A stretch of 64,000 nt of DNA from positions 65,156 to 129,155 of the forward strand of contig CALCZP010000003.1 in the NCBI GenBank assembly GCA_937903035.1, written 5' to 3'. This document shows positions 1 through 64,000 of the stretch, piece by piece (the first letter of the stretch is position 1; every line of letters starts with the position of its first letter). The DNA comes from an uncultured bacterium (GTDB lineage: Bacteria > Patescibacteriota > Minisyncoccia > Phycocordibacterales > UBA9973). The notes below the pieces were generated by a model. It saw nothing but the letters and a program-made list of their open reading frames with translations, had not been told where the DNA came from and did not search any database. The translations under genes were made by a program, and so were the position numbers.

Positions 1-3000
1 AGTCGATTCTCCTCCTCTTTCTTTGCTGCGGCAAATGCTGCAGATGCGCTCGGATCTTTCTTGAGGCGTTCAATAATATCATTTTTGAGTTCGACCAGTT
101 TAAGGTGTGCCTTTTGTTCCACTTCTTTACTATTTGCGAGTCGAGATTCCATACCAGAACGTTGGTCTGGGGTAAGGTTTGTGTTTTGGAGTTGCTGCTC
201 CATTTGTTTTTGGTATTCTTGTTGTTGTTTGATGACTGCTTGTTGCGGAGCATTTTTAATTTCTGGTTCTTCATCGATTTTATCTTGCCATTTTTCTGAA
301 GCTGCTTTCTGAGCCTTAGTATCTCGATATGTACTCCATGTTGAGCCTGCACTACCATCAGATACCGCACTAAAGTCGAGTTTTGCATCATTTTTCTTCT
401 GACGTGCTTCAACACGTGCCTTGTCGATCTTTTGAATACCACCTGCTTTGTCTTGTCCTACACCGAGCTTCTTGGAAAACTTGTCGCTCATAGAAATACC
501 CAGATCTTTGCCGGCAGTATCCATAGTCTTGTTGAAAGTACCACCAAGTGTTGCTTCCTTGCCATTGATCTTGATACCGAGGCCTAGGTTTCGAGCATCA
601 AATGATCCTGTCTGACTTTTGTTGTAAAAGTTATTGAGCTGTCTGTTGAAGAATCCGTTGTTCGCATTTGCTGCCCAGCGATCAGCATTGGTCTTGCCAT
701 CCTTGCCTTTGATTGAGCCGATGGCAGTCATTCCTCTCCCTATAACATTTCGTCCAAGGAGTGCTGCCCCGCCTGCTGCAATACCTACGCCGCCACCAAC
801 GATACCGCCAACACCTCCAACAAAGCCATTTACGCCATTTTGAACTGCATTACCAATCTTGCCGCCATATTCCTTGGCAATACCTGCTGCCTGTTTGATG
901 AGGGTATAGATAATGAGCATTGGGATTGTGATGTAGAGTACATTTTCAAAAAATGAGTGATCGCTTCTGGTGAGGCCAAACTCATTGAGAAAGTCTGTCT
1001 GCAAGAATGAATACACAATATAGAGAAAGAAAATAAAGATTGGCGCAAGCATTGCATAGCTTGTGAGTTCCTTGACCCAGCTATCCCATGTGAGCTCCCT
1101 GATACCACTAATCAGTGGGAGTTTGCCTCGTGAGAGAAATGCAAATGGTGAGAATATCATACAAATATAGAGCCCGACGACACGCCCGAGGAACATAAAT
1201 GATACCCCCCAGAACATGAGCGCTATGGCAAACATGATCGCAGCACCAATGAGTGTGACAATAATGAAGTATCCCGCGTATTCGCTTGATGACAGACTCA
1301 TGTTGTTACCACTCTCCAAACTTCCTGTATTAATAGTGCCATTTGAAGCACTTGTTGAGGCGCCAAAACTTGTTGCAGTTCCTGCTGATTTGTCAGTGGT
1401 ACTTGCAGTTGTTTCTGTTCCAGATGATGAGAGTGTTGAAGAGCTCAGAATGGTTTGAGGATTAAACGATGACACGATCTTTTCAGACAGTGGCCAGTAT
1501 CCTCCTATTCCTCTCTTGTACTCAACTTTTCCTGTCGTTGGATCTGGTGAACAGTCCTTGGTACTACAGACACCGAGCTGGTTGTAGAACACTCGTGCTA
1601 CTACGTTTGAAAGGTCAATCACCACTCGTGTACCAAAGAGACTAAAGTTGATGATGAGTGCATTGATGACGAGTGTCGGTACGACCTTCTTCATACTGAT
1701 ACCTCCTATGCTAAATACCGTCGAAAATCCGGTCCACACAAGGATAATAATGAAGAATATGTTGGCAATATCACGTACGAGCTGCCAGCCAGTGTTGACG
1801 AATGCAAACCGATATGACTCATCACTCACTGAGTACCCGATAAAGAAGTCAAATAGATAGCCAAAAAGTGCTGCGATCCAGCTGATCGGTTTAAAAATAA
1901 GTCCGTAGATAATCTGTGCTACACAGCCAAGAACACTACCACTAACGATCCCGCATTCAGGAAGTCCACCGTTTGCATCTTGTTTGATAACTTCTGTAAC
2001 ACCCGCAGCAGTTTGTCCTGCATCATTCAATGCTGCAGCATAGTTGGGTGGTATTTTGTACGTGACAGTTTCTCCTATTTTAAAGTAACGATTATCATCT
2101 TTTTGCAACATGTACGCATCGTTTATACATCCCGTTTTGCAGCCAATTTGTTTCAAGCCATCTGGTTGACCAGTAGTTGAAGGATAAATAGTTTGATAAT
2201 AGTAGTCATTATTTGTATTTGGGTTATATACATAAAATTCACCAGAAGGAGTTTTTTCACCACCTATATTTGTTGAAGTATCAGTTATTTGTCTTGATGG
2301 CCAGTTTACGTTACTAGTTAGACCGGCAGAGTCACTTCCAAGTTTTTGATCCCAATAAAGCGTATCTCCTTTGTACCAAAGATCAACTTTTATTTCAGAA
2401 CCATATTTAATAGGGGTTGTAGGTTTAAAAGTTGTTCGTATTTGCTGTTTCCCTATAACTTCTTGTTTACTATTACCAAAAAAAATTCCTGATGCATCGT
2501 ATTTTTGAAAATAGAAAAATTTTGATTGTTCAGCTGCCGCACCAATTGTTGCAGTTTTATCCCAAAGTTTCTCTGTCTTAATAGTTTGATACTCAGTGTG
2601 TGCCTTACCATCTTTGTCAGTATATTGAATCCTTACGATGTAAGGATCAGAACTTTCATTATGTACATAACTATAAAACCACGCGCTTGGCTCAAGAGGA
2701 GTTCTATTTTTAGCAGCACTAACTCCTTTCCACCATCCATAAAGATTTTTATCTCCGTCCATGACAAGCCATGGTAGAAAATTGACCTCAATAATCCCTC
2801 CAGGATCCGTAGTTGCATTCATCTTTGCCTGAATTGCAGGTGAACCATCAGTGCCATTTATAAAACCACTTGATTGAGCAGTACTATCTAAAGTACAAAA
2901 AAGTGTTTTGAAATAGTAAAGTCGATCTTCTTTTGTAACATTTCCGCAAGGAGAAGAATCTTCTGGTTTTACTTGTGCAAATAAATTTGTTCTTACTGTA

Positions 3001-3098
3001 AAAAAGGTAAGTGAGAAAAGTAAACAAAAAACTATCGTTTTAGATAAACGTTTAAGAGAGAGTGTAATACGAAAAAATACGCGTGCGTGCACTGACAA
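1..3098 (-). CDS. Large polytopic membrane protein (>1030 aa, 3' end beyond window start): signal peptide, ~330-aa Cys-containing extracellular domain, multi-TM core, Gly-rich and coiled-coil C-terminus; VirB6/TrbL-like architecture
   Basis: One minus-strand frame is open from the window edge to 3098; no M-to-stop ORF is in the track because it is truncated. A spot translation at 1501-1562 gives TKDCSPDPTTGKVEYKRGIGG. An in-frame TGA lies at 3105-3107. The first in-frame ATG is at 2822, but upstream of it a signal-peptide-like sequence (KRLSKTIVFCLLFSLTFFTV...AQV) is only reachable from TTG(3098) or GTG(3092). Confidence 0.5.
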   Translation of the reverse strand, partial: MSVHARVFFRITLSLKRLSKTIVFCLLFSLTFFTVRTNLFAQVKPEDSSPCGNVTKEDRLYYFKTLFCTLDSTAQSSGFINGTDGSPAIQAKMNATTDPGGIIEVNFLPWLVMDGDKNLYGWWKGVSAAKNRTPLEPSAWFYSYVHNESSDPYIVRIQYTDKDGKAHTEYQTIKTEKLWDKTATIGAAAEQSKFFYFQKYDASGIFFGNSKQEVIGKQQIRTTFKPTTPIKYGSEIKVDLWYKGDTLYWDQKLGSDSAGLTSNVNWPSRQITDTSTNIGGEKTPSGEFYVYNPNTNNDYYYQTIYPSTTGQPDGLKQIGCKTGCINDAYMLQKDDNRYFKIGETVTYKIPPNYAAALNDAGQTAAGVTEVIKQDANGGLPECGIVSGSVLGCVAQIIYGLIFKPISWIAALFGYLFDFFIGYSVSDESYRFAFVNTGWQLVRDIANIFFIIILVWTGFSTVFSIGGISMKKVVPTLVINALIINFSLFGTRVVIDLSNVVARVFYNQLGVCSTKDCSPDPTTGKVEYKRGIGGYWPLSEKIVSSFNPQTILSSSTLSSSGTETTASTTDKSAGTATSFGASTSASNGTINTGSLESGNNMSLSSSEYAGYFIIVTLIGAAIMFAIALMFWGVSFMFLGRVVGLYICMIFSPFAFLSRGKLPLISGIRELTWDSWVKELTSYAMLAPIFIFFLYIVYSFLQTDFLNEFGLTRSDHSFFENVLYITIPMLIIYTLIKQAAGIAKEYGGKIGNAVQNGVNGFVGGVGGIVGGGVGIAAGGAALLGRNVIGRGMTAIGSIKGKDGKTNADRWAANANNGFFNRQLNNFYNKSQTGSFDARNLGLGIKINGKEATLGGTFNKTMDTAGKDLGISMSDKFSKKLGVGQDKAGGIQKIDKARVEARQKKNDAKLDFSAVSDGSAGSTWSTYRDTKAQKAASEKWQDKIDEEPEIKNAPQQAVIKQQQEYQKQMEQQLQNTNLTPDQRSGMESRLANSKEVEQKAHLKLVELKNDIIERLKKDPSASAAFAAAKKEEENR

Positions 3099-3124
3099 AT
3101 TGTATCATTTTTGGAGAGCGCAAA

Positions 3125-4042
3125 CTACCAGAGATTGAGACGAAGTGAATCTTCAATGATGAAATCTGCCGGTGCAGCAAAGCCATTACTATTACAGCTG
3201 TATCCGTCTCGAGAGCTACCATGAAAATGGAACCATCCATCAGAACTACGACATGCGTTAAGTCGTGTTGGAAGTGGTGTGAAGAAATAGCGAAGCATGT
3301 CCCCTGCTTCATGCCAAAATGGTGTTGCTACTTTGACCTTAAGCTCTGGCTGGGTAAAGATTGGAGCTTTGGTCTGACACCAGGCAGTGAGCTCGGTTGC
3401 TCGCTTGACTGTGTAGTTGTACTCATCAAAGTTATCGCGCTCTTGGTTTGCGTCAGCGCTGTTGTGGAGTCGTGAGGCAATGCGCTCAAACCGTGCACGG
3501 AGTCTATCGAGATCTGCACGTTCTTGGTCAGTAAAAGCAATATTTGTGTCTGCTTCGCTACAGCCTGCCCCAAGCGTTGTTGGTGTTGTTCCAGATCCTC
3601 CTGTCCCTGGGTTGCTCGCGGTCCCGGATGTTGTTGTAGTGGTTGTTCCTCCACCACTAGAGGTGCCACTACCGGGCATACCTCCGATACTAATACCTCC
3701 AGAGAGGTTACTATCCCCAAGAGGAGTAATCGTATCACTCGTAAAGTTGCTAGTGAGTACTTGTCCCCCACCTGTATTTATATTGTCACCAAATGACCCA
3801 TCACTATTCATAGGAGTACTCGTAGTTGAGCTAGTAGTATCAGTAAAGTCTGATGAGAGTTCACCATTTGCACCTGTTTGTCTAGTGCCTTTGCCGCCAA
3901 GTCCGATAAATTCTCGGAATGTTGGGGCTGTTCTACCGTTTTGCACAGCAATCTTGCGACTTCGCTGCCACAATACTCCCACAGTTGCGAGTATGAGGAG
4001 TATGAGAGCAATGATACTAATGATGACTCCGCGCTTTGTCAT
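3125..4042 (-). CDS. Hypothetical membrane-anchored protein (N-terminal TM, Gly/Thr/Ser-rich linker, C-terminal globular domain)
   Basis: 305-aa ORF; TM helix IISIIALILLILATVGVL; GTS-rich low complexity (TSSGGGTTTTTTSGT); tight operon spacing to neighbours. Confidence 0.55.
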   Translation of the reverse strand: MTKRGVIISIIALILLILATVGVLWQRSRKIAVQNGRTAPTFREFIGLGGKGTRQTGANGELSSDFTDTTSSTTSTPMNSDGSFGDNINTGGGQVLTSNFTSDTITPLGDSNLSGGISIGGMPGSGTSSGGGTTTTTTSGTASNPGTGGSGTTPTTLGAGCSEADTNIAFTDQERADLDRLRARFERIASRLHNSADANQERDNFDEYNYTVKRATELTAWCQTKAPIFTQPELKVKVATPFWHEAGDMLRYFFTPLPTRLNACRSSDGWFHFHGSSRDGYSCNSNGFAAPADFIIEDSLRLNLW

Positions 4043-4044
4043 GG

Positions 4045-6366
4045 TTATATAGTACTATAGAAATAATCTTTTGCGGCTTTTGACTTCTGTATATCTGGAT
4101 TTGGAGTGTTGTCATCAGTCTGCCTATCGCGTTTGTTGTCCGCATTAACGTCATCAGGATTGATCTTGTTGTTGTTGATGATGTATGCCTGATTGATACA
4201 TGCGAGATCTACTGGAGTACCATTTGCTGCTTGTTCTGCAATATAGCGAGCTTTTGCTGCGGCAACGATTCGGTTTACTTCTTTACGGAGATCTTCGAGT
4301 TCGCGAATTGCGCGGCGCGCGTCCTCCTCATTTGCTTCATACTGGGTAAGTGTGTCTGGCATGTTTTGGCTATACGCAGGGAGTCGTGAGATCTGATCTG
4401 CCATATCCTCCGCATTACCAATAGCGCTCAGTTTGCCACTCTCCGTTGACTCGGATGCTTCATAGATATCGGAGATACGCTTCTTGGCGAATGCGGGCTT
4501 GTACTTGGCGACGAGTCGTTCAAATGCCCTATCAAATATATCGTACTTGCTATCATCAAATGTTTCTCGACCGTCCATTGGATAGTCTTTTGTTTTGCTC
4601 GGATCAATCTGAGTCTTGTCATAGAGTAGCGCGTTGACATGATACTCTGATTCATCACCAGAAAGTCCTGTTCCTCGTTCATCAGTCTGATATATCGCGC
4701 TGACCCATGTTTGGTAGTTGTTTACGAGACCTTCTTGCCATGTTGGGTTTGGTCCTGGATAGCAGTAGTCGAGTTTGCCAAGGGCTGGGATCACTGATTG
4801 GATTTTGTTGTGTGCGTCATATGTACGATTTAAAAAGTTGTACTGGTCAATAAGGATGGCATAGAGCATCTGTGGTCGAGTAATATCAAAGTCTCCCCCA
4901 ATACCGCTTGCGCCACTCACATTACTTGTCTTGATAGGATTGCCGTTTGAATCAAGGACAACATTGAGATCCCCTACTCCTGCATAGTCATTAATACCTG
5001 CTCGCCCACCGAGTGCCGCGAGACCCTTACTAAAGAGGTTGTTCACAAGCTTATCAAAAAATGAGCTGAGTACTTCGTTCATACTGTCGGCAAGCTCGAG
5101 TTGACTCTTTGTTGATCCAGTAACACCAGCAATTTGTTCAGCAATGATGGATCCTGGAGTTACTGTTTTGTATTTCAAACATTTTGGTTTCCCACTTGAA
5201 TTTGCAGGAGTTGGGGCATTACATGCTTTGACAAGATCGTCATATTTCTTGTTTACTCCTGATTTACACGCAGCAATTGCAGTTGTGTTTTGTACTGGGC
5301 CGGTCAGCGCACTGGTGACTGTTGTATTGGATACGACACAGGTTTGGAGCTCTTGAGTACGCTCAACACTATATTTTGCTGTACAAGAGTCTGTCGATGT
5401 AGCAGTCTCAGTCTTGACTGTCTGAGGTTTTTCCCATTCAACACATTCTTTCATATCAAGAAAGCCATTGTTCCGCTGTATCTCTGCCTGGGTTGCTGCC
5501 TGTTTTTCATCTATTTTTTGTTCTAGCTTGCTTGCTGCTGTCATCACTGCACCGATGGGATTGTTACTATCTCTCTGGGTAGTGTTGAGCCACGCATTCC
5601 ATCCTCCCTGACTAAAGTCACTCATGAATGAATTGTACGCCTTTGCTTGGGGCGTGTTCATTGTTTTATTTATGAGACCATCACTTTTACCAGTGAGTTG
5701 CTGGGTGACTGTTGATCGAAGTGCGTTTCCAAATATAGGGTTGCTCCCCTGTAGTGTTGTGAGGTATTGCTCAACCTCACGATCTTTGATGCGCTTGAGA
5801 AATGAATTCTCGTCTTGCACATAGAGCGGGTTGCCGCCAAAGCCGGTGTTTGCCCAGTTGATAGTACTCGTTGAAAGTTGTTGGAGCATTTTCTTGGCAA
5901 TGGTGTAGGCTGCCCCATCAAGACATGTTTTGGCGTTTTTGAGTGTTGCGTCTCCAACTGGAACTTCCTTACTAGCCAGGCTTGAAAGTGCCTGGGTTGC
6001 AAGACCCATAAGACCCTGAATTGCAGCGTTTTTTGCGCAGCCAATGACTGCAGCACTGGTGACACTCAGGAGACTATTTCCAAAGCTATTAGCGTTGCTG
6101 TTGCCTAGACCGTTAGTAGTACCCCCAGTTGTACCGCTACTATTTGTTGTTCCTGTTGTACCTGTCCCAGTACTTCCGGTTGTCCCTCCAGTAGTGCTAC
6201 CAGTTGTACCACCAGTGTTAGTACTTCCTGTAGTGCCAGTCCCTGTACTACCTGTACTACCGCCAGTGTTTGTTGATCCTGTAAGTCCGGGATTTGTTTG
6301 TGCACTCACTTGCACTGAGCTTGAAAGAGTGAGGATAAGTAGTACTACAAAAAATGCATTCTTCAT
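4045..6366 (-). CDS. Large secreted protein with N-terminal GT(S)-rich repeat region
   Basis: 773-aa ORF; signal peptide MKNAFFVVLLILTLSSSVQVSAQ; degenerate GSTGTGTTGST repeats; 3 nt from downstream gene. Confidence 0.6.
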   Translation of the reverse strand: MKNAFFVVLLILTLSSSVQVSAQTNPGLTGSTNTGGSTGSTGTGTTGSTNTGGTTGSTTGGTTGSTGTGTTGTTNSSGTTGGTTNGLGNSNANSFGNSLLSVTSAAVIGCAKNAAIQGLMGLATQALSSLASKEVPVGDATLKNAKTCLDGAAYTIAKKMLQQLSTSTINWANTGFGGNPLYVQDENSFLKRIKDREVEQYLTTLQGSNPIFGNALRSTVTQQLTGKSDGLINKTMNTPQAKAYNSFMSDFSQGGWNAWLNTTQRDSNNPIGAVMTAASKLEQKIDEKQAATQAEIQRNNGFLDMKECVEWEKPQTVKTETATSTDSCTAKYSVERTQELQTCVVSNTTVTSALTGPVQNTTAIAACKSGVNKKYDDLVKACNAPTPANSSGKPKCLKYKTVTPGSIIAEQIAGVTGSTKSQLELADSMNEVLSSFFDKLVNNLFSKGLAALGGRAGINDYAGVGDLNVVLDSNGNPIKTSNVSGASGIGGDFDITRPQMLYAILIDQYNFLNRTYDAHNKIQSVIPALGKLDYCYPGPNPTWQEGLVNNYQTWVSAIYQTDERGTGLSGDESEYHVNALLYDKTQIDPSKTKDYPMDGRETFDDSKYDIFDRAFERLVAKYKPAFAKKRISDIYEASESTESGKLSAIGNAEDMADQISRLPAYSQNMPDTLTQYEANEEDARRAIRELEDLRKEVNRIVAAAKARYIAEQAANGTPVDLACINQAYIINNNKINPDDVNADNKRDRQTDDNTPNPDIQKSKAAKDYFYSTI

Positions 6367-6369
6367 GTA

Positions 6370-7257
6370 TTACCGAAGTATACCGTATCTAATGAAATAT
6401 TCCTGCATCCCGAGCAGTGAAGTACCAAGTCGATCCGAATAGCTATTGTAGATAGCGATACCTGCAAGTGCTTGGGTGCTGTTATTTTCAAGCTGCATAA
6501 GATAAGTAAACGATGCAGCAATACCATAGAGGCTGTTGGCGATATCAAGATGGTATTTAGATACACCGATTGGCGCAGGGATTTTCATGAGTGCAGCAGC
6601 GTATGCTTTGTAATCGACCGCTGTTTGGGCAAGCTCAGGGAGACGACTATAGTCTTCATTTTGGAGCGCATTCATCACGACATCGATATCGGCTTGTTCG
6701 AAGTCATATGAGTTGGTGAGTTTACCAAATGCTGTTGCATATGTTTGCAGCGATGCTGACGTTGTAGGAACGCTTTTGACATCGTTGAGTGAGTATTTAA
6801 GCCCCACCTTTGCAAGATCGATAGTTGAACCAAAGCTTGCAGCTATCTGTGCAAGTGCAGCATTGTCGGTCTGATCTGACTGTCCAAATGCCGCAGAGAG
6901 TGCAAAAAGATCTCGTGCGAGCTTGTCGGTATCGTTGGTTGGATCACTTTCTTGAATACCAAGGGATTTTTTTTTCTGCTCGATGATTTCTTTATTAGGA
7001 ACACCATTGGTATACAGTACACTAGGATCAAGTCCCCAGAGTTTCTCCTCCCAGTCAGCAATACCATTACCATTGGTGTCTTGGGCAAGAGTCCCTCCTA
7101 CAGTTTTTGGTACAGGCGGTAAGGGTTTTTTGTGAAGCAATGCTCTGAACCAGGTAGTCTGTACCACAAGGAGGATTGCGGTGAGACCAATAGCGATAGA
7201 GCCGCGGATTATGAATTGTTTGCTTGGACGATTAGTATTCATATTAGCGTGATACAC
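6370..7257 (-). CDS. Hypothetical membrane-anchored protein
   Basis: 295-aa ORF with a single N-terminal TM (IAIGLTAILLVV); overlaps the upstream gene by 14 nt, operon-like. Confidence 0.5.
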   Translation of the reverse strand: MYHANMNTNRPSKQFIIRGSIAIGLTAILLVVQTTWFRALLHKKPLPPVPKTVGGTLAQDTNGNGIADWEEKLWGLDPSVLYTNGVPNKEIIEQKKKSLGIQESDPTNDTDKLARDLFALSAAFGQSDQTDNAALAQIAASFGSTIDLAKVGLKYSLNDVKSVPTTSASLQTYATAFGKLTNSYDFEQADIDVVMNALQNEDYSRLPELAQTAVDYKAYAAALMKIPAPIGVSKYHLDIANSLYGIAASFTYLMQLENNSTQALAGIAIYNSYSDRLGTSLLGMQEYFIRYGILR

Positions 7258-7606
7258 CGTAGAGTTTTACTTCAAATGCAGGAACAGGGACGCCGGTTTC
7301 TGGATTAAAACACGTTTTAGCATCAGGAATAAGGCTACGGTTTCCAAGAATCCATCCTAAACGCTTTGGAGTACCACTTTTTGTAATACGGATAAAATAA
7401 GGACCTGCTGGATAGGCTGCTACTGGGCGTATAAAAAACGGTCCATACGCAGCAGTGCAAGTAATGGTAGCACTTGAATCTGTTGGGGTAGAAATTATTG
7501 ATCCGCCAAATGGACGAGTCGGAAGGCTTATAGCGTAGGATAGTGCAGGAATAAGAAACGCTATGAGAAAAAGTGCGAGCACGATAAGTTTGTGTTTTTT
7601 CATCAC
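7244..7606 (-). CDS. Small secreted protein (signal peptide, 2 Cys)
   Basis: 120-aa ORF; signal peptide MMKKHKLIVLALFLIAFLIPALSYA; first gene of the 7606->1 minus-strand operon. Confidence 0.5.
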   Translation of the reverse strand: MMKKHKLIVLALFLIAFLIPALSYAISLPTRPFGGSIISTPTDSSATITCTAAYGPFFIRPVAAYPAGPYFIRITKSGTPKRLGWILGNRSLIPDAKTCFNPETGVPVPAFEVKLYGVSR

Positions 7607-7618
7607 GTATCTATTGTA

Positions 7619-8413
7619 CTACCTTTGAACACTCTCTTCTACATGTTGAGTGACTACTCCCCACTCTCCAAGGGTGAGTTCTTCGGGGCGTGTTTTTGGG
7701 TCAAGCGGAATTTGTGCAAGGACACTGAGTGCTTGATCTTTATCATCCAAGAATTCCGCGAGGCTTCCACCGATTTGTTTTCGTTTTTTACCAAAGAGTG
7801 ACTTCATGATCTCAAAAAACAATTTTTCGCTGGTATGGGTGAAAAAAACTCGCGAAATACACTCTATATATAGTATGGCGGAGTCTACCTTTGGTGGCGG
7901 GTTGAATGCTCCAGCAGGGACTCTGGCAATGACTTTTGGTTTCCCATAGGCACGTACTGCTATAGAAAGAACGCTTTGCTTGCCATCTCGCGCAACGATA
8001 CGATCTGCTACTTCTTTTTGCATGAGGAGTACCATGCTTTGCGGCTGGTACTCAGTGCTCAGAAATTGCTCAATGATCGCACCGGTGATGTAGTACGGGA
8101 TATTAGCGACGAGTTTGTACTTTTTTGGTAGTGTTGATGGGTCAAATTTGAGAATATCTCCCTCGATAATCTCAAGCTTTCCTGCGGTAATAGCAGCTGC
8201 AAATCGTTCTTCGAGTATTGCGATCATATCCCTATCCTTTTCAATAGCGAGTACTTTCTGAGCTTTTCCAATGAGTCGCTCGGTTAAAATCCCGGTTCCT
8301 GGACCGATTTCAAGGATAAAATCCGTAGGTGCGATATCAGCTGCATCAACAATCTGACCCAATGCTTTCTCACTCTTGAGGAAATGCTGTCCGAGTGACT
8401 TCTTTGCTTTCAT
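7619..8413 (-). CDS. rsmA: 16S rRNA (adenine1518/1519-N6)-dimethyltransferase RsmA/KsgA
   Basis: SLGQHFL motif; SAM-binding EIGPGTG; NIPY motif; 264 aa. Confidence 0.9.
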   Translation of the reverse strand: MKAKKSLGQHFLKSEKALGQIVDAADIAPTDFILEIGPGTGILTERLIGKAQKVLAIEKDRDMIAILEERFAAAITAGKLEIIEGDILKFDPSTLPKKYKLVANIPYYITGAIIEQFLSTEYQPQSMVLLMQKEVADRIVARDGKQSVLSIAVRAYGKPKVIARVPAGAFNPPPKVDSAILYIECISRVFFTHTSEKLFFEIMKSLFGKKRKQIGGSLAEFLDDKDQALSVLAQIPLDPKTRPEELTLGEWGVVTQHVEESVQR

Positions 8414-8464
8414 ATAAACTACTCTCTCATATAATCACATAAAAGCGAAGCATATAAAGCGCTC

Positions 8465-10372
8465 TTAGAGATAGACCGTAAATCCTGCCTCCCCTTGTCT
8501 ACTCTCACGCGTAATGAGTTCGTCAGGAATATCCATTAGAAATTCGCTTGGCATTCGCACATCACGCATACCATAGATGGTGCGCATCGATGCATAGGTC
8601 AGATAGAGTTTGTGGCGTGCTCGCGTGATCGCGACGTACATGAGACGGCGTTCTTCTTCGGCATCTGCCCCAGTCTTTTTACTGTCACGTTCACTCGGGA
8701 AAAGCCCTTGTTCAAGTCCTGTTACAAATACGGTCGCAAACTCAAGTCCCTTTGATGCGTGAATCGTCATAAGCTTCACACCTTTTGCTGCTTCGAGATT
8801 ATCCTGATCACTCATGAGTGCTGCCTCCTCGAGGATTTTGTCGAGTCCATCTTCAGTCCCCATTTGATCGTATCTGACGCCGAGCGTTACGAGCTCACGG
8901 AGATTCTCGATACGTTCCTCCGCATCAGGCTCGCCTTTGTAAAACTCTTCCATCTTGCTCTCAGTAATGATGTATTTGAGTGTTGCTGATACGGAGTTTG
9001 TCGTTGCATAGTCCGCAATATTTTCGATGAGTTTGTAGAACTGCTCAACTGACGTCTTTGCTTTGCCGCTGAGACTATCTTTACCTTCCGCAAAGAGTTT
9101 AGTGATAGTGACTTTACCGATACCACGTGTCGGCACATTGATGATACGTTTTATGTCGATGGTACTTTCCGGTGTGAGTGCTGCTCGTAAATATGAGAGC
9201 ACGTCTTTGATTTCCTTGCGTTCAAAGAACTTTACGCCGAGCACTTGGTACGGAATATGATATGAGAGAAATGCTTCTTCGATCGCACGTGATTGAAAGT
9301 TGGTACGAAACAGTACTGCAATATCCTCTGGTAGAGTACCGTTATCGATTGCTTCAATGCATCGCTCAACAATAAAGTTCGCTTCGTCGCTCTCATCATA
9401 TGCACTATAGACGGAGAGCATTTCCCCTTCTGCGTTGTTGGTAAAGAGGTTTTTGGGTTTACGGTAGCTATTTTTGCCAATGATTTCATTCGCTGCCGCA
9501 AGTACTGCTTTGGTCGAGCGGTAGTTTTCCTCAAGGAGCACGACGGTTGCTTCGGGGTAGTCATGTTCAAATTCCAAAATATTTTTGATATTTGCACCGC
9601 GCCATGAGTAGATACTTTGATCGGAGTCACCTACGACACAAATGTTTTTGGTATGTGATGCCAGTGCTTTGGCAATACGGTACTGCACTTCGTTGGTGTC
9701 CTGGTATTCATCCACGTGAATGTGAGACCATCGAGCGTGGCACCATGCTCGTGCTTCTTCATTATCCTCAAGGAGTCTGACAACTTCGGTGAGGAGATCA
9801 TCAAAGTCGAGTGCCTTTTGTTCAATTTTGCTCGCGCGATAGCGCTTCCAGATTTGTCCCGCAAGTCGGTAGTGGGGATTTGCTTCGCTCATAAGTTGCT
9901 CCGGATCAAGAAATGCATTTGCTGAGCGACTGATCGTATTTTTAATACCACGCGGATCATGTGCTTTTGGGTCCATACCAAAGTACACCATCGCTTCCTT
10001 GATCAGTGCGGTTGTATCCCCATCATCGAGGATTGTGAAGCGCTTTGCAGTGCCATTGTATGCACCGAACTTACGCAAGAGGTAGACACAGAGACTGTGG
10101 AACGTTGCGAGAAATGGAAGCTCCTGATGCGACACAAACGGAATATCAGTTACCATGTGCGATACACGTTCGCGCATTTCTTTTGCTGCCTTGTTGGTAA
10201 ATGTCACTGCAAGGATACTTGATGGGCTGACACCGGTGATGATGAGGTGACAAATACGGTGCGCGATGGTCTTGGTCTTGCCTGCACCGGCACCTGCAAC
10301 AATGAGGAGTGGTCCGTCAGTCGTGATCACTGCCTTCTTTTGCACGTCATTGAGTCCTTGGGTGAAATCCAT
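8465..10372 (-). CDS. pcrA: ATP-dependent DNA helicase PcrA/UvrD family
   Basis: Walker A AGAGAGKT; UvrD motifs (DEYQDTN, VGDSDQSIYSWRGA, C-terminal TIHASKGLEF); 635 aa. Confidence 0.9.
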   Translation of the reverse strand: MDFTQGLNDVQKKAVITTDGPLLIVAGAGAGKTKTIAHRICHLIITGVSPSSILAVTFTNKAAKEMRERVSHMVTDIPFVSHQELPFLATFHSLCVYLLRKFGAYNGTAKRFTILDDGDTTALIKEAMVYFGMDPKAHDPRGIKNTISRSANAFLDPEQLMSEANPHYRLAGQIWKRYRASKIEQKALDFDDLLTEVVRLLEDNEEARAWCHARWSHIHVDEYQDTNEVQYRIAKALASHTKNICVVGDSDQSIYSWRGANIKNILEFEHDYPEATVVLLEENYRSTKAVLAAANEIIGKNSYRKPKNLFTNNAEGEMLSVYSAYDESDEANFIVERCIEAIDNGTLPEDIAVLFRTNFQSRAIEEAFLSYHIPYQVLGVKFFERKEIKDVLSYLRAALTPESTIDIKRIINVPTRGIGKVTITKLFAEGKDSLSGKAKTSVEQFYKLIENIADYATTNSVSATLKYIITESKMEEFYKGEPDAEERIENLRELVTLGVRYDQMGTEDGLDKILEEAALMSDQDNLEAAKGVKLMTIHASKGLEFATVFVTGLEQGLFPSERDSKKTGADAEEERRLMYVAITRARHKLYLTYASMRTIYGMRDVRMPSEFLMDIPDELITRESRQGEAGFTVYL

Positions 10373-10561
10373 AGTCCATAGATTGTACCGACAAATATCA
10401 GAAAACAGAAATAACCCTTGAATTGTCTATATAAATAGCTTGGTCGATATAAGGTAACATGCAGCTTTTTTGGTCAAGATATTGGTATATATGGATATAA
10501 TGCCTAAAGTAGATTGACCGAATATTTCTCGCATGGTGAAATCATAAAATGAGTAGTTTTC

Positions 10562-11590
10562 TTGGTATCATTTCTATTTGTAAGTATGTTATCCAAATTA
10601 CCTCACATACGCAGTCGCGTTCACCGTCTCAGTGGCGCACACAAATTACTCATCACCGTGTTTCTTCTTGCGATAAATGCAGGATTCACGAATCTTATTA
10701 TCAAGCAGGTTACGACGCATACCAATGCGGCAAATCTTCCGTTGGTTAAGGATGTAAAAGAATCTTTGGATCATGAAGGCGAACTTTCGGCGCATGGCGA
10801 GGAGCTCCCTCTTGCGGTTGATGACAAGCAAGTCATCACCACCTATACGGTTTCCTCTGGTGATACGCTCTCAGCTATTGCATCAAAATTTCATATTTCA
10901 ACGGCTACTATTCTCTGGGCAAACGGTCTCACTACAAAGTCCAAGATTTCAGTCGGTATGAAGCTCACGATCCTTCCGGTGACTGGTATTCAATACACCG
11001 TCAAAAAGGGTGACACTATTTCTGGTATTGCCGCAAAGTTTGATGCCGATGGCGAGGAAATCATGGCAGTGAATGACTTTGAAGACGCCAATGATCTCAA
11101 GATGGGCACCAAGATCATCATTCCTGATGCCGAGCCTCTCCCTGCTCCGACACCTGTAAAGACTGCTCCAAAGAAATCCGTAGGATCAAAATCAAGTGAG
11201 TCAGTCTCAGCTGCAAGTGGCTACTATGCAATGCCAATCCCTGGTGCGATCCTGACCCAGGGTAAACATGGGACAAACGGTATCGACTTTGGTGCACCGA
11301 TCGGGACAAGTGTCTACGCTGCTGCAGGTGGCACAGTACTCGTTGCAAAAGGTAACGGTGCATACAATGGTGGCTACGGTAACTATGTTGTGATCGAGCA
11401 TGGTAATGGTACACAGACACTCTATGCACACCTTTCAAAAACAACAGTGTCAGTTGGAGACAGGGTCGGACAAAACGATTTGATCGGAAAATCCGGCAAC
11501 ACCGGCAAGTCCACCGGCCCTCACCTTCACTTCGAAGTTCGCGGCGCAACCAACCCATTCGCCAAATATTCCAAAGGCACGCATTTTTAG
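10562..11590 (+). CDS. LysM-domain peptidoglycan endopeptidase, peptidase M23 family
   Basis: Two LysM repeats (YTVSSGDTLSAIASKF, YTVKKGDTISGIAAKF) plus M23 motifs (GIDFGAPIGT, HLHFEV). Confidence 0.88.
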   Translation: MVSFLFVSMLSKLPHIRSRVHRLSGAHKLLITVFLLAINAGFTNLIIKQVTTHTNAANLPLVKDVKESLDHEGELSAHGEELPLAVDDKQVITTYTVSSGDTLSAIASKFHISTATILWANGLTTKSKISVGMKLTILPVTGIQYTVKKGDTISGIAAKFDADGEEIMAVNDFEDANDLKMGTKIIIPDAEPLPAPTPVKTAPKKSVGSKSSESVSAASGYYAMPIPGAILTQGKHGTNGIDFGAPIGTSVYAAAGGTVLVAKGNGAYNGGYGNYVVIEHGNGTQTLYAHLSKTTVSVGDRVGQNDLIGKSGNTGKSTGPHLHFEVRGATNPFAKYSKGTHF

Positions 11591-11623
11591 AAAAAGAAAA
11601 AATCCTCGTACGAGGATTTTTTG

Positions 11624-12187
11624 TTAAAAGGTTTTGAATGCAATGCCATGCTCAATAAGTGGTCGAATTGTTTTTATGACAGTGTTTGTCATCCAAACAA
11701 GTTCTGACTCTTGCGACAAATCATTGATTTGATTGTAGAGTGACCAAGTACCGCCTTTTGCTGCTTGTCCAAAGTATTTTTCATACGCTTCATACACCTC
11801 GTCTCCATTTTCGACTAATGTTCGAATACCTGTCGGCATTTCGATTTCTCGATCGCTAAATACGGTGTCCATCAATCCCATGATTGATGGTTTGTAAATA
11901 GTGCTTGCAACGGTCAGTCGTGGTGGTACTTCATGCGTGTCCAAAATGGTCGTTCCTTTTTGAATCGAAATAAAAATAGCATTCTTGTCATGGTAATGAT
12001 TGAGAAGTCGCTTTACTCTATTTTCAATGCCGCTCAATGTTTCATTTCGTGAAAGGGGTCGAACATCAGGACTGTCCATTGCGATGGAAACAACTTTGAC
12101 GATAGCTTTGAAATGAGCAAATCCGTTTTCAATACTTTGTATCTTCGTCTTATTACTTGAGTCAGTAATAACGATAGGAAGTTCCAT
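11624..12187 (-). CDS. YjjX-like non-canonical purine NTP phosphatase (DUF84) candidate
   Basis: N-terminal IVITDSSNKTKIQSIENGFAHF and SRNETLSGIENRVKRL resemble E. coli YjjX VVCATTNPAKIQAILQAF / SEETRAGARNRVANA. Confidence 0.5.
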   Translation of the reverse strand: MELPIVITDSSNKTKIQSIENGFAHFKAIVKVVSIAMDSPDVRPLSRNETLSGIENRVKRLLNHYHDKNAIFISIQKGTTILDTHEVPPRLTVASTIYKPSIMGLMDTVFSDREIEMPTGIRTLVENGDEVYEAYEKYFGQAAKGGTWSLYNQINDLSQESELVWMTNTVIKTIRPLIEHGIAFKTF

Positions 12188-12239
12188 TGGTGAAAGATTT
12201 GGTTCTCTTCGATACTACTGATTATTTTAGATATGTCAA

Positions 12240-13745
12240 TTAGTCAAACTTTGGACGATATTGGAGCGCTTCGAGTATATGAGGGATCTCGATGGTTTCC
12301 GAGTTTTCGATATCAGCAATGGTCCGTGCGACTTTGATAGTGCGCATGTATGATCGTGGTGAGAGCTTAAGTTTTTGCGCATAAATCTGAAGTTGGTTTT
12401 TTGCAGTATCAGAAAGTTGTGCACGTGCATGAACATCATTTGATGAAAGTGTACTGTTGAGTTTAGTACTACGCGTATATTGTCGTTCGCGGATTACTGC
12501 AACACGATTACGTATTGTGTCGCTTTCTCGATGTGTTTCTTTTTCATGCAATGTCTCGTATTCAATATGTGATACGGGCACACATAGATCAATACGATCC
12601 ATGATTGGTCCGGACAATTTTTTACTATAGCGTGCAATCTCTGCAGCTGAGCATGTGCAGTGTTTGATACCACTTCCACGATACCCACATGGGCAGGGAT
12701 TCATCGCAGCAAGGAGTATGAAACGCGCAGGATATCTCACACTTCCTTTTGCGCGCGCAACCGTGATCGATCCTTCTTCAAGTGGTTCGCGCAGTGCCTC
12801 AATCACACGTCTATCGAACTCGGGAAATTCATCCAGATAGAGCACCCCATGATGTGAAAGTGAGATATCGCCGGGTCTGAGATTTGTACCGCCACCAATC
12901 ACTGCAACATGCGATGCACTATGATGTGGCGATCTAATGGGTGGTTGTCCGTGTAACATATCATCAATAAGTCCGATCGATGAATAGATAGTTGCAACTT
13001 CAAGAAATGCATCACTCGTGAGTGCAGGTAGTATGCCGTGAAATGCACGTGCGAGCATGGTCTTGCCAGTACCTGGTGGACCATAAAGAACAATGTTGTG
13101 CGCACCACTTGCGGCGATGACGAGTGCACGTTTTGCTTGGAGTTGTCCGCGTACATCGCCAAAGTCGACATCGCTGTACTTAGTTTGTGGTGTCGGTGCT
13201 GTGTATGTTGTCTGCTCGAGTATCACCTCTCCTTTGATGTGTGAAACAAATGCGCTGATAGTTGGTACGAGGTGAAATGTGACACCTTCGACGAGCATTG
13301 CTTCACGTGCATTTGCACTTGGTATGAATAGTTCGAGGTAGTCATTTGCTTTTGCCCACTGGGCGATCGAAAGGAGTCCTCTGATGGGTCGGAGTTCACC
13401 GTTGAGCGCGAGCTCGCCGACAAATACTTTACCTTTTGTTTCAAATGCGAGTTCTTCGGTTGCGAGTAGATAGCCAAGGGCAATGGCGAGATCAAAGTAC
13501 GCACCCTCTTTTTTGAGTTCTGCAGGTGAGAGTGAAACAATCACTTTGTGATTTTCTGCTTTCGGATTTTTGCCAAGACTATTTCTGAGCGCTGAGATGA
13601 CTCGCTCGCGACTCTCCTCTACTGCCTTGTCGGCAAGGCCGACGATCTGAAACAGGTAGAGCCCTCGACTGATATCTGTTTCCACGACGACACCATTTGC
13701 GCCAAGGCCCGAAAGTTGCGCGCTCTGTATGCGAGAGAATGACAT
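12240..13745 (-). CDS. comM: YifB/ComM family Mg-chelatase-like AAA+ ATPase
   Basis: Walker A GPPGTGKT; ChlI-like motifs; C4 zinc motif NPCPCGY...CTC. Start placed at the internal ATG (13745, MSFSRIQ...) on family alignment; the ORF extends to 13811. Confidence 0.85.
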   Translation of the reverse strand: MSFSRIQSAQLSGLGANGVVVETDISRGLYLFQIVGLADKAVEESRERVISALRNSLGKNPKAENHKVIVSLSPAELKKEGAYFDLAIALGYLLATEELAFETKGKVFVGELALNGELRPIRGLLSIAQWAKANDYLELFIPSANAREAMLVEGVTFHLVPTISAFVSHIKGEVILEQTTYTAPTPQTKYSDVDFGDVRGQLQAKRALVIAASGAHNIVLYGPPGTGKTMLARAFHGILPALTSDAFLEVATIYSSIGLIDDMLHGQPPIRSPHHSASHVAVIGGGTNLRPGDISLSHHGVLYLDEFPEFDRRVIEALREPLEEGSITVARAKGSVRYPARFILLAAMNPCPCGYRGSGIKHCTCSAAEIARYSKKLSGPIMDRIDLCVPVSHIEYETLHEKETHRESDTIRNRVAVIRERQYTRSTKLNSTLSSNDVHARAQLSDTAKNQLQIYAQKLKLSPRSYMRTIKVARTIADIENSETIEIPHILEALQYRPKFD

Positions 13746-13875
13746 ACGCTGAGTGTACTCATATGAGATAAAGAAATACTCAAGTGTGAAACATGAGATA
13801 TATTGTTTCATTTTGTTTTAAAACAATGAAACGACAAACAAAGTGTTGTGACACTTCGCGGAGAGGACTTGTTTT

Positions 13876-14217
13876 CTACTTAAATTCAAATAATGTGTCG
13901 CGGAAATCTTTGATGATACCTTTCGCATCAATCTCAATTCCTTCTGCTTTATAGAGTTTCATGCGACGTGTTGCGTACTCATCAGTGAGCCATACTTTGC
14001 CACCAGCATACACAATACGGTGAAACGGTATTCGTGTCTCTCCTGCATCATATGCCTTGCCAAGTATTGCAGTGACACTACGCGCTGCTTGCCCACCACC
14101 ACCTGCTGCTTTCGCAATGTTTCCATAGGTACTCACCTTTCCTTTCGGAATCATGAGTGCGAGCTCCACGACCCGCTGACTAAAGGTTTTACCAATTTCT
14201 TTTTTTACGATCTTCAT
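13876..14217 (-). CDS. MGMT-fold alkyltransferase-like (ATL) protein, catalytic Cys replaced by Phe
   Basis: Ogt C-terminal DNA-binding domain similarity, but PFHRIV instead of PCHRV. Confidence 0.6.
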   Translation of the reverse strand: MKIVKKEIGKTFSQRVVELALMIPKGKVSTYGNIAKAAGGGGQAARSVTAILGKAYDAGETRIPFHRIVYAGGKVWLTDEYATRRMKLYKAEGIEIDAKGIIKDFRDTLFEFK

Positions 14218-14225
14218 AGGTGAAA

Positions 14226-14792
14226 CTATAGCAGGTCGTTATGTAGTTCTATTGCTCGTGTAACAATGCGCTCCCCGATCTCTCCCCAATCAAAGTATTG
14301 TTTATAGTCTTTAGGAGCAATCAATTTGATTTCGGTAATGCCATTATCAGGATCAGAAACAAATGGTCCGAATGGTCGCACGATACACACATAGCGTAGT
14401 TGGTAAAAGAAACTACCGTCTCGTGTATCAATTACTTTTTGGTATCCAATCGGTCGATAGTTCAGTATTTCCATATTTGATTCCTCTCTGATTTCTCTTC
14501 GAATTGTTTGTTCTAAAGTTTCTGCTTTTTCGATTGTCCCACCGATCAATCCCCATGCGTTTTTGTGCCCACCAAATCCGATCACGATTTCATCACCAAA
14601 AAAACACACCGCATATGTCTGTGTACACTTCGCAATATCGAGATGATCAAATGAATCAGCGTCTTCGTATTCAAAAATATATTCAACTCCTGCGTGCCCT
14701 TTGTATGTGTTGGTGAGATTCATGTCCCTACTATACTCAAAATTGCAAAATAAAAAAGCAACCAGTGAAAGTTGCTTGAAAAGCCCTAGCAT
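14226..14792 (-). CDS. Nudix hydrolase
   Basis: Nudix box GGTIEKAETLEQTIRREIREESN; alternative start ATG at 14723 (MNLTNTYKG). Confidence 0.75.
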   Translation of the reverse strand: MLGLFKQLSLVAFLFCNFEYSRDMNLTNTYKGHAGVEYIFEYEDADSFDHLDIAKCTQTYAVCFFGDEIVIGFGGHKNAWGLIGGTIEKAETLEQTIRREIREESNMEILNYRPIGYQKVIDTRDGSFFYQLRYVCIVRPFGPFVSDPDNGITEIKLIAPKDYKQYFDWGEIGERIVTRAIELHNDLL

Positions 14793-14898
14793 TTTTTTAT
14801 AGGATGAGTTTGTATAGACTTACCCATACTACTTGACAAAATAATATAAAGTCATAGTATGATTTTATCGTTCTTTTAAATAAACTAAATATACTGAC

Positions 14899-15540
14899 AT
14901 GAACCAACCATTAAATGACTTCAATTTTGAGGATTTCGCCAAGCAAACCGCCAATAAAACCAAAGAAATGATTAGGACACTATTTATCCTTTTCAAAGAA
15001 ACATCCTTCCCGCTCGCAAAGCAGGATGCACTTGATTATCAAACCGTGTGTATGATTGAAGATGAATTTCGTAACCAGGAAGCTGCATGTGAGAATTTAC
15101 TCAATAATGCGTTTAAAGAATTCAATGATAGTAATACAAAATGGTTTGAGCGATTTAAGAACCTCACTGCGGGCTACACGCGTATCGCATTGAACATCGC
15201 CGAATCATTCGTTGTTGCTAGTCGTGGACACTTCTTTACGTATTACAGCATCCATCCATCACAGATACCGCCCCATCTTGCAGATGTCTTTATGCAAGAA
15301 GCAGAGCTTCAACATTTTTTGCTTATACAAAAACAGAATCAACGAAGTGATCGTATATCACGAGTTTCAAAAAAAGTTTCTAGTGCTTTAAAATGCTATA
15401 GGATTGATTTTGAAAATGCATTCTCTGCAGCAATACGGAATTTGATTGAAGTTGAAATACCTGCATCTCAAAAAAGAATTGAGGTGCTCATCAATCAAAA
15501 TTATCTGCAACGCATGGGTGGTCTTCATGGAATGAATTAG
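14899..15540 (+). CDS. Hypothetical protein
   Basis: 213-aa ORF followed by an intrinsic terminator; no recognisable family. Confidence 0.45.
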   Translation: MNQPLNDFNFEDFAKQTANKTKEMIRTLFILFKETSFPLAKQDALDYQTVCMIEDEFRNQEAACENLLNNAFKEFNDSNTKWFERFKNLTAGYTRIALNIAESFVVASRGHFFTYYSIHPSQIPPHLADVFMQEAELQHFLLIQKQNQRSDRISRVSKKVSSALKCYRIDFENAFSAAIRNLIEVEIPASQKRIEVLINQNYLQRMGGLHGMN

Positions 15541-15554
15541 AGTTGTTAAATTAA

Positions 15555-15585
15555 AACCTCCCAAGATTGGGAGGTTTTTTATTTC
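15555..15585. terminator. Bidirectional rho-independent terminator
   Basis: ACCTCCCAAGATTGGGAGGT hairpin followed by a T-run, between convergent genes. Confidence 0.7.
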
Positions 15586-15588
15586 ATA

Positions 15589-15945
15589 TTAGTTGTTCAT
15601 ATGCGCTTTGTTGGTGCGCGCTGCGGGATTTGCTTCGAGGCGATCTTCTTCGATTGGTTCACCAGAAACTTCACAGATACCATACGTACCGTTTTCAATC
15701 TTTGTAAGTGCCGCATTCACATCAGTGAGACGAGCCTGGAGTGTTTCAACCATACTTGATCGTTCTTCAAAATCTTCAAAACGATCAGCTGCATCGTTCT
15801 CATCAATCTCACCCATCAAGTCACGATCAGGTGTTGCCTCCCATACATTGGTATCAGGGTTAAAAAGCGCGATTTGAGAAAGCTCTTCTTCGAGGGTCTT
15901 TTTTTCCGCGATGAGTTTTTCGTTGAAATGGGTCATATTCTTCAT
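15589..15945 (-). CDS. DksA/TraR family C4-type zinc finger protein
   Basis: C-terminal GTYGICEVSGEPIEEDRLEANPAA (CxxC...C-less variant of the DksA zinc finger); start chosen at ATG 15945 (MKNMTHF) with a GGGG Shine-Dalgarno; the ORF extends to 15996. Confidence 0.65.
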   Translation of the reverse strand: MKNMTHFNEKLIAEKKTLEEELSQIALFNPDTNVWEATPDRDLMGEIDENDAADRFEDFEERSSMVETLQARLTDVNAALTKIENGTYGICEVSGEPIEEDRLEANPAARTNKAHMNN

Positions 15946-15996
15946 ACCCCGTATACTAGCATGCAGTGGTAAAAGTACAACCTTTTTTCCACACAC

Positions 15997-16899
15997 TTAT
16001 TGTTTGATGACGGTCTCGTAGACTGCCTTGAGTACTTCTGGTTTCTGAGTGATAACAATGATATTGTCGGTTGCATAGCCGTAAAGAAGTACATGTTGCT
16101 GTTCTCCTGTATCAGTATTTAGTGCGGTTAGTATTCGCACTGGAAGGTTGTACAAATATTTACTCTCAAACCCTTTGCCGATCTCAGTTTGATGTGTCGA
16201 GATATCGATACCGAGTCCATTGTAAAACATACGCAAGAGCTCTGGCTCCGCGATGAGAAATTCTTTGGATGCGATTTCCGGATCAGTAACTGATGCAATT
16301 AGAAATGGAGTTATGGTAGTACCATCATTGTAAGCACCAAGTCTCAGTACTGAGATTGCTGCAATAAAAGGCTCGGTCGCTTTTGTTTCCATGAAGTTCA
16401 AAAGATCAGTGTTAGTGATCATCGCAAGAGTCTTGTCGTCGGTCACAAAAGGGATCAGTACTGGCTTGCGTTCAGGAAGAGTCGTATCTGTTTTAATTGC
16501 TGCAATCGTTTGTCTGATGTCTGTTGAACTTACAACAACAGGCTTCGTGCTTGGAAAGACCCCTACTGACTCAGTCTTGTGCACCGTGACAGTGAGATGG
16601 GTGTAATGATAAAAGCCGTATGCTCCTGCACCAAGTGCAATCAAAAGAAGGATGAATGATCCCGCGAGAAACCAGCCATGCTTAAACTTAATCACCTTTT
16701 CTTCCCGAGCAATCATATCGCGCTCGCGTGCGTCAGTAAGGAGTTCTTGGACAACTTTCGCATCGGTTGCATTCATTGCATGTGACAAGTCACTCTCATA
16801 ATCATGAGTGAGATGATGTGGAATGATTTCTTGCTTCGATGGTTCTACAACCACAGGTGCAACTTTTTTTTCTTCAGGTTTTGGTGCTGTTTGCTCCAT
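15997..16899 (-). CDS. Hypothetical single-pass membrane protein
   Basis: 300-aa ORF; TM WFLAGSFILLLIALGAGAYGFY. Confidence 0.5.
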   Translation of the reverse strand: MEQTAPKPEEKKVAPVVVEPSKQEIIPHHLTHDYESDLSHAMNATDAKVVQELLTDARERDMIAREEKVIKFKHGWFLAGSFILLLIALGAGAYGFYHYTHLTVTVHKTESVGVFPSTKPVVVSSTDIRQTIAAIKTDTTLPERKPVLIPFVTDDKTLAMITNTDLLNFMETKATEPFIAAISVLRLGAYNDGTTITPFLIASVTDPEIASKEFLIAEPELLRMFYNGLGIDISTHQTEIGKGFESKYLYNLPVRILTALNTDTGEQQHVLLYGYATDNIIVITQKPEVLKAVYETVIKQ

Positions 16900-16914
16900 A
16901 GTACTTGCTAGTGG

Positions 16915-17424
16915 TTAGTACCCCAAGAGATATTTTTTTGGTGCATCTGAGAGGTCAAAGAAGTCATCAACACTTGCCTTGAGCGATGCCGATGCACTTT
17001 TACCAAATGTTGCTGCCTCCACTTGAATACCGTGATGGTATCGCAAGTATTCAACCACTGGAACAAAGTCCCCATCCCCGGAGACGATGATTACCGCATC
17101 AAGCTTTGGTGCCATTGCGACAATATCAATTGCAAGACCGACATCCCAGTCAGCTTTTTTGGATCCATCATAAAATATCTGGAGGTCCTTCACTTTCGGT
17201 TCAATACCCGCCTTGGTGAGTGCACCAAGAAATCCTTTCTCGTCCTCGCTCTCCGTGGTGATCGCATATGCAATAGCTCGTACAAGTTTGCGTCCGGCGA
17301 GTACGTCTTTGACAACGTTTCCAAAGTTCACTTTTCGTTTATATAAATTTTTTGCGGTGTGGTAGAGGTTTTGTGTATCAATAAAAATACCCACGCGCTG
17401 ATCTTTGTGTTTTACGGTTGCCAT
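16915..17424 (-). CDS. NYN-domain (LabA-like) protein
   Basis: VGIFIDTQNL ... IVSGDGDF pattern of NYN/LabA nucleases. Confidence 0.7.
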   Translation of the reverse strand: MATVKHKDQRVGIFIDTQNLYHTAKNLYKRKVNFGNVVKDVLAGRKLVRAIAYAITTESEDEKGFLGALTKAGIEPKVKDLQIFYDGSKKADWDVGLAIDIVAMAPKLDAVIIVSGDGDFVPVVEYLRYHHGIQVEAATFGKSASASLKASVDDFFDLSDAPKKYLLGY

Positions 17425-17482
17425 GATCTAAGTATAGCGTGTTTATACCAAAACACCGCCCCGATGGAGCGATGTGTTTGTT

Positions 17483-17743
17483 TTATTGTTTTACAATCTT
17501 GAGTGCTGCTTGGTGCTTTTCAGGATTGTTCTTTTCGAGTGTCTTGAGGTGCCCTCGGCGATCCGCTACCATCTTGATGAGGCCGCGACGTGAGTGATTG
17601 TCTTTCTTGTGCTTCTTCAAGTGATCAGCAAGCTCCTCAATCTTCCCGGTCAAGAGTCCAATACGCACCACTTCAGAACCAGTGTCACTTGCGTGCACTT
17701 GGTGCTTCTTGATGATTGTCTGTTTCTTCTTGGTCGTTAACAT
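17483..17743 (-). CDS. rpsO: 30S ribosomal protein S15
   Basis: HxxDTGS ... [11 protein letters not shown] ... motif; 86 aa from ATG 17743. Confidence 0.9.
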
Positions 17744-17889
17744 GTTGTTATCATAACACATCCCCTTATAAAATGCAAGTACATTGCCGTATTTATACGA
17801 TTCACTAAAAAGTCCCTTTTTTACTTATTCTTGGTTGCTAGTTCTCAATTCTTGTGTCGTACAATATATATCGCGCTATACTATAATAC

Positions 17890-18804
17890 ATGGATATTTC
17901 TACTGCGAAACGGCAGTTTCTCGAATATATTGAAATTGAGAAAGGGCGCAGCCAGCTCACTGTGCGCAACTATGAGCACTATCTTGATCGAGCATTTGCT
18001 GATATGGCTATCAAGCATGCAAAAGATATCACGGAGGACAAGGTACGTGAATTTCGTCTCAAACTCAATCGTGCTCCGGGCAAGCGCGGCAAAGGCCAAG
18101 CTGCTGCAACTATGAAGAAGGCGACGCAGAACTACTATATGATCGCCCTTCGCTCATTTCTCAAATATCTGCGTAAGCGAGGTATCGATACACTCACCCC
18201 TGATGCGATTGAGCTTGCAAAGGTGGGATCACGCGATCTTGATCTTATCTCAACAGACGAGCTTCATCGTCTGCTCAAGGCTCCTGATACAACGACACCC
18301 AAAGGACTTCGAGACAAAGCGTTGCTTGAGCTTTTCTTCTCGACAGGACTTCGTCTCGCGGAGCTTTGCTCGCTCAATTCAGATCTCGATCTCTCGAGGG
18401 ATGAATTTTCCATACGCGGTAAGGGTGAAAAGGTGCGCGTGGTATTTCTCTCAGAAGATGCCAAAGCTGCTATTCGTGCATATCTCAAAGGGCGCAAGGA
18501 TATGGAGGAAGCGCTATTTGTTGATCAGGCAAAAAATGGTGCACATCGTGACGATCGTCGCCTCACTCCCCGCTCCATCGAGCGTATCGTGCGCGAATAT
18601 GCCATCAAAGCTGGTATTTCCAAGAAAGTCACGCCGCATGTGCTGCGTCACTCATTTGCAACAGATCTCCTTTCAAATGGCGCTGATATTCGTTCAGTCC
18701 AGATGATGCTCGGTCATGCCAATATTGCTACAACACAGGTCTATACACATATTACCGACAAACAACTCAGGGATGTGCATAAAAAGTTCCATAGTAAAAG
18801 GTAA
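17890..18804 (+). CDS. Tyrosine site-specific recombinase XerC/XerD family
   Basis: C-terminal HVLRHSFATDLL ... LGHANIATTQVYTH with catalytic Tyr; N-terminal SAM-like domain. Confidence 0.88.
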   Translation: MDISTAKRQFLEYIEIEKGRSQLTVRNYEHYLDRAFADMAIKHAKDITEDKVREFRLKLNRAPGKRGKGQAAATMKKATQNYYMIALRSFLKYLRKRGIDTLTPDAIELAKVGSRDLDLISTDELHRLLKAPDTTTPKGLRDKALLELFFSTGLRLAELCSLNSDLDLSRDEFSIRGKGEKVRVVFLSEDAKAAIRAYLKGRKDMEEALFVDQAKNGAHRDDRRLTPRSIERIVREYAIKAGISKKVTPHVLRHSFATDLLSNGADIRSVQMMLGHANIATTQVYTHITDKQLRDVHKKFHSKR

Positions 18805-18861
18805 TTTTGAATTTTTAGAATTCTCGTGGTACAGTAAAAACAAATAAAAATTGTTCTAAAA

Positions 18862-19182
18862 ATGAAGAAACAAAAGAATGGAAATGCGTTTACAGCATTA
18901 GTACTCATGAGTCTCATGATCGCCATGAATCAAGGCTGTTTAAGCAGTCAGGCAAACAAAAATGCACATCCTTTCAATCAGGAAGGAAAAGTAATTGGTA
19001 AAACCGATACTAGTATTTTGGTGAAAACCAATGATACGACGTTCCGTATTCACCCTGTTGATACCAAATCGATATCAAAAGGTGACTCCGCAAAGTTCTA
19101 TAAGGGAAATAATCTCCCCGATGGAACAAATGCAGTAGTAGACACCTTGTCTATTGTAAAAAAACAAAAACTGAAAAAATAA
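18862..19182 (+). CDS. Small putative lipoprotein
   Basis: Signal peptide with MNQGC lipobox-like Cys; followed by a terminator. Confidence 0.45.
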   Translation: MKKQKNGNAFTALVLMSLMIAMNQGCLSSQANKNAHPFNQEGKVIGKTDTSILVKTNDTTFRIHPVDTKSISKGDSAKFYKGNNLPDGTNAVVDTLSIVKKQKLKK

Positions 19183-19213
19183 ATTATTATTGTATTTTTT
19201 CACCGAACTCAAA

Positions 19214-19246
19214 AGGCATCCTCTCAGCAGGATGCCTTCTTTTTTA
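19214..19246 (+). terminator. Rho-independent terminator
   Basis: GGCATCCTCTCAGCAGGATGCC hairpin plus a T-run. Confidence 0.7.
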
Positions 19247-19267
19247 TAATTTGCCTCCCTTTTTAGT

Positions 19268-20059
19268 GTGGATGATACACTCTATGACATGCGTATTATT
19301 TCCTGGAACACCAATGGCTTGCGTGCTACTGCCAAGCAGGGACACTTTGACCCGCTCTTTACTGAGTACAATCCCGACATGCTCTGCCTCCAAGAGACCA
19401 AGTCTACCCCTGACCAGCTCCCGATCGAGGTTAAGGAAGTTTTTGGATATGACAGTTACTTTGCCTGGCCAACTGTTAAAAAGGGGTATAGTGGTGTAGC
19501 TATCTACACCAAGGAGACTCCCCTCGTAGTCACCTACGGCATAGGACTTCCTGAACTTGATGATGAGGGTCGTACAATCACTGCTGAGTACAAGGATTTC
19601 TACCTCATCACCTGCTACTTCCCCAATGGTGGTGGCGGTCCAGAGCGACTCGACTATAAACTTAGGTTTTATGATCAGTTTCTTCTCTATATCGACGGAC
19701 TCAAGAAGAAAAAACCGGTGGTGTTCTGCGGAGATGTGAATACTGCGCACACTGAGATCGACCTTGCTCGCCCCAAAGAAAATGTTATGAATACAGGCTT
19801 TCTCCCTATCGAACGTGCGTGGATGGATACACTCGTCTCGCATGGATGGGTGGACGCATTTCGTCATCTTAATCCTGAAGTTGAGGATGTATATACCTAC
19901 TGGGATCAAAAGACAGGTGCGCGTACACGCAATGTCGGCTGGCGTATTGATTACTTCTTTGTTTCCGCTGACCATATCAATACAATCAAAGGATTTGAAA
20001 CACTTACTGAGTATTATGGGAGCGATCACTGCCCTATCGTGCTTGATATAAAGTTCTAA
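19268..20059 (+). CDS. xth: Exodeoxyribonuclease III (AP endonuclease)
   Basis: MRIISWNTNGLRA ... LCLQETK ... SDHCPI motifs; alternative start at 19289. Confidence 0.9.
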   Translation: MDDTLYDMRIISWNTNGLRATAKQGHFDPLFTEYNPDMLCLQETKSTPDQLPIEVKEVFGYDSYFAWPTVKKGYSGVAIYTKETPLVVTYGIGLPELDDEGRTITAEYKDFYLITCYFPNGGGGPERLDYKLRFYDQFLLYIDGLKKKKPVVFCGDVNTAHTEIDLARPKENVMNTGFLPIERAWMDTLVSHGWVDAFRHLNPEVEDVYTYWDQKTGARTRNVGWRIDYFFVSADHINTIKGFETLTEYYGSDHCPIVLDIKF

Positions 20060-20062
20060 AAC

Positions 20063-20095
20063 AAAAAACCGCCCATCCAGGCGGCTTTGTTTTTA
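20063..20095 (+). terminator. Rho-independent terminator
   Basis: AAAAAACCGCCCATCCAGGCGGCTTTGTTTTT. Confidence 0.7.
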
Positions 20096-20270
20096 ACGTT
20101 GTCTGATTTGTTTTCTAAAGCGTTTGCTGTTGATCGCTCTAATGGTGAGCAATCTGGTTTTAAGGCAGAATTTACCCATAGATAAAAGGGTTTTGATTAT
20201 TTTCTCTAATCCTATTCCTCTCCCTTTAAAAATGCAATAGGAGGTATATACTGATGAAAAAACAAGTACT

Positions 20271-20771
20271 ATGAAAACTCGTAAACAACCCTTGCCCCCA
20301 AAAGCTCTGATACCGCCAGTATTAGTACATATTTGGAATAATTTATCTTATCTTCCTTGTCCCACATCGATTGAAAGATATATTGTTTTCACGGATGCAA
20401 TTTGTCGTGTATATAGAAATTATGCAAATATGATTTTTATGACATTGTATAAACCTATCCACCATACACAACAGATTGTTGGAGGAATTGAATACGAAAT
20501 GTCTTGGATCTTATCAACAACAAATGATATTACTACTGAGTGTAAAAAACACGTCCTTAGTAGAAGGTCTAAACGTATATTATTTCGTATGAGAAATAAA
20601 AATGAGCTCATTTGGGAAAAGTTTTACAAAAAATTTTTGGAACTTAAAACCGCAAATGAAGAACTGCTCTTTATCGAACATACGGATGTTCTGGCTCAAG
20701 AAATGCCGTACACAAAGAACTTCTCGGTTATTTTGCACCACTTCCAGCGGTACTCATTTCAGCGTAACTAA
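20271..20771 (+). CDS. Hypothetical protein (AT-rich island), preceded by a 6-codon leader mini-ORF
   Basis: 166-aa ORF. Strong AGGAGG at 20239-20244 serves the mini-ORF ATG 20254 (MKKQVL), whose TGA overlaps the main ATG (ATGA). Confidence 0.45.
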   Translation: MKTRKQPLPPKALIPPVLVHIWNNLSYLPCPTSIERYIVFTDAICRVYRNYANMIFMTLYKPIHHTQQIVGGIEYEMSWILSTTNDITTECKKHVLSRRSKRILFRMRNKNELIWEKFYKKFLELKTANEELLFIEHTDVLAQEMPYTKNFSVILHHFQRYSFQRN

Positions 20772-20857
20772 CTTCCTTAACACCACCCTTCTTTATAAGG
20801 GTGGTTGTCTTTTTTTAGTTTTATGGTATTTTACCTGCAAAACTAAAACCCATTACA

Positions 20858-21088
20858 ATGAAAATGAAACAAAGCATATTGGTGAATATTCTCACCATAG
20901 TTGTAGTAGCTGGAGGCCTAATCCTCAGTGACTGGCATCCTAAAACAGGTATTTCTCTGGCCGTAGCTGGAGTGATACTCTTATTCTCATATAGAGGATA
21001 TCTTTTGCTCAAAAAGACCAAAAACACACCTTTTGTTCTGCACGACGAAGAGTGGCCCGAACATCATTCTGATCATGCTATTATGTAA
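20858..21088 (+). CDS. Small two-TM membrane protein
   Basis: 76-aa ORF with two hydrophobic helices. Confidence 0.4.
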   Translation: MKMKQSILVNILTIVVVAGGLILSDWHPKTGISLAVAGVILLFSYRGYLLLKKTKNTPFVLHDEEWPEHHSDHAIM

Positions 21089-21095
21089 ATCCCTT

Positions 21096-21128
21096 AAAGC
21101 TCCTCTGATGAGGAGCTTTTCTTATTTC
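21096..21128. terminator. Bidirectional terminator
   Basis: AAAGCTCCTCTGATGAGGAGCTTT hairpin plus a T-run, between convergent genes. Confidence 0.65.
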
Positions 21129-22627
21129 TTGACGCCATGTTTCACGTGAAGCTTTTTGACCTCGCCTTCATTGGCATCATCCTTCTTATCTCTCCCCTTC
21201 TCCCCCAGGATTTTGAGATCTTTGTCTTCGAGTTCATCCAGGTCTTTGACTCGCTCTGATAGAGTTTCGACGCTATTGATTGTCGGATCTTCGAGGACTT
21301 CTTCTAGAAGTGCATGAAGTATCCACCCCATCCGAGGGCCAGGTTTCATGTGTAACACCTTCATCAGATACCCCCCGTCTATTTTCAGTTGTGAAACTGA
21401 GATCGGATCACGGAGTGCTTCGTCGATCATGGCATGGTATTTGCGCAATCTGTAGGGAGCTTCTACTTTTTTCATACCTACACGATCACATTCACGGACT
21501 TGCATGAGTTCCCAAATATGCTCGGGTTTCACCTTTTGGATAATGCGACGTACTGCAGAGAGGGTGATTTGCTCAGTATCAGAGAAAAACATATGGTTTC
21601 GTACGAGTGTCACCACAAGCTCTTCTGTTTCACGTGGAACCCGGAGACGATCGAGGATCTTGCGGGTCATGCGTGCCCCTACGACTTCATGGCCAAAAAA
21701 CGTATATTTATCCTTGGATCGGTCATATCGACGCGTCGCAGGCTTGCCGATATCATGAAACAGTGCCGTGAGACGGATTTCACGTGAAAAGCTCTTGTCT
21801 GCAGCATGCTGGAGAGCGTGTAGCAAGTGCTGGTATACATCATAGATGTGAGCACCCTTTTGCTCACATCCAATACCCTCTTGGAGTTCAGGGATGAAAT
21901 GCTTGAGCAGTCCTGTCTTCTGGAGCAGGTCTATTCCCATTGCTGGGGCGTCAGAGTCAATGATTTTCATAAACTCATCCCGAATACGCTCAGCCGAGAT
22001 GCTTTTGATCAAGTCGGCGTTCTTTCCTATTGCATCAAGTGTTTCATGTGAAATACCAAACCCAAGGGTTGTGGAAAACCTCACCGCCCGAAGCATCCGC
22101 AATGCGTCCTCATTGAACCGTACATCAGCATAAAGGACACACCTGATAGATTTGTCCTTTATGTCCTTTATACCCTCATATGGGTCAATATAGGCGTTAG
22201 TAGAGGGATTCCAGGCGATTGCATTCATCGTAAAGTCGCGCCGCTCGAGGTCTTTACTGAGTTCTGTTTCATATGAAACACTGTCTGGACGGCGATTGTC
22301 ACTATACCCTCCTTCTGAACGGTATGTAGTGATTTGGACTTCCTCAGCTTTTATTTCACGTGAAACTTCCCTTTCAGTTGCTTCTGGTGCCATATCAATG
22401 ACAGTCACAGTTCCAAAAGTGTTTTCATAGACCGTTTTGCGATCAGCAAACACTTCTTGGATCTGATCCGGTGTGGCATTGGTCGTGATATCCCAATCCT
22501 TCGGAGTACGACCCGTAATAAGGTCTCGAACGCAGCCACCTACGAGGTATGCTTCAAATCCCCTGTCTTGGAGGGTTTGTGTTACATGTGAAACGAATGC
22601 GGGTACCTTGGAAGGTGAAATATGCAT
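21122..22627 (-). CDS. cca: CCA-adding tRNA nucleotidyltransferase with HD domain
   Basis: GGCVRDLITGRTPKDWDITT polymerase-beta head; HD motif FHDIGKP; 501 aa. Confidence 0.88.
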   Translation of the reverse strand: MHISPSKVPAFVSHVTQTLQDRGFEAYLVGGCVRDLITGRTPKDWDITTNATPDQIQEVFADRKTVYENTFGTVTVIDMAPEATEREVSREIKAEEVQITTYRSEGGYSDNRRPDSVSYETELSKDLERRDFTMNAIAWNPSTNAYIDPYEGIKDIKDKSIRCVLYADVRFNEDALRMLRAVRFSTTLGFGISHETLDAIGKNADLIKSISAERIRDEFMKIIDSDAPAMGIDLLQKTGLLKHFIPELQEGIGCEQKGAHIYDVYQHLLHALQHAADKSFSREIRLTALFHDIGKPATRRYDRSKDKYTFFGHEVVGARMTRKILDRLRVPRETEELVVTLVRNHMFFSDTEQITLSAVRRIIQKVKPEHIWELMQVRECDRVGMKKVEAPYRLRKYHAMIDEALRDPISVSQLKIDGGYLMKVLHMKPGPRMGWILHALLEEVLEDPTINSVETLSERVKDLDELEDKDLKILGEKGRDKKDDANEGEVKKLHVKHGVKK

Positions 22628-22645
22628 TTATATCGGTATTTATTG

Positions 22646-22717
22646 TGCACCTACCAGGACTCGAACCCAGAATAACGGTTCCGAAGACCGCTGTGATATC
22701 CATTTCACCATAGGTGC
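22646..22717 (-). tRNA. tRNA-Arg (anticodon TCG)
   Basis: Manual fold: acceptor GCACCTA/TAGGTGC, D-stem GTGA/TCAC, anticodon stem GCGGT/ACCGT with loop CTTCGGA, T-loop TTCGAGT. Confidence 0.75.
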
Positions 22718-22824
22718 GCTTGTAATACCATCGACTATACCACTGAATTGACAGAATATAAAGGGATAGTGATTGCAAAATACCGATTGATGGGTATAAT
22801 TATCAGCGCACCTTTTCACAACTT

Positions 22825-22895
22825 GCGGGTATGGTTTAGTGGTAGAATGCGTCCTTGCCAAGGACGAGACCAGGGTTCGATTCCCTGTACCCGCA
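22825..22895 (+). tRNA. tRNA-Gly (anticodon GCC)
   Basis: Acceptor GCGGGTA/TACCCGC, anticodon stem CGTCC/GGACG with loop TTGCCAA, T-arm CAGGG-TTCGATT-CCCTG. Confidence 0.85.
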
Positions 22896-22901
22896 CAACG
22901 T

Positions 22902-22927
22902 AAAAATCCCGAGCAATCGGGATTTTT
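22902..22927 (+). terminator. Terminator after tRNA-Gly
   Basis: AAAAATCCCGAGCAATCGGGATTTTT. Confidence 0.6.
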
Positions 22928-23038
22928 ACGTTGGTAGTGTTCGGACATACTTTTGTTCTTGATACAAGGACAATTTGGACAAAACTGTCTATTAGTGCGA
23001 AAGACATGTTCAAAAAGCTCATTTTTTGACAAAAGTGT

Positions 23039-23069
23039 GGATAAAGGTGTGGGATAAAGGGATAAAGGA
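23039..23069 (+). repeat. Three tandem GGATAAAGG direct repeats upstream of yraN
   Basis: GTGGATAAAGGTGTGGGATAAAGGGATAAAGGAC read directly. Confidence 0.5.
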
Positions 23070-23148
23070 CGACTGATAGATGGCTTTTAACATGTCTATT
23101 TGCTAAAATATCCTTAGTACTCAACAAATTCTGTCAACTAGTGTTATA

Positions 23149-23523
23149 TTGTTTCACGTGAAACACTTTACTTCAAAAACGCAACAAATAGGTCAAGAAG
23201 GAGAAGACCAGGCTCAGATGTTTCTCATGAAACAAGGATTTAGCATTGTTGAACGCAATGTAGCCAACAAGTACGGTGAAATCGATATTATTGCCAAAAA
23301 GAATGAAATTCACTACTTTTTTGAAGTAAAAGCTGGTATGCAGGGAAGCTGGTTTAATCCAGCTGAAAATCTCAGTAAAGCAAAGCTTCGAAAATTTATC
23401 ATCTCTGTTGAGCACTATTGTCTCACGTGTAACATTAGGGAATATCGAGTACAGGGGATTATTGTGCTTTTGCCGCGAGGAGAAAGTGGGGAAGTGAATG
23501 TAGAGATGATTGATCTGATCTGA
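23149..23523 (+). CDS. yraN: YraN family (UPF0102) endonuclease
   Basis: GE..A...L...G..I...N..Y...GEIDIIA...FVEVK pattern. Confidence 0.7.
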   Translation: MFHVKHFTSKTQQIGQEGEDQAQMFLMKQGFSIVERNVANKYGEIDIIAKKNEIHYFFEVKAGMQGSWFNPAENLSKAKLRKFIISVEHYCLTCNIREYRVQGIIVLLPRGESGEVNVEMIDLI

Positions 23524-23584
23524 GTCTTTATTTCTGTATCGCTTTCTGGTACTATGCTTTTGCTCTGTACAGTATGAGAAACAC

Positions 23585-23680
23585 CATATCGAGGTGTAGT
23601 ATATACGGCAGTCCACGGGATTGTGATTTGTACGATTCTATCGAATCATCAAATCGGGAATATCCTTGTTTTGGGAAACG
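23585..23680 (+). pseudogene. Degenerate duplicate of the tRNA-Pro 5' half (D-arm and anticodon arm) split by a ~48-nt insertion; no T-arm or acceptor 3' strand
   Basis: GAGGTGTAGTATATACGGCAGT vs GGGGTGTAGTATATCGGTAGT and CCTTGTTTTGGGAAACG vs ACTTGTTTTGGGAACAAG of the intact gene 120 nt downstream. Confidence 0.45.
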
Positions 23681-23712
23681 CTTGTCGTATATGGCTTAAA
23701 AAGGAAATATCA

Positions 23713-23786
23713 CGGGGTGTAGTATATCGGTAGTATACTTGTTTTGGGAACAAGAGGGCAGGGTTCGATTCCCTGCACCCCGACCA
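23713..23786 (+). tRNA. tRNA-Pro (anticodon TGG), CCA encoded
   Basis: Acceptor CGGGGTG/CACCCCG, anticodon stem CTTGT/ACAAG with loop TTTGGGA, T-arm GGTTCGATTCC, 3' ACCA. Confidence 0.8.
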
Positions 23787-23820
23787 TGATCGCGAAAGCG
23801 GTCACAATAGGAAAACCACG

Positions 23821-23891
23821 CGGGATTAGTTTATCGGTAAAACATCAGTTTTCCAAACTGAGGTGAAGGGTTCGACTCCCTTATCCCGCAC
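23821..23891 (+). tRNA. tRNA-Gly (anticodon TCC)
   Basis: Acceptor GCGGGAT/ATCCCGC, anticodon stem TCAGT/ACTGA with loop TTTCCAA, T-loop GGTTCGACTCC. Confidence 0.85.
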
Positions 23892-23897
23892 AGATAG

Positions 23898-23929
23898 CAA
23901 AAATCCACTCGTTTGAGTGGATTTTTGCC
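23898..23929. terminator. Bidirectional terminator
   Basis: GCAAAAATCCACTCGTTTGAGTGGATTTTTGC. Confidence 0.7.
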
Positions 23930-23937
23930 TAATATCC

Positions 23938-24303
23938 TTATTTGGTAAGACCTTTGATCTTGTCGACGACTTCGTCGAGAGTGAAGCTAGACTTCACCAT
24001 GTAGTCAGCTGCGCCAGCACCAGTAGCTTTTTGCATATCAGCATCGTTTGAGAGATTGGAAAAAACAATCACCGGAATTGGCTTGGTCTTTGCATCTGCC
24101 TTCAGGGCTTCGAGTACTTTGAAGCTATCAAGATCAGGGAGCATAAGATCAAGGAGAATAATGTCAGGAAGCCCTGCTGCCATTGCTGTATCGATCTCTG
24201 CTTGGGTCATAGCAGTCGCTACTTCAAAGCCTTCTTTGGTAAATTTGGAGCTTTCAAGGCTCTTGAGAAATGCATCATCCTCGATAATCAGTACTTTTTT
24301 CAT
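23938..24303 (-). CDS. Single-domain response regulator (CheY-like receiver)
   Basis: DD...D(LLDLMLPDLDS)...K receiver motifs; 121 aa, no output domain. Confidence 0.88.
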   Translation of the reverse strand: MKKVLIIEDDAFLKSLESSKFTKEGFEVATAMTQAEIDTAMAAGLPDIILLDLMLPDLDSFKVLEALKADAKTKPIPVIVFSNLSNDADMQKATGAGAADYMVKSSFTLDEVVDKIKGLTK

Positions 24304-24335
24304 ATAGGCAAGTATAGCGCGTTTATATGATAAAG

Positions 24336-25067
24336 CTAGACGAGGTGGGGAACTGTTGGAAGTGTGATCGTGAATATAGCTCCAACACCTTCGGTCCCAG
24401 TGAATGAGATAGTACCTTTGTGACGCTCAACAATCTGTTTGGTGGCATAGAGTCCAAGTCCTGTACCGATATGCTGGCTTGTGTTTGATGCCCTGAAGAA
24501 CTTTTGGAAAATGCGGTCTTGATCAGTTTGTGGAATCCCAATACCACTGTTTTGCACTGAAAAGGTTGCACTAGTCTGGTCTGAGGTAAGTGAAAGGGTA
24601 ACACCTGTTTCATTGCTGCCATATTTGATCGCATTTTCAATGAGATTGTCTATCACTACGCGTAGGCGTGCCTGGTCTGCCGATACCAATATTGGTTGGA
24701 CTGGTTCGGAAAATGAGAGATGTATATGCTTGTGACTCGCTGCACTTGCAAAGTCTTTGACTGCAGCAGTGATCATGTGGCCGAGGTTGCATGGCGCAAA
24801 GATGTACTGGACGTCAGCCGTGTCGTTCTTGATCACCGTCATCACATCATTTACAAGTGCAATGAGTCGTTCATTTGTGTCACAGGCGCGTTTGATGACA
24901 TCATGCTGTTCGGTGGTAAGAGTGCCGAAATCACCTTTCTCAAGCATATCAAAGAGCCATTTCATGGCAGAGAGGGAAGTGCGCATCTCGTGCGCGGTAA
25001 TAAGGAAGAAATCGTTCGTATCACCACTGCGTGGTTCAGGAGCATCCATGTGTGTAAAGTATATCAT
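24336..25067 (-). CDS. Sensor histidine kinase (HisKA + HATPase_c, no TM or sensor domain)
   Basis: H-box HEMRTSLSAM; N, G1 (DNLIENAIKY), G2 (GTGLGL) boxes. Confidence 0.85.
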   Translation of the reverse strand: MIYFTHMDAPEPRSGDTNDFFLITAHEMRTSLSAMKWLFDMLEKGDFGTLTTEQHDVIKRACDTNERLIALVNDVMTVIKNDTADVQYIFAPCNLGHMITAAVKDFASAASHKHIHLSFSEPVQPILVSADQARLRVVIDNLIENAIKYGSNETGVTLSLTSDQTSATFSVQNSGIGIPQTDQDRIFQKFFRASNTSQHIGTGLGLYATKQIVERHKGTISFTGTEGVGAIFTITLPTVPHLV

Positions 25068-25121
25068 TCAGACAAATAAAAAAGCCTCCGATGGATATCG
25101 GAGAGCTTTGAAGTTAATTTT

Positions 25122-25511
25122 TTATGCAGCAAATACCTGCTTGAATTTTGCATGATCTTTCATGCAGAGGATACCTTCTGGTGTGATGTCTGGGTTGCCA
25201 CCGATGTGTACCATTGATAGTTCTAATACACGTTTTTTAACAGCACTTTGAATCAATGGAATCACTTCAACGTTTGTGTTTTCATTAAATACCAGAAATG
25301 CTGGCTTTTTTGCTTTCACTTTTTCAGCAATTTCGTGTGGTTTTGCACCAGCATGAATGAAGGTTAATACTACACCATTATTTTTTTTCTCAGTGCCAAG
25401 ATACAAATCTTTAAGAAACTTTTCAAGGCTTGGAGCTGTCTTTGTACAGCATCCTGAAACAAACAGAATCGTCTTTTTTGTTGACATAGTAGAAAGAGTT
25501 TTGATTTCCAA
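25122..25511 (-). CDS. Hypothetical protein (CC motif) co-transcribed with the histidine kinase and response regulator
   Basis: 129-aa ORF; possible start at MSTKK (25487); no family recognised. Confidence 0.4.
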   Translation of the reverse strand: MEIKTLSTMSTKKTILFVSGCCTKTAPSLEKFLKDLYLGTEKKNNGVVLTFIHAGAKPHEIAEKVKAKKPAFLVFNENTNVEVIPLIQSAVKKRVLELSMVHIGGNPDITPEGILCMKDHAKFKQVFAA

Positions 25512-25534
25512 AAATAGTACTCCATTTGCTCAAA

Positions 25535-25562
25535 AAGTCAAATCCCCGCCAGAAGCGGGGAA
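25535..25562 (-). terminator. Terminator hairpin, copy 1 of the repeated 21-mer AATCCCCGCCAGAAGCGGGGA
   Basis: CCCCGCCAGAAGCGGGG stem-loop immediately after the ATPase stop; identical 21-mer at 31337-31358. Confidence 0.6.
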
Positions 25563-25566
25563 ATGA

Positions 25567-28338
25567 TTATGCAGTAGTCTGTGTATAGCGAGCCATGATT
25601 TCGGACTCGACTTCTTCGCGGGGTCTGCCGAACTTGAGATAGGAGAGCTCCTTGAGTTTATCAGCAAGATCAATGTTGCCCTTGGGAGGAAATGGAGTCT
25701 TTGAGTTGAATGGCTTTGCAGGTACGCCATTTACGAGCATTTTGACATAGCAGTTGAGGTTCTCGAGCTTGAGTACATCAGATGGGGTAAAGGTCGGTGC
25801 AAATGTCTTGGCAAAGATTTCTGCATTCTCTGGTGATACACGGTGTACGACCATCGTACCAACGTTACCAAATACAGCATTCTTGATATTGTCATCAAGC
25901 TGCTCAACATACTGGTGGGCAACGGTGAGGCCTAGACGGTACTTGCGGGCTTCAGAGAGAATGACTTCAATTGAATCAGTCGTAATGTTCTGGAACTCAT
26001 CGATGTAAAGGTAAAAATCATTGACTTTTTCTTTGCCAACAATATCAACACGAGAGAGTGCTGCCATGGTAATCTTGCCGACCAAGAGGAGGCCGATAAG
26101 GTGTGAGTTAATATCGCCGAGTCGACCCTTTGAGAGATTCACAAGGAGAATCTTTTTCTTGTCCATGATGTCACGGAAGTTGAGGACGCTTTTCTCCTGT
26201 GCAATCACCGGACGCATGATGTCGTTTGAAATAAAGACATCAAACTTGTTAGTGATGTAGGGGACGAAGTTTGCAAGTGCGCTCTCGCCGGTTGTTTTCT
26301 CTGCGCCTTCCCAGAATTGCTTGATGATCGGATTCTTGCACTTGGAGAGCTTGAGGGTACGGAATGCTTTGTCAGAAAGGACGCGGCCAATCTCAAGGAG
26401 CGTCATCCCACTCTCAGGGTCTTCCATGACGAGTCCTGCGGCGTTGCGGAAGTATTGCTCAAACATCGGACCACCAGCAACTTTCATATCAAAGAGCTTG
26501 TTGAAGATAGCGAGGAGTTCGTTGATGACGAAAATCTTTTGCTCAGGAAAACGCACATCGTACTCGAGCATATTGAGTCCCATGGGGCGTGCAGTGTATG
26601 CAGGATCAAAATAAATCACATCATCGATACGCTCGGGAGGGATGTTGGCGAGGATATGTTCAATGTCAGTACCATGTGGATCAATGAAGCAGACACCGTC
26701 ACCGTTTTTGATGTCCTGGATGATCATGTTCTTGAGAAAGACCGTCTTACCGGTACCGGTCTGTCCGATCACATAGGTGTGACGCACCCGATCTTCACGC
26801 CCAAAAAATACCTCACGCTCAGTACCACGATAGTTGTTGGTGCCAAGGCTAATACCGCTTGCTTCCATAGTGGCTGGAGCAGGGGCTTGTGCACCGGATG
26901 CTTCTTTCAGTTCACTTGCAACGACGAGACCTACCGGGAAGTGAAAGAGTGTTGCAAGTTCGTCGATGTTGAGTGAGAGTTGTTGGTTCTCATTCATACT
27001 ACGGAAGCTAAAGTCTCTCGCAAGTTGATTGATGTGTGATGCTGCTACATCGTGCCAGACGATACTATTTGAGCCGACAAGGGTGAACTGTTGAAATGAT
27101 GATTTGATGGTGTTGAGTACCATTTGTGCACGAGCAAGTGTTGCCCCAGTAGCGATAAGTCTAATACCTGCAGAAATGCTCTGACTACTGGTTTTCTTTT
27201 GTGCAAGCTCAATACCTCGACTATCAATTGGTTTATTTTCTTTATCTTCTTTGGGTTTTTCAAAAAAAGATAAGAGTCCTTTGCCGAGGCCTGAGACGAT
27301 ACCACGAGTCGCTTCTTCGTAGAGATCTTTTACGGTTTCTCCTCCCTTCTGTGCACCATCAATTACTGACTGATAGAGCTTGTTGTTGGTTGTTGTGTCG
27401 CTAGTGATGATTACTTGTATCGCTGCACCTTCACCATCTGCTTCAAGTTTGGATAGAGAGCTTACGAGTGCAGCAAGAGGGTCATGTTCAAAGTTAGTAT
27501 CAGTATTGAGGGGAAATATTGCTGGCTCTGCAAGTTGCGCATAGCTTCCTGCAATACCAACGCTTGTCGCAGAGAAAATATTGTAGTCATCCGTAACTTC
27601 CTCAATCGCGGCACTGCCGTAGTATGCATGCACGAGTTTCTCAAAAGTCTCGATATGGATGCGGGGTACTGATGCATAGAGTGCAATGTCTCGTCCATGG
27701 TGTGACACGGCAAGTTCAAGTACGTAGTAGTCACCTTTTAATGCATCAGACGCAGAGAGCATACCAGTATAAAACTGCTTCATTGCCTGTATGAAACTCT
27801 TGAAATTTCCTTTGTCTGTATCACTTGGAGCGGGAAGTGTCACCATAAAGAGTGAGTGTTCAAGTTCTCGCGCAAGGGTACTTGCTTCTTTGAGCCCCGG
27901 GATTGCACCAATCGTGTGTAAGTATTGGACTAAGAAACGGTGAAAGTCATCAGCAAGATGTGGGTCTTTCATCGCACTTACGATATCAAGTGCATTTTTA
28001 ATACCTTTGTCGATCATGAGGGCAAAGAGCTCCTCTATTTTTTGATCATGACTTTCAGGTTTGAGCTTGAGTACAATACGTTCTGCTTCATGTGCGGGTA
28101 GTGCATGTGTTTCGTGGATGAAGTCTTTGGCCTCGGCGCGCGCGTACTCCTCGATGGTTGCATGTGCTGCAGACTCAAGGTTTGCATGTGGTCGTGTCTG
28201 GAGAATATATTCTTTGTGTGCTTCGCTTCCAATATGAGCAATTTCTTGGGAAGGGGAAGTGAACTTTTCAGTGGTACTGAGCATGTATATAGTATACGTG
28301 CTTTCGTAGATCATCACCATATGAATAACAAAAAACAC
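25567..28338 (-). CDS. Large soluble P-loop ATPase of the FtsK/HerA/VirD4 (TraG/TraD-like) superfamily with a ~470-aa unassigned N-terminal domain
   Basis: Walker A GQTGTGKT; Walker B LYIDEFQN; RKYRLGLTVAHQ motif typical of coupling-protein/HerA ATPases; no TM segments. Confidence 0.55.
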   Translation of the reverse strand: MFFVIHMVMIYESTYTIYMLSTTEKFTSPSQEIAHIGSEAHKEYILQTRPHANLESAAHATIEEYARAEAKDFIHETHALPAHEAERIVLKLKPESHDQKIEELFALMIDKGIKNALDIVSAMKDPHLADDFHRFLVQYLHTIGAIPGLKEASTLARELEHSLFMVTLPAPSDTDKGNFKSFIQAMKQFYTGMLSASDALKGDYYVLELAVSHHGRDIALYASVPRIHIETFEKLVHAYYGSAAIEEVTDDYNIFSATSVGIAGSYAQLAEPAIFPLNTDTNFEHDPLAALVSSLSKLEADGEGAAIQVIITSDTTTNNKLYQSVIDGAQKGGETVKDLYEEATRGIVSGLGKGLLSFFEKPKEDKENKPIDSRGIELAQKKTSSQSISAGIRLIATGATLARAQMVLNTIKSSFQQFTLVGSNSIVWHDVAASHINQLARDFSFRSMNENQQLSLNIDELATLFHFPVGLVVASELKEASGAQAPAPATMEASGISLGTNNYRGTEREVFFGREDRVRHTYVIGQTGTGKTVFLKNMIIQDIKNGDGVCFIDPHGTDIEHILANIPPERIDDVIYFDPAYTARPMGLNMLEYDVRFPEQKIFVINELLAIFNKLFDMKVAGGPMFEQYFRNAAGLVMEDPESGMTLLEIGRVLSDKAFRTLKLSKCKNPIIKQFWEGAEKTTGESALANFVPYITNKFDVFISNDIMRPVIAQEKSVLNFRDIMDKKKILLVNLSKGRLGDINSHLIGLLLVGKITMAALSRVDIVGKEKVNDFYLYIDEFQNITTDSIEVILSEARKYRLGLTVAHQYVEQLDDNIKNAVFGNVGTMVVHRVSPENAEIFAKTFAPTFTPSDVLKLENLNCYVKMLVNGVPAKPFNSKTPFPPKGNIDLADKLKELSYLKFGRPREEVESEIMARYTQTTA

Positions 28339-28388
28339 TCAGGATTATTACTGAGTGTTTTTATCTATAAAACGTTTGAGTAAACGGA

Positions 28389-28661
28389 TTATTTAACTGC
28401 GTCTTTCAAAGCTTTCGCAGGGCGGAACTTTGCAACACGAGTAGCGGCAACTTTGACTTGCTCACCAGTTTTTGGATTGCGAGCCATACGTGCAGCGCGA
28501 GGCTTCACTGAAAAGATACCGAGACCGGCAATTGAGACCTCACCACCTTTCTTTAAGGTCTTGGTAATTTCTTCAATAATACTTTCTACCACTTCTTCGG
28601 CCTGTACTTTAGTACCACCGATTTTGCCATGGACGAGTTCGGCGAGTGCTTGTTTGTTCAT
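28389..28661 (-). CDS. hup: DNA-binding protein HU
   Basis: MNKQALAELV ... GLGIFSVKPRAARMARNPKTGEQVKV ... ; start at the internal ATG 28661. Confidence 0.85.
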   Translation of the reverse strand: MNKQALAELVHGKIGGTKVQAEEVVESIIEEITKTLKKGGEVSIAGLGIFSVKPRAARMARNPKTGEQVKVAATRVAKFRPAKALKDAVK

Positions 28662-28847
28662 ATCGTAAACGTTAGGAATTCCCCAAGGGAATTGTCTAGT
28701 AATGTTTGTCAGTGCGCTCAAGCTTTGATGCTTTAAGCTAGGTTCATTATAATACAAGGGTTTTTTGGCGCTACCTTGACGAAATCAGGATATATTTTAT
28801 TTTGTTTCGCACTTTTATGACAAAAAATACGTTTTTGAGCACTCTTT

Positions 28848-30335
28848 TTATCGCGCGTAGTCGGTGATACGTGTCTCGCGAATGATGGTGACCTTGATCT
28901 GACCAGGGTAGCGGAGCTCTGTCTCGATAGAGAGTGCAATGCTGCGAGCGAGTGATCTTGCCTCGATGTCAGACACATTCTCAGGATGCACAAAGATGCG
29001 AATTTCGCGTCCGGCTTGGAGTGCAAACGCTTTTTCGACACCTTTGAACCGTGAAGCGAGACTTTCAAGCTCACCGAGGCGCTTGAGATAGAGCTCAGCG
29101 CTATCACGCCGTGCGCCAGGACGAGCACCCGAGATCATGTCGGCTGTCTGTACAATCACCGCTTCGAGACTTTCATGGGGTACATCATCGTGATGACTCT
29201 TCATAGCGCTGATGATGCGTTCGTCGGTACCAAATCGACGAAGAACCTTAATGCCGATATCTACATGAGTACCTTCAAATTCGTGATCAAGTGCCTTGCC
29301 GATGTCGTGAACAAGTGCGGCAGTCTTTGCAATATAGGGGTCTGCGCCAACTTCGGATGCGAGCATCTCCGCGATATGTGCCATTTCGATTGAGTGTGCA
29401 AGGACATTTTGGCCATAGCTGGTGCGGAAGTGAAGTCTGCCGAGGGTAGCAACAACGCGTGGGTCGAGATTGTAAATACCGCACTCATACACTGCAGCAG
29501 CGCCTCGATCTTTGATGATCTCATGAATTGCACTCTTGGACTTTTCAATTTCTTCTTCAATCTTTGCAGGTTGAATGCGGCCGTCTTTGAGGAGGGATTG
29601 GAGTGCATGGACTGCAATCGCCCGTCTGACTGGGTCAAAACATGACACAACAATAGCCCCCGGTGTTTCATCAACAAGAAGCTCTACGCCCGAGAGTCGC
29701 TCAAAGACACGAATGTTGCGACCTTCCTTGCCGATGATTTTGCCTTTTTGGTCATCACTCTCGAGGCTTACACTTGCAGTTGAGAGTTCGATCACTGTAG
29801 GCACTGCCAGGCGCTGTATCGTAGCCATTAGAATATTCTTTGCGCGATCGTTTATATTCTCATTCAGTGAGTGATCAAGTTTGTGTACTCGGGCTTGAAG
29901 ATCTTGGGCAAAGGTTATTTCTGCCTGTTTCAAGAGATCGGTATATGCGTCCTCAATACTGCATCCGGTAATACGCTCAAGAAGTGTTGTCTGTTGTGCG
30001 ACTTGTGCTGCAAGATCTTGTTCTGACTCAAGGAGTTGGGCCGCCTTGTATTCGAGGATAGTGGATTTGTCATCAAGCTCCTGCTGTCGCTCATCAAGGA
30101 GTGATTCTTTTCGGATGAGTCGATCTTCATGTATCTTGAGCTCATGCCTGACGAGCTCTGCCTTGTCATGCGCCTCATCAACAATCTCCTGTGCCTGTTC
30201 GCGTGCATGTATGAGACGCTCGGAGACTGAGAGCTCAAGTGAGTTTTTTTTGAGAATGAACAATACTGCTCTAACGCTGTAACCAAAGAGTCCTCCAGCG
30301 AGAAGCATGGCAAAAGCGACGAATGTATCGCTCAT
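28848..30335 (-). CDS. rny: Ribonuclease Y
   Basis: N-terminal TM, coiled coil, KH domain (GKIIGKEGRNIR), HD domain (HSIEMAH...HDIGK). Confidence 0.9.
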   Translation of the reverse strand: MSDTFVAFAMLLAGGLFGYSVRAVLFILKKNSLELSVSERLIHAREQAQEIVDEAHDKAELVRHELKIHEDRLIRKESLLDERQQELDDKSTILEYKAAQLLESEQDLAAQVAQQTTLLERITGCSIEDAYTDLLKQAEITFAQDLQARVHKLDHSLNENINDRAKNILMATIQRLAVPTVIELSTASVSLESDDQKGKIIGKEGRNIRVFERLSGVELLVDETPGAIVVSCFDPVRRAIAVHALQSLLKDGRIQPAKIEEEIEKSKSAIHEIIKDRGAAAVYECGIYNLDPRVVATLGRLHFRTSYGQNVLAHSIEMAHIAEMLASEVGADPYIAKTAALVHDIGKALDHEFEGTHVDIGIKVLRRFGTDERIISAMKSHHDDVPHESLEAVIVQTADMISGARPGARRDSAELYLKRLGELESLASRFKGVEKAFALQAGREIRIFVHPENVSDIEARSLARSIALSIETELRYPGQIKVTIIRETRITDYAR

Positions 30336-30336
30336 G

Positions 30337-30927
30337 TTATTTTACGATTTCAGGTTTGGTAATGACTGCGTCGATAATACCGTATACTTCCGCTTCGTTT
30401 GGATCCATATAGAAGTCGCGATCAGTTTCCTTTTCAACTTTTGCAAGCTTTTGGCCAGTATGTTTGACGATCAGTTCGTTGAGCATCTTTTTTGATTTCA
30501 AGATTTCTCGTGCTTGTATCTCGATGTCACTTGCCTGACCTTGGACACCTCCCCATGGCTGGTGAATCATAATACGTGAGTGAGGGAGTGAGAAACGCTT
30601 TTTCTTTGCACCACCGAGGAGGAGGATGGCACCCATGGATGCTGCGAGTCCGACACAGATCGTTGATACATCAGGTTTAATGAATTGCATCGTGTCATAG
30701 ATTGCCATACCAGCAACCACTGATCCGCCTGGGGAGTTGATATAGAGCTGGATGTCCTTTTTGGGATCTTCGTTAGCAAGGAAGAGAAGTTGTGCGATCA
30801 CGAGGTTTGCGGTGTGATCGTTGATCTCATCATTGAGGAAAATAATACGGTCCTTGAGGAGACGTGAGTAAATATCATAGGCACGCTCGCCCATATTGGT
30901 CTTTTCGATAACAGTTGGGATTAACAT
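30337..30927 (-). CDS. clpP: ATP-dependent Clp protease proteolytic subunit
   Basis: [19 protein letters not shown] ... catalytic GLAASMGA ... HQP motifs. Confidence 0.92.
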
Positions 30928-31047
30928 AGAAATACAAAAACAAATGGATAAAAGTCGGTCGGTCGTGGCAGAAATGCTGACAAATTCACTATAGCGTCGT
31001 TTGACTTTTTATGCAAAAACAGTAGAGTTATATAAAATCAAACTGTT

Positions 31048-31332
31048 ATGACAACCATATATGTTCGACTCCAAAGCGGTGCTCTGTCAAATTTCTTTTC
31101 AGGTAATTACGCTATTTTACATAGCCAAGATAAACCTATTGCCATTCTTGCAACTTACGTAGAAAGGCTTAATGCTTATGCTATTAAGAAAAGAGAATTT
31201 CTCAAAAGACTTTTAGAAACAAAAAAATGTCCTCAGGAAGAACATGAAAATCTACTCTTTTTAAAAACTTCTTGTAAAAATGACGAAGAAATCATAATTC
31301 CTTTTGAGGATTGTGATGAAAAATTTGCTTAG
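31048..31332 (+). CDS. Hypothetical small protein
   Basis: 94-aa ORF terminated by a hairpin; no family. Confidence 0.35.
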   Translation: MTTIYVRLQSGALSNFFSGNYAILHSQDKPIAILATYVERLNAYAIKKREFLKRLLETKKCPQEEHENLLFLKTSCKNDEEIIIPFEDCDEKFA

Positions 31333-31334
31333 TA

Positions 31335-31372
31335 AAAATCCCCGCCAGAAGCGGGGATCTTTTTTATTTTTG
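31335..31372. terminator. Bidirectional terminator, copy 2 of the repeated 21-mer AATCCCCGCCAGAAGCGGGGA
   Basis: AAAAATCCCCGCCAGAAGCGGGGATCTTTTTT. Confidence 0.7.
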
Positions 31373-32419
31373 ATCTTCAAGCATTGAGAGGACTTTCTCA
31401 TTGGTGAGGAGCATATCCACGTACGCTTTCGTTCGATATGCATCAGCACCAGGATACATTGCCATGAACTTTTCAGTTTCAGCATCGATCTCTTCGTCGG
31501 TTGGAGCCGTACCTTCGGCACGTGCAATGGCATTGATGATGAGCTGGAAGCGCGCACGCTTTTCTGCTTCATCTTTGAATTCTTCCATGATACCTTCACG
31601 AGTTTTCTCAGTGTGCTTGAGGTATTCCTCGATGGTGCCACCTGCACGAGCGATGTCTGCCTCGATCTGCGCAAGCATCTTTTCTTGCTCTGATTTGATC
31701 ACAATCTCTGGTACTTCAAATGAAGTCTCAGCAACGATACTATCGATGATTGCAATGCGACGCTTGTCTTTTGCATCCTGTGCTTTTTCCTTGCCAATGT
31801 TCTCGGCAATCTTTGCACGGAATGCTGCGAGATCTGCAAAGTCCCCGAATGACTTGATGAATGCATCATCTACTTCAGGGAGCGGCTCCGCATGGCCGTG
31901 CTCTTCACCATGGTGATGGACGTGTCCGTAGGCACGCATCTGGCGAAGCTCCTCAATCACTTTGTCGATATCTGCTTCGGTGTGTGTTTCTGCTTCAGCA
32001 GAGGGGGCATTCTTTGCAATTTTTTTGTAGTCAGGGAGTTTGATTTCAGGTACAACAGCAGCCTTGATACTAAAGCAAAGTTCGTTGCCGCGAGCGATTT
32101 TGGTTATGGTGACTTCTGGTCGACCAATCACATCGAGCTCTTGTTCCTTGAGGATCGCAGGGTAATACTCCTGGATTGCGAGCTCTGCCATGTCGCCAAG
32201 CATAATTTCGTCCCCGATCTGCGCTTTTGCAATATGCTCAGGTACGTGCCCCTTGCGGAAGCCGTCTACTGAGACATGTGCTGAGAGGCGTTCAAAGGCT
32301 TTCTTTTCAAAAGCGGAAAGTGCATCCCAGGTGATTGAGCCTGAAATTTCGATCATGCTGCCAGGAAGTGCAGCAACGGTTGCGCTATATTTGGTATTCA
32401 TAGGTCGAGAGTCTACCAC
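31364..32419 (-). CDS. tig: Trigger factor (short form)
   Basis: N-terminal ribosome-binding signature VDGFRKGHVP; PPIase-like middle; 351 aa; alternative start 32401. Confidence 0.82.
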   Translation of the reverse strand: MVDSRPMNTKYSATVAALPGSMIEISGSITWDALSAFEKKAFERLSAHVSVDGFRKGHVPEHIAKAQIGDEIMLGDMAELAIQEYYPAILKEQELDVIGRPEVTITKIARGNELCFSIKAAVVPEIKLPDYKKIAKNAPSAEAETHTEADIDKVIEELRQMRAYGHVHHHGEEHGHAEPLPEVDDAFIKSFGDFADLAAFRAKIAENIGKEKAQDAKDKRRIAIIDSIVAETSFEVPEIVIKSEQEKMLAQIEADIARAGGTIEEYLKHTEKTREGIMEEFKDEAEKRARFQLIINAIARAEGTAPTDEEIDAETEKFMAMYPGADAYRTKAYVDMLLTNEKVLSMLEDQK

Positions 32420-32430
32420 GAGGGGCAGTA

Positions 32431-32874
32431 TTATGCACCAACGGTGTCAGTGAGGGCACCTTTGAGCGAGAGAAGACTTTGAATAAGAGCAAGTCGGAGG
32501 GTTTCGAAGCTTGTTTCTACTACCTGAACATCTTTTGCGGTGACAGCTTTGCTATCAGTGGTGAGCTTTGCATAGGCGTCGATTGCTGCTTTGGTGTTTG
32601 CGATTGCAAGAGTAGTCTTGTCGATTGCTGCCTGAGAAGTCTTGATATCGATACCTTTTTCGGCTAAACGACTGGTTGCTGCTTGGATACGAGCCTGAAA
32701 TGAGATCATGCGACCAAGGAGAGCACGAAAGTCTGCTTCAGTCTTGATTTCGACAGCTTTTTCCTCCACAGGAGCTTTTTCGCCTTGTTTTGCAACACTT
32801 TGTGCGGAAACAGGTGAGAGACCACCAAAGGTAGCCATGAGTGCCAATACAATATATATGTACGCTTTCTTCAT
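32431..32874 (-). CDS. Hypothetical secreted protein
   Basis: Signal peptide MKKAYIYIVLALMATFGGLSPVSAQS from internal ATG 32874; the ORF extends to 32934. Confidence 0.5.
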   Translation of the reverse strand: MKKAYIYIVLALMATFGGLSPVSAQSVAKQGEKAPVEEKAVEIKTEADFRALLGRMISFQARIQAATSRLAEKGIDIKTSQAAIDKTTLAIANTKAAIDAYAKLTTDSKAVTAKDVQVVETSFETLRLALIQSLLSLKGALTDTVGA

Positions 32875-32933
32875 ACCTCCTATTATACATACTTCTGGTA
32901 AAAAATCCAGGCTTTTGTAAAGGGTGAATAACA

Positions 32934-32961
32934 AAAAGCCTCCTATAACGGAGGCTTTTTG
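32934..32961. terminator. Bidirectional terminator
   Basis: AAAAAGCCTCCTATAACGGAGGCTTTTT. Confidence 0.7.
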
Positions 32962-33492
32962 TTATTGTTGGTATTTCTCAGTATAGAGTTTCTGGGAGTG
33001 GGCGATGGCTTTGTGGGCATCAGCTTTGTCGCCCCAGTCTTCTACTTTCACTTCCTTGTTCTGAATCTGCTTGTAGGTCATGAAGAAATGCTGGATCTCT
33101 TTGACGGTATGCTTGTTGATCTCAGAGAGGTCAGTGACTTCGTCCCATCGTGGATCCTTTTCAGGTACGGCGATGATTTTGGCATCAGAGTCCCCGTCGT
33201 CGATCATGTTCATGATTGCTACAGGGCGAACTTTCACCAAAATACCAGGAGATAGTGGGTATGTGGTGAGTACAACTACGTCCAACGGATCACCGTCTTC
33301 CCAGTGTGACTGCGGCATGAATCCGTAATCAAATGGATAGTCCTGACTTGAGTGCATAGCGCGATCAAGCATGATCATACCGGTCTCTTTGTCTATCTCG
33401 TACTTATTCTTTGAACCCTTCGGAATTTCAATAATGACATTGATGATCTCAGGCGTGTTCTTGCCGGCAGTAATATCGTGAAGGAGGTTCAT
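32962..33492 (-). CDS. ppa: Inorganic pyrophosphatase
   Basis: DGDPLDVVVL and family-I PPase motifs. Confidence 0.9.
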   Translation of the reverse strand: MNLLHDITAGKNTPEIINVIIEIPKGSKNKYEIDKETGMIMLDRAMHSSQDYPFDYGFMPQSHWEDGDPLDVVVLTTYPLSPGILVKVRPVAIMNMIDDGDSDAKIIAVPEKDPRWDEVTDLSEINKHTVKEIQHFFMTYKQIQNKEVKVEDWGDKADAHKAIAHSQKLYTEKYQQ

Positions 33493-33493
33493 A

Positions 33494-34720
33494 TTATGCA
33501 GTTTCTTCGCTATTTAATACTTCTTCGACTGGTTCGACGAGAGCTGTTTCTCCCATTGCTTCAGCTGCAAGATCTTTGAGAGAAACGAAATCGTCACCTT
33601 CTGGTTTGAGCATATCTTCGGATGCTTCTGCTTCGGTGCCCTTGATATCGATTTTCCATCCAGTGAGCTTTGCAGCAAGACGAACGTTCTGTCCACCTTT
33701 ACCAATGGCGAGAGAGAGCTGATCTGGAGTTACTTCAATCGTCGCCTTGTGTTCTGCTTCATCAAGAGTGATATCAAGTACTCGTGCTGGGGAGAGGGCT
33801 TTGCGAACAAATTCTTCGGGATCAGGAGACCATTCAATAATATCGATTTTCTCACCACCGAGTTCATTCATCACGGTTGAGACGCGAACACCTTTCTGAC
33901 CAACACATGATCCGACTGGATCAATATTCTGATCATCGGTCCATACGGCAATCTTTGAACGACGGCCGCCTGGTTCACGCGCAATAGCCTTTATTTGGAC
34001 AAGTCCGTTTGCAACTTCAGGGCTCTCGTATGCAAAGAGCTTTTCGAGAAATTTCGGATGGGTACGAGAAAGTCTGAGGTTTACGCCGCGAGGAGACTCC
34101 TCAACATTGTAAAGATATGCTCGGATGCGTGCGCCACGAGCATAATGTTCACCAGGAATCTGTTCATTTGGAGGGATAACACCGACTGCACGGTTAAAAT
34201 CTACAAATACGTTACCTCGATCAATTTTTTGGATGTGACCAGAGACAATATCACCTTCTTTGCTGCCAAATTCGTCTAAGATAGAAGTGCGCTCTGCTTC
34301 GCGGATGCGCTGCATGATAACTTGTTTTGCAGTTTGAGCTGCGATACGACCAAAGTCATCCTTTGGTTCGAGGGGGAATACAATTTCATCTCCGATTGCT
34401 GCATCAGTCTTCATGATACGAGCATCTTCAAGGAGAATGTGTTTCTCTTCATTATAATGTTCGCGTTCCTCGTCTTCGTGCTCGGGTTCTTCGGTGAAGT
34501 ACACCATTGAGTCGTCAACGACAGTCTTTACCTGCTCAAATGCAAAGGTACCACCATCAAGATCAATAGCTGCACGGACAACTTGGCCTTTTTTGCCATA
34601 TTCTTTTTTGTACGCGGCAGCAAGTGACTGTTCGATAGCGTCGATAAGTTTGTCGCGCGCGATACGACGCTCTCCTTCGAGCTGTTCGATCGCTAATTTA
34701 AGTGCTTTGATATCTAACAT
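33494..34720 (-). CDS. nusA: Transcription termination/antitermination protein NusA
   Basis: N-terminal domain, S1 domain, two KH domains (GxxG); 408 aa. Confidence 0.9.
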   Translation of the reverse strand: MLDIKALKLAIEQLEGERRIARDKLIDAIEQSLAAAYKKEYGKKGQVVRAAIDLDGGTFAFEQVKTVVDDSMVYFTEEPEHEDEEREHYNEEKHILLEDARIMKTDAAIGDEIVFPLEPKDDFGRIAAQTAKQVIMQRIREAERTSILDEFGSKEGDIVSGHIQKIDRGNVFVDFNRAVGVIPPNEQIPGEHYARGARIRAYLYNVEESPRGVNLRLSRTHPKFLEKLFAYESPEVANGLVQIKAIAREPGGRRSKIAVWTDDQNIDPVGSCVGQKGVRVSTVMNELGGEKIDIIEWSPDPEEFVRKALSPARVLDITLDEAEHKATIEVTPDQLSLAIGKGGQNVRLAAKLTGWKIDIKGTEAEASEDMLKPEGDDFVSLKDLAAEAMGETALVEPVEEVLNSEETA

Positions 34721-34815
34721 ATGTAATTGTTATTCTATTTTTTATAAAAAAATATCCCCGGACGAGTGGAGACATTTGCGATTGCACTATACCATGAAGT
34801 ATACTTGTATGACAA

Positions 34816-36273
34816 ATGAAACAGATATCCGGTCGCGCTATCTTTCTCTCGCTTCTTTTCGTCATTCTTATTGGTGGCGCAATCAAAATTTTTGCATCCG
34901 CAAGTGAAAATGTAACTGGCTACGCATGGTCATCAAACATTGGATGGCTCAGCATGAATAACTGCCAGAATGGTACCTGTGGACCTCAGGGGTATGGTGT
35001 TTCAATGATGTCGACAGCTCCTGGTACGATCAGTGGCTACGCATGGTCATCAAACATTGGATGGGTTACGTTTAATGATACTGGATGTCCTTCAACGGTG
35101 AGTGGTTGTACTGGAGGTGCATCGATTGATTGGGCTCATCCAAATAGTGATAGTACAGTCAATCTAAAAGGGTGGGCACGCGCCTGTTCAGTATTTGCAA
35201 GCGGCTGCAGTGGCGCACTTGCTGCTGATACACGTCGAGGTGGCTGGGATGGTTTTATATCTCTTAATGGCAGTAATTGGGGAGGAAAGCTTAATCCTAC
35301 GACTGGTGTGGTGACTGGCTACGCATGGGGATCAGAGATTATTGGATGGATGTCACTGACAGGAATGCAGATAGGGATACCACCGCAGCAACCTGTTACA
35401 GTAACCCTTGCTTCTGCAGATGCGTGTATACCAGCTGGTCAAAAAGGACGTTTCACCTGGGATGTTACTCCGCATAGTGCAACAAGTAGATATAATACGG
35501 GAGGTGGTGCTGGTCCTAATATTGGTGGTTGCGATATCATTAAGGGTACTAAAGCAGATCCTATTTGTGAAAAGACTACTCGAGGTGATGGTACAGGAGG
35601 AAGTCCAAATACCTATCAATATATAGAGCACACACCAGCAGATCCTTCTACAGATGATCTATGTCCTGATGAATTTGATGTTCCAAGTACTGCATTGCTC
35701 GCAGGTGGTAGTCATAACTTTCAGTCAAATGTATTTACCACTATTGGTGGAACTACGTATTATCAAACATCGCTCACACCAGCAATGAGTGATTCAGAAC
35801 CGTATATATTGCGTTGTTATGATGTGGTCAATCAGACGCAGTATGATTCACCGCAGGTATTTGTTAGTCAGTGTCCCGCACCAACTGAGGATTTCACTAT
35901 CACTGCAACACCTTCAAGTCAAAAGCTCGTTGATGGCACAGGGATTAATCTTGGTAAAAAAGTAGCGACGTTCACTATAGCGGTAAATCCTATCAGTGGT
36001 TTTGGTGCTGCGGGAGATAGTGTGGTACTTGCAATTCAGTCATACCCAACAATGCCCCCAAGTACAACATTCAACTTTAGCTCTCCGACACTCAACTGGA
36101 ACGGATCATCGTTCGGTACTGCAACACTTACGGTGGTTATTAATGCAAATGAAGTTACCACTGCAAGTTATACACCGATTGTGATCTCTGGTACTTCAAC
36201 ACCAGGGGTGCGTACCACAAGTGTTACCGTTGGAGGTAAGGGGAAGAAGCAGACGATTTTTGAAGAAATCTAG
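34816..36273 (+). CDS. Secreted protein with three tandem GYAWSSNIGW(L/V)(S/T) repeats and Cys-rich segments
   Basis: Signal peptide ending ASA; repeats at 34918-34950 and 35035-35067 (30 nt identical) and 35316-35351. Confidence 0.6.
   Translation: MKQISGRAIFLSLLFVILIGGAIKIFASASENVTGYAWSSNIGWLSMNNCQNGTCGPQGYGVSMMSTAPGTISGYAWSSNIGWVTFNDTGCPSTVSGCTGGASIDWAHPNSDSTVNLKGWARACSVFASGCSGALAADTRRGGWDGFISLNGSNWGGKLNPTTGVVTGYAWGSEIIGWMSLTGMQIGIPPQQPVTVTLASADACIPAGQKGRFTWDVTPHSATSRYNTGGGAGPNIGGCDIIKGTKADPICEKTTRGDGTGGSPNTYQYIEHTPADPSTDDLCPDEFDVPSTALLAGGSHNFQSNVFTTIGGTTYYQTSLTPAMSDSEPYILRCYDVVNQTQYDSPQVFVSQCPAPTEDFTITATPSSQKLVDGTGINLGKKVATFTIAVNPISGFGAAGDSVVLAIQSYPTMPPSTTFNFSSPTLNWNGSSFGTATLTVVINANEVTTASYTPIVISGTSTPGVRTTSVTVGGKGKKQTIFEEI
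34918..35351 (+). repeat. Intragenic tandem repeats encoding GYAWSSNIGW motifs
   Basis: GGCTACGCATGGTCATCAAACATTGGATGG occurs twice exactly, plus a diverged third copy. Confidence 0.7.
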
Positions 36274-36293
36274 TATACTTATACATACATAGT

Positions 36294-36620
36294 ATGAATG
36301 ACATTGTGCCAGCAACAGAGCAATCACTACCTATTGTAGAAAAGAAATCTCCTTTTTCTTTTCTACAAAAAGTTCCATGGCGTATCGTACTTCCTACTAT
36401 TTTTTTAGTTGTAGTGATTGCTATTTTTTTCTATATTCGTTCGACGAGAACCCAAAATACTCCTATCGAAACACTGCAAGATCTACGTACGAGCTCAATG
36501 CCGCCAATTGAATCAGAGGTACTCCGTACCTATGTAACACAAAAGACCGCTGCAACTTCTAAGCCGTATCGTCCTTCAAGAGAAACACAGCTTCAGATGC
36601 TTGAGAAGCTCGAACAATAA
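36294..36620 (+). CDS. Small single-pass membrane protein
   Basis: 108-aa ORF; TM IVLPTIFLVVVIAIFFYI. Confidence 0.4.
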   Translation: MNDIVPATEQSLPIVEKKSPFSFLQKVPWRIVLPTIFLVVVIAIFFYIRSTRTQNTPIETLQDLRTSSMPPIESEVLRTYVTQKTAATSKPYRPSRETQLQMLEKLEQ

Positions 36621-36626
36621 TATTGT

Positions 36627-37799
36627 ATGAATACTCTTTTTAAACAACTCTCACTCTTACTACCTGCACTATGTATTGCTGGTATTGCAGGAGCATATAC
36701 TCCACCTACGACTACCGCTCCAGGGGATAATACCGATGGGCCTATTACGATAGGTGCTACTAATGATGCTAAAAATGGTAGTTTGAATGTTGGTACATTT
36801 CAAGCACGTGGTAATGCATTACTTGCTCAGGATGTGTATGTGTCAGGACTCATCAATGGTGGTCATCCGTCTGATACCACTTCAACAGTGACAATCGGAA
36901 GTGCAGCTACACCAATGAAAACCATTGTTTCTGGAACCATTAGTGCTGCAAATGGGCAGTCGGGAACATTAAGTCATAGTGGAACTGGCACAAAAAATGT
37001 CTGCGCAGCTCCAGACGGTACATACATATTGTGTGGCGCTACTCCTACTGATGTTTGTCCAAATATTGCCGGCGCCCAAGCATCAATTCCTGCAGGAATG
37101 GTTATTAATGGTGCCGGGAATTGTATTGTTGAAGATCAACCAATCGATCCTGGTGTAGGTGGTGCTGGTACAGGAGGAACATTTGCAACTTGTTTTGTTG
37201 CAGATACACGAGTCACTCTTTCAGATGGGTCAAAGAAAAATATTCAGGACGTACAAATTGGTGATGTACTTCGAGGTGAGACTAGTAATAATACAGTGCT
37301 TGCATTTCACCGACCAAAACTCAATGGCATGATTTACTCATTCAATGGCGGACGATATTTTGTGACCGAAGAGCACCCATTCATGACAACTGAGGGGTGG
37401 AAGTCGATTAATCCTGAAAAAACTGCTCTTGAAAATATTGGTATTGAAGTTACCTCGCTTGAAGTAGGTGATACACTCATTACTGATCATGGTCTTGTAC
37501 TATTGACGACGATTCATGGAAAAGCGGAGTCATCTGATACTGATCTGTATAACTTCATGCTCAGCGGTGACCGGACTTACTTTGCTGATGGCTATCTCGT
37601 GCATAATAAAGCACAGTGTAGTGGGTCTACTAGTTGTGGTCCGAACCAGTACTGTATTAATAATGCAGGAGCTGTAATTACATCAGGTGGGGGATCTTGT
37701 TCTCTTGTTTGTACTCCTGGGGGGAATGTACCGACTACTGGATGTCAATCACCAAAAACACCGTATTGTGCAAGTGATAATACTGTTCGCTGTCATTAA
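36627..37799 (+). CDS. Secreted protein with a Hint (Hedgehog/intein-like, BIL-type) autoprocessing domain (37191-37607) followed by a 61-aa tail with 8 Cys
   Basis: Signal peptide; Hint block A CFVADTRVTLSDGSKKNIQDVQIGDVL, block B TEEHPFMTTEGWK, C-terminal block FADGYLVHN; tail KAQCSGSTSCGPNQYCINN...CASDNTVRCH. Confidence 0.7.
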   Translation: MNTLFKQLSLLLPALCIAGIAGAYTPPTTTAPGDNTDGPITIGATNDAKNGSLNVGTFQARGNALLAQDVYVSGLINGGHPSDTTSTVTIGSAATPMKTIVSGTISAANGQSGTLSHSGTGTKNVCAAPDGTYILCGATPTDVCPNIAGAQASIPAGMVINGAGNCIVEDQPIDPGVGGAGTGGTFATCFVADTRVTLSDGSKKNIQDVQIGDVLRGETSNNTVLAFHRPKLNGMIYSFNGGRYFVTEEHPFMTTEGWKSINPEKTALENIGIEVTSLEVGDTLITDHGLVLLTTIHGKAESSDTDLYNFMLSGDRTYFADGYLVHNKAQCSGSTSCGPNQYCINNAGAVITSGGGSCSLVCTPGGNVPTTGCQSPKTPYCASDNTVRCH

Positions 37800-37811
37800 T
37801 ATATAGATAGT

Positions 37812-38933
37812 ATGAAAAAAAACCTTCTCACCAATCTCAAATTCATCGCATTCGGTATTGTTGTTGCACTCGGAATGAGTTATGCGTCAGCTGCATGGAA
37901 TGATCCGTCAACGGGGGCGCCTGGTACCAATATTGCGCTCCCTATTCATATGGGGCAAAGTCAGCTCAAAGATGGGGGGCTTTCGGTTAATACGTTTACT
38001 GCATGGCAAAATGCGCACTTTGTACAACAAGTTTTTATTAATGAGATGCTTTCTGCCGTGACTGGATCAACCCTTGTACGGTTTGGAGGGGCTGATGCAT
38101 TAGGGACAACACGAACTGTTGCTGTTGATGTAAGTGGAGGGTTTACAACGACAGGTACTATTAAGGCAGTGAATGTTGCCGGGACCAGCGAAGGAAAACT
38201 TTGTGCAACAGCTGATGGCACTATTGTTCGCTGTGTAGCTCAGGCGGTACCTGCTACATGTGTTATTAATTCTTTTACTTCAAATAAATATAGTGTGAAG
38301 CCAAATGCGCCACAGCTCACTTTTAGCTGGTCAACTACAGGGTGCACGAGTGCTTCTATTAATGGAGTACCACTTTCATCAGTCAATGGAAGCGGGCTCT
38401 ATAATGCACCAACTCAAACAACGGTTTATACACTTACTGCCACAAATGGCACTACTAGTCCTACAAAATCATTTACTATTACGTTCGGCACTCCCCCTGT
38501 CGCAAGTTCAAATATTGCATTGTATTTAAGTGATGTACCATATGTATATAGTACAGGTACTAGTGATGGTAGTAATTATGGATACTCTTTTAAGAGAAGT
38601 TATTACGGAAAAGTGACGCTTGCACCTCAGTATGCTGTTACGCCAGGAACACCATCACCCGAGCTTGAGGTTTGTGGTGACCCTTCTCCAACATCAGCAG
38701 CTGTCTGTGCTTCTCAAAATCCTAATCCAAATAATAATCCACCACCTGATATTGAGCAGATACAACATGGTGATTATACCGTCATATTTAACGGTCTTTG
38801 TCAGAACAGTCCGGGTATGGCTAACGGTTCACCGTCTCTTCACTATAGGAATGGTGATGGAAGTGTAGGCAGTCTCGTTCCGAGTTCAATAAATATTAGT
38901 GGAATGGTCGAATTTATCGCCTCATGTCTATAA
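37812..38933 (+). CDS. Secreted paralog of the 36627 and 38938 proteins (shared N-terminal domain, Ig-like Cys-pair domain)
   Basis: First 57 nt identical to 38938; conserved GGLSV..F.A.QNA.F ... TRTV ... C.ADG.IV.C block. Confidence 0.6.
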   Translation: MKKNLLTNLKFIAFGIVVALGMSYASAAWNDPSTGAPGTNIALPIHMGQSQLKDGGLSVNTFTAWQNAHFVQQVFINEMLSAVTGSTLVRFGGADALGTTRTVAVDVSGGFTTTGTIKAVNVAGTSEGKLCATADGTIVRCVAQAVPATCVINSFTSNKYSVKPNAPQLTFSWSTTGCTSASINGVPLSSVNGSGLYNAPTQTTVYTLTATNGTTSPTKSFTITFGTPPVASSNIALYLSDVPYVYSTGTSDGSNYGYSFKRSYYGKVTLAPQYAVTPGTPSPELEVCGDPSPTSAAVCASQNPNPNNNPPPDIEQIQHGDYTVIFNGLCQNSPGMANGSPSLHYRNGDGSVGSLVPSSINISGMVEFIASCL

Positions 38934-38937
38934 ACAT

Positions 38938-40176
38938 ATGAAAAAAAACCTTCTCACCAATCTCAAATTCATCGCATTCGGTATTGTTGTTGCGTATGCC
39001 ATGAACTATGTATCAGCAAGTGCATGGATTAATCCACCTGCAAATCCTCCGATAAATAACACTGATCAGCCAGTCAATGTATCTGCTACTGATCAAGTAA
39101 AAGGTGACCCTGCTTCAGGAACAGGAGGAGGTCTTTCAGTGCTTGGTTTTGTTGCAGGACAAAATGCACAATTTGAAAAAGGGGTATTTGTTGGAGGTAT
39201 TATTCGAGGGGATTCACCGTTTGCGCCAACTACAAGCTCTACTGTCCGTTTTGGGGGAGCTACAGGACTTGGGACAACACGCACGGTCAATCTTGCCATG
39301 AACGGAAGCCTTGATACAAAAGTTTCAGTTTCTGCATCAAATCTTGCAAATGTAAGTTCTAAAGAAGTATGTGCAGATGCAAATGGAAATCTCGTATTTT
39401 GTACTACAACTCCTCCTCCTGCAGCCTGCTCAATCACTTCATTTACTGCAACTCCAAGTACTATTACTACAACTCCGGCATCAACCAATCTTCAATGGGC
39501 AACCACGAACTGTACATCTGTTACTATCGATGGTGCATTGCAGGCATCTCCAAATGGCAATGACAACTTTAGTGTGAATGCATCACATACCTATACGTTG
39601 GTTGCGACAAATACAACCTCAACTGATACAGCAACCGCACAGGTAACCTACAATCCTCCTGCTTCAAACTGTCCTGTAGGGCAGGTAGAGCTTGCTGATT
39701 TGACTGCATATGGTGCCGGGTATATCTGTGGAACACCTGGAATAAAAATCGGTGTTGCAGGTAATAATGGTTGCGGGCCATGGGGTAACTGCTATAACCC
39801 AACATATGTAAATGTCAGAACAGGTGTCAGTGTAATATTAAATGCACCTGTTGTCTCTGATACGGTATTTACCATAAAATGGACGAGCAGGGTTGGTACT
39901 TCAAATATTCCAATGCAAGAGAATTTCACCATTCTTGCAGGACAGATTCATTATGGTGGGATCATGGCTAGTCAGTTGTGGCCAGCAAGCGGTTTTGAAA
40001 CAAGTACACCTTACACCAGTGGAGTTGTTGATAGATCTGGCGTATATCGTGCCGGTACCATTTTTGGAGGAGCAGATGATTTTGGATTTCCTCTTGCGAA
40101 TATAGACAATGCAGCATGTCTTGTTGCTTCTCCAGGTGTGAACCTTGCCGCAAGTAATATTCCTGTCTGTCAATAA
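38938..40176 (+). CDS. Secreted paralog (shared N-terminus, divergent C-terminal region)
   Basis: ATG 38938, MKKNLLTNLKFIAFGIVVA identical to the 37812 protein; the ORF-track ORF begins at 38899. Confidence 0.6.
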   Translation: MKKNLLTNLKFIAFGIVVAYAMNYVSASAWINPPANPPINNTDQPVNVSATDQVKGDPASGTGGGLSVLGFVAGQNAQFEKGVFVGGIIRGDSPFAPTTSSTVRFGGATGLGTTRTVNLAMNGSLDTKVSVSASNLANVSSKEVCADANGNLVFCTTTPPPAACSITSFTATPSTITTTPASTNLQWATTNCTSVTIDGALQASPNGNDNFSVNASHTYTLVATNTTSTDTATAQVTYNPPASNCPVGQVELADLTAYGAGYICGTPGIKIGVAGNNGCGPWGNCYNPTYVNVRTGVSVILNAPVVSDTVFTIKWTSRVGTSNIPMQENFTILAGQIHYGGIMASQLWPASGFETSTPYTSGVVDRSGVYRAGTIFGGADDFGFPLANIDNAACLVASPGVNLAASNIPVCQ

Positions 40177-40180
40177 AAAA

Positions 40181-40210
40181 CAAAAAGCACCTATAGGTGC
40201 TTTTTGTTTT
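40181..40210 (+). terminator. Rho-independent terminator
   Basis: AAAAAGCACCTATAGGTGCTTTTTGTTTT; overlaps the annotated ORF start of the next gene, forcing the PilB start at 40236. Confidence 0.65.
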
Positions 40211-40235
40211 GCGCATTTCACCGTACAATGAATGT

Positions 40236-41981
40236 ATGATTGTTGATGAAGCGAAGCTTGCACGAATGATACTTGATACAGGTATTGCATCTGCTGATGA
40301 TATTGCGCGTTTTCAGTCAACACGAACAACTGATCAAACACTTTCTTCGTATCTACTCTCAAGTGGTAAGGTTAAAGAGATCGAGCTTAAGAAGCTTGAA
40401 GCATATGTGCTCGGTATCCCATTTGTAACACTCGACAAGGAGCGTCTCGAACGTGATGTGCTGTTTTTGATCCCTGAAGCGATTGCGCGCAGGTACAACG
40501 TCGTCGCATATAAGCGAAATGGCAGCAACCTTGAGATTGCAGTACTTGATATCGATAATCTTCCTGCTATTGATTTCGTTCGCAAGAAAACAGGGCTTCG
40601 TATTTTACCGCGACTTACTGATAGTGACTCGATCAAGGCAGTACTGCTGCAGTATAAAAAGAGTCTACAGGCAGAATTTGACTCTATTATCCAAAAGGAG
40701 AGTGCAAGTCTGCAAAAAATAGAAGAGAAAGATAGTGAAGTATCTCCAGAAGATCTCAAGGAGCTCGCAGAAGATCTACCAATTATCAAGATTGTTGACA
40801 CGCTTATCTCTCATGCGATTTTACAGCGTGCATCAGATATCCATATTGAGCCTGGGGAAAACGACCTCATCGTTCGCTATCGTATTGACGGTATTCTCCA
40901 TGATGCAATGACACTTCCCAAGGATGCTGCAGCAGCAGTAAGTGCTCGTATCAAAGTATTGGCAAATCTCAAGCTTGATGAAAAGCGTCTCCCACAAGAT
41001 GGACGATTCAAAATGGTAGTTGAAGAGCAGCCGGTATCGTTTCGTGTTTCAACACTTCCAACGTATTTTGGAGAAAAGACTGTCATTCGAATTTTGCGCG
41101 AGTCATCTCATGGCTACACAATGGAAGGGCTCGGCTTTCATGGGGATTCGCTTGAGCTTGTGCATGATGGTATGCATCAGCACTCTGGTATTATTCTTTG
41201 CTCTGGTCCGACCGGTTCGGGTAAAACCACTACCCTCTATACCATGCTTGATATCTTGAACACGCCTGAGGTGAATATTTCGACTATTGAAGATCCGATT
41301 GAATATCAAATGGCCCGTGTTAATCAGACGCAAGTGAAAAGTGAGATTGGGATGACCTTTGCAAACGGTCTGCGTGCACTGCTTCGTCAGGATCCTAACA
41401 TTATCATGGTAGGGGAGATCCGAGACGGAGAGACTGCTGATCTCGCCGTGAATGCGGCGCTTACTGGTCACTTGGTGCTCTCTACTATCCACACCAACTC
41501 GGCTGCGGGCGCTATCCCGCGACTCATTGATATGGGGGTTGAGCCATTTTTGATCACCTCAACTGCAAAGAGCATTATTGCGCAGCGACTCGTACGACGA
41601 CTTACCTCAGTCAAAGAAGAGTATTTCTTATCACCGGGTGAGTTGCAGCAGCTTGCACATGCGGTTGATTTGGATCGCCTGCGTCACATGCTTGAGCTTG
41701 AAAACATTATCAAGGCAGGAACACCATGGGAAAAGATTCCATTTTATCGTCCAAAGAAAAGTGAGGAAAGTGACGATGGCTACAAGGGGCGCATTGGTAT
41801 TCATGAGGTGCTTAAAGTTTCTCCTACAATCAAAGAAATTATTTTGCGAGGTGGTTCAAGTGATGAAGTTGAATCCCAGGCTAAAAAAGAAGGGATGACA
41901 ACAATGCTCGAAGACGGTATGTTCCAGGCAGTACAGGGCAAAACCACTATTGATGAAGTACTTCGTGTTGTTTCCGAGTAG
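40236..41981 (+). CDS. pilB: Type IV pilus assembly / T2SS ATPase PilB/GspE
   Basis: Walker A GPTGSGKTTTLY; Asp box; His box; GspE N- and C-domains. Confidence 0.9.
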   Translation: MIVDEAKLARMILDTGIASADDIARFQSTRTTDQTLSSYLLSSGKVKEIELKKLEAYVLGIPFVTLDKERLERDVLFLIPEAIARRYNVVAYKRNGSNLEIAVLDIDNLPAIDFVRKKTGLRILPRLTDSDSIKAVLLQYKKSLQAEFDSIIQKESASLQKIEEKDSEVSPEDLKELAEDLPIIKIVDTLISHAILQRASDIHIEPGENDLIVRYRIDGILHDAMTLPKDAAAAVSARIKVLANLKLDEKRLPQDGRFKMVVEEQPVSFRVSTLPTYFGEKTVIRILRESSHGYTMEGLGFHGDSLELVHDGMHQHSGIILCSGPTGSGKTTTLYTMLDILNTPEVNISTIEDPIEYQMARVNQTQVKSEIGMTFANGLRALLRQDPNIIMVGEIRDGETADLAVNAALTGHLVLSTIHTNSAAGAIPRLIDMGVEPFLITSTAKSIIAQRLVRRLTSVKEEYFLSPGELQQLAHAVDLDRLRHMLELENIIKAGTPWEKIPFYRPKKSEESDDGYKGRIGIHEVLKVSPTIKEIILRGGSSDEVESQAKKEGMTTMLEDGMFQAVQGKTTIDEVLRVVSE

Positions 41982-42001
41982 TGTTCTGCTACACTTGATG
42001 G

Positions 42002-43213
42002 ATGAAGTTCTCATATAAAGCACGAAATACATCTGGTGCAATTGTCACTGGAGTCATCGATGCAGATGAGCGAGGAGATGCTATTTCAGCGCTTCGAGAA
42101 ACAGGTCTTTCGCCTATTGTGATTTCTAAGCAAACAGCACTCAGTTTTTCTATTACTATAAGTAGTGTGCTCAAGCGAGTAAAACTTTCAGAGAAGATTA
42201 TTCTCATGAAAAATCTCTCAGGTATGCTCCGTGCAGGACTCTCTATTTCGCGAGCTCTTGTTGTGCTTCAAAAGCAAACACCGAATGCCTATTTTAAAAC
42301 AGTGATTGGTGGACTCCTTGCTGCGATTGATAATGGGGGTACCCTTTCTGAAGGTCTTGCGCAGTACCCAAAAGTTTTTTCAACACTGGTGGTTGCAATG
42401 ATACGTTCTGGTGAAGAGTCAGGAAGTCTACCACAAGCATTGGCTGAGATTGAGGTGCAGCTAGCAAAAAGCTATGAGCTTAGGCGCAAAATTAAAAGCG
42501 CAATGATGTACCCATCTATTATTCTCGGTGCGATCTTTATTATTGGTATCCTTATGTTTATCTTTGTGGTGCCAACACTTACAAGTACGTTCAAGGAGCT
42601 TGGAGTCGAACTTCCAGCGTCAACAAAGCTTGTGGTAGGACTTAGCGATTTAATTTCAAATCATATTGCACTACTGGTTGGGGGGATTGTTGGTATTATT
42701 GTTATTGTCATAGTGCTTGCAAGATTTAGAGTAGTTCGTCGAGGGTGGGATTTTATTTCAGTACGTATTCCGGTGGTTGGCACATTACTCCAGGAGGTGA
42801 ATGCTGCACGTCTGACACGAACGCTTTCATCACTTTTGAGTTCTGGTGTCACGATCGACAAAGCAATCACCATATCCAAAGATGTACTACAAAATTCGTA
42901 TTACCGTGATAGTCTCGATGAGTTAATGGTTGTCGTACAGCGTGGCGAAACCCTTTCGAGTGTATTTCAGAAATATCCAAAACTCTATCCGATCATGGTT
43001 GCTGAAATGATAGAGGTAGGAGAAGAGACGGGTAAACTTTCACAAATGTTGTTGGACGTAGCCGTGTTTTATGAGGGGGAGGTTGATGCAAAGACAAAGG
43101 ATCTTTCTACGATCATTGAACCCGTGTTAATGCTATTTATTGGGGTTTGTGTAGGGTTCTTCGCGGTCTCTATGCTCTCGCCGATGTATAGTATTATGGA
43201 CTCTATCAAATAA
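42002..43213 (+). CDS. pilC: Type IV pilus / T2SS platform protein PilC/GspF
   Basis: Two T2SS-F domains; 3 TM; 403 aa. Confidence 0.88.
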   Translation: MKFSYKARNTSGAIVTGVIDADERGDAISALRETGLSPIVISKQTALSFSITISSVLKRVKLSEKIILMKNLSGMLRAGLSISRALVVLQKQTPNAYFKTVIGGLLAAIDNGGTLSEGLAQYPKVFSTLVVAMIRSGEESGSLPQALAEIEVQLAKSYELRRKIKSAMMYPSIILGAIFIIGILMFIFVVPTLTSTFKELGVELPASTKLVVGLSDLISNHIALLVGGIVGIIVIVIVLARFRVVRRGWDFISVRIPVVGTLLQEVNAARLTRTLSSLLSSGVTIDKAITISKDVLQNSYYRDSLDELMVVVQRGETLSSVFQKYPKLYPIMVAEMIEVGEETGKLSQMLLDVAVFYEGEVDAKTKDLSTIIEPVLMLFIGVCVGFFAVSMLSPMYSIMDSIK

Positions 43214-43218
43214 CTAGT

Positions 43219-43677
43219 ATGAAATCATTTCAGACAGGCTACTCAGCAATTCAACTTATTGTGACTATTGCGATCATTGGCATACTCCTTGGGGTGGTGA
43301 GTGTGCCATTTTTGAAATTTCGCCAACAACAAGCACTTGAGAACACAACTGATGGGCTTGTATCAGTACTTGGCGAAGCTCGTGCCAAGACACTTGCCGG
43401 CTATGACAACACTTCATACGGTGTTCATATCGAAGCAGCACAGTTTGTACTTTTTACAGGGACGACATATAACGCAAATGCATCGACCAATAAAACATTT
43501 TTTTATGAAACAGGTGTGTCGCTCGGGACACTTACACTTAACGGTAGTGGATCAAACATAAGTTTTGATCGACTCAAAGGAACGACGTCACAGTATGGTA
43601 CGATTGTATTGCAATCACAAAACGGTCAGACTCGTACTATTACTATCACTAGTACTGGTACGGTAAAACGAAATTAA
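43219..43677 (+). CDS. Prepilin-type pseudopilin, GspH/FimT-like (Gln at +5)
   Basis: MKSFQTG/YSAIQLIVTIAIIGIL N-terminus. Confidence 0.65.
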   Translation: MKSFQTGYSAIQLIVTIAIIGILLGVVSVPFLKFRQQQALENTTDGLVSVLGEARAKTLAGYDNTSYGVHIEAAQFVLFTGTTYNANASTNKTFFYETGVSLGTLTLNGSGSNISFDRLKGTTSQYGTIVLQSQNGQTRTITITSTGTVKRN

Positions 43678-43682
43678 ACAGT

Positions 43683-44153
43683 ATGCAGCACAAACAGACA
43701 CAACAAGGATTCTTTCTCGTAGAAGTTATTGTTGCGTCATCAGTCATTGCAGTTGTACTTGTACTATTACTTGGGTCCATTCAACATACTGTAGAGGCTT
43801 CACAGCGAAGTCTTGAGCGTACGCAAACTGCCTATCTGCTTGAGGAAGGGGCAGAGGTGGTGAAACTTATACGCAGTGAGGCGTGGTCATCGATCAGTGG
43901 GCTTACCGCTGGTACGACGTACTATTTTCTATGGACTGGATCGGTGTGGACACTTACGACAACACCTCAAACGATAAATGGGTTTACTCGCACGGTGGTA
44001 ATGACCTCGGTCAATCGCGATGGAAATAATGATATTGTCACTTCAGGCGGTACTATCGATAATGGTACCAAAAAAGTCACCATTACTGTTTCATGGATAG
44101 CTCCATCGGGAGTGCAGACAGAGAATATGTCGTTGTATATAACCAATATATGA
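43683..44153 (+). CDS. Prepilin-type minor pilin
   Basis: QQG/FFLVEVIVA with Glu +5. Confidence 0.7.
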   Translation: MQHKQTQQGFFLVEVIVASSVIAVVLVLLLGSIQHTVEASQRSLERTQTAYLLEEGAEVVKLIRSEAWSSISGLTAGTTYYFLWTGSVWTLTTTPQTINGFTRTVVMTSVNRDGNNDIVTSGGTIDNGTKKVTITVSWIAPSGVQTENMSLYITNI

Positions 44154-44650
44154 GAAACCATAAACAACAAGGTTATTCGTTAATTGAGCTGGTGATCTAT
44201 ATTGCACTTTTTGCACTGATCTCCGTAGTTATTGTAAATGCGCTGATTATGGTAATGCGTACCTATGCGTCCGCTCAAGGTTATAGAAGACTTCAAACTA
44301 ATGGAGAACTCATTATGGAGCGCGTTGTTCGAGAAATACGCGATGCATCAGTCGTATCAGGAAATAGTGTCTATGGAGTAAACTCTGGCACACTCTCACT
44401 TTCTGGTACTGACAGTAGTGGTACGGCACATACGGCAGTGTTCTCAGTATCAAACGGTGCGTTGGTGCTCAATGAAAATGGTACCAGTGCAAATCTTTCG
44501 ACTTCTGAAGTCGTGGTTAGTACGTTTATCGTTCGCCATATTACGACAACGAACGGGGAGGGTATCAAGGTTGAGCTTACACTTGCGACGACGAATGGCC
44601 ATATTGTGAGTGTACCATTTTATGCAACTGCAATGCTTCGAGGAAAATAA
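44150..44650 (+). CDS. Prepilin-type minor pilin
   Basis: MRNHKQQG/YSLIELVIYIALF from ATG 44150 (ATGA overlap with the upstream stop); the ORF extends to 44093. Confidence 0.7.
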   Translation: MRNHKQQGYSLIELVIYIALFALISVVIVNALIMVMRTYASAQGYRRLQTNGELIMERVVREIRDASVVSGNSVYGVNSGTLSLSGTDSSGTAHTAVFSVSNGALVLNENGTSANLSTSEVVVSTFIVRHITTTNGEGIKVELTLATTNGHIVSVPFYATAMLRGK

Positions 44651-44651
44651 T

Positions 44652-46439
44652 ATGTACAAGGATTTCACTACAAATGGAAACAAGGGAAATGTGTTGATCA
44701 TTGTGATGGTGCTCTTTGTGGCAATTTCACTTTCTGTTGCACTAGGGTTGGTGACACCAGTGATACGCGCGAGTCATAGCGCGCAAAATGCACTTGAATC
44801 AAAGCGTAGTTATTTTATCGCAGAGTCAGGTGTCGAAGATGTGCTATATCGTCTCCGCTCATCCATGAGTGTCTCATCGAGCGAGACGTTGGTGCTTGGT
44901 ACACAAGAAACAACAACAACGCTAACAGATATCCAGAATGGACAGAAACAAATTGAATCACTCGGTGATAGTCAAAACCGTAACAGGTCTGTCACGGTAA
45001 CGGTACAACAAGGAGCTGGTGTGTCATTCAACTACGGACTCCAGGTTGGTCGCGGTGGTATAGATCTTGCTGGAAGTTCTGGTATTAATGGAAACGTGTA
45101 TGCCAACGGCAACATTCACGGTACGTCGAGCTCATTTATTACGGGAAGTGCAATTGCTGCTAGTAGTGATGCGCTCACTACTGATCAGTCAAATGGAACT
45201 GGTACGCCGACATCAGGTATTACGTTCGGGAATGCAACAGCGACACAGAGTGTTGCACAAAGCTTTGTGGTTTCAGAGGAAATTCCACTCAACAAATTGC
45301 AGTTATATCTACTAAAAACAGGAAGTCCTTCCAATATTACTGTTTCGATTGCAGCTGATGCTGGAGGTGTACCAAGTACAACAACACTTGCAACAGGAAG
45401 TATTTCGGCATCTTTGGTAACTACTGCATATGGATGGGTTGATGCGACATTTACTTCGAGTCCAACATTACAAACAGGTACCACCTACTGGATCGTCCTT
45501 ACTGCAGGAACTTCAGCAACAGCAAACTATACAATCGGTACAAATACAAATGGTTACATAGATGGAACGAGTAAGATTGGCAGACATAGTACGAGTGTAT
45601 GGTCTGCACCCACGCCTGCAACGCTTGATACATATTTCAAGCTCTATCTTGGTGGTCTTACATCATCAATTTACGGGGATAGTCAGTACAATCAGCTACA
45701 TATTGGTACAAGCGGTGCTGGTATTGCCAAGGCACATACGGTGAACTATACCAATGCCACTGGTAGTATCTATTGCCAAACAGGGACACTCAACAATAAG
45801 GCCTGCAATACTACCCAGGCTGATCCAACTCCTGAGCCATGGCCTGTTTCTGATGGAAATATCGATACTTGGAAAGCAGAAGCAGTTGCGGGAGGGACGC
45901 TTAGTGGTAATCAAACATACGGAGGCACAACAAACACCACTCTTGGCCCGAAGAAAATTGCAGGTAACCTAAGTATTGGCGGTAGTGCAGTTGTGAGTGT
46001 GACAGGGACACTGTGGGTAACAGGTAATCTGACTGTAGATGGTTCTGGTGCATTAAAACTTGCGAGTGCGTATGGATCAGGGAGTGGGACGATTATTGTA
46101 GATGGTAGAGTAATCATTGCGGGTAGCTCTCCTGTGACAGGGAGTGGTACAACAGGGAGTTATATTATGATTCTTTCTCTTTCTGACTGCCCTACGAGCT
46201 CCTCATGCAGTGGTTCGAATGCTATTGATATTAGTGGTGCTGCTGGAGCAGTCATTTTAGTTGCCCAAAATGGCACAATTAACTTTAGTGGGTCAGCAAG
46301 TGCAAAACAGGCAACGGGGTATACTATCAAACTCTCCGGTGCTACGACTGTGACATATGAAAGTGGTATTGCAAATCTTAACTTTACCAGTGGAGCATCG
46401 GGCTCATGGGTTGTTCAATCTTGGAAAGAAACGGAGTGA
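44652..46439 (+). CDS. Large pilus-associated protein, PilX-like N-terminus
   Basis: N-terminal NKGNVLIIVMVLFVAISLSVALG hydrophobic segment; 595 aa, Thr/Gly/Ser-rich. Confidence 0.5.
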   Translation: MYKDFTTNGNKGNVLIIVMVLFVAISLSVALGLVTPVIRASHSAQNALESKRSYFIAESGVEDVLYRLRSSMSVSSSETLVLGTQETTTTLTDIQNGQKQIESLGDSQNRNRSVTVTVQQGAGVSFNYGLQVGRGGIDLAGSSGINGNVYANGNIHGTSSSFITGSAIAASSDALTTDQSNGTGTPTSGITFGNATATQSVAQSFVVSEEIPLNKLQLYLLKTGSPSNITVSIAADAGGVPSTTTLATGSISASLVTTAYGWVDATFTSSPTLQTGTTYWIVLTAGTSATANYTIGTNTNGYIDGTSKIGRHSTSVWSAPTPATLDTYFKLYLGGLTSSIYGDSQYNQLHIGTSGAGIAKAHTVNYTNATGSIYCQTGTLNNKACNTTQADPTPEPWPVSDGNIDTWKAEAVAGGTLSGNQTYGGTTNTTLGPKKIAGNLSIGGSAVVSVTGTLWVTGNLTVDGSGALKLASAYGSGSGTIIVDGRVIIAGSSPVTGSGTTGSYIMILSLSDCPTSSSCSGSNAIDISGAAGAVILVAQNGTINFSGSASAKQATGYTIKLSGATTVTYESGIANLNFTSGASGSWVVQSWKETE

Positions 46440-46472
46440 TAAGGGTACTATACGTCATGATATACTGACGCT

Positions 46473-47228
46473 ATGATATTTCTTGTTGGTAACTGGAAGA
46501 TGGCACCAGAAAAAAGTGCGCAAGCCGTCACATTGTTCAAAAAGACTAACTTGTTGGCAAGGGCCTATAAAAAGTCATTGACGATAGTCGCATGCGCCCC
46601 ATCAGTCTATCTTGCAACCCTTACCAAGCAGCGAGTTTCACCGCTCAAGCTTGGAGCGCAGACCGTTGCTTCAACCAGTACTGTCGCAAATACAGGGCTT
46701 ATCCATGCAGCAATGCTCAAAGATGCAGGGGTAACATATGGTATTGTGGGGCATTCAGAGAGTCGTGCGCGTGGGGAGGGCAATGATCTTATTCGTGAGC
46801 AGGCACTTCGTCTCATTGAGAAGAAAATCATTCCAATCCTTTGTGTTGGTGAACGAGAGCGTGATCCCCAAGGGTGGTATTTGAGTGAAGTGAAAGAACA
46901 ACTGGAGAGTTTACTCGTAGTACTTCCAAAGACAGCCTACAAATCATTCATGATTGCATATGAGCCAATCTGGGCTATTGGCAAAGATGCAGTACGCGAA
47001 GCAACAGCAGTTGAGTGCCAAGAAATGATTATTTTTATTCGCAAGATTATTGCTGATGCGATTGGAGAGAAAGCTGCATCACTTGTACCCATTCTCTATG
47101 GTGGTTCGGTAAATGAAATCAATGCCCGCTCATTTATCGTTGAGGGCAAGGCACAAGGCTTGCTGGTAGGGCGGGTAAGTCTTGATCCAGTTGCATATAG
47201 TAAGCTTGCAAAATCAATCAGTAAATAA
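46473..47228 (+). CDS. tpiA: Triosephosphate isomerase
   Basis: NWKM ... GHSERR-like GHSESR ... ; catalytic E; 251 aa. Confidence 0.9.
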   Translation: MIFLVGNWKMAPEKSAQAVTLFKKTNLLARAYKKSLTIVACAPSVYLATLTKQRVSPLKLGAQTVASTSTVANTGLIHAAMLKDAGVTYGIVGHSESRARGEGNDLIREQALRLIEKKIIPILCVGERERDPQGWYLSEVKEQLESLLVVLPKTAYKSFMIAYEPIWAIGKDAVREATAVECQEMIIFIRKIIADAIGEKAASLVPILYGGSVNEINARSFIVEGKAQGLLVGRVSLDPVAYSKLAKSISK

Positions 47229-47234
47229 TTTTTT

Positions 47235-48380
47235 ATGAATCCACTTTCTTCACTTCCAAAACTTTCAGGTGCCCGTGTACTCGTTCGTGTTGACTTCAAT
47301 GTACCACTCAAAGGCAACAAAATCCTCGATACTCGACGTATCGATGCAAGCTTTAAAACCATTGATGTAGTACTTAAAAAAGGTGGCACTCCAGTGCTTC
47401 TCGCACACCTGGGCAAAGATGGTACAGAGAGTCTTCGTCCTGTTGCGACCTACCTTTCAAAGATCTACAAGATCGTGTTTGTCACTGAGGATCTGATGAG
47501 TGCTCATTTTGCCGAGATTCTCGCACAAGTACCAGCAAAGACTGTGGTCTTGATTGAGAACATTCGTCGGTATCCGGGAGAGGAGAGTAATGACAAAGCA
47601 TTTGCAAAGCGTCTCGCCTTATTCGGCACATACTATATCAATGACGCATTTTCTGTATCACACCGTGCACACGCGACAGTCGTCGGTATCCCAGCACTTC
47701 TTCCGTCATTTGTGGGTGCCACTTTGCAGTGTGAGATTGATGCAGAGTCTCCAGTCATCGAAGATCCAAAGCATCCATTTGTTTTTATCCTTGGTGGAGC
47801 AAAATTTGAAACTAAGATTCCGCTTATTGCGCGATTCATCAAGAGTGCAGACTCGATTGTTGTTGCAGGTGCAATATTGAACAACTTCTACAAAGTTGCA
47901 GGATTTGAAGTAGGGGACTCAGTCGTCGAGGATGGGTATGATATCCAGATCAAAAAGCTTCTCAAAGATCCAAAGCTTTTGCTCCCAATTGATCTCATGG
48001 TACTCCGTAATGATAAGAAGAAAACAGTAGCGGTAGACGAAGTGCAGAAAGGTGACATCATTGCAGACATCGGTCCTCGCAGTGTTGAACTCATCAGTGC
48101 AAAGATCGCCAAAGCAAAGCTTGTCGTTTGGAACGGCCCGACCGGTTGGTATGAAAAAGGCTTTACCAAGGCGACGACCGACCTCGCAAAGGCGATTAAT
48201 GCATCAAAGGTAAGTGCAGTCATTGGTGGAGGTGACACCGGTGCAGTCATTGAGAAGACCTTGGGAGACAGGGCCAACAAGAAACTCTTTATCTCGACAG
48301 GTGGTGGGGCAACACTCGACTACCTCTCAAAGGGTACCCTTCCGGGTATCAAGGCACTTGCCAAATCAAAAAAGATTTAG
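47235..48380 (+). CDS. pgk: Phosphoglycerate kinase
   Basis: RVDFNVP N-terminal signature and GGGA hinge/ATP-binding motifs; 381 aa. Confidence 0.92.
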   Translation: MNPLSSLPKLSGARVLVRVDFNVPLKGNKILDTRRIDASFKTIDVVLKKGGTPVLLAHLGKDGTESLRPVATYLSKIYKIVFVTEDLMSAHFAEILAQVPAKTVVLIENIRRYPGEESNDKAFAKRLALFGTYYINDAFSVSHRAHATVVGIPALLPSFVGATLQCEIDAESPVIEDPKHPFVFILGGAKFETKIPLIARFIKSADSIVVAGAILNNFYKVAGFEVGDSVVEDGYDIQIKKLLKDPKLLLPIDLMVLRNDKKKTVAVDEVQKGDIIADIGPRSVELISAKIAKAKLVVWNGPTGWYEKGFTKATTDLAKAINASKVSAVIGGGDTGAVIEKTLGDRANKKLFISTGGGATLDYLSKGTLPGIKALAKSKKI

Positions 48381-48422
48381 TATTGTAAACCAGGTTTATT
48401 CATAGAATATTGGATTATAACT

Positions 48423-48452
48423 GCCCCTGTTTCTACAGGGGCTTTTCTTTTT
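48423..48452 (+). terminator. Rho-independent terminator
   Basis: GCCCCTGTTTCTACAGGGGC plus TTTTCTTTTT. Confidence 0.7.
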
Positions 48453-48540
48453 CCCGGACAATTTGGAGAGCTTTTTATGTTATACTAGGTTCAAGATTCA
48501 CTACCGCTGAGTACTATAAAATCCGATTTCCGAAACAACA

Positions 48541-48572
48541 AAAGCCCGCTTTTTCTAGAGAGGGCTTTTTTA
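48541..48572. terminator. Terminator hairpin
   Basis: AAAAGCCCGCTTTTTCTAGAGAGGGCTTTTTT. Confidence 0.6.
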
Positions 48573-48974
48573 TTTGAGCGCAGTAGCAATTTTGCTAGCG
48601 TAAATAGTCAACTCCTCGGGGTTTTCATAGGGAACATAAGGTCGAGTTGTTATACCAACAGGATCAGTGAGTTTGCGGGGAATAAGGTGAATATGAAAGT
48701 GTGGGACTTCATTTCCGACAACGCCGACTTGGACATAGTCGCATCCGAGTCCTTTGCGCATAGCCTCAATAATCTCTTTTGCCTTAATGAATATCTCGCC
48801 GACAAGCGGGCTTGGTACGTCATGAATCCAGGTATAGTGCTCTTTGGGAATAAGGAGGGTGTGTCCTTTGTTTACCGGATTGATATCCATGAATGCCAAG
48901 AATTGTTCATCTTCATAGACTCTGGTTGCAGGGATTTCTCCTCGAATGATTTTGCCGAAAATAGTGTCGTTCAT
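48570..48974 (-). CDS. HIT family protein
   Basis: Histidine triad HFHIHLIP. Confidence 0.85.
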   Translation of the reverse strand: MNDTIFGKIIRGEIPATRVYEDEQFLAFMDINPVNKGHTLLIPKEHYTWIHDVPSPLVGEIFIKAKEIIEAMRKGLGCDYVQVGVVGNEVPHFHIHLIPRKLTDPVGITTRPYVPYENPEELTIYASKIATALK

Positions 48975-50658
48975 ATGGAAAAGTATACCATTTGGTTATG
49001 GTACAATCCGTCTCATGCAGGTTACTATTCCGAATCCAGAGCAATTGAAATCCCTCCTTCTCGAGTATTACAACATTGCTCCACATGAGACTGCTGACTT
49101 TCTTTCACCTAAATATGAACTCGGTGATCCATTTTTATTTCATGACATGGGTAGGGCGGTAGAGCGTATTTATCAAGCAGTCACAAGTAACGAACACATT
49201 GGTATTTATGCGGACTATGACTGTGATGGTATTCCTGCAGCGGTGATACTCCTTGATCTTTTTAAAAAGCTCGATATCGCTGATCGAGTGCATGTCTATA
49301 TTCCTGACCGACATGATGAAGGATATGGGGTGAGTACGCTTGGTATCAGTGGGCTTGAGAAATATGGAGTGACTGTCATCATTACGGTTGATGTCGGTAT
49401 TACTGCAGTTGCAGAAATAGCTGACGCACAAGCACGAGGTATCGACGTGATACTTACTGATCACCATCAAGAGCTCGCAAGTGGTCTCCCTCAAGCATAT
49501 GCGGTGGTGCATCCATGCAAGAGTGACTATCCGAGTACAGATCCATGCGGGGCGGCGATGGCATTTCATCTCGTCCGTGCGTATGTTGCGCGATATGGCA
49601 AGGACGCAGGGATTATTGACGGGTGGGAGAAGTGGCTTTTGGATCTCGCAGGTTTTGCTACGCTTTCGGATATGGTACCGCTTCGTGGAGAAAATCGCGC
49701 ACTCGCAGGCTTTGGACTATCGGTGATGAAGAAAACTCGTCGTGTCGGCCTTCAAGCACTTTTTGCTAAAAACAAGCTCATGATGCCAATGCTCACTGAG
49801 ACTGATCTTACCTTTACGGTTGCACCACGACTCAACGCCGCGTCTCGTATGGATACACCCCAGCTTGCATTTGAACTCCTCTCGACTGACTCACTATCTC
49901 GCGCGACAGCGATCGTCGATCGACTTGATGAGATCAATGCCGAGCGCAAACTTCTCGTTGCACGTATTGTGAAGACTGCACATGCCCATCTCGCAGGTCG
50001 TGAACTCCCAGCTATCGTCGTCGTAGGGGATCTCGAGTGGCGTCCAGCAGTACTTGGACTGGTAGCCAACAAACTCCAAGAACACTACAAGCGAAGCTTT
50101 TTTGTCTGGGGTGAGGCAGGGGATGGCGTCATCAAAGGCTCATGCCGTATGCAGCCTGAGCACCATGCGGCATTGCTATTCCAAGCGCTTCCTGAGAGTG
50201 CATTACTTCATGCAGGAGGACACCAAGCAGCGGGAGGATTTGCTGTGTCCAAAGAGCAAGTGCATTTTCTCGAAGCTGCACTGAACGATGCAGCATCTCG
50301 TACTGAATATGTCGAGGATACATCTGATACATCTCCTGCAATCCCGCTACCACTTGCTGCAGTGACGACACGACATCTTCAAGCGATACGACAATTCGCA
50401 CCCTTTGGTGTTGGTAACCCCGAGCCACTCTTTCTCTTTGAAAACGTCACGGTTGATAGTGTCAAAATGTTTGGAAAATCTAAAGAGCATATCGAATGCA
50501 CGGTGCGCGATATCACGGGCATGGCGACTACATTTTCTTTCTTTGCATCTGATGAACTCATCGAGAAACTGGTCGCAGATACCATCATTTCATTTACAGG
50601 TACACTCGAAGCCGGCTGGCGCGGGGGAGTACGGATACATTTGAAAGAAATAACATAA
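48946..50658 (+). CDS. recJ: Single-stranded-DNA-specific exonuclease RecJ
   Basis: DHH motifs (YADYDCDGI, DHH); DHHA1; the biologically likely start is the internal ATG 49015, which avoids a 29-nt divergent overlap with hit. Confidence 0.85.
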   Translation: MILPKIVSFIWKSIPFGYGTIRLMQVTIPNPEQLKSLLLEYYNIAPHETADFLSPKYELGDPFLFHDMGRAVERIYQAVTSNEHIGIYADYDCDGIPAAVILLDLFKKLDIADRVHVYIPDRHDEGYGVSTLGISGLEKYGVTVIITVDVGITAVAEIADAQARGIDVILTDHHQELASGLPQAYAVVHPCKSDYPSTDPCGAAMAFHLVRAYVARYGKDAGIIDGWEKWLLDLAGFATLSDMVPLRGENRALAGFGLSVMKKTRRVGLQALFAKNKLMMPMLTETDLTFTVAPRLNAASRMDTPQLAFELLSTDSLSRATAIVDRLDEINAERKLLVARIVKTAHAHLAGRELPAIVVVGDLEWRPAVLGLVANKLQEHYKRSFFVWGEAGDGVIKGSCRMQPEHHAALLFQALPESALLHAGGHQAAGGFAVSKEQVHFLEAALNDAASRTEYVEDTSDTSPAIPLPLAAVTTRHLQAIRQFAPFGVGNPEPLFLFENVTVDSVKMFGKSKEHIECTVRDITGMATTFSFFASDELIEKLVADTIISFTGTLEAGWRGGVRIHLKEIT

Positions 50659-50687
50659 AAAGACCGAATATCTGTTCGGTCTTTTTA
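50658..50687. terminator. Bidirectional terminator
   Basis: AAAAAGACCGAATATCTGTTCGGTCTTTTT. Confidence 0.7.
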
Positions 50688-50689
50688 TG

Positions 50690-51097
50690 TTATTTCTTTT
50701 CTTCAAGGAGTTTGATGATCTTGTCGAGCTTATTTTCTTCGATGGCGTCGAGACGTTTCATAAGTCCTTCAATTTCTTCTTTTGCCTGAAGGTTGGTTTC
50801 GTAGTCAGCGGTTGCCTGTGCATGATCGCGTTCGCTCTGACGTTTTTCACTAATAAGAATAAATGTTGAGAGGAAGATTGCTTCAAGCGAGACGATCATG
50901 GTGAGGAGTCCATAGGGGAATCCTTCGACGCGAAAAGCGATCCATACAAAGAACCAGATTGCGTGAATGATCAAGAATGTCCATGATCCTGCAGCGTTTG
51001 AGATCATATCGGCAACCTTTTGACCAAGGGTGCGGTTCGCCATATGTTCTTCGTGCCATGCTTTGGTGTGTCGGGGTAATGGAGTCATATGCATCAT
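50690..51097 (-). CDS. DUF1003 family membrane protein
   Basis: Two TM helices plus coiled-coil tail; pattern typical of DUF1003. Confidence 0.6.
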   Translation of the reverse strand: MMHMTPLPRHTKAWHEEHMANRTLGQKVADMISNAAGSWTFLIIHAIWFFVWIAFRVEGFPYGLLTMIVSLEAIFLSTFILISEKRQSERDHAQATADYETNLQAKEEIEGLMKRLDAIEENKLDKIIKLLEEKK

Positions 51098-51117
51098 GAT
51101 ACTGCTATACTGTCGAT

Positions 51118-51849
51118 ATGAAAAGCGACATCATTATTTATACCGACGGGGCATCCCGAGGCAATCCTGGTCCGGGCGGCTGGGCTGCTATTATTCTGAC
51201 TGATAAAAATGCCATTGAGCTTGCGGGTGCGCAGAAGCCAGCGACCAACAACCAGATGGAGCTCATGGCAGTTGCCGAGGCGCTCCAATATGTAATGGAC
51301 GAATCTGCGGGTACGGTACCCGAAGTCGCACTCCACACTGACTCGACCTACGTACTCAAAGGACTCGAGTCATGGCTTGATGGCTGGCAGCGTAACGGCT
51401 GGATGACCAAAGCCAAGACGCCGGTTGAGAACCGTGCGATCTGGGAACGACTCTATGACTTGCGCCAAGCATTTGGTCGCAAGCTTACGCTCGTCAAAGT
51501 CGCAGGACACAGTGGCCATGCGTACAATGACCGGTGTGATGAGATGGCGGTGGCTGCAGCGCTCGGCAACGATACAAATCTTTTTGAAGGTGCTCGCTCT
51601 GAATACGAAACACGCCTCCTCGAAACACCACCCAAATCTCCACCTAAAAAAGCCACATCCAAATCAAACAAAGGCGAAGCGTATTCATATGTCTCACTCG
51701 TCGGTGGTAAAGTCCATGTCGATAGTACGTGGGCAGCATGTGAAAAGCGCGTCAAAGGCACCAAGGGCGCAAAGTATAAAAAAGCCCTTTCCAAAGCTGA
51801 TGAGACTTCACTCATTCAGGATTACACACTTTCTTCATTGCTTGGGTAA
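51118..51849 (+). CDS. rnhA: Ribonuclease HI with a C-terminal hybrid-binding (Cauli_VI-like) domain
   Basis: Catalytic YTDGASRGNPGPGG ... MELMA ... ; C-terminal YSYVSLVGGKVHVDSTWAACEKRVKGTKGAKYKKALSKADE. Confidence 0.85.
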   Translation: MKSDIIIYTDGASRGNPGPGGWAAIILTDKNAIELAGAQKPATNNQMELMAVAEALQYVMDESAGTVPEVALHTDSTYVLKGLESWLDGWQRNGWMTKAKTPVENRAIWERLYDLRQAFGRKLTLVKVAGHSGHAYNDRCDEMAVAAALGNDTNLFEGARSEYETRLLETPPKSPPKKATSKSNKGEAYSYVSLVGGKVHVDSTWAACEKRVKGTKGAKYKKALSKADETSLIQDYTLSSLLG

Positions 51850-51890
51850 TCTTTAACTATTTTTGATACTGCCGATCATATACTCACGAT

Positions 51891-53348
51891 ATGATCGAAT
51901 TCATTGCACTCTCGCTCACCTGTGGGGCACTCATGTATCAGTCGTTTCATGTGTCGATCGTAGATAGTGCAATACTTTCGTGTTTCATAGCGTCTGGAAT
52001 GTTTCTCATGATTCGGACGATGCGAGGAATGTTATTTGGATTGTTACTTGGTGTCTCGTTTGTCTGTGGCACACTGCTCATGTGGCAGCATGATGAACTT
52101 GTACCAAAAAGTATCTTTAGCGATCGAGCATTTGATGCACGAGTTGTGTCAGTTGATCGCAAGCTCGACAAGACTGTACTTGTCGTGAATGACAGACTCT
52201 ATGATACAAAACTCAGTGTCACTTTATACTCGCATCAGAAGCTCTTGCCAGGTGATAACATTGCGATCACTGGAAGTGTTATGGAGCCTGAAGATTTTGC
52301 AACCGATACGGGGCGTATTTTTCCCTATCAGGAGTATCTCGCTAGTAAGGGGGTAGTCGGGGTAGTGCATCGTGCGAATGTCCATCTGGTATCACAAGGA
52401 GGTTTCACCCTATCGCGCATCGCCACAATACTTCGGTTTCATATTGCGGACGTATTTACACAATACGTTTCATTTCCGATTGATGGAGTACTTGCGGGAA
52501 TGCTTGTCGGCTATCAAGGCGGTTTACCGGATACGATACAAGATGTGTTCAAAGAAACGGGTGTGCTCCATGTGCTAGTACTCAGTGGGTACAACATTAC
52601 ACTGCTTGCAGGATTTCTCGGACTTCTCATGCGCAGGCTTCCGTTTCGATTACGAACAATCTTGATCATTATATGTATCACACTCCTCGTTCTCATTAGT
52701 GGTGCAGGAGTCGCAAGTGTACGTGCAGGCGTGATGGGATCTATTGCACTCTTTGCGGGACTGTCGATTCATACCTATCGTCCACTTCGCGCACTCACGA
52801 TTGCATATTTATTCTTTTTCATATTGTCACCCTCAACCGTATTTATTGATCCTGGCTTTCATCTGTCATTTCTTGCAACACTGTTTATGATTCTCGTACT
52901 TCCAAAAATTGAAAGATGGTTTCACTTCATTCCGTCTACTCCCTATGTTGATATTAGGGAACTACTTCTCCTTGCAATACTCGTGCCGATATTCATGCTG
53001 CCCTACACGATGTACTTCAATGGAAACGTCCCGCTCGCATCTCCGTTTGCGAATATTTTACTCGCACTCGTGACACCACTAATTATGCTTGTCGGAATTG
53101 TGCTGTTGAGTGTTTCATGGATTCCATTTATTGTGTCACTTGTTGGAATGTTGATTAGCTTAATTGGACAATTCATCATATCGTTACTCCAAGTATTGAA
53201 TCACCTCCCTATATGGAACACTCCACCGCTTGCGTGGTGGAGTGTGGATCTCATCTATATTGCATTTCTCGTGTGGTTGTTTCGAGTAGAGCTTATGACG
53301 TACGTGTTGCAGCTTGGAAGTTTGCTTCGGCGACGGACCAGTTCATAG
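51891..53348 (+). CDS. comEC: ComEC/Rec2 family DNA internalisation channel (membrane part only)
   Basis: DUF4131 plus the Competence domain (HVLVLSGYNITLLAG); many TM helices; no MBL domain in this ORF. Confidence 0.8.
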   Translation: MIEFIALSLTCGALMYQSFHVSIVDSAILSCFIASGMFLMIRTMRGMLFGLLLGVSFVCGTLLMWQHDELVPKSIFSDRAFDARVVSVDRKLDKTVLVVNDRLYDTKLSVTLYSHQKLLPGDNIAITGSVMEPEDFATDTGRIFPYQEYLASKGVVGVVHRANVHLVSQGGFTLSRIATILRFHIADVFTQYVSFPIDGVLAGMLVGYQGGLPDTIQDVFKETGVLHVLVLSGYNITLLAGFLGLLMRRLPFRLRTILIIICITLLVLISGAGVASVRAGVMGSIALFAGLSIHTYRPLRALTIAYLFFFILSPSTVFIDPGFHLSFLATLFMILVLPKIERWFHFIPSTPYVDIRELLLLAILVPIFMLPYTMYFNGNVPLASPFANILLALVTPLIMLVGIVLLSVSWIPFIVSLVGMLISLIGQFIISLLQVLNHLPIWNTPPLAWWSVDLIYIAFLVWLFRVELMTYVLQLGSLLRRRTSS

Positions 53349-53886
53349 TTGCAAAGAAGTCCTCAACGTACTGTTTCTTGCCGCTTGGCTGGTAGTCAGC
53401 GACATATGCGTGCTCCCACATATCAAGCGCGATGATAATGTCGCATCCGGCAAGTTGTCCGAGGTGCTGCTCGTCTACCCATCCAGGGAGGATCATATCA
53501 GTAGCACAGTCGTAGTAGAGCATCGCCCAGCCGATACCACGTGTCATCGCAATCATCTTCATACGCGTGATGAAGGTTTCGATTGAGCTCCATTGTGCAA
53601 TAATTTTCTTGTAGAGGGCTGATTCTGGATTTGGTGCCTGTGCACCAGAGAGGAGCTCAAAGTACACCTCATGGTTCTTGATACCACCCCATTCAAATGA
53701 AAATCTGCGCTGAAGCTCACCGAGCTCATACGCGTATTTCTCAGCATCTTTGGAGAGCTCGACGCCATGCTCCATGATGAGGTTGGCATGCTTTACATAG
53801 CCCGCATAGAGCTTCTTGTGCTCGTCGTGGGTCGTAGTACTAATCTTGCCAAACGGCTGTGGGGAAAATGATTTTTCGATAAACAT
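53293..53886 (-). CDS. Fe/Mn superoxide dismutase
   Basis: C-terminal DMWEHAYY-like DMWEHAYVADYQ; N-terminal His ligands; start placed at internal ATG 53886; the ORF extends to 53952. Confidence 0.8.
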   Translation of the reverse strand: MFIEKSFSPQPFGKISTTTHDEHKKLYAGYVKHANLIMEHGVELSKDAEKYAYELGELQRRFSFEWGGIKNHEVYFELLSGAQAPNPESALYKKIIAQWSSIETFITRMKMIAMTRGIGWAMLYYDCATDMILPGWVDEQHLGQLAGCDIIIALDMWEHAYVADYQPSGKKQYVEDFFATMNWSVAEANFQAATRTS

Positions 53887-54046
53887 AAGGAAAGTATATA
53901 TGAAAAACCAAAAGAAGTACCGCTCAAAACACGCGCATATTTTTGTGCTCAAAAATTGTTATTCTCGCGCCAGTCGCGCTTGCGAAATGTGTTTATCACG
54001 GTACTTCTTTTGGTTTTTCTTGAAGTACTCGTAGTAGAATCTAGTA

Positions 54047-54922
54047 ATGCAACGTAAATCTCGCAATCTCTTGCTTCTCCTTATTGCAATATTTACTCTT
54101 GGTATCTATTGCTTTACACATCAACCAAAAGGAGTGACTGATGTTTCACTTGGCCATGTCTATATGCTCGATGTGGGGCAGGGTGATAGCTTTTTGATAC
54201 AGGCTCCAAATGGCCGGCAGCTACTCATTGATGGTGGCAAGGATTCAAAAGTACTGCGTGAGCTTGTTAACGTCATGCCCGTAGGTGATCGATCGATTGA
54301 TGTGGTGATTGCGACACATCCGGACGCGGATCATGTCGGTGGACTTGCGTCAGTACTGAGTCGATATCAAGTTGATTTATTCATGACGACACAGGCAGCG
54401 TCGGACACTGATGTGTATATGGAACTTATGAAGCTAGTCGCTGACCAGCAGATCCCTGCATACTACGCGCGCCACGGCATAACGCTCATGCTCGACCGAC
54501 AGCACCAGACGAGATTTTCAATACTATTTCCTGATCGTGATACGAGTGGCTGGGAGACTAATACTGCATCAATAGTTGGGAGACTTGATATTGGTAAAAC
54601 CAGCGCACTTTTTACAGGTGATAGTCCACTATCAATCGAGCAGTACCTCGCAAAAAAAGCTGATCCAAAAAGTATTGATGTTGACATCTTGAAGCTCGGT
54701 CATCATGGCTCTAAAACGTCATCAAGTCTTGAATACCTGAGGGCAACATCGCCTATACTTGCACTGATCTCTGCTGGCTATCACAACAGCTATGGACATC
54801 CTGCACCAGAAGTCGTTTCGCGTCTCCTGTCACTCAAGATCCCATCCATAAGTACGATCGACAAAGGCACCGTCACGCTTTCAAGTGATGGCGTGAAATG
54901 GATGACACAAACTGAGAAATAA
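54047..54922 (+). CDS. MBL-fold metallo-hydrolase, ComEC C-terminal-domain-like (stand-alone)
   Basis: Signal/TM anchor; HPDADHVGG and LKLGHHGSKTSSS motifs. Confidence 0.75.
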   Translation: MQRKSRNLLLLLIAIFTLGIYCFTHQPKGVTDVSLGHVYMLDVGQGDSFLIQAPNGRQLLIDGGKDSKVLRELVNVMPVGDRSIDVVIATHPDADHVGGLASVLSRYQVDLFMTTQAASDTDVYMELMKLVADQQIPAYYARHGITLMLDRQHQTRFSILFPDRDTSGWETNTASIVGRLDIGKTSALFTGDSPLSIEQYLAKKADPKSIDVDILKLGHHGSKTSSSLEYLRATSPILALISAGYHNSYGHPAPEVVSRLLSLKIPSISTIDKGTVTLSSDGVKWMTQTEK

Positions 54923-54944
54923 CAGACCCTGATATACTAGGAGT

Positions 54945-55376
54945 ATGAAAAAATTCTTCACCAAATTTCACATCTATCTCAGTCACCATTCATTTCTCTA
55001 TGCACTGATTGTGGGATTTGGCATCGTCTTGTTTTGGCGCGGAGTATGGCACAGCGTGGATTTGCTGCATCTGTACATCAGTCACTACCATGCAACAGCG
55101 TCAATCGATCTTGTAGAACATCCATGGTGGGACGGACCATTATCACTTATTGTGGGTACCGTTATTCTCTATATTACTCGAGCATTTGTCTCAAGCTTCA
55201 TTGGTAATGAGCTTATCCTGTCAGGGCTTCGAACAGAAACAAAACTGACTGAACAGACTGATAGTGATGTTAGAGGAGAAGTACATGCCATCACTGACAT
55301 CAAAGAGGAAATCTCACTCATCATGCACAAGCTCGAAGAACTCGAAGTGAAAGTTCGAGATCATCACGAGAAATAG
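54945..55376 (+). CDS. Hypothetical membrane protein
   Basis: 143-aa ORF; two TM helices; coiled-coil tail. Confidence 0.45.
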   Translation: MKKFFTKFHIYLSHHSFLYALIVGFGIVLFWRGVWHSVDLLHLYISHYHATASIDLVEHPWWDGPLSLIVGTVILYITRAFVSSFIGNELILSGLRTETKLTEQTDSDVRGEVHAITDIKEEISLIMHKLEELEVKVRDHHEK

Positions 55377-55378
55377 AA

Positions 55379-55606
55379 TTATTTTGTATCAATCTGAATC
55401 GAGTGCTTGCCCCAGTGGATTCTGTTCCATGCGCGCTCGTGGACGAAGTACAAAAGGAGGCTAATCATATTTGAGATAAGGACAAGCATGATGGTCTGCT
55501 GTGCATTGTGCGTGATAGCCCAGGCAAGTAAGCTATCCATAATGATAGAGAGGAGGCGATAGGTGAGGGCTTTGATGATCGAACGGCTACGTTTTTCTTT
55601 GTGCAT
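55379..55606 (-). CDS. Small membrane protein (DUF2061-like)
   Basis: 75-aa ORF with two TM helices. Confidence 0.45.
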   Translation of the reverse strand: MHKEKRSRSIIKALTYRLLSIIMDSLLAWAITHNAQQTIMLVLISNMISLLLYFVHERAWNRIHWGKHSIQIDTK

Positions 55607-55660
55607 CCAAGAAGTATACCAAAGAAAAAAGTGCTCATCCTGAGCACTTTTTTCGAGAAA

Positions 55661-55906
55661 TTATTTTACGAGACCAGCTTTCTTGAGGGTGCTGTATGCA
55701 CCGTTTTTCTGGATGGTCTTGAGACCACGAGTTGAAACGGTGATAACGATAGTCTTGTTGAGTTCAGGGACAAATACCCGTTTCTTTTGGAGGTTTGCGT
55801 ACTTGCGGGTCGCCGGGATCGGGTTGTACTTGGTCGCACGAACAGAGTTGGAGTAACCTCCGACAACCTGTGAGCTTTTATTGGTGATAGCGCATACTTT
55901 TGCCAT
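55661..55906 (-). CDS. rpmB: 50S ribosomal protein L28
   Basis: MAKVCAITNK ... from internal ATG 55906; the ORF extends to 55984. Confidence 0.85.
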   Translation of the reverse strand: MAKVCAITNKSSQVVGGYSNSVRATKYNPIPATRKYANLQKKRVFVPELNKTIVITVSTRGLKTIQKNGAYSTLKKAGLVK

Positions 55907-56064
55907 ATGTCCGAGAATCCTATCATACGGCTGCCTCTTTCGCAACAAGTACCACGCCATAGATACATATTCCTCTAAAACCACAACATTTTTTAGCAGA
56001 AAAATGTCTCCGTACGATCCCAGTCAGGGCTCCGGAGGTTTTTCTCGCAACATGTATCTATGGC

Positions 56065-56709
56065 ATGGTATCCTTGTATATCTTTATGACCGGACCGCTT
56101 TCCATCTTTTATTTCATCGTCCTCATCTTCTCAATCATTGTGCATGAGGTTGCGCATGGACTTGCTGCTGAGCAAGAAGGGGATCCGACTGCAAGACTCC
56201 TTGGACGTATTACGCTCAATCCACTCAAACACATTGATATTTTTGGCTCAATCCTCCTTCCCTTGGTCCTTATACTGACGAATGCAGGTTTCATTCTTGG
56301 CTGGGCAAAGCCGGTCCCGTACAACCTTCAAAACCTCAATAATGGGAATAAAAGCGTCGCTAAAGTTTCTAGTGCGGGCATTGTTGCCAATCTCTCAATT
56401 GCGGTCATTTTTGGACTCCTCATCCGTGCAGGGTTGGCGTTTGGCTTTGCAAATGCTGCATTAATTCAGATTTCAAGCATTATTGTTCTCGTTAATATTA
56501 TCCTTGCACTCTTTAATGCGGTCCCACTTGCACCACTTGATGGCTTCAGATTTCTGGGAGCAATACTTCCTCGTCGTGCAGAGCCTACGATGCGCTTTAT
56601 TGAGCAGTACAGTTTGCCGCTTCTCATTGCTTTTATTCTCTTTGGGTGGAAAGTGGTGGCACCATTTGGCTTTGTACTGTTTTCACTGATTACTGGGATT
56701 GCCGTCTAG
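56065..56709 (+). CDS. Site-2 protease family zinc metallopeptidase (M50)
   Basis: HEVAHG HExxH within TM helices; alternative start 56089. Confidence 0.75.
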   Translation: MVSLYIFMTGPLSIFYFIVLIFSIIVHEVAHGLAAEQEGDPTARLLGRITLNPLKHIDIFGSILLPLVLILTNAGFILGWAKPVPYNLQNLNNGNKSVAKVSSAGIVANLSIAVIFGLLIRAGLAFGFANAALIQISSIIVLVNIILALFNAVPLAPLDGFRFLGAILPRRAEPTMRFIEQYSLPLLIAFILFGWKVVAPFGFVLFSLITGIAV

Positions 56710-56757
56710 TCACCAAATGCTTGCGTTCTCTCGCGTGTTGTAGTAGCATAGCGGGAC

Positions 56758-57180
56758 ATGGCTCGAATTAGTCAACTTATCAAACGTCCTCGCGTGAATG
56801 TGCGCCGCAAAACAAAAGCGGTTGCTTTGTCACTCGGTACCAACGCGATTCACAATCGTCCAGTCTTTTATCCGTCTCCATTTAAACGTGGAGTGTGCAC
56901 TAAGGTGTCTACTACCACTCCAAAGAAGCCAAACTCAGCTATCCGAAAGATCGCTCGTATTCGTCTCACGAATGGCAAGGAGGTTACCGCTTATATTCCA
57001 GGTGAAGGTCACAACCTCCAGGAACACTCAGTGGTTATGATCCGTGGTGGCCGTGTAAAAGACTTAATTGGTGTGCGTTATCACGTTGTTCGCGGTGTTC
57101 TTGATACCCAGGGTATCGACAAGCGACGCAAGTCACGTTCTATGTACGGAACCAAGCGCCCAAAGGCAGCTAAGAAATAA
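56758..57180 (+). CDS. rpsL: 30S ribosomal protein S12
   Basis: PKKPNSA(I)RK and C-terminal S12 signature. Confidence 0.92.
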
Positions 57181-57188
57181 TATCTATC

Positions 57189-57659
57189 ATGCGAAGACCA
57201 GTAAAAAATCGAAATATCGTAAAGCCTGACATCAAGTTCTCATCTGAGACGCTTGAGAAATTCATCAACTCTATTATGCAGAGTGGCAAAAAGAACACTG
57301 CTCGTTCTATCGTCTATGGTGCACTTGATATCATCAAGGAGAAGGAAGGTGTAGAAAACCCACTTGAAGTCTTTGAAAATGCTCTCAAGAACGCAGGTCC
57401 ACTCGTAGAAGTCCGCTCACGTCGTATTGGTGGTGCAAACTATCAGGTTCCTCGCGAAGTTCGCACTGAGCGCCGTACCGCTCTTGCAATCCGTTGGATT
57501 ATTGAGGCAACTCGCAACCGCAAGGGTGCAAAGACTGCAGTAGCACTCGCCGAAGAGCTCTCACTCGCTGCAAAAGGCGAAGGAAATGCTGTAAAGAAAA
57601 AGAAGGACACCCACAAGATGGCAGAGTCCAACAAAGCATTTGCCCATTTCGCTTGGTAA
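57189..57659 (+). CDS. rpsG: 30S ribosomal protein S7
   Basis: S7 family; 156 aa, directly after rpsL. Confidence 0.92.
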   Translation: MRRPVKNRNIVKPDIKFSSETLEKFINSIMQSGKKNTARSIVYGALDIIKEKEGVENPLEVFENALKNAGPLVEVRSRRIGGANYQVPREVRTERRTALAIRWIIEATRNRKGAKTAVALAEELSLAAKGEGNAVKKKKDTHKMAESNKAFAHFAW

Positions 57660-57725
57660 TACGAAACATAGCCCCCGAAAGGGGGTTCTTTCTATTCTCT
57701 TGACTTTCTCTAAAATAAATGTAGA

Positions 57726-58694
57726 TTGAAGAAAACAATTCATTTCAAATTCAAAACCAATTACATTATGGACAACAGCATTTTAGTAATCCTATTAGTT
57801 CTAGCTGTGCTTGTTTTGGGGGTATTTTTAGTAAAAATCTCTAAACAAGCAGAAAAGAAAAAAGACGCAGCAGTTGCTGAAGCTATTGCTAAAAACACTT
57901 CAGAGCTTAATAAAAGCTTTGAAGAAAAAGAGCAAAAAGCTAAAGATATAAAAATCGGCGAAGTTAATCGTCTAACAAAAGAGCGAGACGAAGCAAGGCA
58001 ACAAATTGCTACTATCAAAGAAGACACAAAAGCTGAGGTTGAAAATGAATTCAAGCAAAAACTTGAAGATGCCGAAGCAAAGCAAAAAATTGCTGAAACC
58101 AAGTACGAAACACTTTCTGCTGGTGTAAACAAAGAGCGTCTTATCCATTTGGATGCTACGCTCAAGTATGATCCAGCAATGAATTCGCTTAAAGCAATGC
58201 TTAGCAAACTTGATGATTACCGTGAAAAAGGTGGTACTACAAAAGAGTATCAAAATTCGGTACTTGCTGGTATGGAGCGAAATATCAAAGATATTAGCAA
58301 CTCTCGCCATGACAGGTACAAGCAATTGCAAGAGCAAATTTCAAATGACTATGCACTTGTTGAGCTCCATGAAGAGAAAGAAGATGGCGGCATGATTGGC
58401 CTTATCTACAAAAAGACAATGAAAGCTACTAAGGCAGAAATCATTGGAATTTTGGAAGAAAAGGGTCTAGAGCTTACCCAAGATGGTGACGCAAAACCTC
58501 CGTTTAAGGAATTTACTGATTTCTTTACACTAGTAGAAGAAACAGGGGTTCCTGTCCTTTCCATTTTGGATTTGATTCAAAGGGTATCTGCCCAGCAAAA
58601 ACTTTTGTACCCTTCAGGTAAGTTGGAAGCCGGTACAGGAGTAAAAGACCAACAACAAGGTGGTGGTAATGACAAAATAGCTCAAGCTTCCTAA
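57726..58694 (+). CDS. Membrane-anchored coiled-coil protein (AT-rich insertion in the ribosomal locus)
   Basis: N-terminal TM ILVILLVLAVLVLGVFLV; Lys/Glu-rich coiled coil; local AT enrichment; alternative start 57768. Confidence 0.5.
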   Translation: MKKTIHFKFKTNYIMDNSILVILLVLAVLVLGVFLVKISKQAEKKKDAAVAEAIAKNTSELNKSFEEKEQKAKDIKIGEVNRLTKERDEARQQIATIKEDTKAEVENEFKQKLEDAEAKQKIAETKYETLSAGVNKERLIHLDATLKYDPAMNSLKAMLSKLDDYREKGGTTKEYQNSVLAGMERNIKDISNSRHDRYKQLQEQISNDYALVELHEEKEDGGMIGLIYKKTMKATKAEIIGILEEKGLELTQDGDAKPPFKEFTDFFTLVEETGVPVLSILDLIQRVSAQQKLLYPSGKLEAGTGVKDQQQGGGNDKIAQAS

Positions 58695-58706
58695 CTTACA
58701 TGGTAA

Positions 58707-58735
58707 GCCCCGACAGTAGTCCGGGGCTTTTTTAT
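58707..58735 (+). terminator. Rho-independent terminator
   Basis: GCCCCGACAGTAGTCCGGGGC plus a T-run. Confidence 0.7.
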
Positions 58736-58764
58736 TTGACATATTTGAACCCTTTTGATAAGCT
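58736..58764 (+). promoter_or_regulatory. Sigma70-like promoter candidate for the S14-S8-L6 operon
   Basis: TTGACA, 17 nt spacer, TAAGCT, about 95 nt upstream of rpsN. Confidence 0.35.
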
Positions 58765-58860
58765 ACCCGAGCTCTTTGGTAATCCGCAGAACTCTCTTTG
58801 TTCGGTCACTGATCAGATAAAGAAAGCCCTGTGTGATATTCCACCGAGCATTTCATTCTC

Positions 58861-59046
58861 ATGGCAAAAACGTCAGTCATCGCGCGTTCACAAAAAACGC
58901 CTAAATACAGTACCCGCGCCGTAAACCGTTGTTTCCGTTGTGGTCGCCGTCATGGATTTATGCGCGACTTTGGTCTGTGTCGTATTTGCTTCCGAGAGCT
59001 TGCCAACGAAGGCATGATCCCAGGTATCCGTAAGTCATCGTGGTAA
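58861..59046 (+). CDS. rpsN: 30S ribosomal protein S14 (Zn-binding type Z)
   Basis: 61 aa with a CxxC...CxxC zinc ribbon. Confidence 0.9.
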
Positions 59047-59062
59047 TTTTAAGTATAGTTTT

Positions 59063-59458
59063 ATGGTAACCGACCCAATCGCAAACATGATCATCAGCCT
59101 CAAAAATGGCGCAATGGTTTCAAAAGAAACCGTTATTGTTCCGTTTTCTAGTATCAAATACTCTATCGCACAGTGTCTCAAGGATCACGGTTTTATTGAG
59201 CAGGTATCAAAAAAGACCGAAAAAGAAAACAAGCCAGTGCTTGAGATCACGCTTGCATACAATGCTGGTGTTTCAAAGATCCATGATGTAACTCGTGTAT
59301 CAAAGCCTTCACGTCGTGTATATCTCGGTATGCGTGAACTTCACAGCTACAAGAATGGTCACGGTATTACCGTCCTTTCAACTCCAAAAGGTATTATGAG
59401 CGACAAGCAAGCCAAGAAAGAACAGGTCGGTGGCGAAGCGTTATTTATGATTTGGTAA
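59063..59458 (+). CDS. rpsH: 30S ribosomal protein S8
   Basis: S8 family; 131 aa. Confidence 0.92.
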   Translation: MVTDPIANMIISLKNGAMVSKETVIVPFSSIKYSIAQCLKDHGFIEQVSKKTEKENKPVLEITLAYNAGVSKIHDVTRVSKPSRRVYLGMRELHSYKNGHGITVLSTPKGIMSDKQAKKEQVGGEALFMIW

Positions 59459-59462
59459 TTAT

Positions 59463-59996
59463 ATGAGTAGAGTAGGTAAACAACAATTGACCATTCCAGC
59501 AGGAACAACAGCAACATTCGCTGATGGTATCTTTACCGTGAAAGGTCCTCTCGGTACACTCACTCGTGCATTTGACGATGTGGTAACCTTCAACATTGAA
59601 GGTGATATGGTAACATTCGCGCAGAAAGGAGATGACTCATTCCGCCGTGCAATTTGGGGAACCTACGCATCTCATGTAAAAAATATGCTCCAGGGTGTTG
59701 TCACTCCATACCAAAAGAAGCTCATTCTCGAAGGAGTTGGATTTAAGAGTGAAGTCAAAGGCACTGATCTTCATCTCGCGCTTGGATTCTCACATCCTGT
59801 TATTGTTCCGATCCCAGCAGGTCTCACGATAACTGCTGAAAAAAACAACATCACGATTACTGGTATCGACAAAGAACTTGTTGGTATGTTTGCCGCAAAG
59901 GTTCGTTCCCTCAAGAAGCCAGAGCCATACAAGGGTAAGGGGTTCCGATACGACAACGAAGTTATTCGTCGCAAGCAAGGCAAGAAGTCTGCATAA
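59463..59996 (+). CDS. rplF: 50S ribosomal protein L6
   Basis: L6 family; 177 aa. Confidence 0.92.
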   Translation: MSRVGKQQLTIPAGTTATFADGIFTVKGPLGTLTRAFDDVVTFNIEGDMVTFAQKGDDSFRRAIWGTYASHVKNMLQGVVTPYQKKLILEGVGFKSEVKGTDLHLALGFSHPVIVPIPAGLTITAEKNNITITGIDKELVGMFAAKVRSLKKPEPYKGKGFRYDNEVIRRKQGKKSA

Positions 59997-60012
59997 TTTT
60001 TAACCATCATAT

Positions 60013-60360
60013 ATGTCACGTTCAACCACACAAGAAAAGAAGCTCCGTATCAAACGAAAAATCCGTTCGCAGATTTCTGGTACCGAGACTCGTCCACGTC
60101 TCTCAGTGTATCGTTCAAACGCATTTATGTATGCGCAGCTTATCGATGATGTGAATGCAGTAACTCTCGCTGCTGCGACCGATAAGACTGCAAAGAAGGG
60201 TACCAAGATGGATGGTGCAATTCTTGCAGGGAAGGCACTCGCTGCTGCAGCAAAAGCAAAAGGTATTACAACTGTCGTCTTTGATCGTAACGGCTTTAAG
60301 TACGCTGGGCGCATCAAGGCATTCGCTGATGCAGCTCGCGAAGCAGGACTTGCATTTTAA
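60013..60360 (+). CDS. rplR: 50S ribosomal protein L18
   Basis: L18 family; 115 aa. Confidence 0.9.
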
Positions 60361-60365
60361 ACACT

Positions 60366-60986
60366 ATGACTACTCCAACCACCCCAACAACAGCAAATAC
60401 TCGAACAGCAACAGGAGCACGAAAACCTTTTGGAGCTTCTTCTGGCGGTCGTCCTCCTCGTCGTGATGGCAAGACTATGGCAGATCGCGTCAAAGACGTT
60501 GATCAAAAGATTCTCGACATCCGTCGCGTGACCCGTGTGGTTGCTGGTGGACGTCGTATGAGTTTCGCTGTTTCAATGCTCATCGGAGACAAGAACCTTG
60601 GTGTTGTCGGTGTTGGTACTGGAAAGGGAAATGACACTGCAGTTGCGATCGGCAAGGCGCTCAAGGATGCAAAGAAAAATGCAATCAAGATCAAACTCAC
60701 CAAGACTCGCTCTATCCCACACAACGTTGCTGCAAAGTACTGTGCATCACGCGTCATGCTGTTCCCAAACCAAGGTAAAGGTATTGTGACTGGTGCAGCA
60801 CTCCGCGATATCGTAGTGATTGCAGGTATCAAGGACGTATCAGGAAAAGTCGTATCAGGTAGCAAGAACAAGCTCAACAATGCTCGCGCAGTTATCAAAG
60901 CACTCAGTGCGATCTCAACTCCGTACTACTTCAATACACCAAAAGCTCCAGAAGCAGTAGTGTCAGCAGAAGAAGCTAAAGCATAA
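60366..60986 (+). CDS. rpsE: 30S ribosomal protein S5 with a Thr/Pro-rich N-terminal extension
   Basis: S5 dsRBD plus C-terminal domain; N-terminal MTTPTTPTTANTRTATGARKP. Confidence 0.9.
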   Translation: MTTPTTPTTANTRTATGARKPFGASSGGRPPRRDGKTMADRVKDVDQKILDIRRVTRVVAGGRRMSFAVSMLIGDKNLGVVGVGTGKGNDTAVAIGKALKDAKKNAIKIKLTKTRSIPHNVAAKYCASRVMLFPNQGKGIVTGAALRDIVVIAGIKDVSGKVVSGSKNKLNNARAVIKALSAISTPYYFNTPKAPEAVVSAEEAKA

Positions 60987-60990
60987 TCCT

Positions 60991-61425
60991 ATGAATATTC
61001 TCAAGCGAACAACTAAAAACAAAAAAGCAAAGACTGTTGGTCGTGGCTCAAAACGCGGCAAGACTTCAGGTCGTGGTACCAAGGGACAGAAGGCTCGTGC
61101 AGGTCACAAAATCCGTCCTGAAATTCGCGATACAATCAAGAAACTCCCAAAGCTTCGTGGTCGTGGCAAGAATACGAACAAGCCGGTACGTGGTACAGCT
61201 ACAGTAGTAAACCTCGCAATGATCGCAAAAGCGTTTGTGGCTGGTGCATCAGTTACCCCTTCAGCATTGTTTGAAAAAGGCCTCATCCGACGTGTTGGGG
61301 GAAAGCTCCCAAGCGTAAAAGTGCTTGCTGCTGGTGAGATTGCGGTTGCAATTGATGTCTATGATTGTGAAGTGTCTGCTGCGGCAAAAGCCAAAATTGA
61401 GGCTGCTCGTGGTACAGTACACTAA
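60991..61425 (+). CDS. rplO: 50S ribosomal protein L15
   Basis: L15 family; follows rpsE directly with no L30 gene between. Confidence 0.9.
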   Translation: MNILKRTTKNKKAKTVGRGSKRGKTSGRGTKGQKARAGHKIRPEIRDTIKKLPKLRGRGKNTNKPVRGTATVVNLAMIAKAFVAGASVTPSALFEKGLIRRVGGKLPSVKVLAAGEIAVAIDVYDCEVSAAAKAKIEAARGTVH

Positions 61426-61426
61426 T

Positions 61427-62698
61427 ATGGAATCATTTTTCAGAAAATTTAAAACAGTATTCACTGAACGTTCAATCCGCAACAAAATTCTTTTTGTCGT
61501 TGCGGCTTTGTTCGTTTTTCGCTTCCTCGCGGTCATCCCGGTTCCAGGTGTTGATACTGCACGTCTAAATGACTTCTTGGCGAACAGTCAGTTTCTCGGT
61601 CTCTTCAACCTTCTCTCTGGTGGGGGACTCTCATCATTCTCTATTGTAATGCTCGGTGTTGGTCCATACATCACTGCGTCAATCATCATGCAGCTCCTGT
61701 CAATGATGGTGCCGTCACTCAAGGAAATGACCCAGGAAAATGGTGAAGCTGGTCGCTTTAAGTTTAACCAATACGTCCGACTCCTGTCAGTGCCGATTGC
61801 AGCGCTTCAGGCATTTTCATTCATTCACTACTTGCAGAGTCAGGGCGCAATCGCTGCACTCTCGACATTCTCAATGCTTTCAAACATTACGATTATCGTT
61901 GCAGGCTCAATGCTCCTCCTTTGGATTGCTGACTTGATCAATGAGTTCGGTGTTGGAAATGGTACTTCTATCATCATCATGGCAGGTATCCTTTCACAGA
62001 TTCCTGCAAAGGTATCGCAGTTCTTCTTTACCTTCACGATGGATCAGCTACCAGTAACATTACTCTATATTGTAGTCGCACTCTTGGTCATTGCTGGCGT
62101 GGTCTATATTTATGAGGCAGAGCGTCCGATCAAGGTAACCTATGCGCGTGAAGTACGCGGTGTACGTACCATTGGTGGTAATGAAAGCTACATTCCGCTT
62201 CGCCTTACTCAGGCTGGTGTGATGCCAATTATCTTTGCATCATCACTCCTCTTGTTCCCGCAGTTTGCCGCAAATCTCTTTGCAGCGTCATCATCTCCTG
62301 TGCTTCATAGTGTTGCAAATGCATTCACGAGCTTCCTCCAGAGCACTTGGCTCTACTCAACCGTCTACTTCTTCCTTGTTGTATTCTTTACGTATCTCTA
62401 CACAACCGTAACCTTTGATCCGCAGCAGATCGCAACAAACCTTCAGAAGAATGGCGCTTTCGTTCCAGGTATTCGTCCAGGCGAATCAACTGCAAGCTAC
62501 ATGGGCGTGATTGTGAATCGCATCACCCTTGTTGGGTCACTCTTCCTCGGTGTTGTCGCAGTACTCCCACTCATCATTCGTACAGCGACTGGTATCACTG
62601 CATTTGCAGTGGGTGGTACCTCACTCCTTATTACGGTTTCGGTAGTGATTGATCTCATCCGCCGCCTCGACGCACAGGTAGCAATGACTGAGTACTAA
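61427..62698 (+). CDS. secY: Preprotein translocase subunit SecY
   Basis: 10 TM; SecY signatures; start at ATG 61427 (MESFFRKF), 1 nt after the rplO stop; the ORF-track start at 61325 overlaps rplO. Confidence 0.9.
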   Translation: MESFFRKFKTVFTERSIRNKILFVVAALFVFRFLAVIPVPGVDTARLNDFLANSQFLGLFNLLSGGGLSSFSIVMLGVGPYITASIIMQLLSMMVPSLKEMTQENGEAGRFKFNQYVRLLSVPIAALQAFSFIHYLQSQGAIAALSTFSMLSNITIIVAGSMLLLWIADLINEFGVGNGTSIIIMAGILSQIPAKVSQFFFTFTMDQLPVTLLYIVVALLVIAGVVYIYEAERPIKVTYAREVRGVRTIGGNESYIPLRLTQAGVMPIIFASSLLLFPQFAANLFAASSSPVLHSVANAFTSFLQSTWLYSTVYFFLVVFFTYLYTTVTFDPQQIATNLQKNGAFVPGIRPGESTASYMGVIVNRITLVGSLFLGVVAVLPLIIRTATGITAFAVGGTSLLITVSVVIDLIRRLDAQVAMTEY

Positions 62699-62727
62699 TC
62701 TCTTGTAGTGCTTGGTATACTCTAGCT

Positions 62728-63321
62728 ATGCAAAAACAAGCCTATATTTTTATCGGACAATCAGGTGCCGGTAAGGGAACTCAAGCTGCACTCTTTGAGG
62801 AAAAAGTTCGCTCACTTAACCCTCAGGCAAGCGTGCTTCACCTTGAGACAGGGAACATTTTTCGCTCATTTATCCAAAGTGACTCATACACTGCGCGTGA
62901 GACCAAGGCGATGATTGAACGAGGCGAGCTCCCACCTTCATTTATCGGTGTCCATGTCTGGAGTCATGAGCTTATTGCTCGGTACACCGGACAAGAATTT
63001 GTTTTCTTGGACGGTACACCACGGGTGATTGATGAAGCACCTGTACTCCTCTCAGCAGCACATTTCTATGACTGGAAGGTGAATGTGGTGTACATTGAGG
63101 TATCTGATGCCTGGGCAAATGACCGACTCATCGGTCGTGGTAGACATGATGATACAGATGACAAAGAGCGTGCGGGGCGGCTCGCATGGTTCCATGAGAA
63201 TGTGATGCCTGCAGTCGAGTATCTCAAGTCAGCACCAGGCGTGAATTTCCTCACGATCAATGGTGAGCGTGAGATTGAAGTTATTCAACAAGATATTTGT
63301 AAACAACTTGGTGTAGAGTAG
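62728..63321 (+). CDS. adk: Adenylate kinase
   Basis: P-loop GQSGAGKGTQA; LID region. Confidence 0.9.
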   Translation: MQKQAYIFIGQSGAGKGTQAALFEEKVRSLNPQASVLHLETGNIFRSFIQSDSYTARETKAMIERGELPPSFIGVHVWSHELIARYTGQEFVFLDGTPRVIDEAPVLLSAAHFYDWKVNVVYIEVSDAWANDRLIGRGRHDDTDDKERAGRLAWFHENVMPAVEYLKSAPGVNFLTINGEREIEVIQQDICKQLGVE

Positions 63322-63340
63322 TACTCTTTTCGCGATACTA

Positions 63341-63397
63341 GTTTCTTTTCAAAAAGCCAGTCCCACCGAACCCCTTTTTCAAAGAAACTAGTATCGC
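63341..63397. promoter_or_regulatory. Long inverted repeat (17-bp stem, ~22-nt loop) between adk and map
   Basis: GCGATACTAGTTTCTTT ... AAAGAAACTAGTATCGC read directly. Confidence 0.5.
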
Positions 63398-63421
63398 TCA
63401 ATCGCACCCTTTACCTCTTTT

Positions 63422-64000
63422 ATGATAATTATTAAAACTCCAGACGAAATAGCGAAACTCAAAAAAGGCGGTCCGATACTTGCTCGTATTTTGCGTGAGG
63501 TAGCGAGCGCAGTGGTTGCGGGTGTTACCACCAAGTCACTTGATGAGCTCGCTGCTCGTTTGATTAAAGAAGCGGGCTGTACGCCAGCATTTCTCAACTA
63601 CAAACCCGAAGGTGCACACACGCCCTTTCCTGCAACGCTCTGTGTCTCAGTGAATGCTGAGGTCGTCCATGGCATTCCAGGAGGGTATGTGATCAAAGCA
63701 GGGGATATCGTGTCAGTTGATCTCGGGCTCAACTATGAAGGGGTCTTTCTCGATCATGCGACGACAGTTGCTGTAGGAGAGGTATCAGTGAGAGAAAAGA
63801 AGCTCCTTGGCGCAACCGAGGCTGCACTTATGGCGGGTATCGAAGCGATCGTACCAGGAGCGCGTATTGGGGATATCGGATATGCAATTCAGTCAGTGGC
63901 AAAGCAGCATAGGCTTAGTATCGTCTATGGCTTTTCAGGACATGGTGTTGGGCGACATATTCATGAGGATCCCTATGTCACCAATACGGGCAAGCCAGGG
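63422..64000 (+). CDS. map: Methionine aminopeptidase type I (3' end beyond window)
   Basis: MIIIKTPDEIAKLKKGG ... metal-ligand motifs (VHGIP, D..D, H, E); truncated by the window edge so absent from the ORF track. Confidence 0.85.
   Translation, partial: MIIIKTPDEIAKLKKGGPILARILREVASAVVAGVTTKSLDELAARLIKEAGCTPAFLNYKPEGAHTPFPATLCVSVNAEVVHGIPGGYVIKAGDIVSVDLGLNYEGVFLDHATTVAVGEVSVREKKLLGATEAALMAGIEAIVPGARIGDIGYAIQSVAKQHRLSIVYGFSGHGVGRHIHEDPYVTNTGKPG

Follow-up and report, generated by a model that had tools for sequence, protein, structure and literature searches.

The PilY1/PilC tip adhesins are one point of comparison for the locus described here, a cassette of five genes within a 64,000-nt stretch of DNA from an uncultured Patescibacteriota bacterium ("the window"). 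PilY1 has a Sec-type rather than a prepilin signal, and its gene lies within a minor-pilin operon. Three of the cassette proteins, G2, G3, and G4, likewise have Sec-type, non-prepilin signals, and their genes are clustered with genes for pilus assembly and minor pilins; in both systems docking is presumed for one conserved module and target binding for one variable module. However, the conserved "head" of the cassette proteins is N-terminal and small (~115 aa), whereas the PilY1/PilC module is a C-terminal beta-propeller, and no sequence relation was found between them. The cassette also has three paralogs plus two further proteins, G1 and G1b, and persists without adjacent pilus genes in four of ten genomes.

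Other described systems share different parts of this arrangement. In Mycoplasma Vlp/Vsa lipoproteins and proteins with YSIRK-type signal peptides, paralogous surface genes have a conserved 5′ end or signal peptide and divergent mature parts. The signal peptide of the cassette is also conserved as a family trait, but relative to Vlp/Vsa there is no lipobox, tandem-repeat region, or promoter switch, and the three copies are of ancient origin and fixed. Polymorphic toxins with PT-HINT domains (MafB, Rhs/CdiA-type) resemble the cassette in their conserved N-terminal part and exchangeable C-terminal modules, and one cassette member has a Hint domain; the cassette differs in having neither a toxin domain nor immunity genes, in being fixed at three copies, and in the many tail-less members of its family. 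Finally, P0301 and P0302, which bear the C-terminal intramolecular chaperone (Peptidase_S74) of tail-fibre-like proteins, open with the segment that begins the mature head (~45 residues). The motif in common is W-x2-P-x3-PP-x2-N-x3-P-x-N-x-G-x3-Q-x-K-x-GGLSV, and one of the two proteins adjoins a G1-like gene and a small transmembrane (TM) gene. The cassette head proteins have no S74 domain, however, and the remainder of the head differs. One scan of IMG/VR viral contigs with two motif patterns found no viral relatives.

Gene Content and Genomic Setting

The cassette and its downstream neighbors are as follows, with H1, H2, and H3 denoting the positions of the head genes:

34816..36273, forward strand: G1, 485 aa, with a signal peptide, predicted secreted
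36294..36620, forward strand: G1b, a 108-aa single-pass membrane protein
36627..37799, forward strand: G2 (H1), 390 aa, head-family member
37812..38933, forward strand: G3 (H2), 373 aa, head-family member
38938..40176, forward strand: G4 (H3), 412 aa counted from ATG, head-family member
40236-41981, forward strand: pilB, neighbor of the cassette, pilus context
42002-43213, forward strand: pilC, neighbor of the cassette, pilus context
43219-43677, 43683-44153, and 44150-44650, forward strand: three prepilin-type proteins, pilus context
44652-46439, forward strand: 595-aa protein with a choice-of-anchor R domain, pilus context

An earlier note on this DNA placed the ORFs of G1–G4 correctly, without mention of G1b, and its assignment of pilB and pilC directly 3′ of the cassette is borne out by domain matches (T2SSE, 2e-123; T2SSF, 5e-55). 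The three downstream prepilins have the class III prepilin motif and weakly resemble GspH, GspI/ComGE, and GspJ/ComGF, with scores below curated cut-offs. The head genes are separated by just 4–12 nt, with no intervening forward-strand ORF.

The order nusA (reverse strand), G1, small TM protein, and three head genes, always exactly three, is fixed in 10 related Paceibacteria-type genomes (the window, L007, L008, L009/L010, L011, L012, L014, L015, L016, and one JGI contig). The five genes thus form a conserved cassette in Paceibacteria-type Patescibacteria, ultrasmall bacteria of the CPR. The pilus genes, whose proximity was part of the earlier description, follow less regularly: pilB-pilC come next in six of the 10 genomes, so the linkage is frequent but not obligatory. 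The other four have a complete cassette without adjoining pilB-pilC, directly followed in three cases by the same tpiA-pgk flank. L013 has G1-like and head-motif genes together, away from pilus genes.

The Head Family

G2, G3, and G4 share a signal peptide and a head of ~115 aa closed by C-x4-G-x4-C (aa 126-136, 131-141, and 145-155, respectively), so that the heads end at aa 136 (nt 37034), aa 141 (nt 38234), and aa 155 (nt 39402). Their similarity extends past the signal peptide: mature G3 and G4 match by BLASTP at E=8e-26 (39% over 179 aa), G2 and G3 at 5e-9, and G2 and G4 at 2e-7. Of the four proteins previously proposed as paralogs, these three are, but G1 is unrelated (hhalign probability 0.9% against the head profile) and belongs to a separate family.

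With profile E-values from 3e-51 to 2.5e-42 (the latter for G2, P0125), the three are members of a family of 1,025 clusters (50% identity) at E≤1e-3, for which there is no Pfam or NCBIfam model. Of the 150 members listed, 147 have a profile match that starts before residue 45, immediately behind the signal peptide. The C-x4-G-x4-C hairpin, invariant among 102 members, is probably a disulfide; Cys counts in the tails are mostly even, as expected for exported disulfide-bonded proteins. Some 15 of the 102 stop 0–3 aa past the second Cys, and the H3 gene of L012 was confirmed in its genomic context to encode a head only, which marks the head as a unit that is autonomous. The Sec-type signals end in A-x-A cleavage sites (ASA↓AW and AGA↓YT, the latter AGA↓YTPP in G2). 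The proteins were also considered as type IV pilins or pseudopilins, and this was rejected because their N-termini have no class III motif and no N_methyl match.

G1 and G1b

G1 consists of a beta-rich N-domain with GYAWS repeats (aa ~30-190), a variable middle, and one or more Ig-like C-terminal domains, with KKQTIFEEI as its conserved C-terminal end. The GYAWSSNIGW repeats within it are:

34917-34947 and 35034-35064, forward strand: two identical 31-mers
35316-35346, forward strand: a third, degenerate copy

Three repeats, two of them encoded by one 30-mer, had been reported; the two identical copies stand, with the identity extending to 31 nt and the third copy degenerate. In the L002 ortholog (81% identical), the same S-to-P change (TCACCA) is found in both repeats, which suggests that they evolve together. 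All related loci have a gene of 85–135 aa at the G1b position, with G1 on one side and the head genes on the other. G1b diverges fast (59% identity to L002, no BLAST match to L009), although a Q-x-M-L-x-x-L-like C-terminal end recurs among proteins at this position.

The Hint Domain and Cys-Rich Tail of G2

In G2, the signal peptide and head are followed by a Cys-bounded linker and then by the two parts that the earlier note had recognized in one of the genes:

37191..37607, forward strand: Hint domain of type A bacterial intein-like (BIL) character (G2 aa 189-327)
37608..37796, forward strand: Cys-rich tail after the Hint His-Asn, 63 aa with 8 Cys

Type A BIL domains have a Cys/Ser nucleophile, T-x-x-H, and a C-terminal His-Asn with no nucleophile at +1 (PMC4031507). 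By its residues, the G2 Hint domain is of this type: Cys189 aligns with position 1 of the Hint models and of 6y75, block B has T247-E-E-H250, and the domain ends in H326-N327 followed by K328, with no Cys, Ser, or Thr at +1. As in other type A BIL domains, these residues are found within a variable secreted protein, but the host protein family is new, and all Pfam Hint-family models score below their gathering thresholds (bits/threshold: Vint 22.3/27, Hom_end_hint 21.9/32.1, Hint 17/29.7, PT-HINT 12.5/27.7). The PDB sequence match of aa 189-327 is 6y75/6tmm (E=2.5e-5).

The Hint domain and 63-aa tail form a single conserved module. They are 57–61% identical to those of P0162 and P0138 (the H3 protein of L011), both of which conserve HNK, and 53% identical to those of L012 H2, while the heads of these three proteins are only 34–38% identical to that of G2.

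Age of the Paralogs and the Shared 5′ End of G3 and G4

The 5′ ends of G3 and G4 contain an exact repeat of 57 nt:

37811..37867, forward strand: copy 1, 5′ end of G3 (the base before ATG plus 56 nt of coding sequence)
38937..38993, forward strand: copy 2, 5′ end of G4

The repeat encodes the signal peptide MKKNLLTNLKFIAFGIVVA. Identity over the first 57 nt of the genes had been reported; this figure is off by one, since the identity covers 56 nt of coding sequence. Nucleotide 57 is a synonymous difference (GCA/GCG), which leaves 19 identical residues.

This identity had been attributed to recent duplication or gene conversion. Duplication is contradicted by the mature heads, which are ~40–45% identical, and by a tree of heads from eight genomes. 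In this tree H1, including G2, is one clade represented in all eight, and H2 and H3 group with their positional counterparts in close genomes; paralogs of one genome never group together. On this evidence H1–H3 are ancient paralogs, and G3 and G4 are therefore not recent duplicates. A short conversion tract is still probable. Most of the 5′ identity is accounted for by a signal peptide conserved family-wide (consensus MKK[TN]LLTNLK[FY]IAFG), and only the remainder needs such a tract: between genomes the signal-peptide DNA is 78–93% identical (35–42 of 45 positions), compared with 45/45 and an exact run of 56 nt for the window pair, and 44/45, plus 22/30 upstream, for the L008 pair. Homogenization is seen in just two of seven genomes and amounts to ~6–10 nt positions above baseline conservation.

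Tail Exchange and Strain Variation

Compared with its close relative L009, most of the cassette is a hypervariable island:

34965..40223, forward strand: DNA not alignable with L009

The alignable exceptions within it are 35165-35258 and the 55–59-nt 5′ ends of G3 and G4; the flanks on both sides are 78–85% identical. At the protein level, NusA and PilB are each 95% identical to their L009 counterparts, G1 44% (N-domain only), and the heads 40–50%.

The conserved heads with divergent tails described previously are borne out. The tails evolve fast, usually contain Cys pairs, and have passed from one head type or gene position to another. The G2 head is 54% identical to that of L009 H1 (P0169), whose tail is of the G3 type (44% identity to the G3 tail over 234 aa). 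The Hint and Cys-rich module is found on H1 in the window, H2 in L012, and H3 in L011. Behind its head, G3 has an Ig-like-looking domain (aa ~150-225) and then a tail with Cys residues. G3 and G4 have their first tail domain in common; no homolog of the rest of the G4 tail was found, a word search with G4 giving only four matches among 5.8 billion proteins. Apart from weak Ig-like signals, domain searches of the tails recognized no adhesin-type domain.

L009 and L010, compared here as metagenome contigs that are possibly consensus or chimeric, are identical in most genes but differ by 5.6–8.5% in the 3′ part of H2 plus H3 and by 23% in the first pilin, with one more divergent patch in rny. The differences are mostly synonymous, as expected for imported alleles.

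Possible Roles of the Cassette

If the heads dock on a minor-pilin tip complex as PilY1 does, with tails that bind host cells, the cassette would encode pilus-tip adhesins. In six of the 10 genomes it immediately precedes, in the same orientation, pilB, pilC, and three GspH/I/J-like prepilins, which is consistent with this, as are the PilY1-like Sec signals, the lack of any terminator-like site beyond chance between cassette and pil genes, and the strain-level divergence of head genes and first pilin (plus the rny patch) in an otherwise near-identical locus. The role is nonetheless rather unlikely, given the four genomes with a full cassette but no adjoining pilB-pilC and the remote pair of genes in L013. 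Nor was homology to PilY1 found: 102 members of the head family gave no Pfam match beyond Hint-related ones, and Pfam and NCBIfam searches of G2–G4 found neither the C-terminal beta-propeller nor the N-terminal vWA domain of PilY1. The same four genomes count against the least probable reading, that the pilus-like machine is a secretion system whose type II secretion-like pseudopilus moves Sec-exported, disulfide-folded substrates, recognized by their heads, through the wall or S-layer. The downstream genes do resemble GspE, GspF, and GspH/I/J minor pseudopilins, with no obvious major pilin, and G2–G4 have Sec signals and Cys pairs, but the matches behind the pilin assignments are weak, scoring under the curated cut-offs.

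The earlier note also saw a resemblance to toxin loci and to phase-variable families. Were this a locus for polymorphic toxins or effectors, the head would serve in trafficking, and the tails would be toxic or effector modules, released by processing and directed against competitors or hosts. The exchangeable C-termini on a conserved N-terminus would fit, as would the G2 Hint domain, with its weak PT-HINT match and the small, potentially releasable Cys-rich peptide behind it. This is very improbable, however: Pfam and NCBIfam searches of G2–G4 and 102 family members found no toxin domain, the only Pfam matches being Hint-related, in three members; ~15% of members are tail-less; the gaps of 4–12 nt leave no small immunity-like gene behind any head gene; and the number of genes is fixed at three, unlike an expanding array that includes orphan modules. 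Antigenic or phase variation, by recombination of paralogs within a cell line or by slippage in an A8 tract after the ATG, seems quite improbable as well. The 57-nt repeat could support intrachromosomal recombination, G3 and G4 have A8 runs (37814-37821 and 38940-38947), and contigs of a close relative break off within the G2 ortholog, a few residues past the head match. Yet concerted evolution is not seen in the mature heads, the runs in relatives are A7 and come from Lys-Lys-Thr codons, and no A-tract difference separates L009 from L010. The stretch from 34500 to 40300 lacks silent cassettes, inverted repeats, and an invertase, and the only repeat of at least 35 nt is the 81-nt 5′ repeat. 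A diversity-generating retroelement (DGR) target was likewise rejected, with no RT domain among called neighbors and no template/variable repeat pair.

We favor, with slightly better than even confidence, a reading in which G2–G4 are binding proteins displayed on the surface, with a head in common for docking and tails that recombine. The proteins would be exported and then retained at the cell surface, the head serving as a shared docking or assembly module onto G1/G1b, the envelope, or the pilus tip, and the tails as exposed ligand-binding parts. Recombination would generate the tail diversity: whole tails shift from one head type or gene position to another, and strains import diverged alleles from each other. 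Homology for this would be supplied by the conserved head and the near-invariant 5′ signal-peptide sequence, and the same process would have homogenized the opening 56 nt of G3 and G4 here. The BIL domain of G2, to judge from its residues, probably self-cleaves, freeing the 63-aa Cys-rich peptide or the head. With back ends that are exchanged between genomes, the three head proteins are good candidates for partner-cell recognition molecules of CPR bacteria.

Gene content and conservation of the cassette

The five cassette genes share one orientation, with intergenic gaps of 4–21 nt, on a stretch taken from a 405-kb metagenome contig (ERZ650244); relatives named in searches are Candidatus Nomurabacteria, Paceibacterota, and Minisyncoccia, which places the organism in the Patescibacteria (CPR). 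Their upstream neighbor is a divergently oriented nusA, and pilus genes begin 59 nt past G4. A promoter and terminator scan gave a signal no different from that of shuffled sequence.

Features of the cassette and the adjoining pilus genes (window positions)
34816–36273, +, G1, 485 aa
36294–36620, +, G1b, 108 aa, single-pass membrane protein, absent from the earlier note
36627–37799, +, G2 (position H1), 390 aa
37812–38933, +, G3 (position H2), 373 aa
38938–40176, +, G4 (position H3), 412 aa
downstream of the cassette, pilB, T2SSE match (2e-123)
downstream of the cassette, pilC, T2SSF match (5e-55)
downstream of the cassette, three prepilin-type proteins with weak likeness to GspH, GspI/ComGE, and GspJ/ComGF
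44652–46439, 595-aa protein, next after the prepilins, with a choice-of-anchor R domain that narrowly passes the cut-off (E=1.7e-7)

The N-terminus of the 595-aa protein reads as a putative PilX-like hydrophobic segment, and its identity to counterparts in relatives is 49–65%.

The order nusA (reverse strand), G1, small transmembrane (TM) protein, and three genes with the conserved N-terminal domain (“head”) was found in ten genomes (the window, L007, L008, the two strains L009/L010, L011, L012, L014, L015, L016, and one JGI contig) and is partly visible in L002, L005, and L006. The number of head genes is three in all complete cassettes. Downstream, pilB-pilC are present in six of the ten genomes. 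In L012 the cassette is followed by ribosomal and translation genes, and in L014, L015, and the JGI contig by one or two small ORFs and then the usual tpiA-pgk flank; G1 and the small membrane protein accompany the heads even in these genomes without adjacent pilus genes. The linkage to pilB/pilC is therefore frequent but not obligatory, and the conserved unit is G1, the TM protein, and the heads. A reduced version, with G1, one short head gene, and pilB, occurs in L004. In the more distant L013, three consecutive genes between fusA and tuf encode a small TM protein, a protein resembling G1, and a Peptidase_S74 protein with the head's opening motif.

Several neighboring genes were also recorded. 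The L013 insert (6699–12953) encodes the small TM protein, the G1-like protein (289 aa), the fibre-like Peptidase_S74 protein, and proteins of 1017 and 360 aa. JGI contig 3300050821, in which pilB-pilC are not adjacent, encodes a 1089-aa protein with a faint YadA_head match and Peptidase_S74 (13744–17013), just past tpiA-pgk near the cassette. Relatives have a Por_Secre_tail gene of 560–670 aa beside ppa (L002 6209–7891, L009 6218–7918, L016 3153–5162), in L002 and L009 between a small hypothetical gene and ppa; the window has no such gene at the corresponding site (~32900). A similar 678-aa gene is within the L004 cassette.

Three paralogous heads and two other proteins

The earlier note described four paralogs. 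For G2, G3, and G4 this was borne out, as similarity reaches well past the signal peptide (mature G3 vs. G4, E=8e-26; G2 vs. G3, E=5e-9; G2 vs. G4, E=2e-7). G1 has no relationship to these three (hhalign probability 0.9%) and was rejected as the fourth, so the cassette consists of three paralogs and two other proteins.

The head is a family of considerable size. A word-based search with G4 gave almost no matches and a search for related loci with a six-sequence head alignment found only three in genomes; when the mature head was searched exhaustively as a profile, 1,025 clusters matched at E<=1e-3, 215 of them at E<=1e-10. Among the matches listed, 147 of 150 start before residue 45, directly behind the signal peptide. 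The domain ends in C-x4-G-x4-C in all members examined, and about 15 of 102 members terminate 0–3 residues past the second Cys. These tail-less members, together with a head-only H3 gene in L012 confirmed by its genomic context, indicate that the head is a self-sufficient unit. Its first ~45 mature residues also open two proteins (P0301, P0302) whose C-terminal domain is a Peptidase_S74 tail-fibre chaperone; a viral-contig scan for this opening motif found no relative.

Among the 102 members, Pfam had no model for the family and gave Hint-related matches in three. Pfam, NCBIfam, and PHROGs returned nothing for G1, G1b, G3, G4, or the head, and PDB searches with head and G1 profiles found no relative, the sole match, a staphylococcal amidase repeat, being noise (E=7.5). 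Single-chain structure prediction did not fold the head, well conserved as it is. That the heads are prepilins was ruled out by their N-termini and the absence of a matching Pfam domain.

In G1, two GYAWSSNIGW repeats are encoded by an identical 31-mer. Of the three repeats reported earlier, these two do share exact sequence (the 30-mer then noted being one nucleotide longer), but the third is degenerate. An 81% ortholog has the same Ser-to-Pro change in both main repeats, a shared change which hints that the repeats are homogenised within the gene. Most G1-family proteins (P0006–P0123) end in K-x-x-P-[IV]-[FY]-x-E-[FI] despite differing middle parts; in the window G1 the end is KKQTIFEEI (aa 477–485, 36244–36270). 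The motif resembles a C-terminal signal for docking or sorting. The small membrane proteins (window 36294–36620, L012, L013, L014, L015, L016) diverge fast and have similar C-terminal ends (QLQMLEKLEQ, QQLNMLNQINK, QQDMLNTLAQ, RMKMLETLQSAE, QLYMLNELSK).

Residues 189–327 of G2 match Hint models below threshold and a Hint-like chain of known structure, 6y75 (E=2.5e-5). They have the features of a type A bacterial intein-like (BIL) domain (Cys189, T247-x-x-H250, H326-N327, and Lys at +1), a type for which cleavage, more than splicing, is the main activity (PMC4031507). The HNK junction is kept in homologs, and in G2 a 63-aa peptide with eight Cys follows it. Separately, G2 aa 144–166 (window 37056–37124, CPNIAGAQASIPAGMVINGAGNC) form a short Cys-bounded linker module that recurs in P0003 (VCPNVAGGPYTTVPPGYQQNPDGTC) and P0144; in L007 it is matched by an ORF of its own that precedes G1 (5857–6789, 310 aa), with 50% identity over G2 aa 141–177.

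Shared 5′ ends of G3 and G4

An exact repeat of 57 nt is common to G3 and G4, comprising the base preceding the ATG and 56 nt of coding sequence; coding nucleotide 57 differs synonymously, so that 19 residues are identical. The peptide MKK[TN]LLTNLK[FY]IAFG is seen in many distant head-family members and in relatives' genes, and comparison of such genes between genomes finds 35–42 of their first 45 nt identical. This cross-genome conservation implies that most of the identity reflects purifying selection acting on a signal peptide specific to the family. Within genomes, the corresponding pairs match at 45/45 positions in the window (exact run 56 nt), 44/45 in L008 (with 22/30 upstream), 42/45 in L005, 37/45 in L007, 26/45 in L009, 25/45 in L015, and 22/45 in L016. 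The L008 pair has genome-specific synonymous variants in common. The leftover identity, observed in two of the seven genomes, is compatible with gene conversion over a short tract. DNA-pattern scans of metagenomes gave no match to the conserved 5′ end, although JGI contigs carrying that sequence exist.

Of the two explanations offered in the earlier note, recent duplication or gene conversion, only the latter is thus retained, as a short tract. In a neighbor-joining tree of mature heads from eight genomes, H1 (G2-type, with a YTPP-like mature end) forms a single clade, and H2 and H3 group by position between close genomes, never by genome, which rules out recent duplication.

Hypervariability and exchange of tails

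Flanking proteins of the window and L009 are closely similar (NusA 95%, PilB 95%, PPase 90%, and PilC 84% identity), and the DNA is alignable to 34964 and again from 40224 onward. Between these points only 35165–35258 and the 55–59-nt 5′ ends of G3 and G4 align. G1 is similar in its N-domain only (44%), heads are 40–50% identical, and G1b had no BLAST match in L009.

The earlier description of conserved heads with variable tails holds, and tails have been exchanged between head types, whose identity the tail families do not track. L009 H1 (P0169) has a head 54% identical to that of G2 and a tail 44% identical to that of G3. The Hint and Cys-rich tail of G2 is 57–61% identical to those of P0162 and P0138 (L011 H3), whose heads are only 34–38% identical to that of G2; the module is borne by H1 in the window, H2 in L012, and H3 in L011. 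In the closest relative (L002, L003), contigs stop within the G2 ortholog, a few residues past the end of the head match.

Most genes do not differ between L009 and L010. H2 diverges by 5.6%, all past residue 420, and H3 by 8.5%. The first prepilin (L009 19041–19496, ortholog of window 43219–43677) differs at 23% of nucleotides, with 34 amino acid changes, while pilB, nusA, and G1 are identical; another patch of divergence, in rny, amounts to 30 differences (2%). Synonymous changes dominate in the head and pilin genes, as would be expected of imported alleles.

Possible functions

The functional readings considered here are all inferred from sequence and comparative genomics. The data fit cassette proteins that are exported and held at the surface, the conserved head having a shared docking or assembly function. 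Tails would be the exposed binding parts, their diversity maintained by recombination; candidate docking partners of the head are G1/G1b, the envelope, or the pilus tip. Docking at the pilus tip is plausible, but the four genomes in which pilus genes are not adjacent weaken the case for this role. Neither toxin domains nor immunity genes were found to support a toxin locus, and a within-cell switching system seems unlikely, as no silent copies, inverted repeats, or variable tracts were seen in the assembled sequences. A diversity-generating retroelement was ruled out by a repeat search of the cassette region.

A more specific version of surface display, which seems rather unlikely, is that H1, H2, and H3 are obligate partners instead of alternative adhesins, their heads assembling together, perhaps into a heterotrimer, on a platform of G1 and G1b to give a Sec-dependent surface fibre with three different exchangeable tips. 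This would fit the presence of exactly three ancient paralogs per complete cassette, the persistence of G1 and the small membrane protein with the heads where pilus genes are missing, the opening motif common to heads and proteins with the S74 chaperone of trimeric fibres, and the failure of single-chain prediction to fold a well-conserved head.

The head, GYAWS, and small-membrane-protein families, two or three sizeable families without a Pfam or NCBIfam model, are targets for complex structure prediction, metaproteomics, and heterologous expression. What is known of how ultrasmall Patescibacteria recognise and attach to partner cells comes largely from a small number of Saccharibacteria in culture, in which type IV pili have been implicated (PMC11623550). 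A Sec-dependent surface fibre in Patescibacteria, if true, would be previously undescribed. Gene order and copy number in the cassette are conserved over a large uncultivated clade, and the cassette is among the most variable stretches in otherwise near-identical strains; determinants of host range or partner specificity would be expected to show this pattern, a conserved cassette of variable exported proteins whose ends are exchangeable.

Follow-up and report, generated by a model that had tools for sequence, protein, structure and literature searches.

A BIL-type Hint domain joined to a cysteine-rich tail in an exported protein encoded beside nusA and type IV pilus genes

The window analysed here, a 64-kb stretch of DNA, contains at 36627..37799 of the + strand an intact open reading frame for 390 amino acids plus a stop codon. 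Judged by its sequence, the product is an exported protein with a Hint domain, and its parts follow in the order signal peptide, N-module, linker, 139-aa Hint domain, Lys328 and a tail with eight cysteines. We suggest that a Hint domain of the bacterial intein-like (BIL) kind is placed here between a cassette-specific N-module and a disulfide-rich, lineage-variable C-terminal module of a Sec-exported surface or secreted protein, that it acts mainly by cleavage, and that the protein has a role at the cell surface or in contact with a host. To this reading we assign a probability of roughly 0.45. The source bacterium is an ultra-small, probably host-attached member of the CPR/Paceibacteria.

The Hint domain comprises residues 189-327 (37191..37607, + strand). 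The original prediction had named its hallmark blocks, and all of them lie where it placed them: Cys189 (37191-37193) is the first residue of CFVADTRVTLSDGSKKNIQDVQIGDVL, block B T247-E-E-H250 (37365-37376) lies inside TEEHPFMTTEGWK, and FADGYLVHN closes the domain with His326-Asn327 (37602-37607). The AF2 model reaches pLDDT 86-98 across these residues. Foldseek matches the domain to 32 Hint or intein structures at E<=1e-3, with BIL2 of BUBL (8.5e-11, TM 0.79, 26% identity), the gp41-1 intein and the BIL structure 2lwy (1.2e-7) on top, and in a phmmer search against the PDB residues 189-327 match the BUBL BIL2 domain at 2.5e-5. Although the single sequence stays below every Pfam gathering cut-off (Vint 1.2e-4, Hom_end_hint 2e-4, Hint 4.5e-3, PT-HINT 0.18), a profile of 34 family sequences finds significant matches in the PDB, to BIL2 at 1.5e-17 and to 2lwy, the BIL of Clostridium thermocellum, at 8.3e-14. 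The best intein in the same search scores 2.4e-10, below both solved BILs. The fold (AF2, Foldseek), the Cys1 of block A and the T-x-x-H of block B place the domain in the HINT superfamily. On sequence and predicted structure taken together, we regard the assignment as a genuine Hint domain with a complete catalytic residue set as solid.

More than 100 relatives, mostly from Paceibacteria, retain Cys1 and the terminal HN. Of the junctions compared, 131/131 carry Cys1 and 120 of 133 carry HN; T-x-x-H is invariant or nearly so in the family, and C1, H62, P63, F64, H138 and N139 do not vary among 34 diverse Hint domains. In 152 of 154 proteins the catalytic cysteine is the only one within the Hint. 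Identity over 16 orthologues is 68% in the Hint domain, 32% in the N-region and 35% in the tail, that is, the Hint is about twice as conserved as its flanks, and it stays conserved while N-regions range from roughly 90 to 560 aa in length. By its size and fold the domain could also be a mobile mini-intein proper, inserted in a host protein that is itself conserved; gp41-1 ranks high among the structural matches, and class 1 mini-inteins share blocks A, B and G with the domain. However, Lys stands at +1 in place of Cys, Ser or Thr, an endonuclease is lacking, and conservation in the flanks falls far short of that in the Hint, which is the reverse of an intein pattern, so that the mobile intein is effectively refuted. 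The domain is also not inserted in a conserved housekeeping protein, and a search of 1.84 billion representatives with a profile of the tail found no intein-less allele. A catalytically dead structural domain is at odds with catalytic residues that are all intact and conserved. Either of these explanations seems to us improbable in the extreme.

Among known systems, the family resembles the A-type BIL domains reportedly described by Amitai et al. in 2003 and by Dassa et al. in 2004. Both have a Hint of about 139 aa with N-terminal Cys, C-terminal His-Asn and no +1 Cys, Ser or Thr, and both stand in hypervariable, exported, non-conserved proteins. As defined in PMC9185962 and PMC7765530, an A-type BIL is a Hint of 130-155 aa that ends in His-Asn, does not oblige a +1 nucleophile and lies in a variable region of a non-conserved, often secreted protein; the domain described here has 139 aa and the terminal His-Asn, its protein carries a predicted signal peptide, and N-regions and tails vary. 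In contrast to A-type BILs, the family has a signature of its own, a CPR-specific N-module and Cys-rich tails. Among solved structures, the C. thermocellum BIL (2LWY) comes second in its sequence match to the family profile, at an identity of only ~22%. Going by sequence, the family is a member of the BIL class, and its size, termini and profile rank make the A-type probable. The best solved relative by sequence and by structure, BIL2 of Tetrahymena thermophila BUBL1 (PDB 6Y75/6TMM), is eukaryotic and cytoplasmic and has ubiquitin-like flanks, whereas ours is an exported protein whose flanks have no relation to ubiquitin.

The N-terminus, residues 1-23 (MNTLFKQLSLLLPALCIAGIAGA|Y, 36627..36695), is predicted to be a Sec-type signal peptide. 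Its hydrophobic core, residues 7-20, has a Kyte-Doolittle value of about 2.0-2.3 and is followed by A-G-A; neither a prepilin motif nor a lipobox is present in these 23 residues. The earlier claim that the protein is secreted agrees with this prediction. The N-module follows at residues ~24-140 (36696..37046) with a C126/C136 pair, and it is common to two downstream paralogues and to orthologous cassettes. In blastp it matches the 373-aa paralogue with 31% identity (E 2e-9) and the 412-aa paralogue at E 1e-6; tblastn finds further copies in loci L004, L006, L013 and L022. No Pfam family matched the N-module, and AF2 confidence for it is low (pLDDT <50). The linker, residues 141-188 (37047..37190), contains a C144/C166 pair and a Gly-rich stretch that closes on the -1 residue, Thr188 (…GTFAT|C). 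The junction motif [YF][YF]A[HST]|C is seen again in orthologues bearing 8-Cys tails. With the Hint left aside, the cysteines of the mature protein are even in number, four in the N-region and eight in the tail, and the protein probably forms disulfides.

The tail itself (K328-H390, 37608..37796) has the eight cysteines originally noted, at residues 331, 337, 343, 358, 362, 373, 381 and 389, but its length is 63 and not 61 residues. Its pattern reads K-x2-C-x5-C-x5-C-x14-C-x3-C-x10-C-x7-C-x7-C-H. In 19 aligned tails with a mean identity of 36%, K1 and seven of the eight cysteines never vary, and the eighth hardly does; the tail is thus kept in orthologues, as had been anticipated. The arrangement of a Hint plus a Cys-rich tail was likewise found in related genomes, where it comes with polymorphic tail types of 6, 8, 9, 13 or 15 cysteines. 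Most Cys-rich tails belong to one mosaic family, and candidate cases exist in which tail types were swapped between closely related Hints. AF2 models the tail alone with pLDDT 77. No known fold or family matched the 8-Cys tail, and Pfam returned nothing for seven representative tails of the family. When the profile of the 19 tails was run with hmmsearch against the 1.84 billion representatives, all eight matches lay downstream of a Hint; neither a free-standing tail nor a Hint-less fusion of N-module and tail was among them. The 8-Cys tail is a real conserved module with an inferred role.

The genetic surroundings of the Hint gene are conserved as well. On its 5' side, divergently transcribed nusA (33494..34720, - strand) is a conserved landmark beside the cassette in Paceibacteria. 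The first cassette gene (34816..36273, + strand) encodes a 485-aa exported protein with GYAWSSNIGW repeats and is conserved in syntenic loci, with counterparts of 32-45% identity (tblastn) in L004, L006, L010, L013, L015, L016, L019, L022 and L024. Next comes a 108-aa single-pass membrane protein (36294..36620, + strand), whose gene is separated from the downstream Hint gene by 6 nt; syntenic loci contain a counterpart of ~100 aa. The two paralogues, D with 373 aa (37812..38933) and E with 412 aa (38938..40176), lie downstream on the same strand, and each combines a signal peptide and the N-module with another C-terminal region. A type IV pilus-like block (40236..46439, + strand) follows, comprising PilB and PilC (called by Pfam matches to T2SSE and T2SSF), three prepilin-like ORFs with N-termini G|YSAIQL, G|FFLVEV and G|YSLIEL, and a 595-aa membrane-anchored protein; all its genes are co-stranded and tightly spaced. 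Both the cassette of paralogous secreted proteins and the pilus machinery directly downstream, as first proposed, are therefore there. The layout is consistent with co-transcription of 34816-46439; a consensus scan of the + strand found no convincing intergenic terminator from 34816 to 46439, its matches being at or below chance.

Across the family, nusA is the steadier neighbour. NusA of 56-82% identity is encoded ~1.5-6.5 kb from the Hint gene in L004, L006, L010, L012-L020, L022, L024-L026, L028, L048 and L054. Of the 22 distinct Paceibacteria-type loci, made up of L048 and the 21 in the survey of downstream genes, nearly all have nusA nearby. The suggested association with pili holds for the window, where the genes are adjacent, but pilB lies within 10 kb in only 5/22 of these loci (the window's own, L006, L013, L021 and L024); it is not near the Hint gene in L004, L010, L015, L016 or L019. 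Because the cassette has nusA as its neighbour and in many loci shares its orientation with type IV pilus genes, we suggest that its Hint protein would serve cell-surface or host interaction rather than delivery of an enzymatic toxin. Processing would then mature or diversify one member of a conserved surface-protein cassette.

The original prediction had likened the architecture to that of polymorphic toxin systems, and a classical toxin of this sort (PT-HINT or MafB-like) would have the Hint free the tail as an antibacterial or host-damaging peptide. The order of signal peptide, conserved N-domain, BIL and variable C-terminus does resemble class 1 MafB of Neisseria, built of a signal peptide, DUF1020, an optional BIL and a variable toxin, and C-terminal modules are polymorphic between relatives in both (PMC4436062). 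Swapped tail types among closely related Hints would fit too, and PT-HINT matches 16/34 family Hint domains at E<=1e-3. The protein of the window, however, obtains only 12.5 bits with PT-HINT (PF07591) against a cut-off of 27.7 (E 0.18). Polymorphic toxin systems are defined with a downstream immunity gene (PMC4436062), whereas in the 20 Paceibacteria loci with readable downstream sequence no small immunity-like ORF was found and the genes 3' of the Hint gene encode signal-peptide proteins or pilB. Nor does the 64-kb window contain a second Hint or tail copy that could be an orphan cassette; tblastn matches the gene itself only. The tail is a 63-aa disulfide-rich module and not an enzyme domain, and it matches no toxin family or fold. 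Its relatives mostly form one mosaic family instead of unrelated toxin domains, and the gene occupies a conserved place in the core genome next to nusA, not a variable island. The toxin-system claim did not stand up to these comparisons, and we consider it distinctly unlikely.

Our preferred reading, cleavage by a BIL domain, can be put in steps. The Hint would fold after export, as the model suggests. Since the catalytic residue set is complete and family-invariant, Cys189 is expected to perform an N-to-S acyl shift at Thr188|Cys189 with the aid of T247 and H250 of block B, and cyclisation of Asn327, aided by His326, would cut Asn327|Lys328. By analogy with BIL domains, the outcome would be mainly cleavage: the 63-aa 8-Cys module would be freed with an N-terminal Lys, the N-module thioester hydrolysed and the Hint discarded. 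A minor share might perhaps be re-ligated as N-module-Lys-tail through aminolysis. Published BILs occur in hypervariable regions of non-conserved secreted proteins and give mainly cleaved products (PMC7765530, PMC7664689), a setting that the conserved Hint and variable Cys-rich tails fit.

The +1 residue deserves a separate account. Lys328 (codon AAA, 37608..37610) has its equivalent at 110 of 133 C-terminal junctions of the family regardless of the downstream sequence, and it is retained also in proteins that end HN-K-stop and in those where HN-K is followed by the Cys1 of a second Hint. The subfamily signature can be written HPFxTxxGWK … ADGYLVHN-K with a nearly invariant +1 Lys. That Lys is kept whatever follows points to a role in the chemistry and not in the tail. 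Cleavage and release leave its retention at HN-K-stop unexplained.

The same lysine bears on ligation. The original prediction called splicing unlikely on account of the +1 Lys, but BILs are able to ligate when a +1 nucleophile is missing, which makes the argument unsafe: some A-type BILs splice in this way (PMC5874633, and by the title of Aranko 2013 as cited in PMC9185962), and BUBL BIL2 uses a lysine amine as nucleophile and ligates through the Lys epsilon-amine (PMC8616854). By analogy, the lysine chemistry of BIL2 may be relevant to the +1 Lys of our family. Ligation could thus be the main outcome, with the Hint excising itself and joining N-module to tail via Lys328, either through the alpha-amine freed by Asn cyclisation (A-type BIL aminolysis) or through the epsilon-amine in a BIL2-like isopeptide. 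The mature protein would then be a 228-aa N-module with a Cys-rich head, laid out like the neighbouring paralogues D and E, which consist of N-module plus C-terminal domain and have no Hint. The preservation of Lys whatever follows it is in line with such a reaction, as is the K(epsilon-NH2)-C-terminus isopeptide made by the closest solved relative. N-extein junction motifs co-vary with tail type, but this may reflect phylogeny alone. Reported BIL products are, however, predominantly cleaved (PMC7664689), and alpha-amine aminolysis does not specifically require Lys. Further, the count of zero Hint-less fusions among the 1.84 billion representatives indicates that a direct fusion product is evidently not an acceptable substitute. 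Ligation as the main outcome is in our opinion possible but rather doubtful.

A third group of comparisons concerns Hint domains that pass their N-flank to an external nucleophile. Hedgehog Hog domains have the same Hint fold as our family (1at0, E 1e-4) and the same thioester chemistry at Cys1, and a short module likewise follows them. They make no use of a terminal His-Asn. In our family that pair is conserved (120/133 junctions), and a cut is therefore to be expected at the C-terminal junction too. In a Hedgehog-like trans-conjugation, a cell-wall amine, a lipid, a pilin or a host-surface lysine would resolve the Cys189 thioester and anchor the N-module covalently, and the tail would assist by binding that nucleophile or bringing it into place. 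The pilus genes adjoining the Hint gene would suit this scheme, and BIL2 does conjugate its N-flank to lysines of other proteins (PMC8616854). Against it speak the strong selection on a His-Asn that a Hedgehog-type reaction can dispense with, an N-terminus in the window protein that is Sec-type and not prepilin-type, and the fact that no acceptor can be named from the sequence. We see only a slim chance for trans-conjugation of this kind.

The same Hint subfamily is present in Bdellovibrionota at 40-48% identity, often at the extreme C-terminus. Some of these proteins are prepilin-like (N_methyl motif up to 22.1 and 21.9 bits, cut-off 21.2), and the Hint that ends them gives a Hedgehog-like layout, a point in favour of trans-conjugation. 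C-type BIL domains of predatory bacteria were reportedly described by Dori-Bachash et al. in 2009. The C-type takes its definition from Bdellovibrio and has been connected with a 'PPS-1' domain (PMC9185962), and the subfamily, with its members in Bdellovibrionota, may be related to it. The window protein has a long Cys-rich C-flank and no pilin-like N-terminus. A search seeded with a pilin-Hint protein from Bdellovibrionaceae returned no protein named as B. bacteriovorus, and in the literature on CPR and on pilins the term 'Hint domain' was absent from the papers listed.

A bolder idea, which we regard as improbable, is that the near-invariant +1 Lys marks a Hint subfamily for lysine-directed acyl transfer. 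The N-flank thioester would be handed either to Lys328, which would give an N-module-tail linked by an isopeptide or a peptide bond, or to a lysine belonging to a pilin, to some other surface protein or to the host envelope. If true, this would amount to a conjugation device akin to ubiquitination that works outside the cell and needs no enzyme. Its users would be episymbiotic and predatory microbes (CPR, DPANN and Bdellovibrionota), in the last of which the domain also forms the end of pilin-like proteins.

Members of the CPR/Patescibacteria are believed to spend their lives on host cells, attached to them, and to our knowledge few of their surface molecules have an assigned chemistry. The Hint gene offers a concrete testable candidate, a widely conserved exported protein encoded beside nusA and often beside type IV pilus genes, in which the self-processing domain is the most conserved part and the ends vary. 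If processing frees or re-attaches a variable disulfide-rich head, a tiny genome could mature and diversify its host-contact proteins without dedicated proteases or sortases. The near-invariant +1 Lys poses a clean biochemical question about BIL chemistry, and fusion of the same subfamily to pilin-like proteins in predatory bacteria makes it a broader one. Variable secreted proteins with Hint/BIL domains have been on record since 2003; our results do not overturn current knowledge, and the gene adds to the known bacterial intein-like class without founding a new kind of system. An identical 390-aa protein is present on five public contigs, at least three of which come from different ENA samples.

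An uninterrupted ORF at 36627-37799 (+) codes for 390 aa. A residue-for-residue identical protein is called on 5 public contigs, one of them 405 kb long; three of these, from the matches listed, come from three different ENA assemblies. The sequence indicates a modular protein, in which a predicted Sec-type N-terminus is followed by an N-module, a linker, the Hint domain (residues 189-327) and a cysteine-rich tail. All Hint motifs quoted in the original prediction were found in place on the + strand: Cys189 (nt 37191) starts CFVADTRVTL…, T247-E-E-H250 lies within TEEHPFMTTEGWK, and the domain ends with FADGYLVH326-N327 (nt 37607), Lys328 being next. The tail (K328-H390, +) indeed has 8 cysteines; its length is 63 residues instead of 61, which is the sole correction to an otherwise confirmed observation. 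The interpretation attached to it is partly supported.

The Hint assignment was to be checked in Pfam, where all single-sequence matches to Hint-clan families were sub-threshold (Vint 1.2e-4, Hom_end_hint 2e-4, Hint 4.5e-3, PT-HINT 0.18); NCBIfam did no better. Stronger evidence came from structures, profiles and modelling. In a phmmer search of PDB sequences, residues 189-327 matched the BIL2 domain from the Tetrahymena BUBL1 locus (6Y75/6TMM) with an E-value of 2.5e-5. [quoted passage not shown] In the AlphaFold2 model built from 60 homologues, the Hint domain has pLDDT of 86-98, and Foldseek aligned it with BIL2 (E 8.5e-11, TM 0.79) as well as with gp41-1, 2LWY, many inteins and Hedgehog 1AT0. 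We therefore regard the predicted Hint fold as established, together with its catalytic residues: the block A Cys, the TxxH of block B and the His-Asn of block G. The closest characterised relatives are BIL domains, not inteins or Hog domains. The domain has those A-type BIL features that could be compared (size, Cys1, His-Asn, no +1 nucleophile, variable secreted host protein) and does not conform to the definitions of class 1 inteins, Hog domains or PT-HINT toxin systems. The protein is a predicted BIL-type autoprocessing protein, new in its flanks and lineage. The best single-family Pfam E-value on the query belongs to AXH, the Ataxin-1/HBP1 module, matched partially at residues 247-286 (37365-37484; 2.4e-6, 28.5 bits vs cut-off 33). 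AXH matches 23/34 family Hint domains, and Ataxin-1 AXH structures are in turn reached by the family profile (3e-5), which suggests that Hint and AXH are related in sequence and does not indicate a second domain.

The homologue search yielded 150 proteins at E<=1e-3, the named ones being from Candidatus Paceibacterota or Nomurabacteria and labelled "hypothetical" or "Hint domain-containing". Identity of 16 full-length orthologues to the query is 68% in Hint, 32% in the N-region and 35% in the tail. Such a pattern, with Hint more conserved than its flanks, is opposite to that of inteins and resembles BILs, which are domains within hypervariable regions of non-conserved proteins (PMC7765530; PMC5874633). 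We consider both a mobile intein and a dead domain practically ruled out.

Both Hint junctions carry a complete, conserved set of putative catalytic residues. Among 142 Hint domains from 120 proteins, Cys1 is present in 131/131 junctions, Phe2 in 129/131, terminal His-Asn in 120/133 and +1 Lys in 110/133; in 152/154 proteins the single Cys of Hint is the catalytic one. We propose that, after export, Cys189 would form a thioester at Thr188|Cys189 and Asn327 would cyclise, cutting before Lys328. Cleavage as the main outcome, freeing the N-module and a Lys-initiated 63-aa disulfide-rich module, is given a probability of roughly 0.45. We chose it because BILs are reported to give mostly cleaved products, as they lack a +1 nucleophile (PMC7664689). 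The chief rival, ligation as the main outcome, seems unlikely to us in view of this bias, although A-type BILs can splice by aminolysis, with no need of a nucleophilic side chain (PMC5874633; a reference cited in PMC9185962), and BIL2, the closest solved relative, makes an isopeptide through the Lys epsilon-amine (PMC8616854).

The +1 Lys is retained whatever comes next, even in proteins ending HN-K-stop, so a release function cannot explain its conservation. This is the strongest argument for a putative lysine-dependent reaction; lysine-directed extracellular conjugation by the Hint domain is rather improbable. We regard the Hint protein as a real and conserved surface-factor candidate in CPR bacteria that lends itself to experiment. 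One of its conserved residues is puzzling; its chemistry and architecture are otherwise well known. A minority branch (P0102, P0109, P0110, P0118; loci L040, L048, L054, L075) has +1 Val instead of Lys and a conserved VDL[FIV]PIAEA-like motif right after His-Asn, and some members run on into Cys-rich sequence.

Tails following HN-K contain 8 (33 proteins), 13 (17), 6 (14), 9 (10) or 15 (10) cysteines; other proteins have a low-complexity tail, a second Hint or nothing past Lys. Most Cys-rich types join one mosaic cluster opening with K-x-x-C…C…C[ILV][DN], and the 6-Cys type stays outside. The +4 Cys (75/133 junctions) is common to otherwise differing types. Odd counts (13, 9, 15) are common family-wide, and these tails probably hold one unpaired cysteine each. 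Lys1 and seven of the Cys never vary among 19 aligned 8-Cys tails and the eighth Cys hardly does, at a mean identity of only 36%; the cysteine framework is kept, and the tail is not poorly conserved. Its profile found 8 proteins among 1.84 billion representatives, with the tail after Hint in all; the single seeming exception is a fragment retaining the Hint C-terminus. Pfam has no family for the tail, and the tail modelled alone gave pLDDT 77 and four short strands. The "knottin-like" or "bacteriocin-like" character is thus unsupported, and we would describe the tail as a small, uncharacterised module with putative disulfides.

The Hint gene is third in a tight same-strand row with gaps of 4-60 nt. 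It follows a 485-aa exported protein (34816-36273, +), in which GYAWSSNIGW(L/V)(S/T)(M/F) is repeated (residues 35 and 74), and a 108-aa single-pass membrane protein (36294-36620, +); Pfam has no family for either. Behind it are two paralogues (+) that have the ~120-aa N-module in common with it (E 2e-9 and 1e-6), then PilB, PilC, three prepilin-like ORFs, a 595-aa membrane-anchored protein, tpiA and pgk. A consensus scan, weak evidence in itself, found no convincing intergenic terminator in the row. The pair of repeat protein and ~100-aa membrane protein recurs in syntenic Paceibacteria loci, in different order in L024 (98-aa protein 12471-12767, repeat protein 12770-14137).

In nearly all Paceibacteria species representatives, a divergent nusA (NusA 56-82% identical) is found ~1.5-6.5 kb away from the Hint gene. 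pilB occurs within 10 kb only in the window locus, L006 (L007 and L008 are copies of its contig), L013, L021 and L024, and in L004, L010, L015, L016 and L019 the cassette leads straight to tpiA. The location beside type IV pilus machinery therefore holds for the window and fails as a constant feature: the conserved unit is a core-genome surface-protein cassette, and the pilus block is a frequent yet dispensable neighbour. Loci without this block have, directly after the Hint gene, a 137-157-aa exported protein consisting of the N-module alone (L004 11356-11799; L010 11347-11796; L016 10640-11053; L019 10624-11088; L022 10636-11109).

Genes directly 3' of the Hint gene always encode signal-peptide proteins (often such N-module-only ones) or PilB. 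A small cytoplasmic immunity-like ORF was never found there in the loci examined, and a second Hint or tail copy is absent from the window. A classical polymorphic toxin, a system whose architecture the original prediction invoked, is a poor candidate: the domain order is right, as in class 1 MafB (PMC4436062), but immunity gene, orphan cassettes, recognisable toxin domain and variable-island location all fail.

Of 79 species-representative loci, listed in order of their similarity to a CPR query, many belong to attached or predatory lineages (CPR classes, the DPANN archaea Woesearchaeota and Nanobdellota, Bdellovibrionota, Micavibrio). In Bdellovibrionota, some proteins that start like prepilins (e.g. 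…RGFSMVEVTVAMGLL; L055 9020-10438; L065 9029-10444; L071 8930-10477; L077 8303-10450 and 10465-12756; L078 8831-10480) carry a Hint of the same subfamily at their very C-terminal end. Pfam N_methyl scored 22.1 and 21.9 bits on them vs cut-off 21.2, and they end in HN-K, HN-R or HN with a few residues. Their layout resembles that of Hedgehog, with Hint C-terminal, and suggests transfer to an external nucleophile; this would, however, leave the conserved Asn unexplained, and we find it improbable. Dori-Bachash reportedly defined a "C-type BIL" in Bdellovibrio in 2009. The Bdellovibrionota pilin-like proteins may represent this type, and the window Hint domain may be the same. A search seeded with a Bdellovibrionaceae pilin-Hint protein returned no B. 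bacteriovorus-named member, and the term "Hint domain" was absent among the matches listed for literature on CPR or pilins.

A third architecture occurs in Alpha-/Gammaproteobacteria (L062, L063, L066, L069 with two genes, L072, L076, L081, L084, L085): Hint begins ~15-20 residues past the signal peptide, and after HN-K comes a Gly/Glu/Ser/Asp low-complexity tail of 90-230 aa, free of cysteines. Four Hint copies occur in SR1 bacterium RAAC1_SR1_1 (L035 9431-14132); translated with table 11, they show in-frame stops, which the lineage's alternative genetic code leads one to expect. Finally, a 4119-aa protein of Mucilaginibacter angelicae (L032 3002-15361) carries three tandem Hints with the separator K-G-G-D-S|C.
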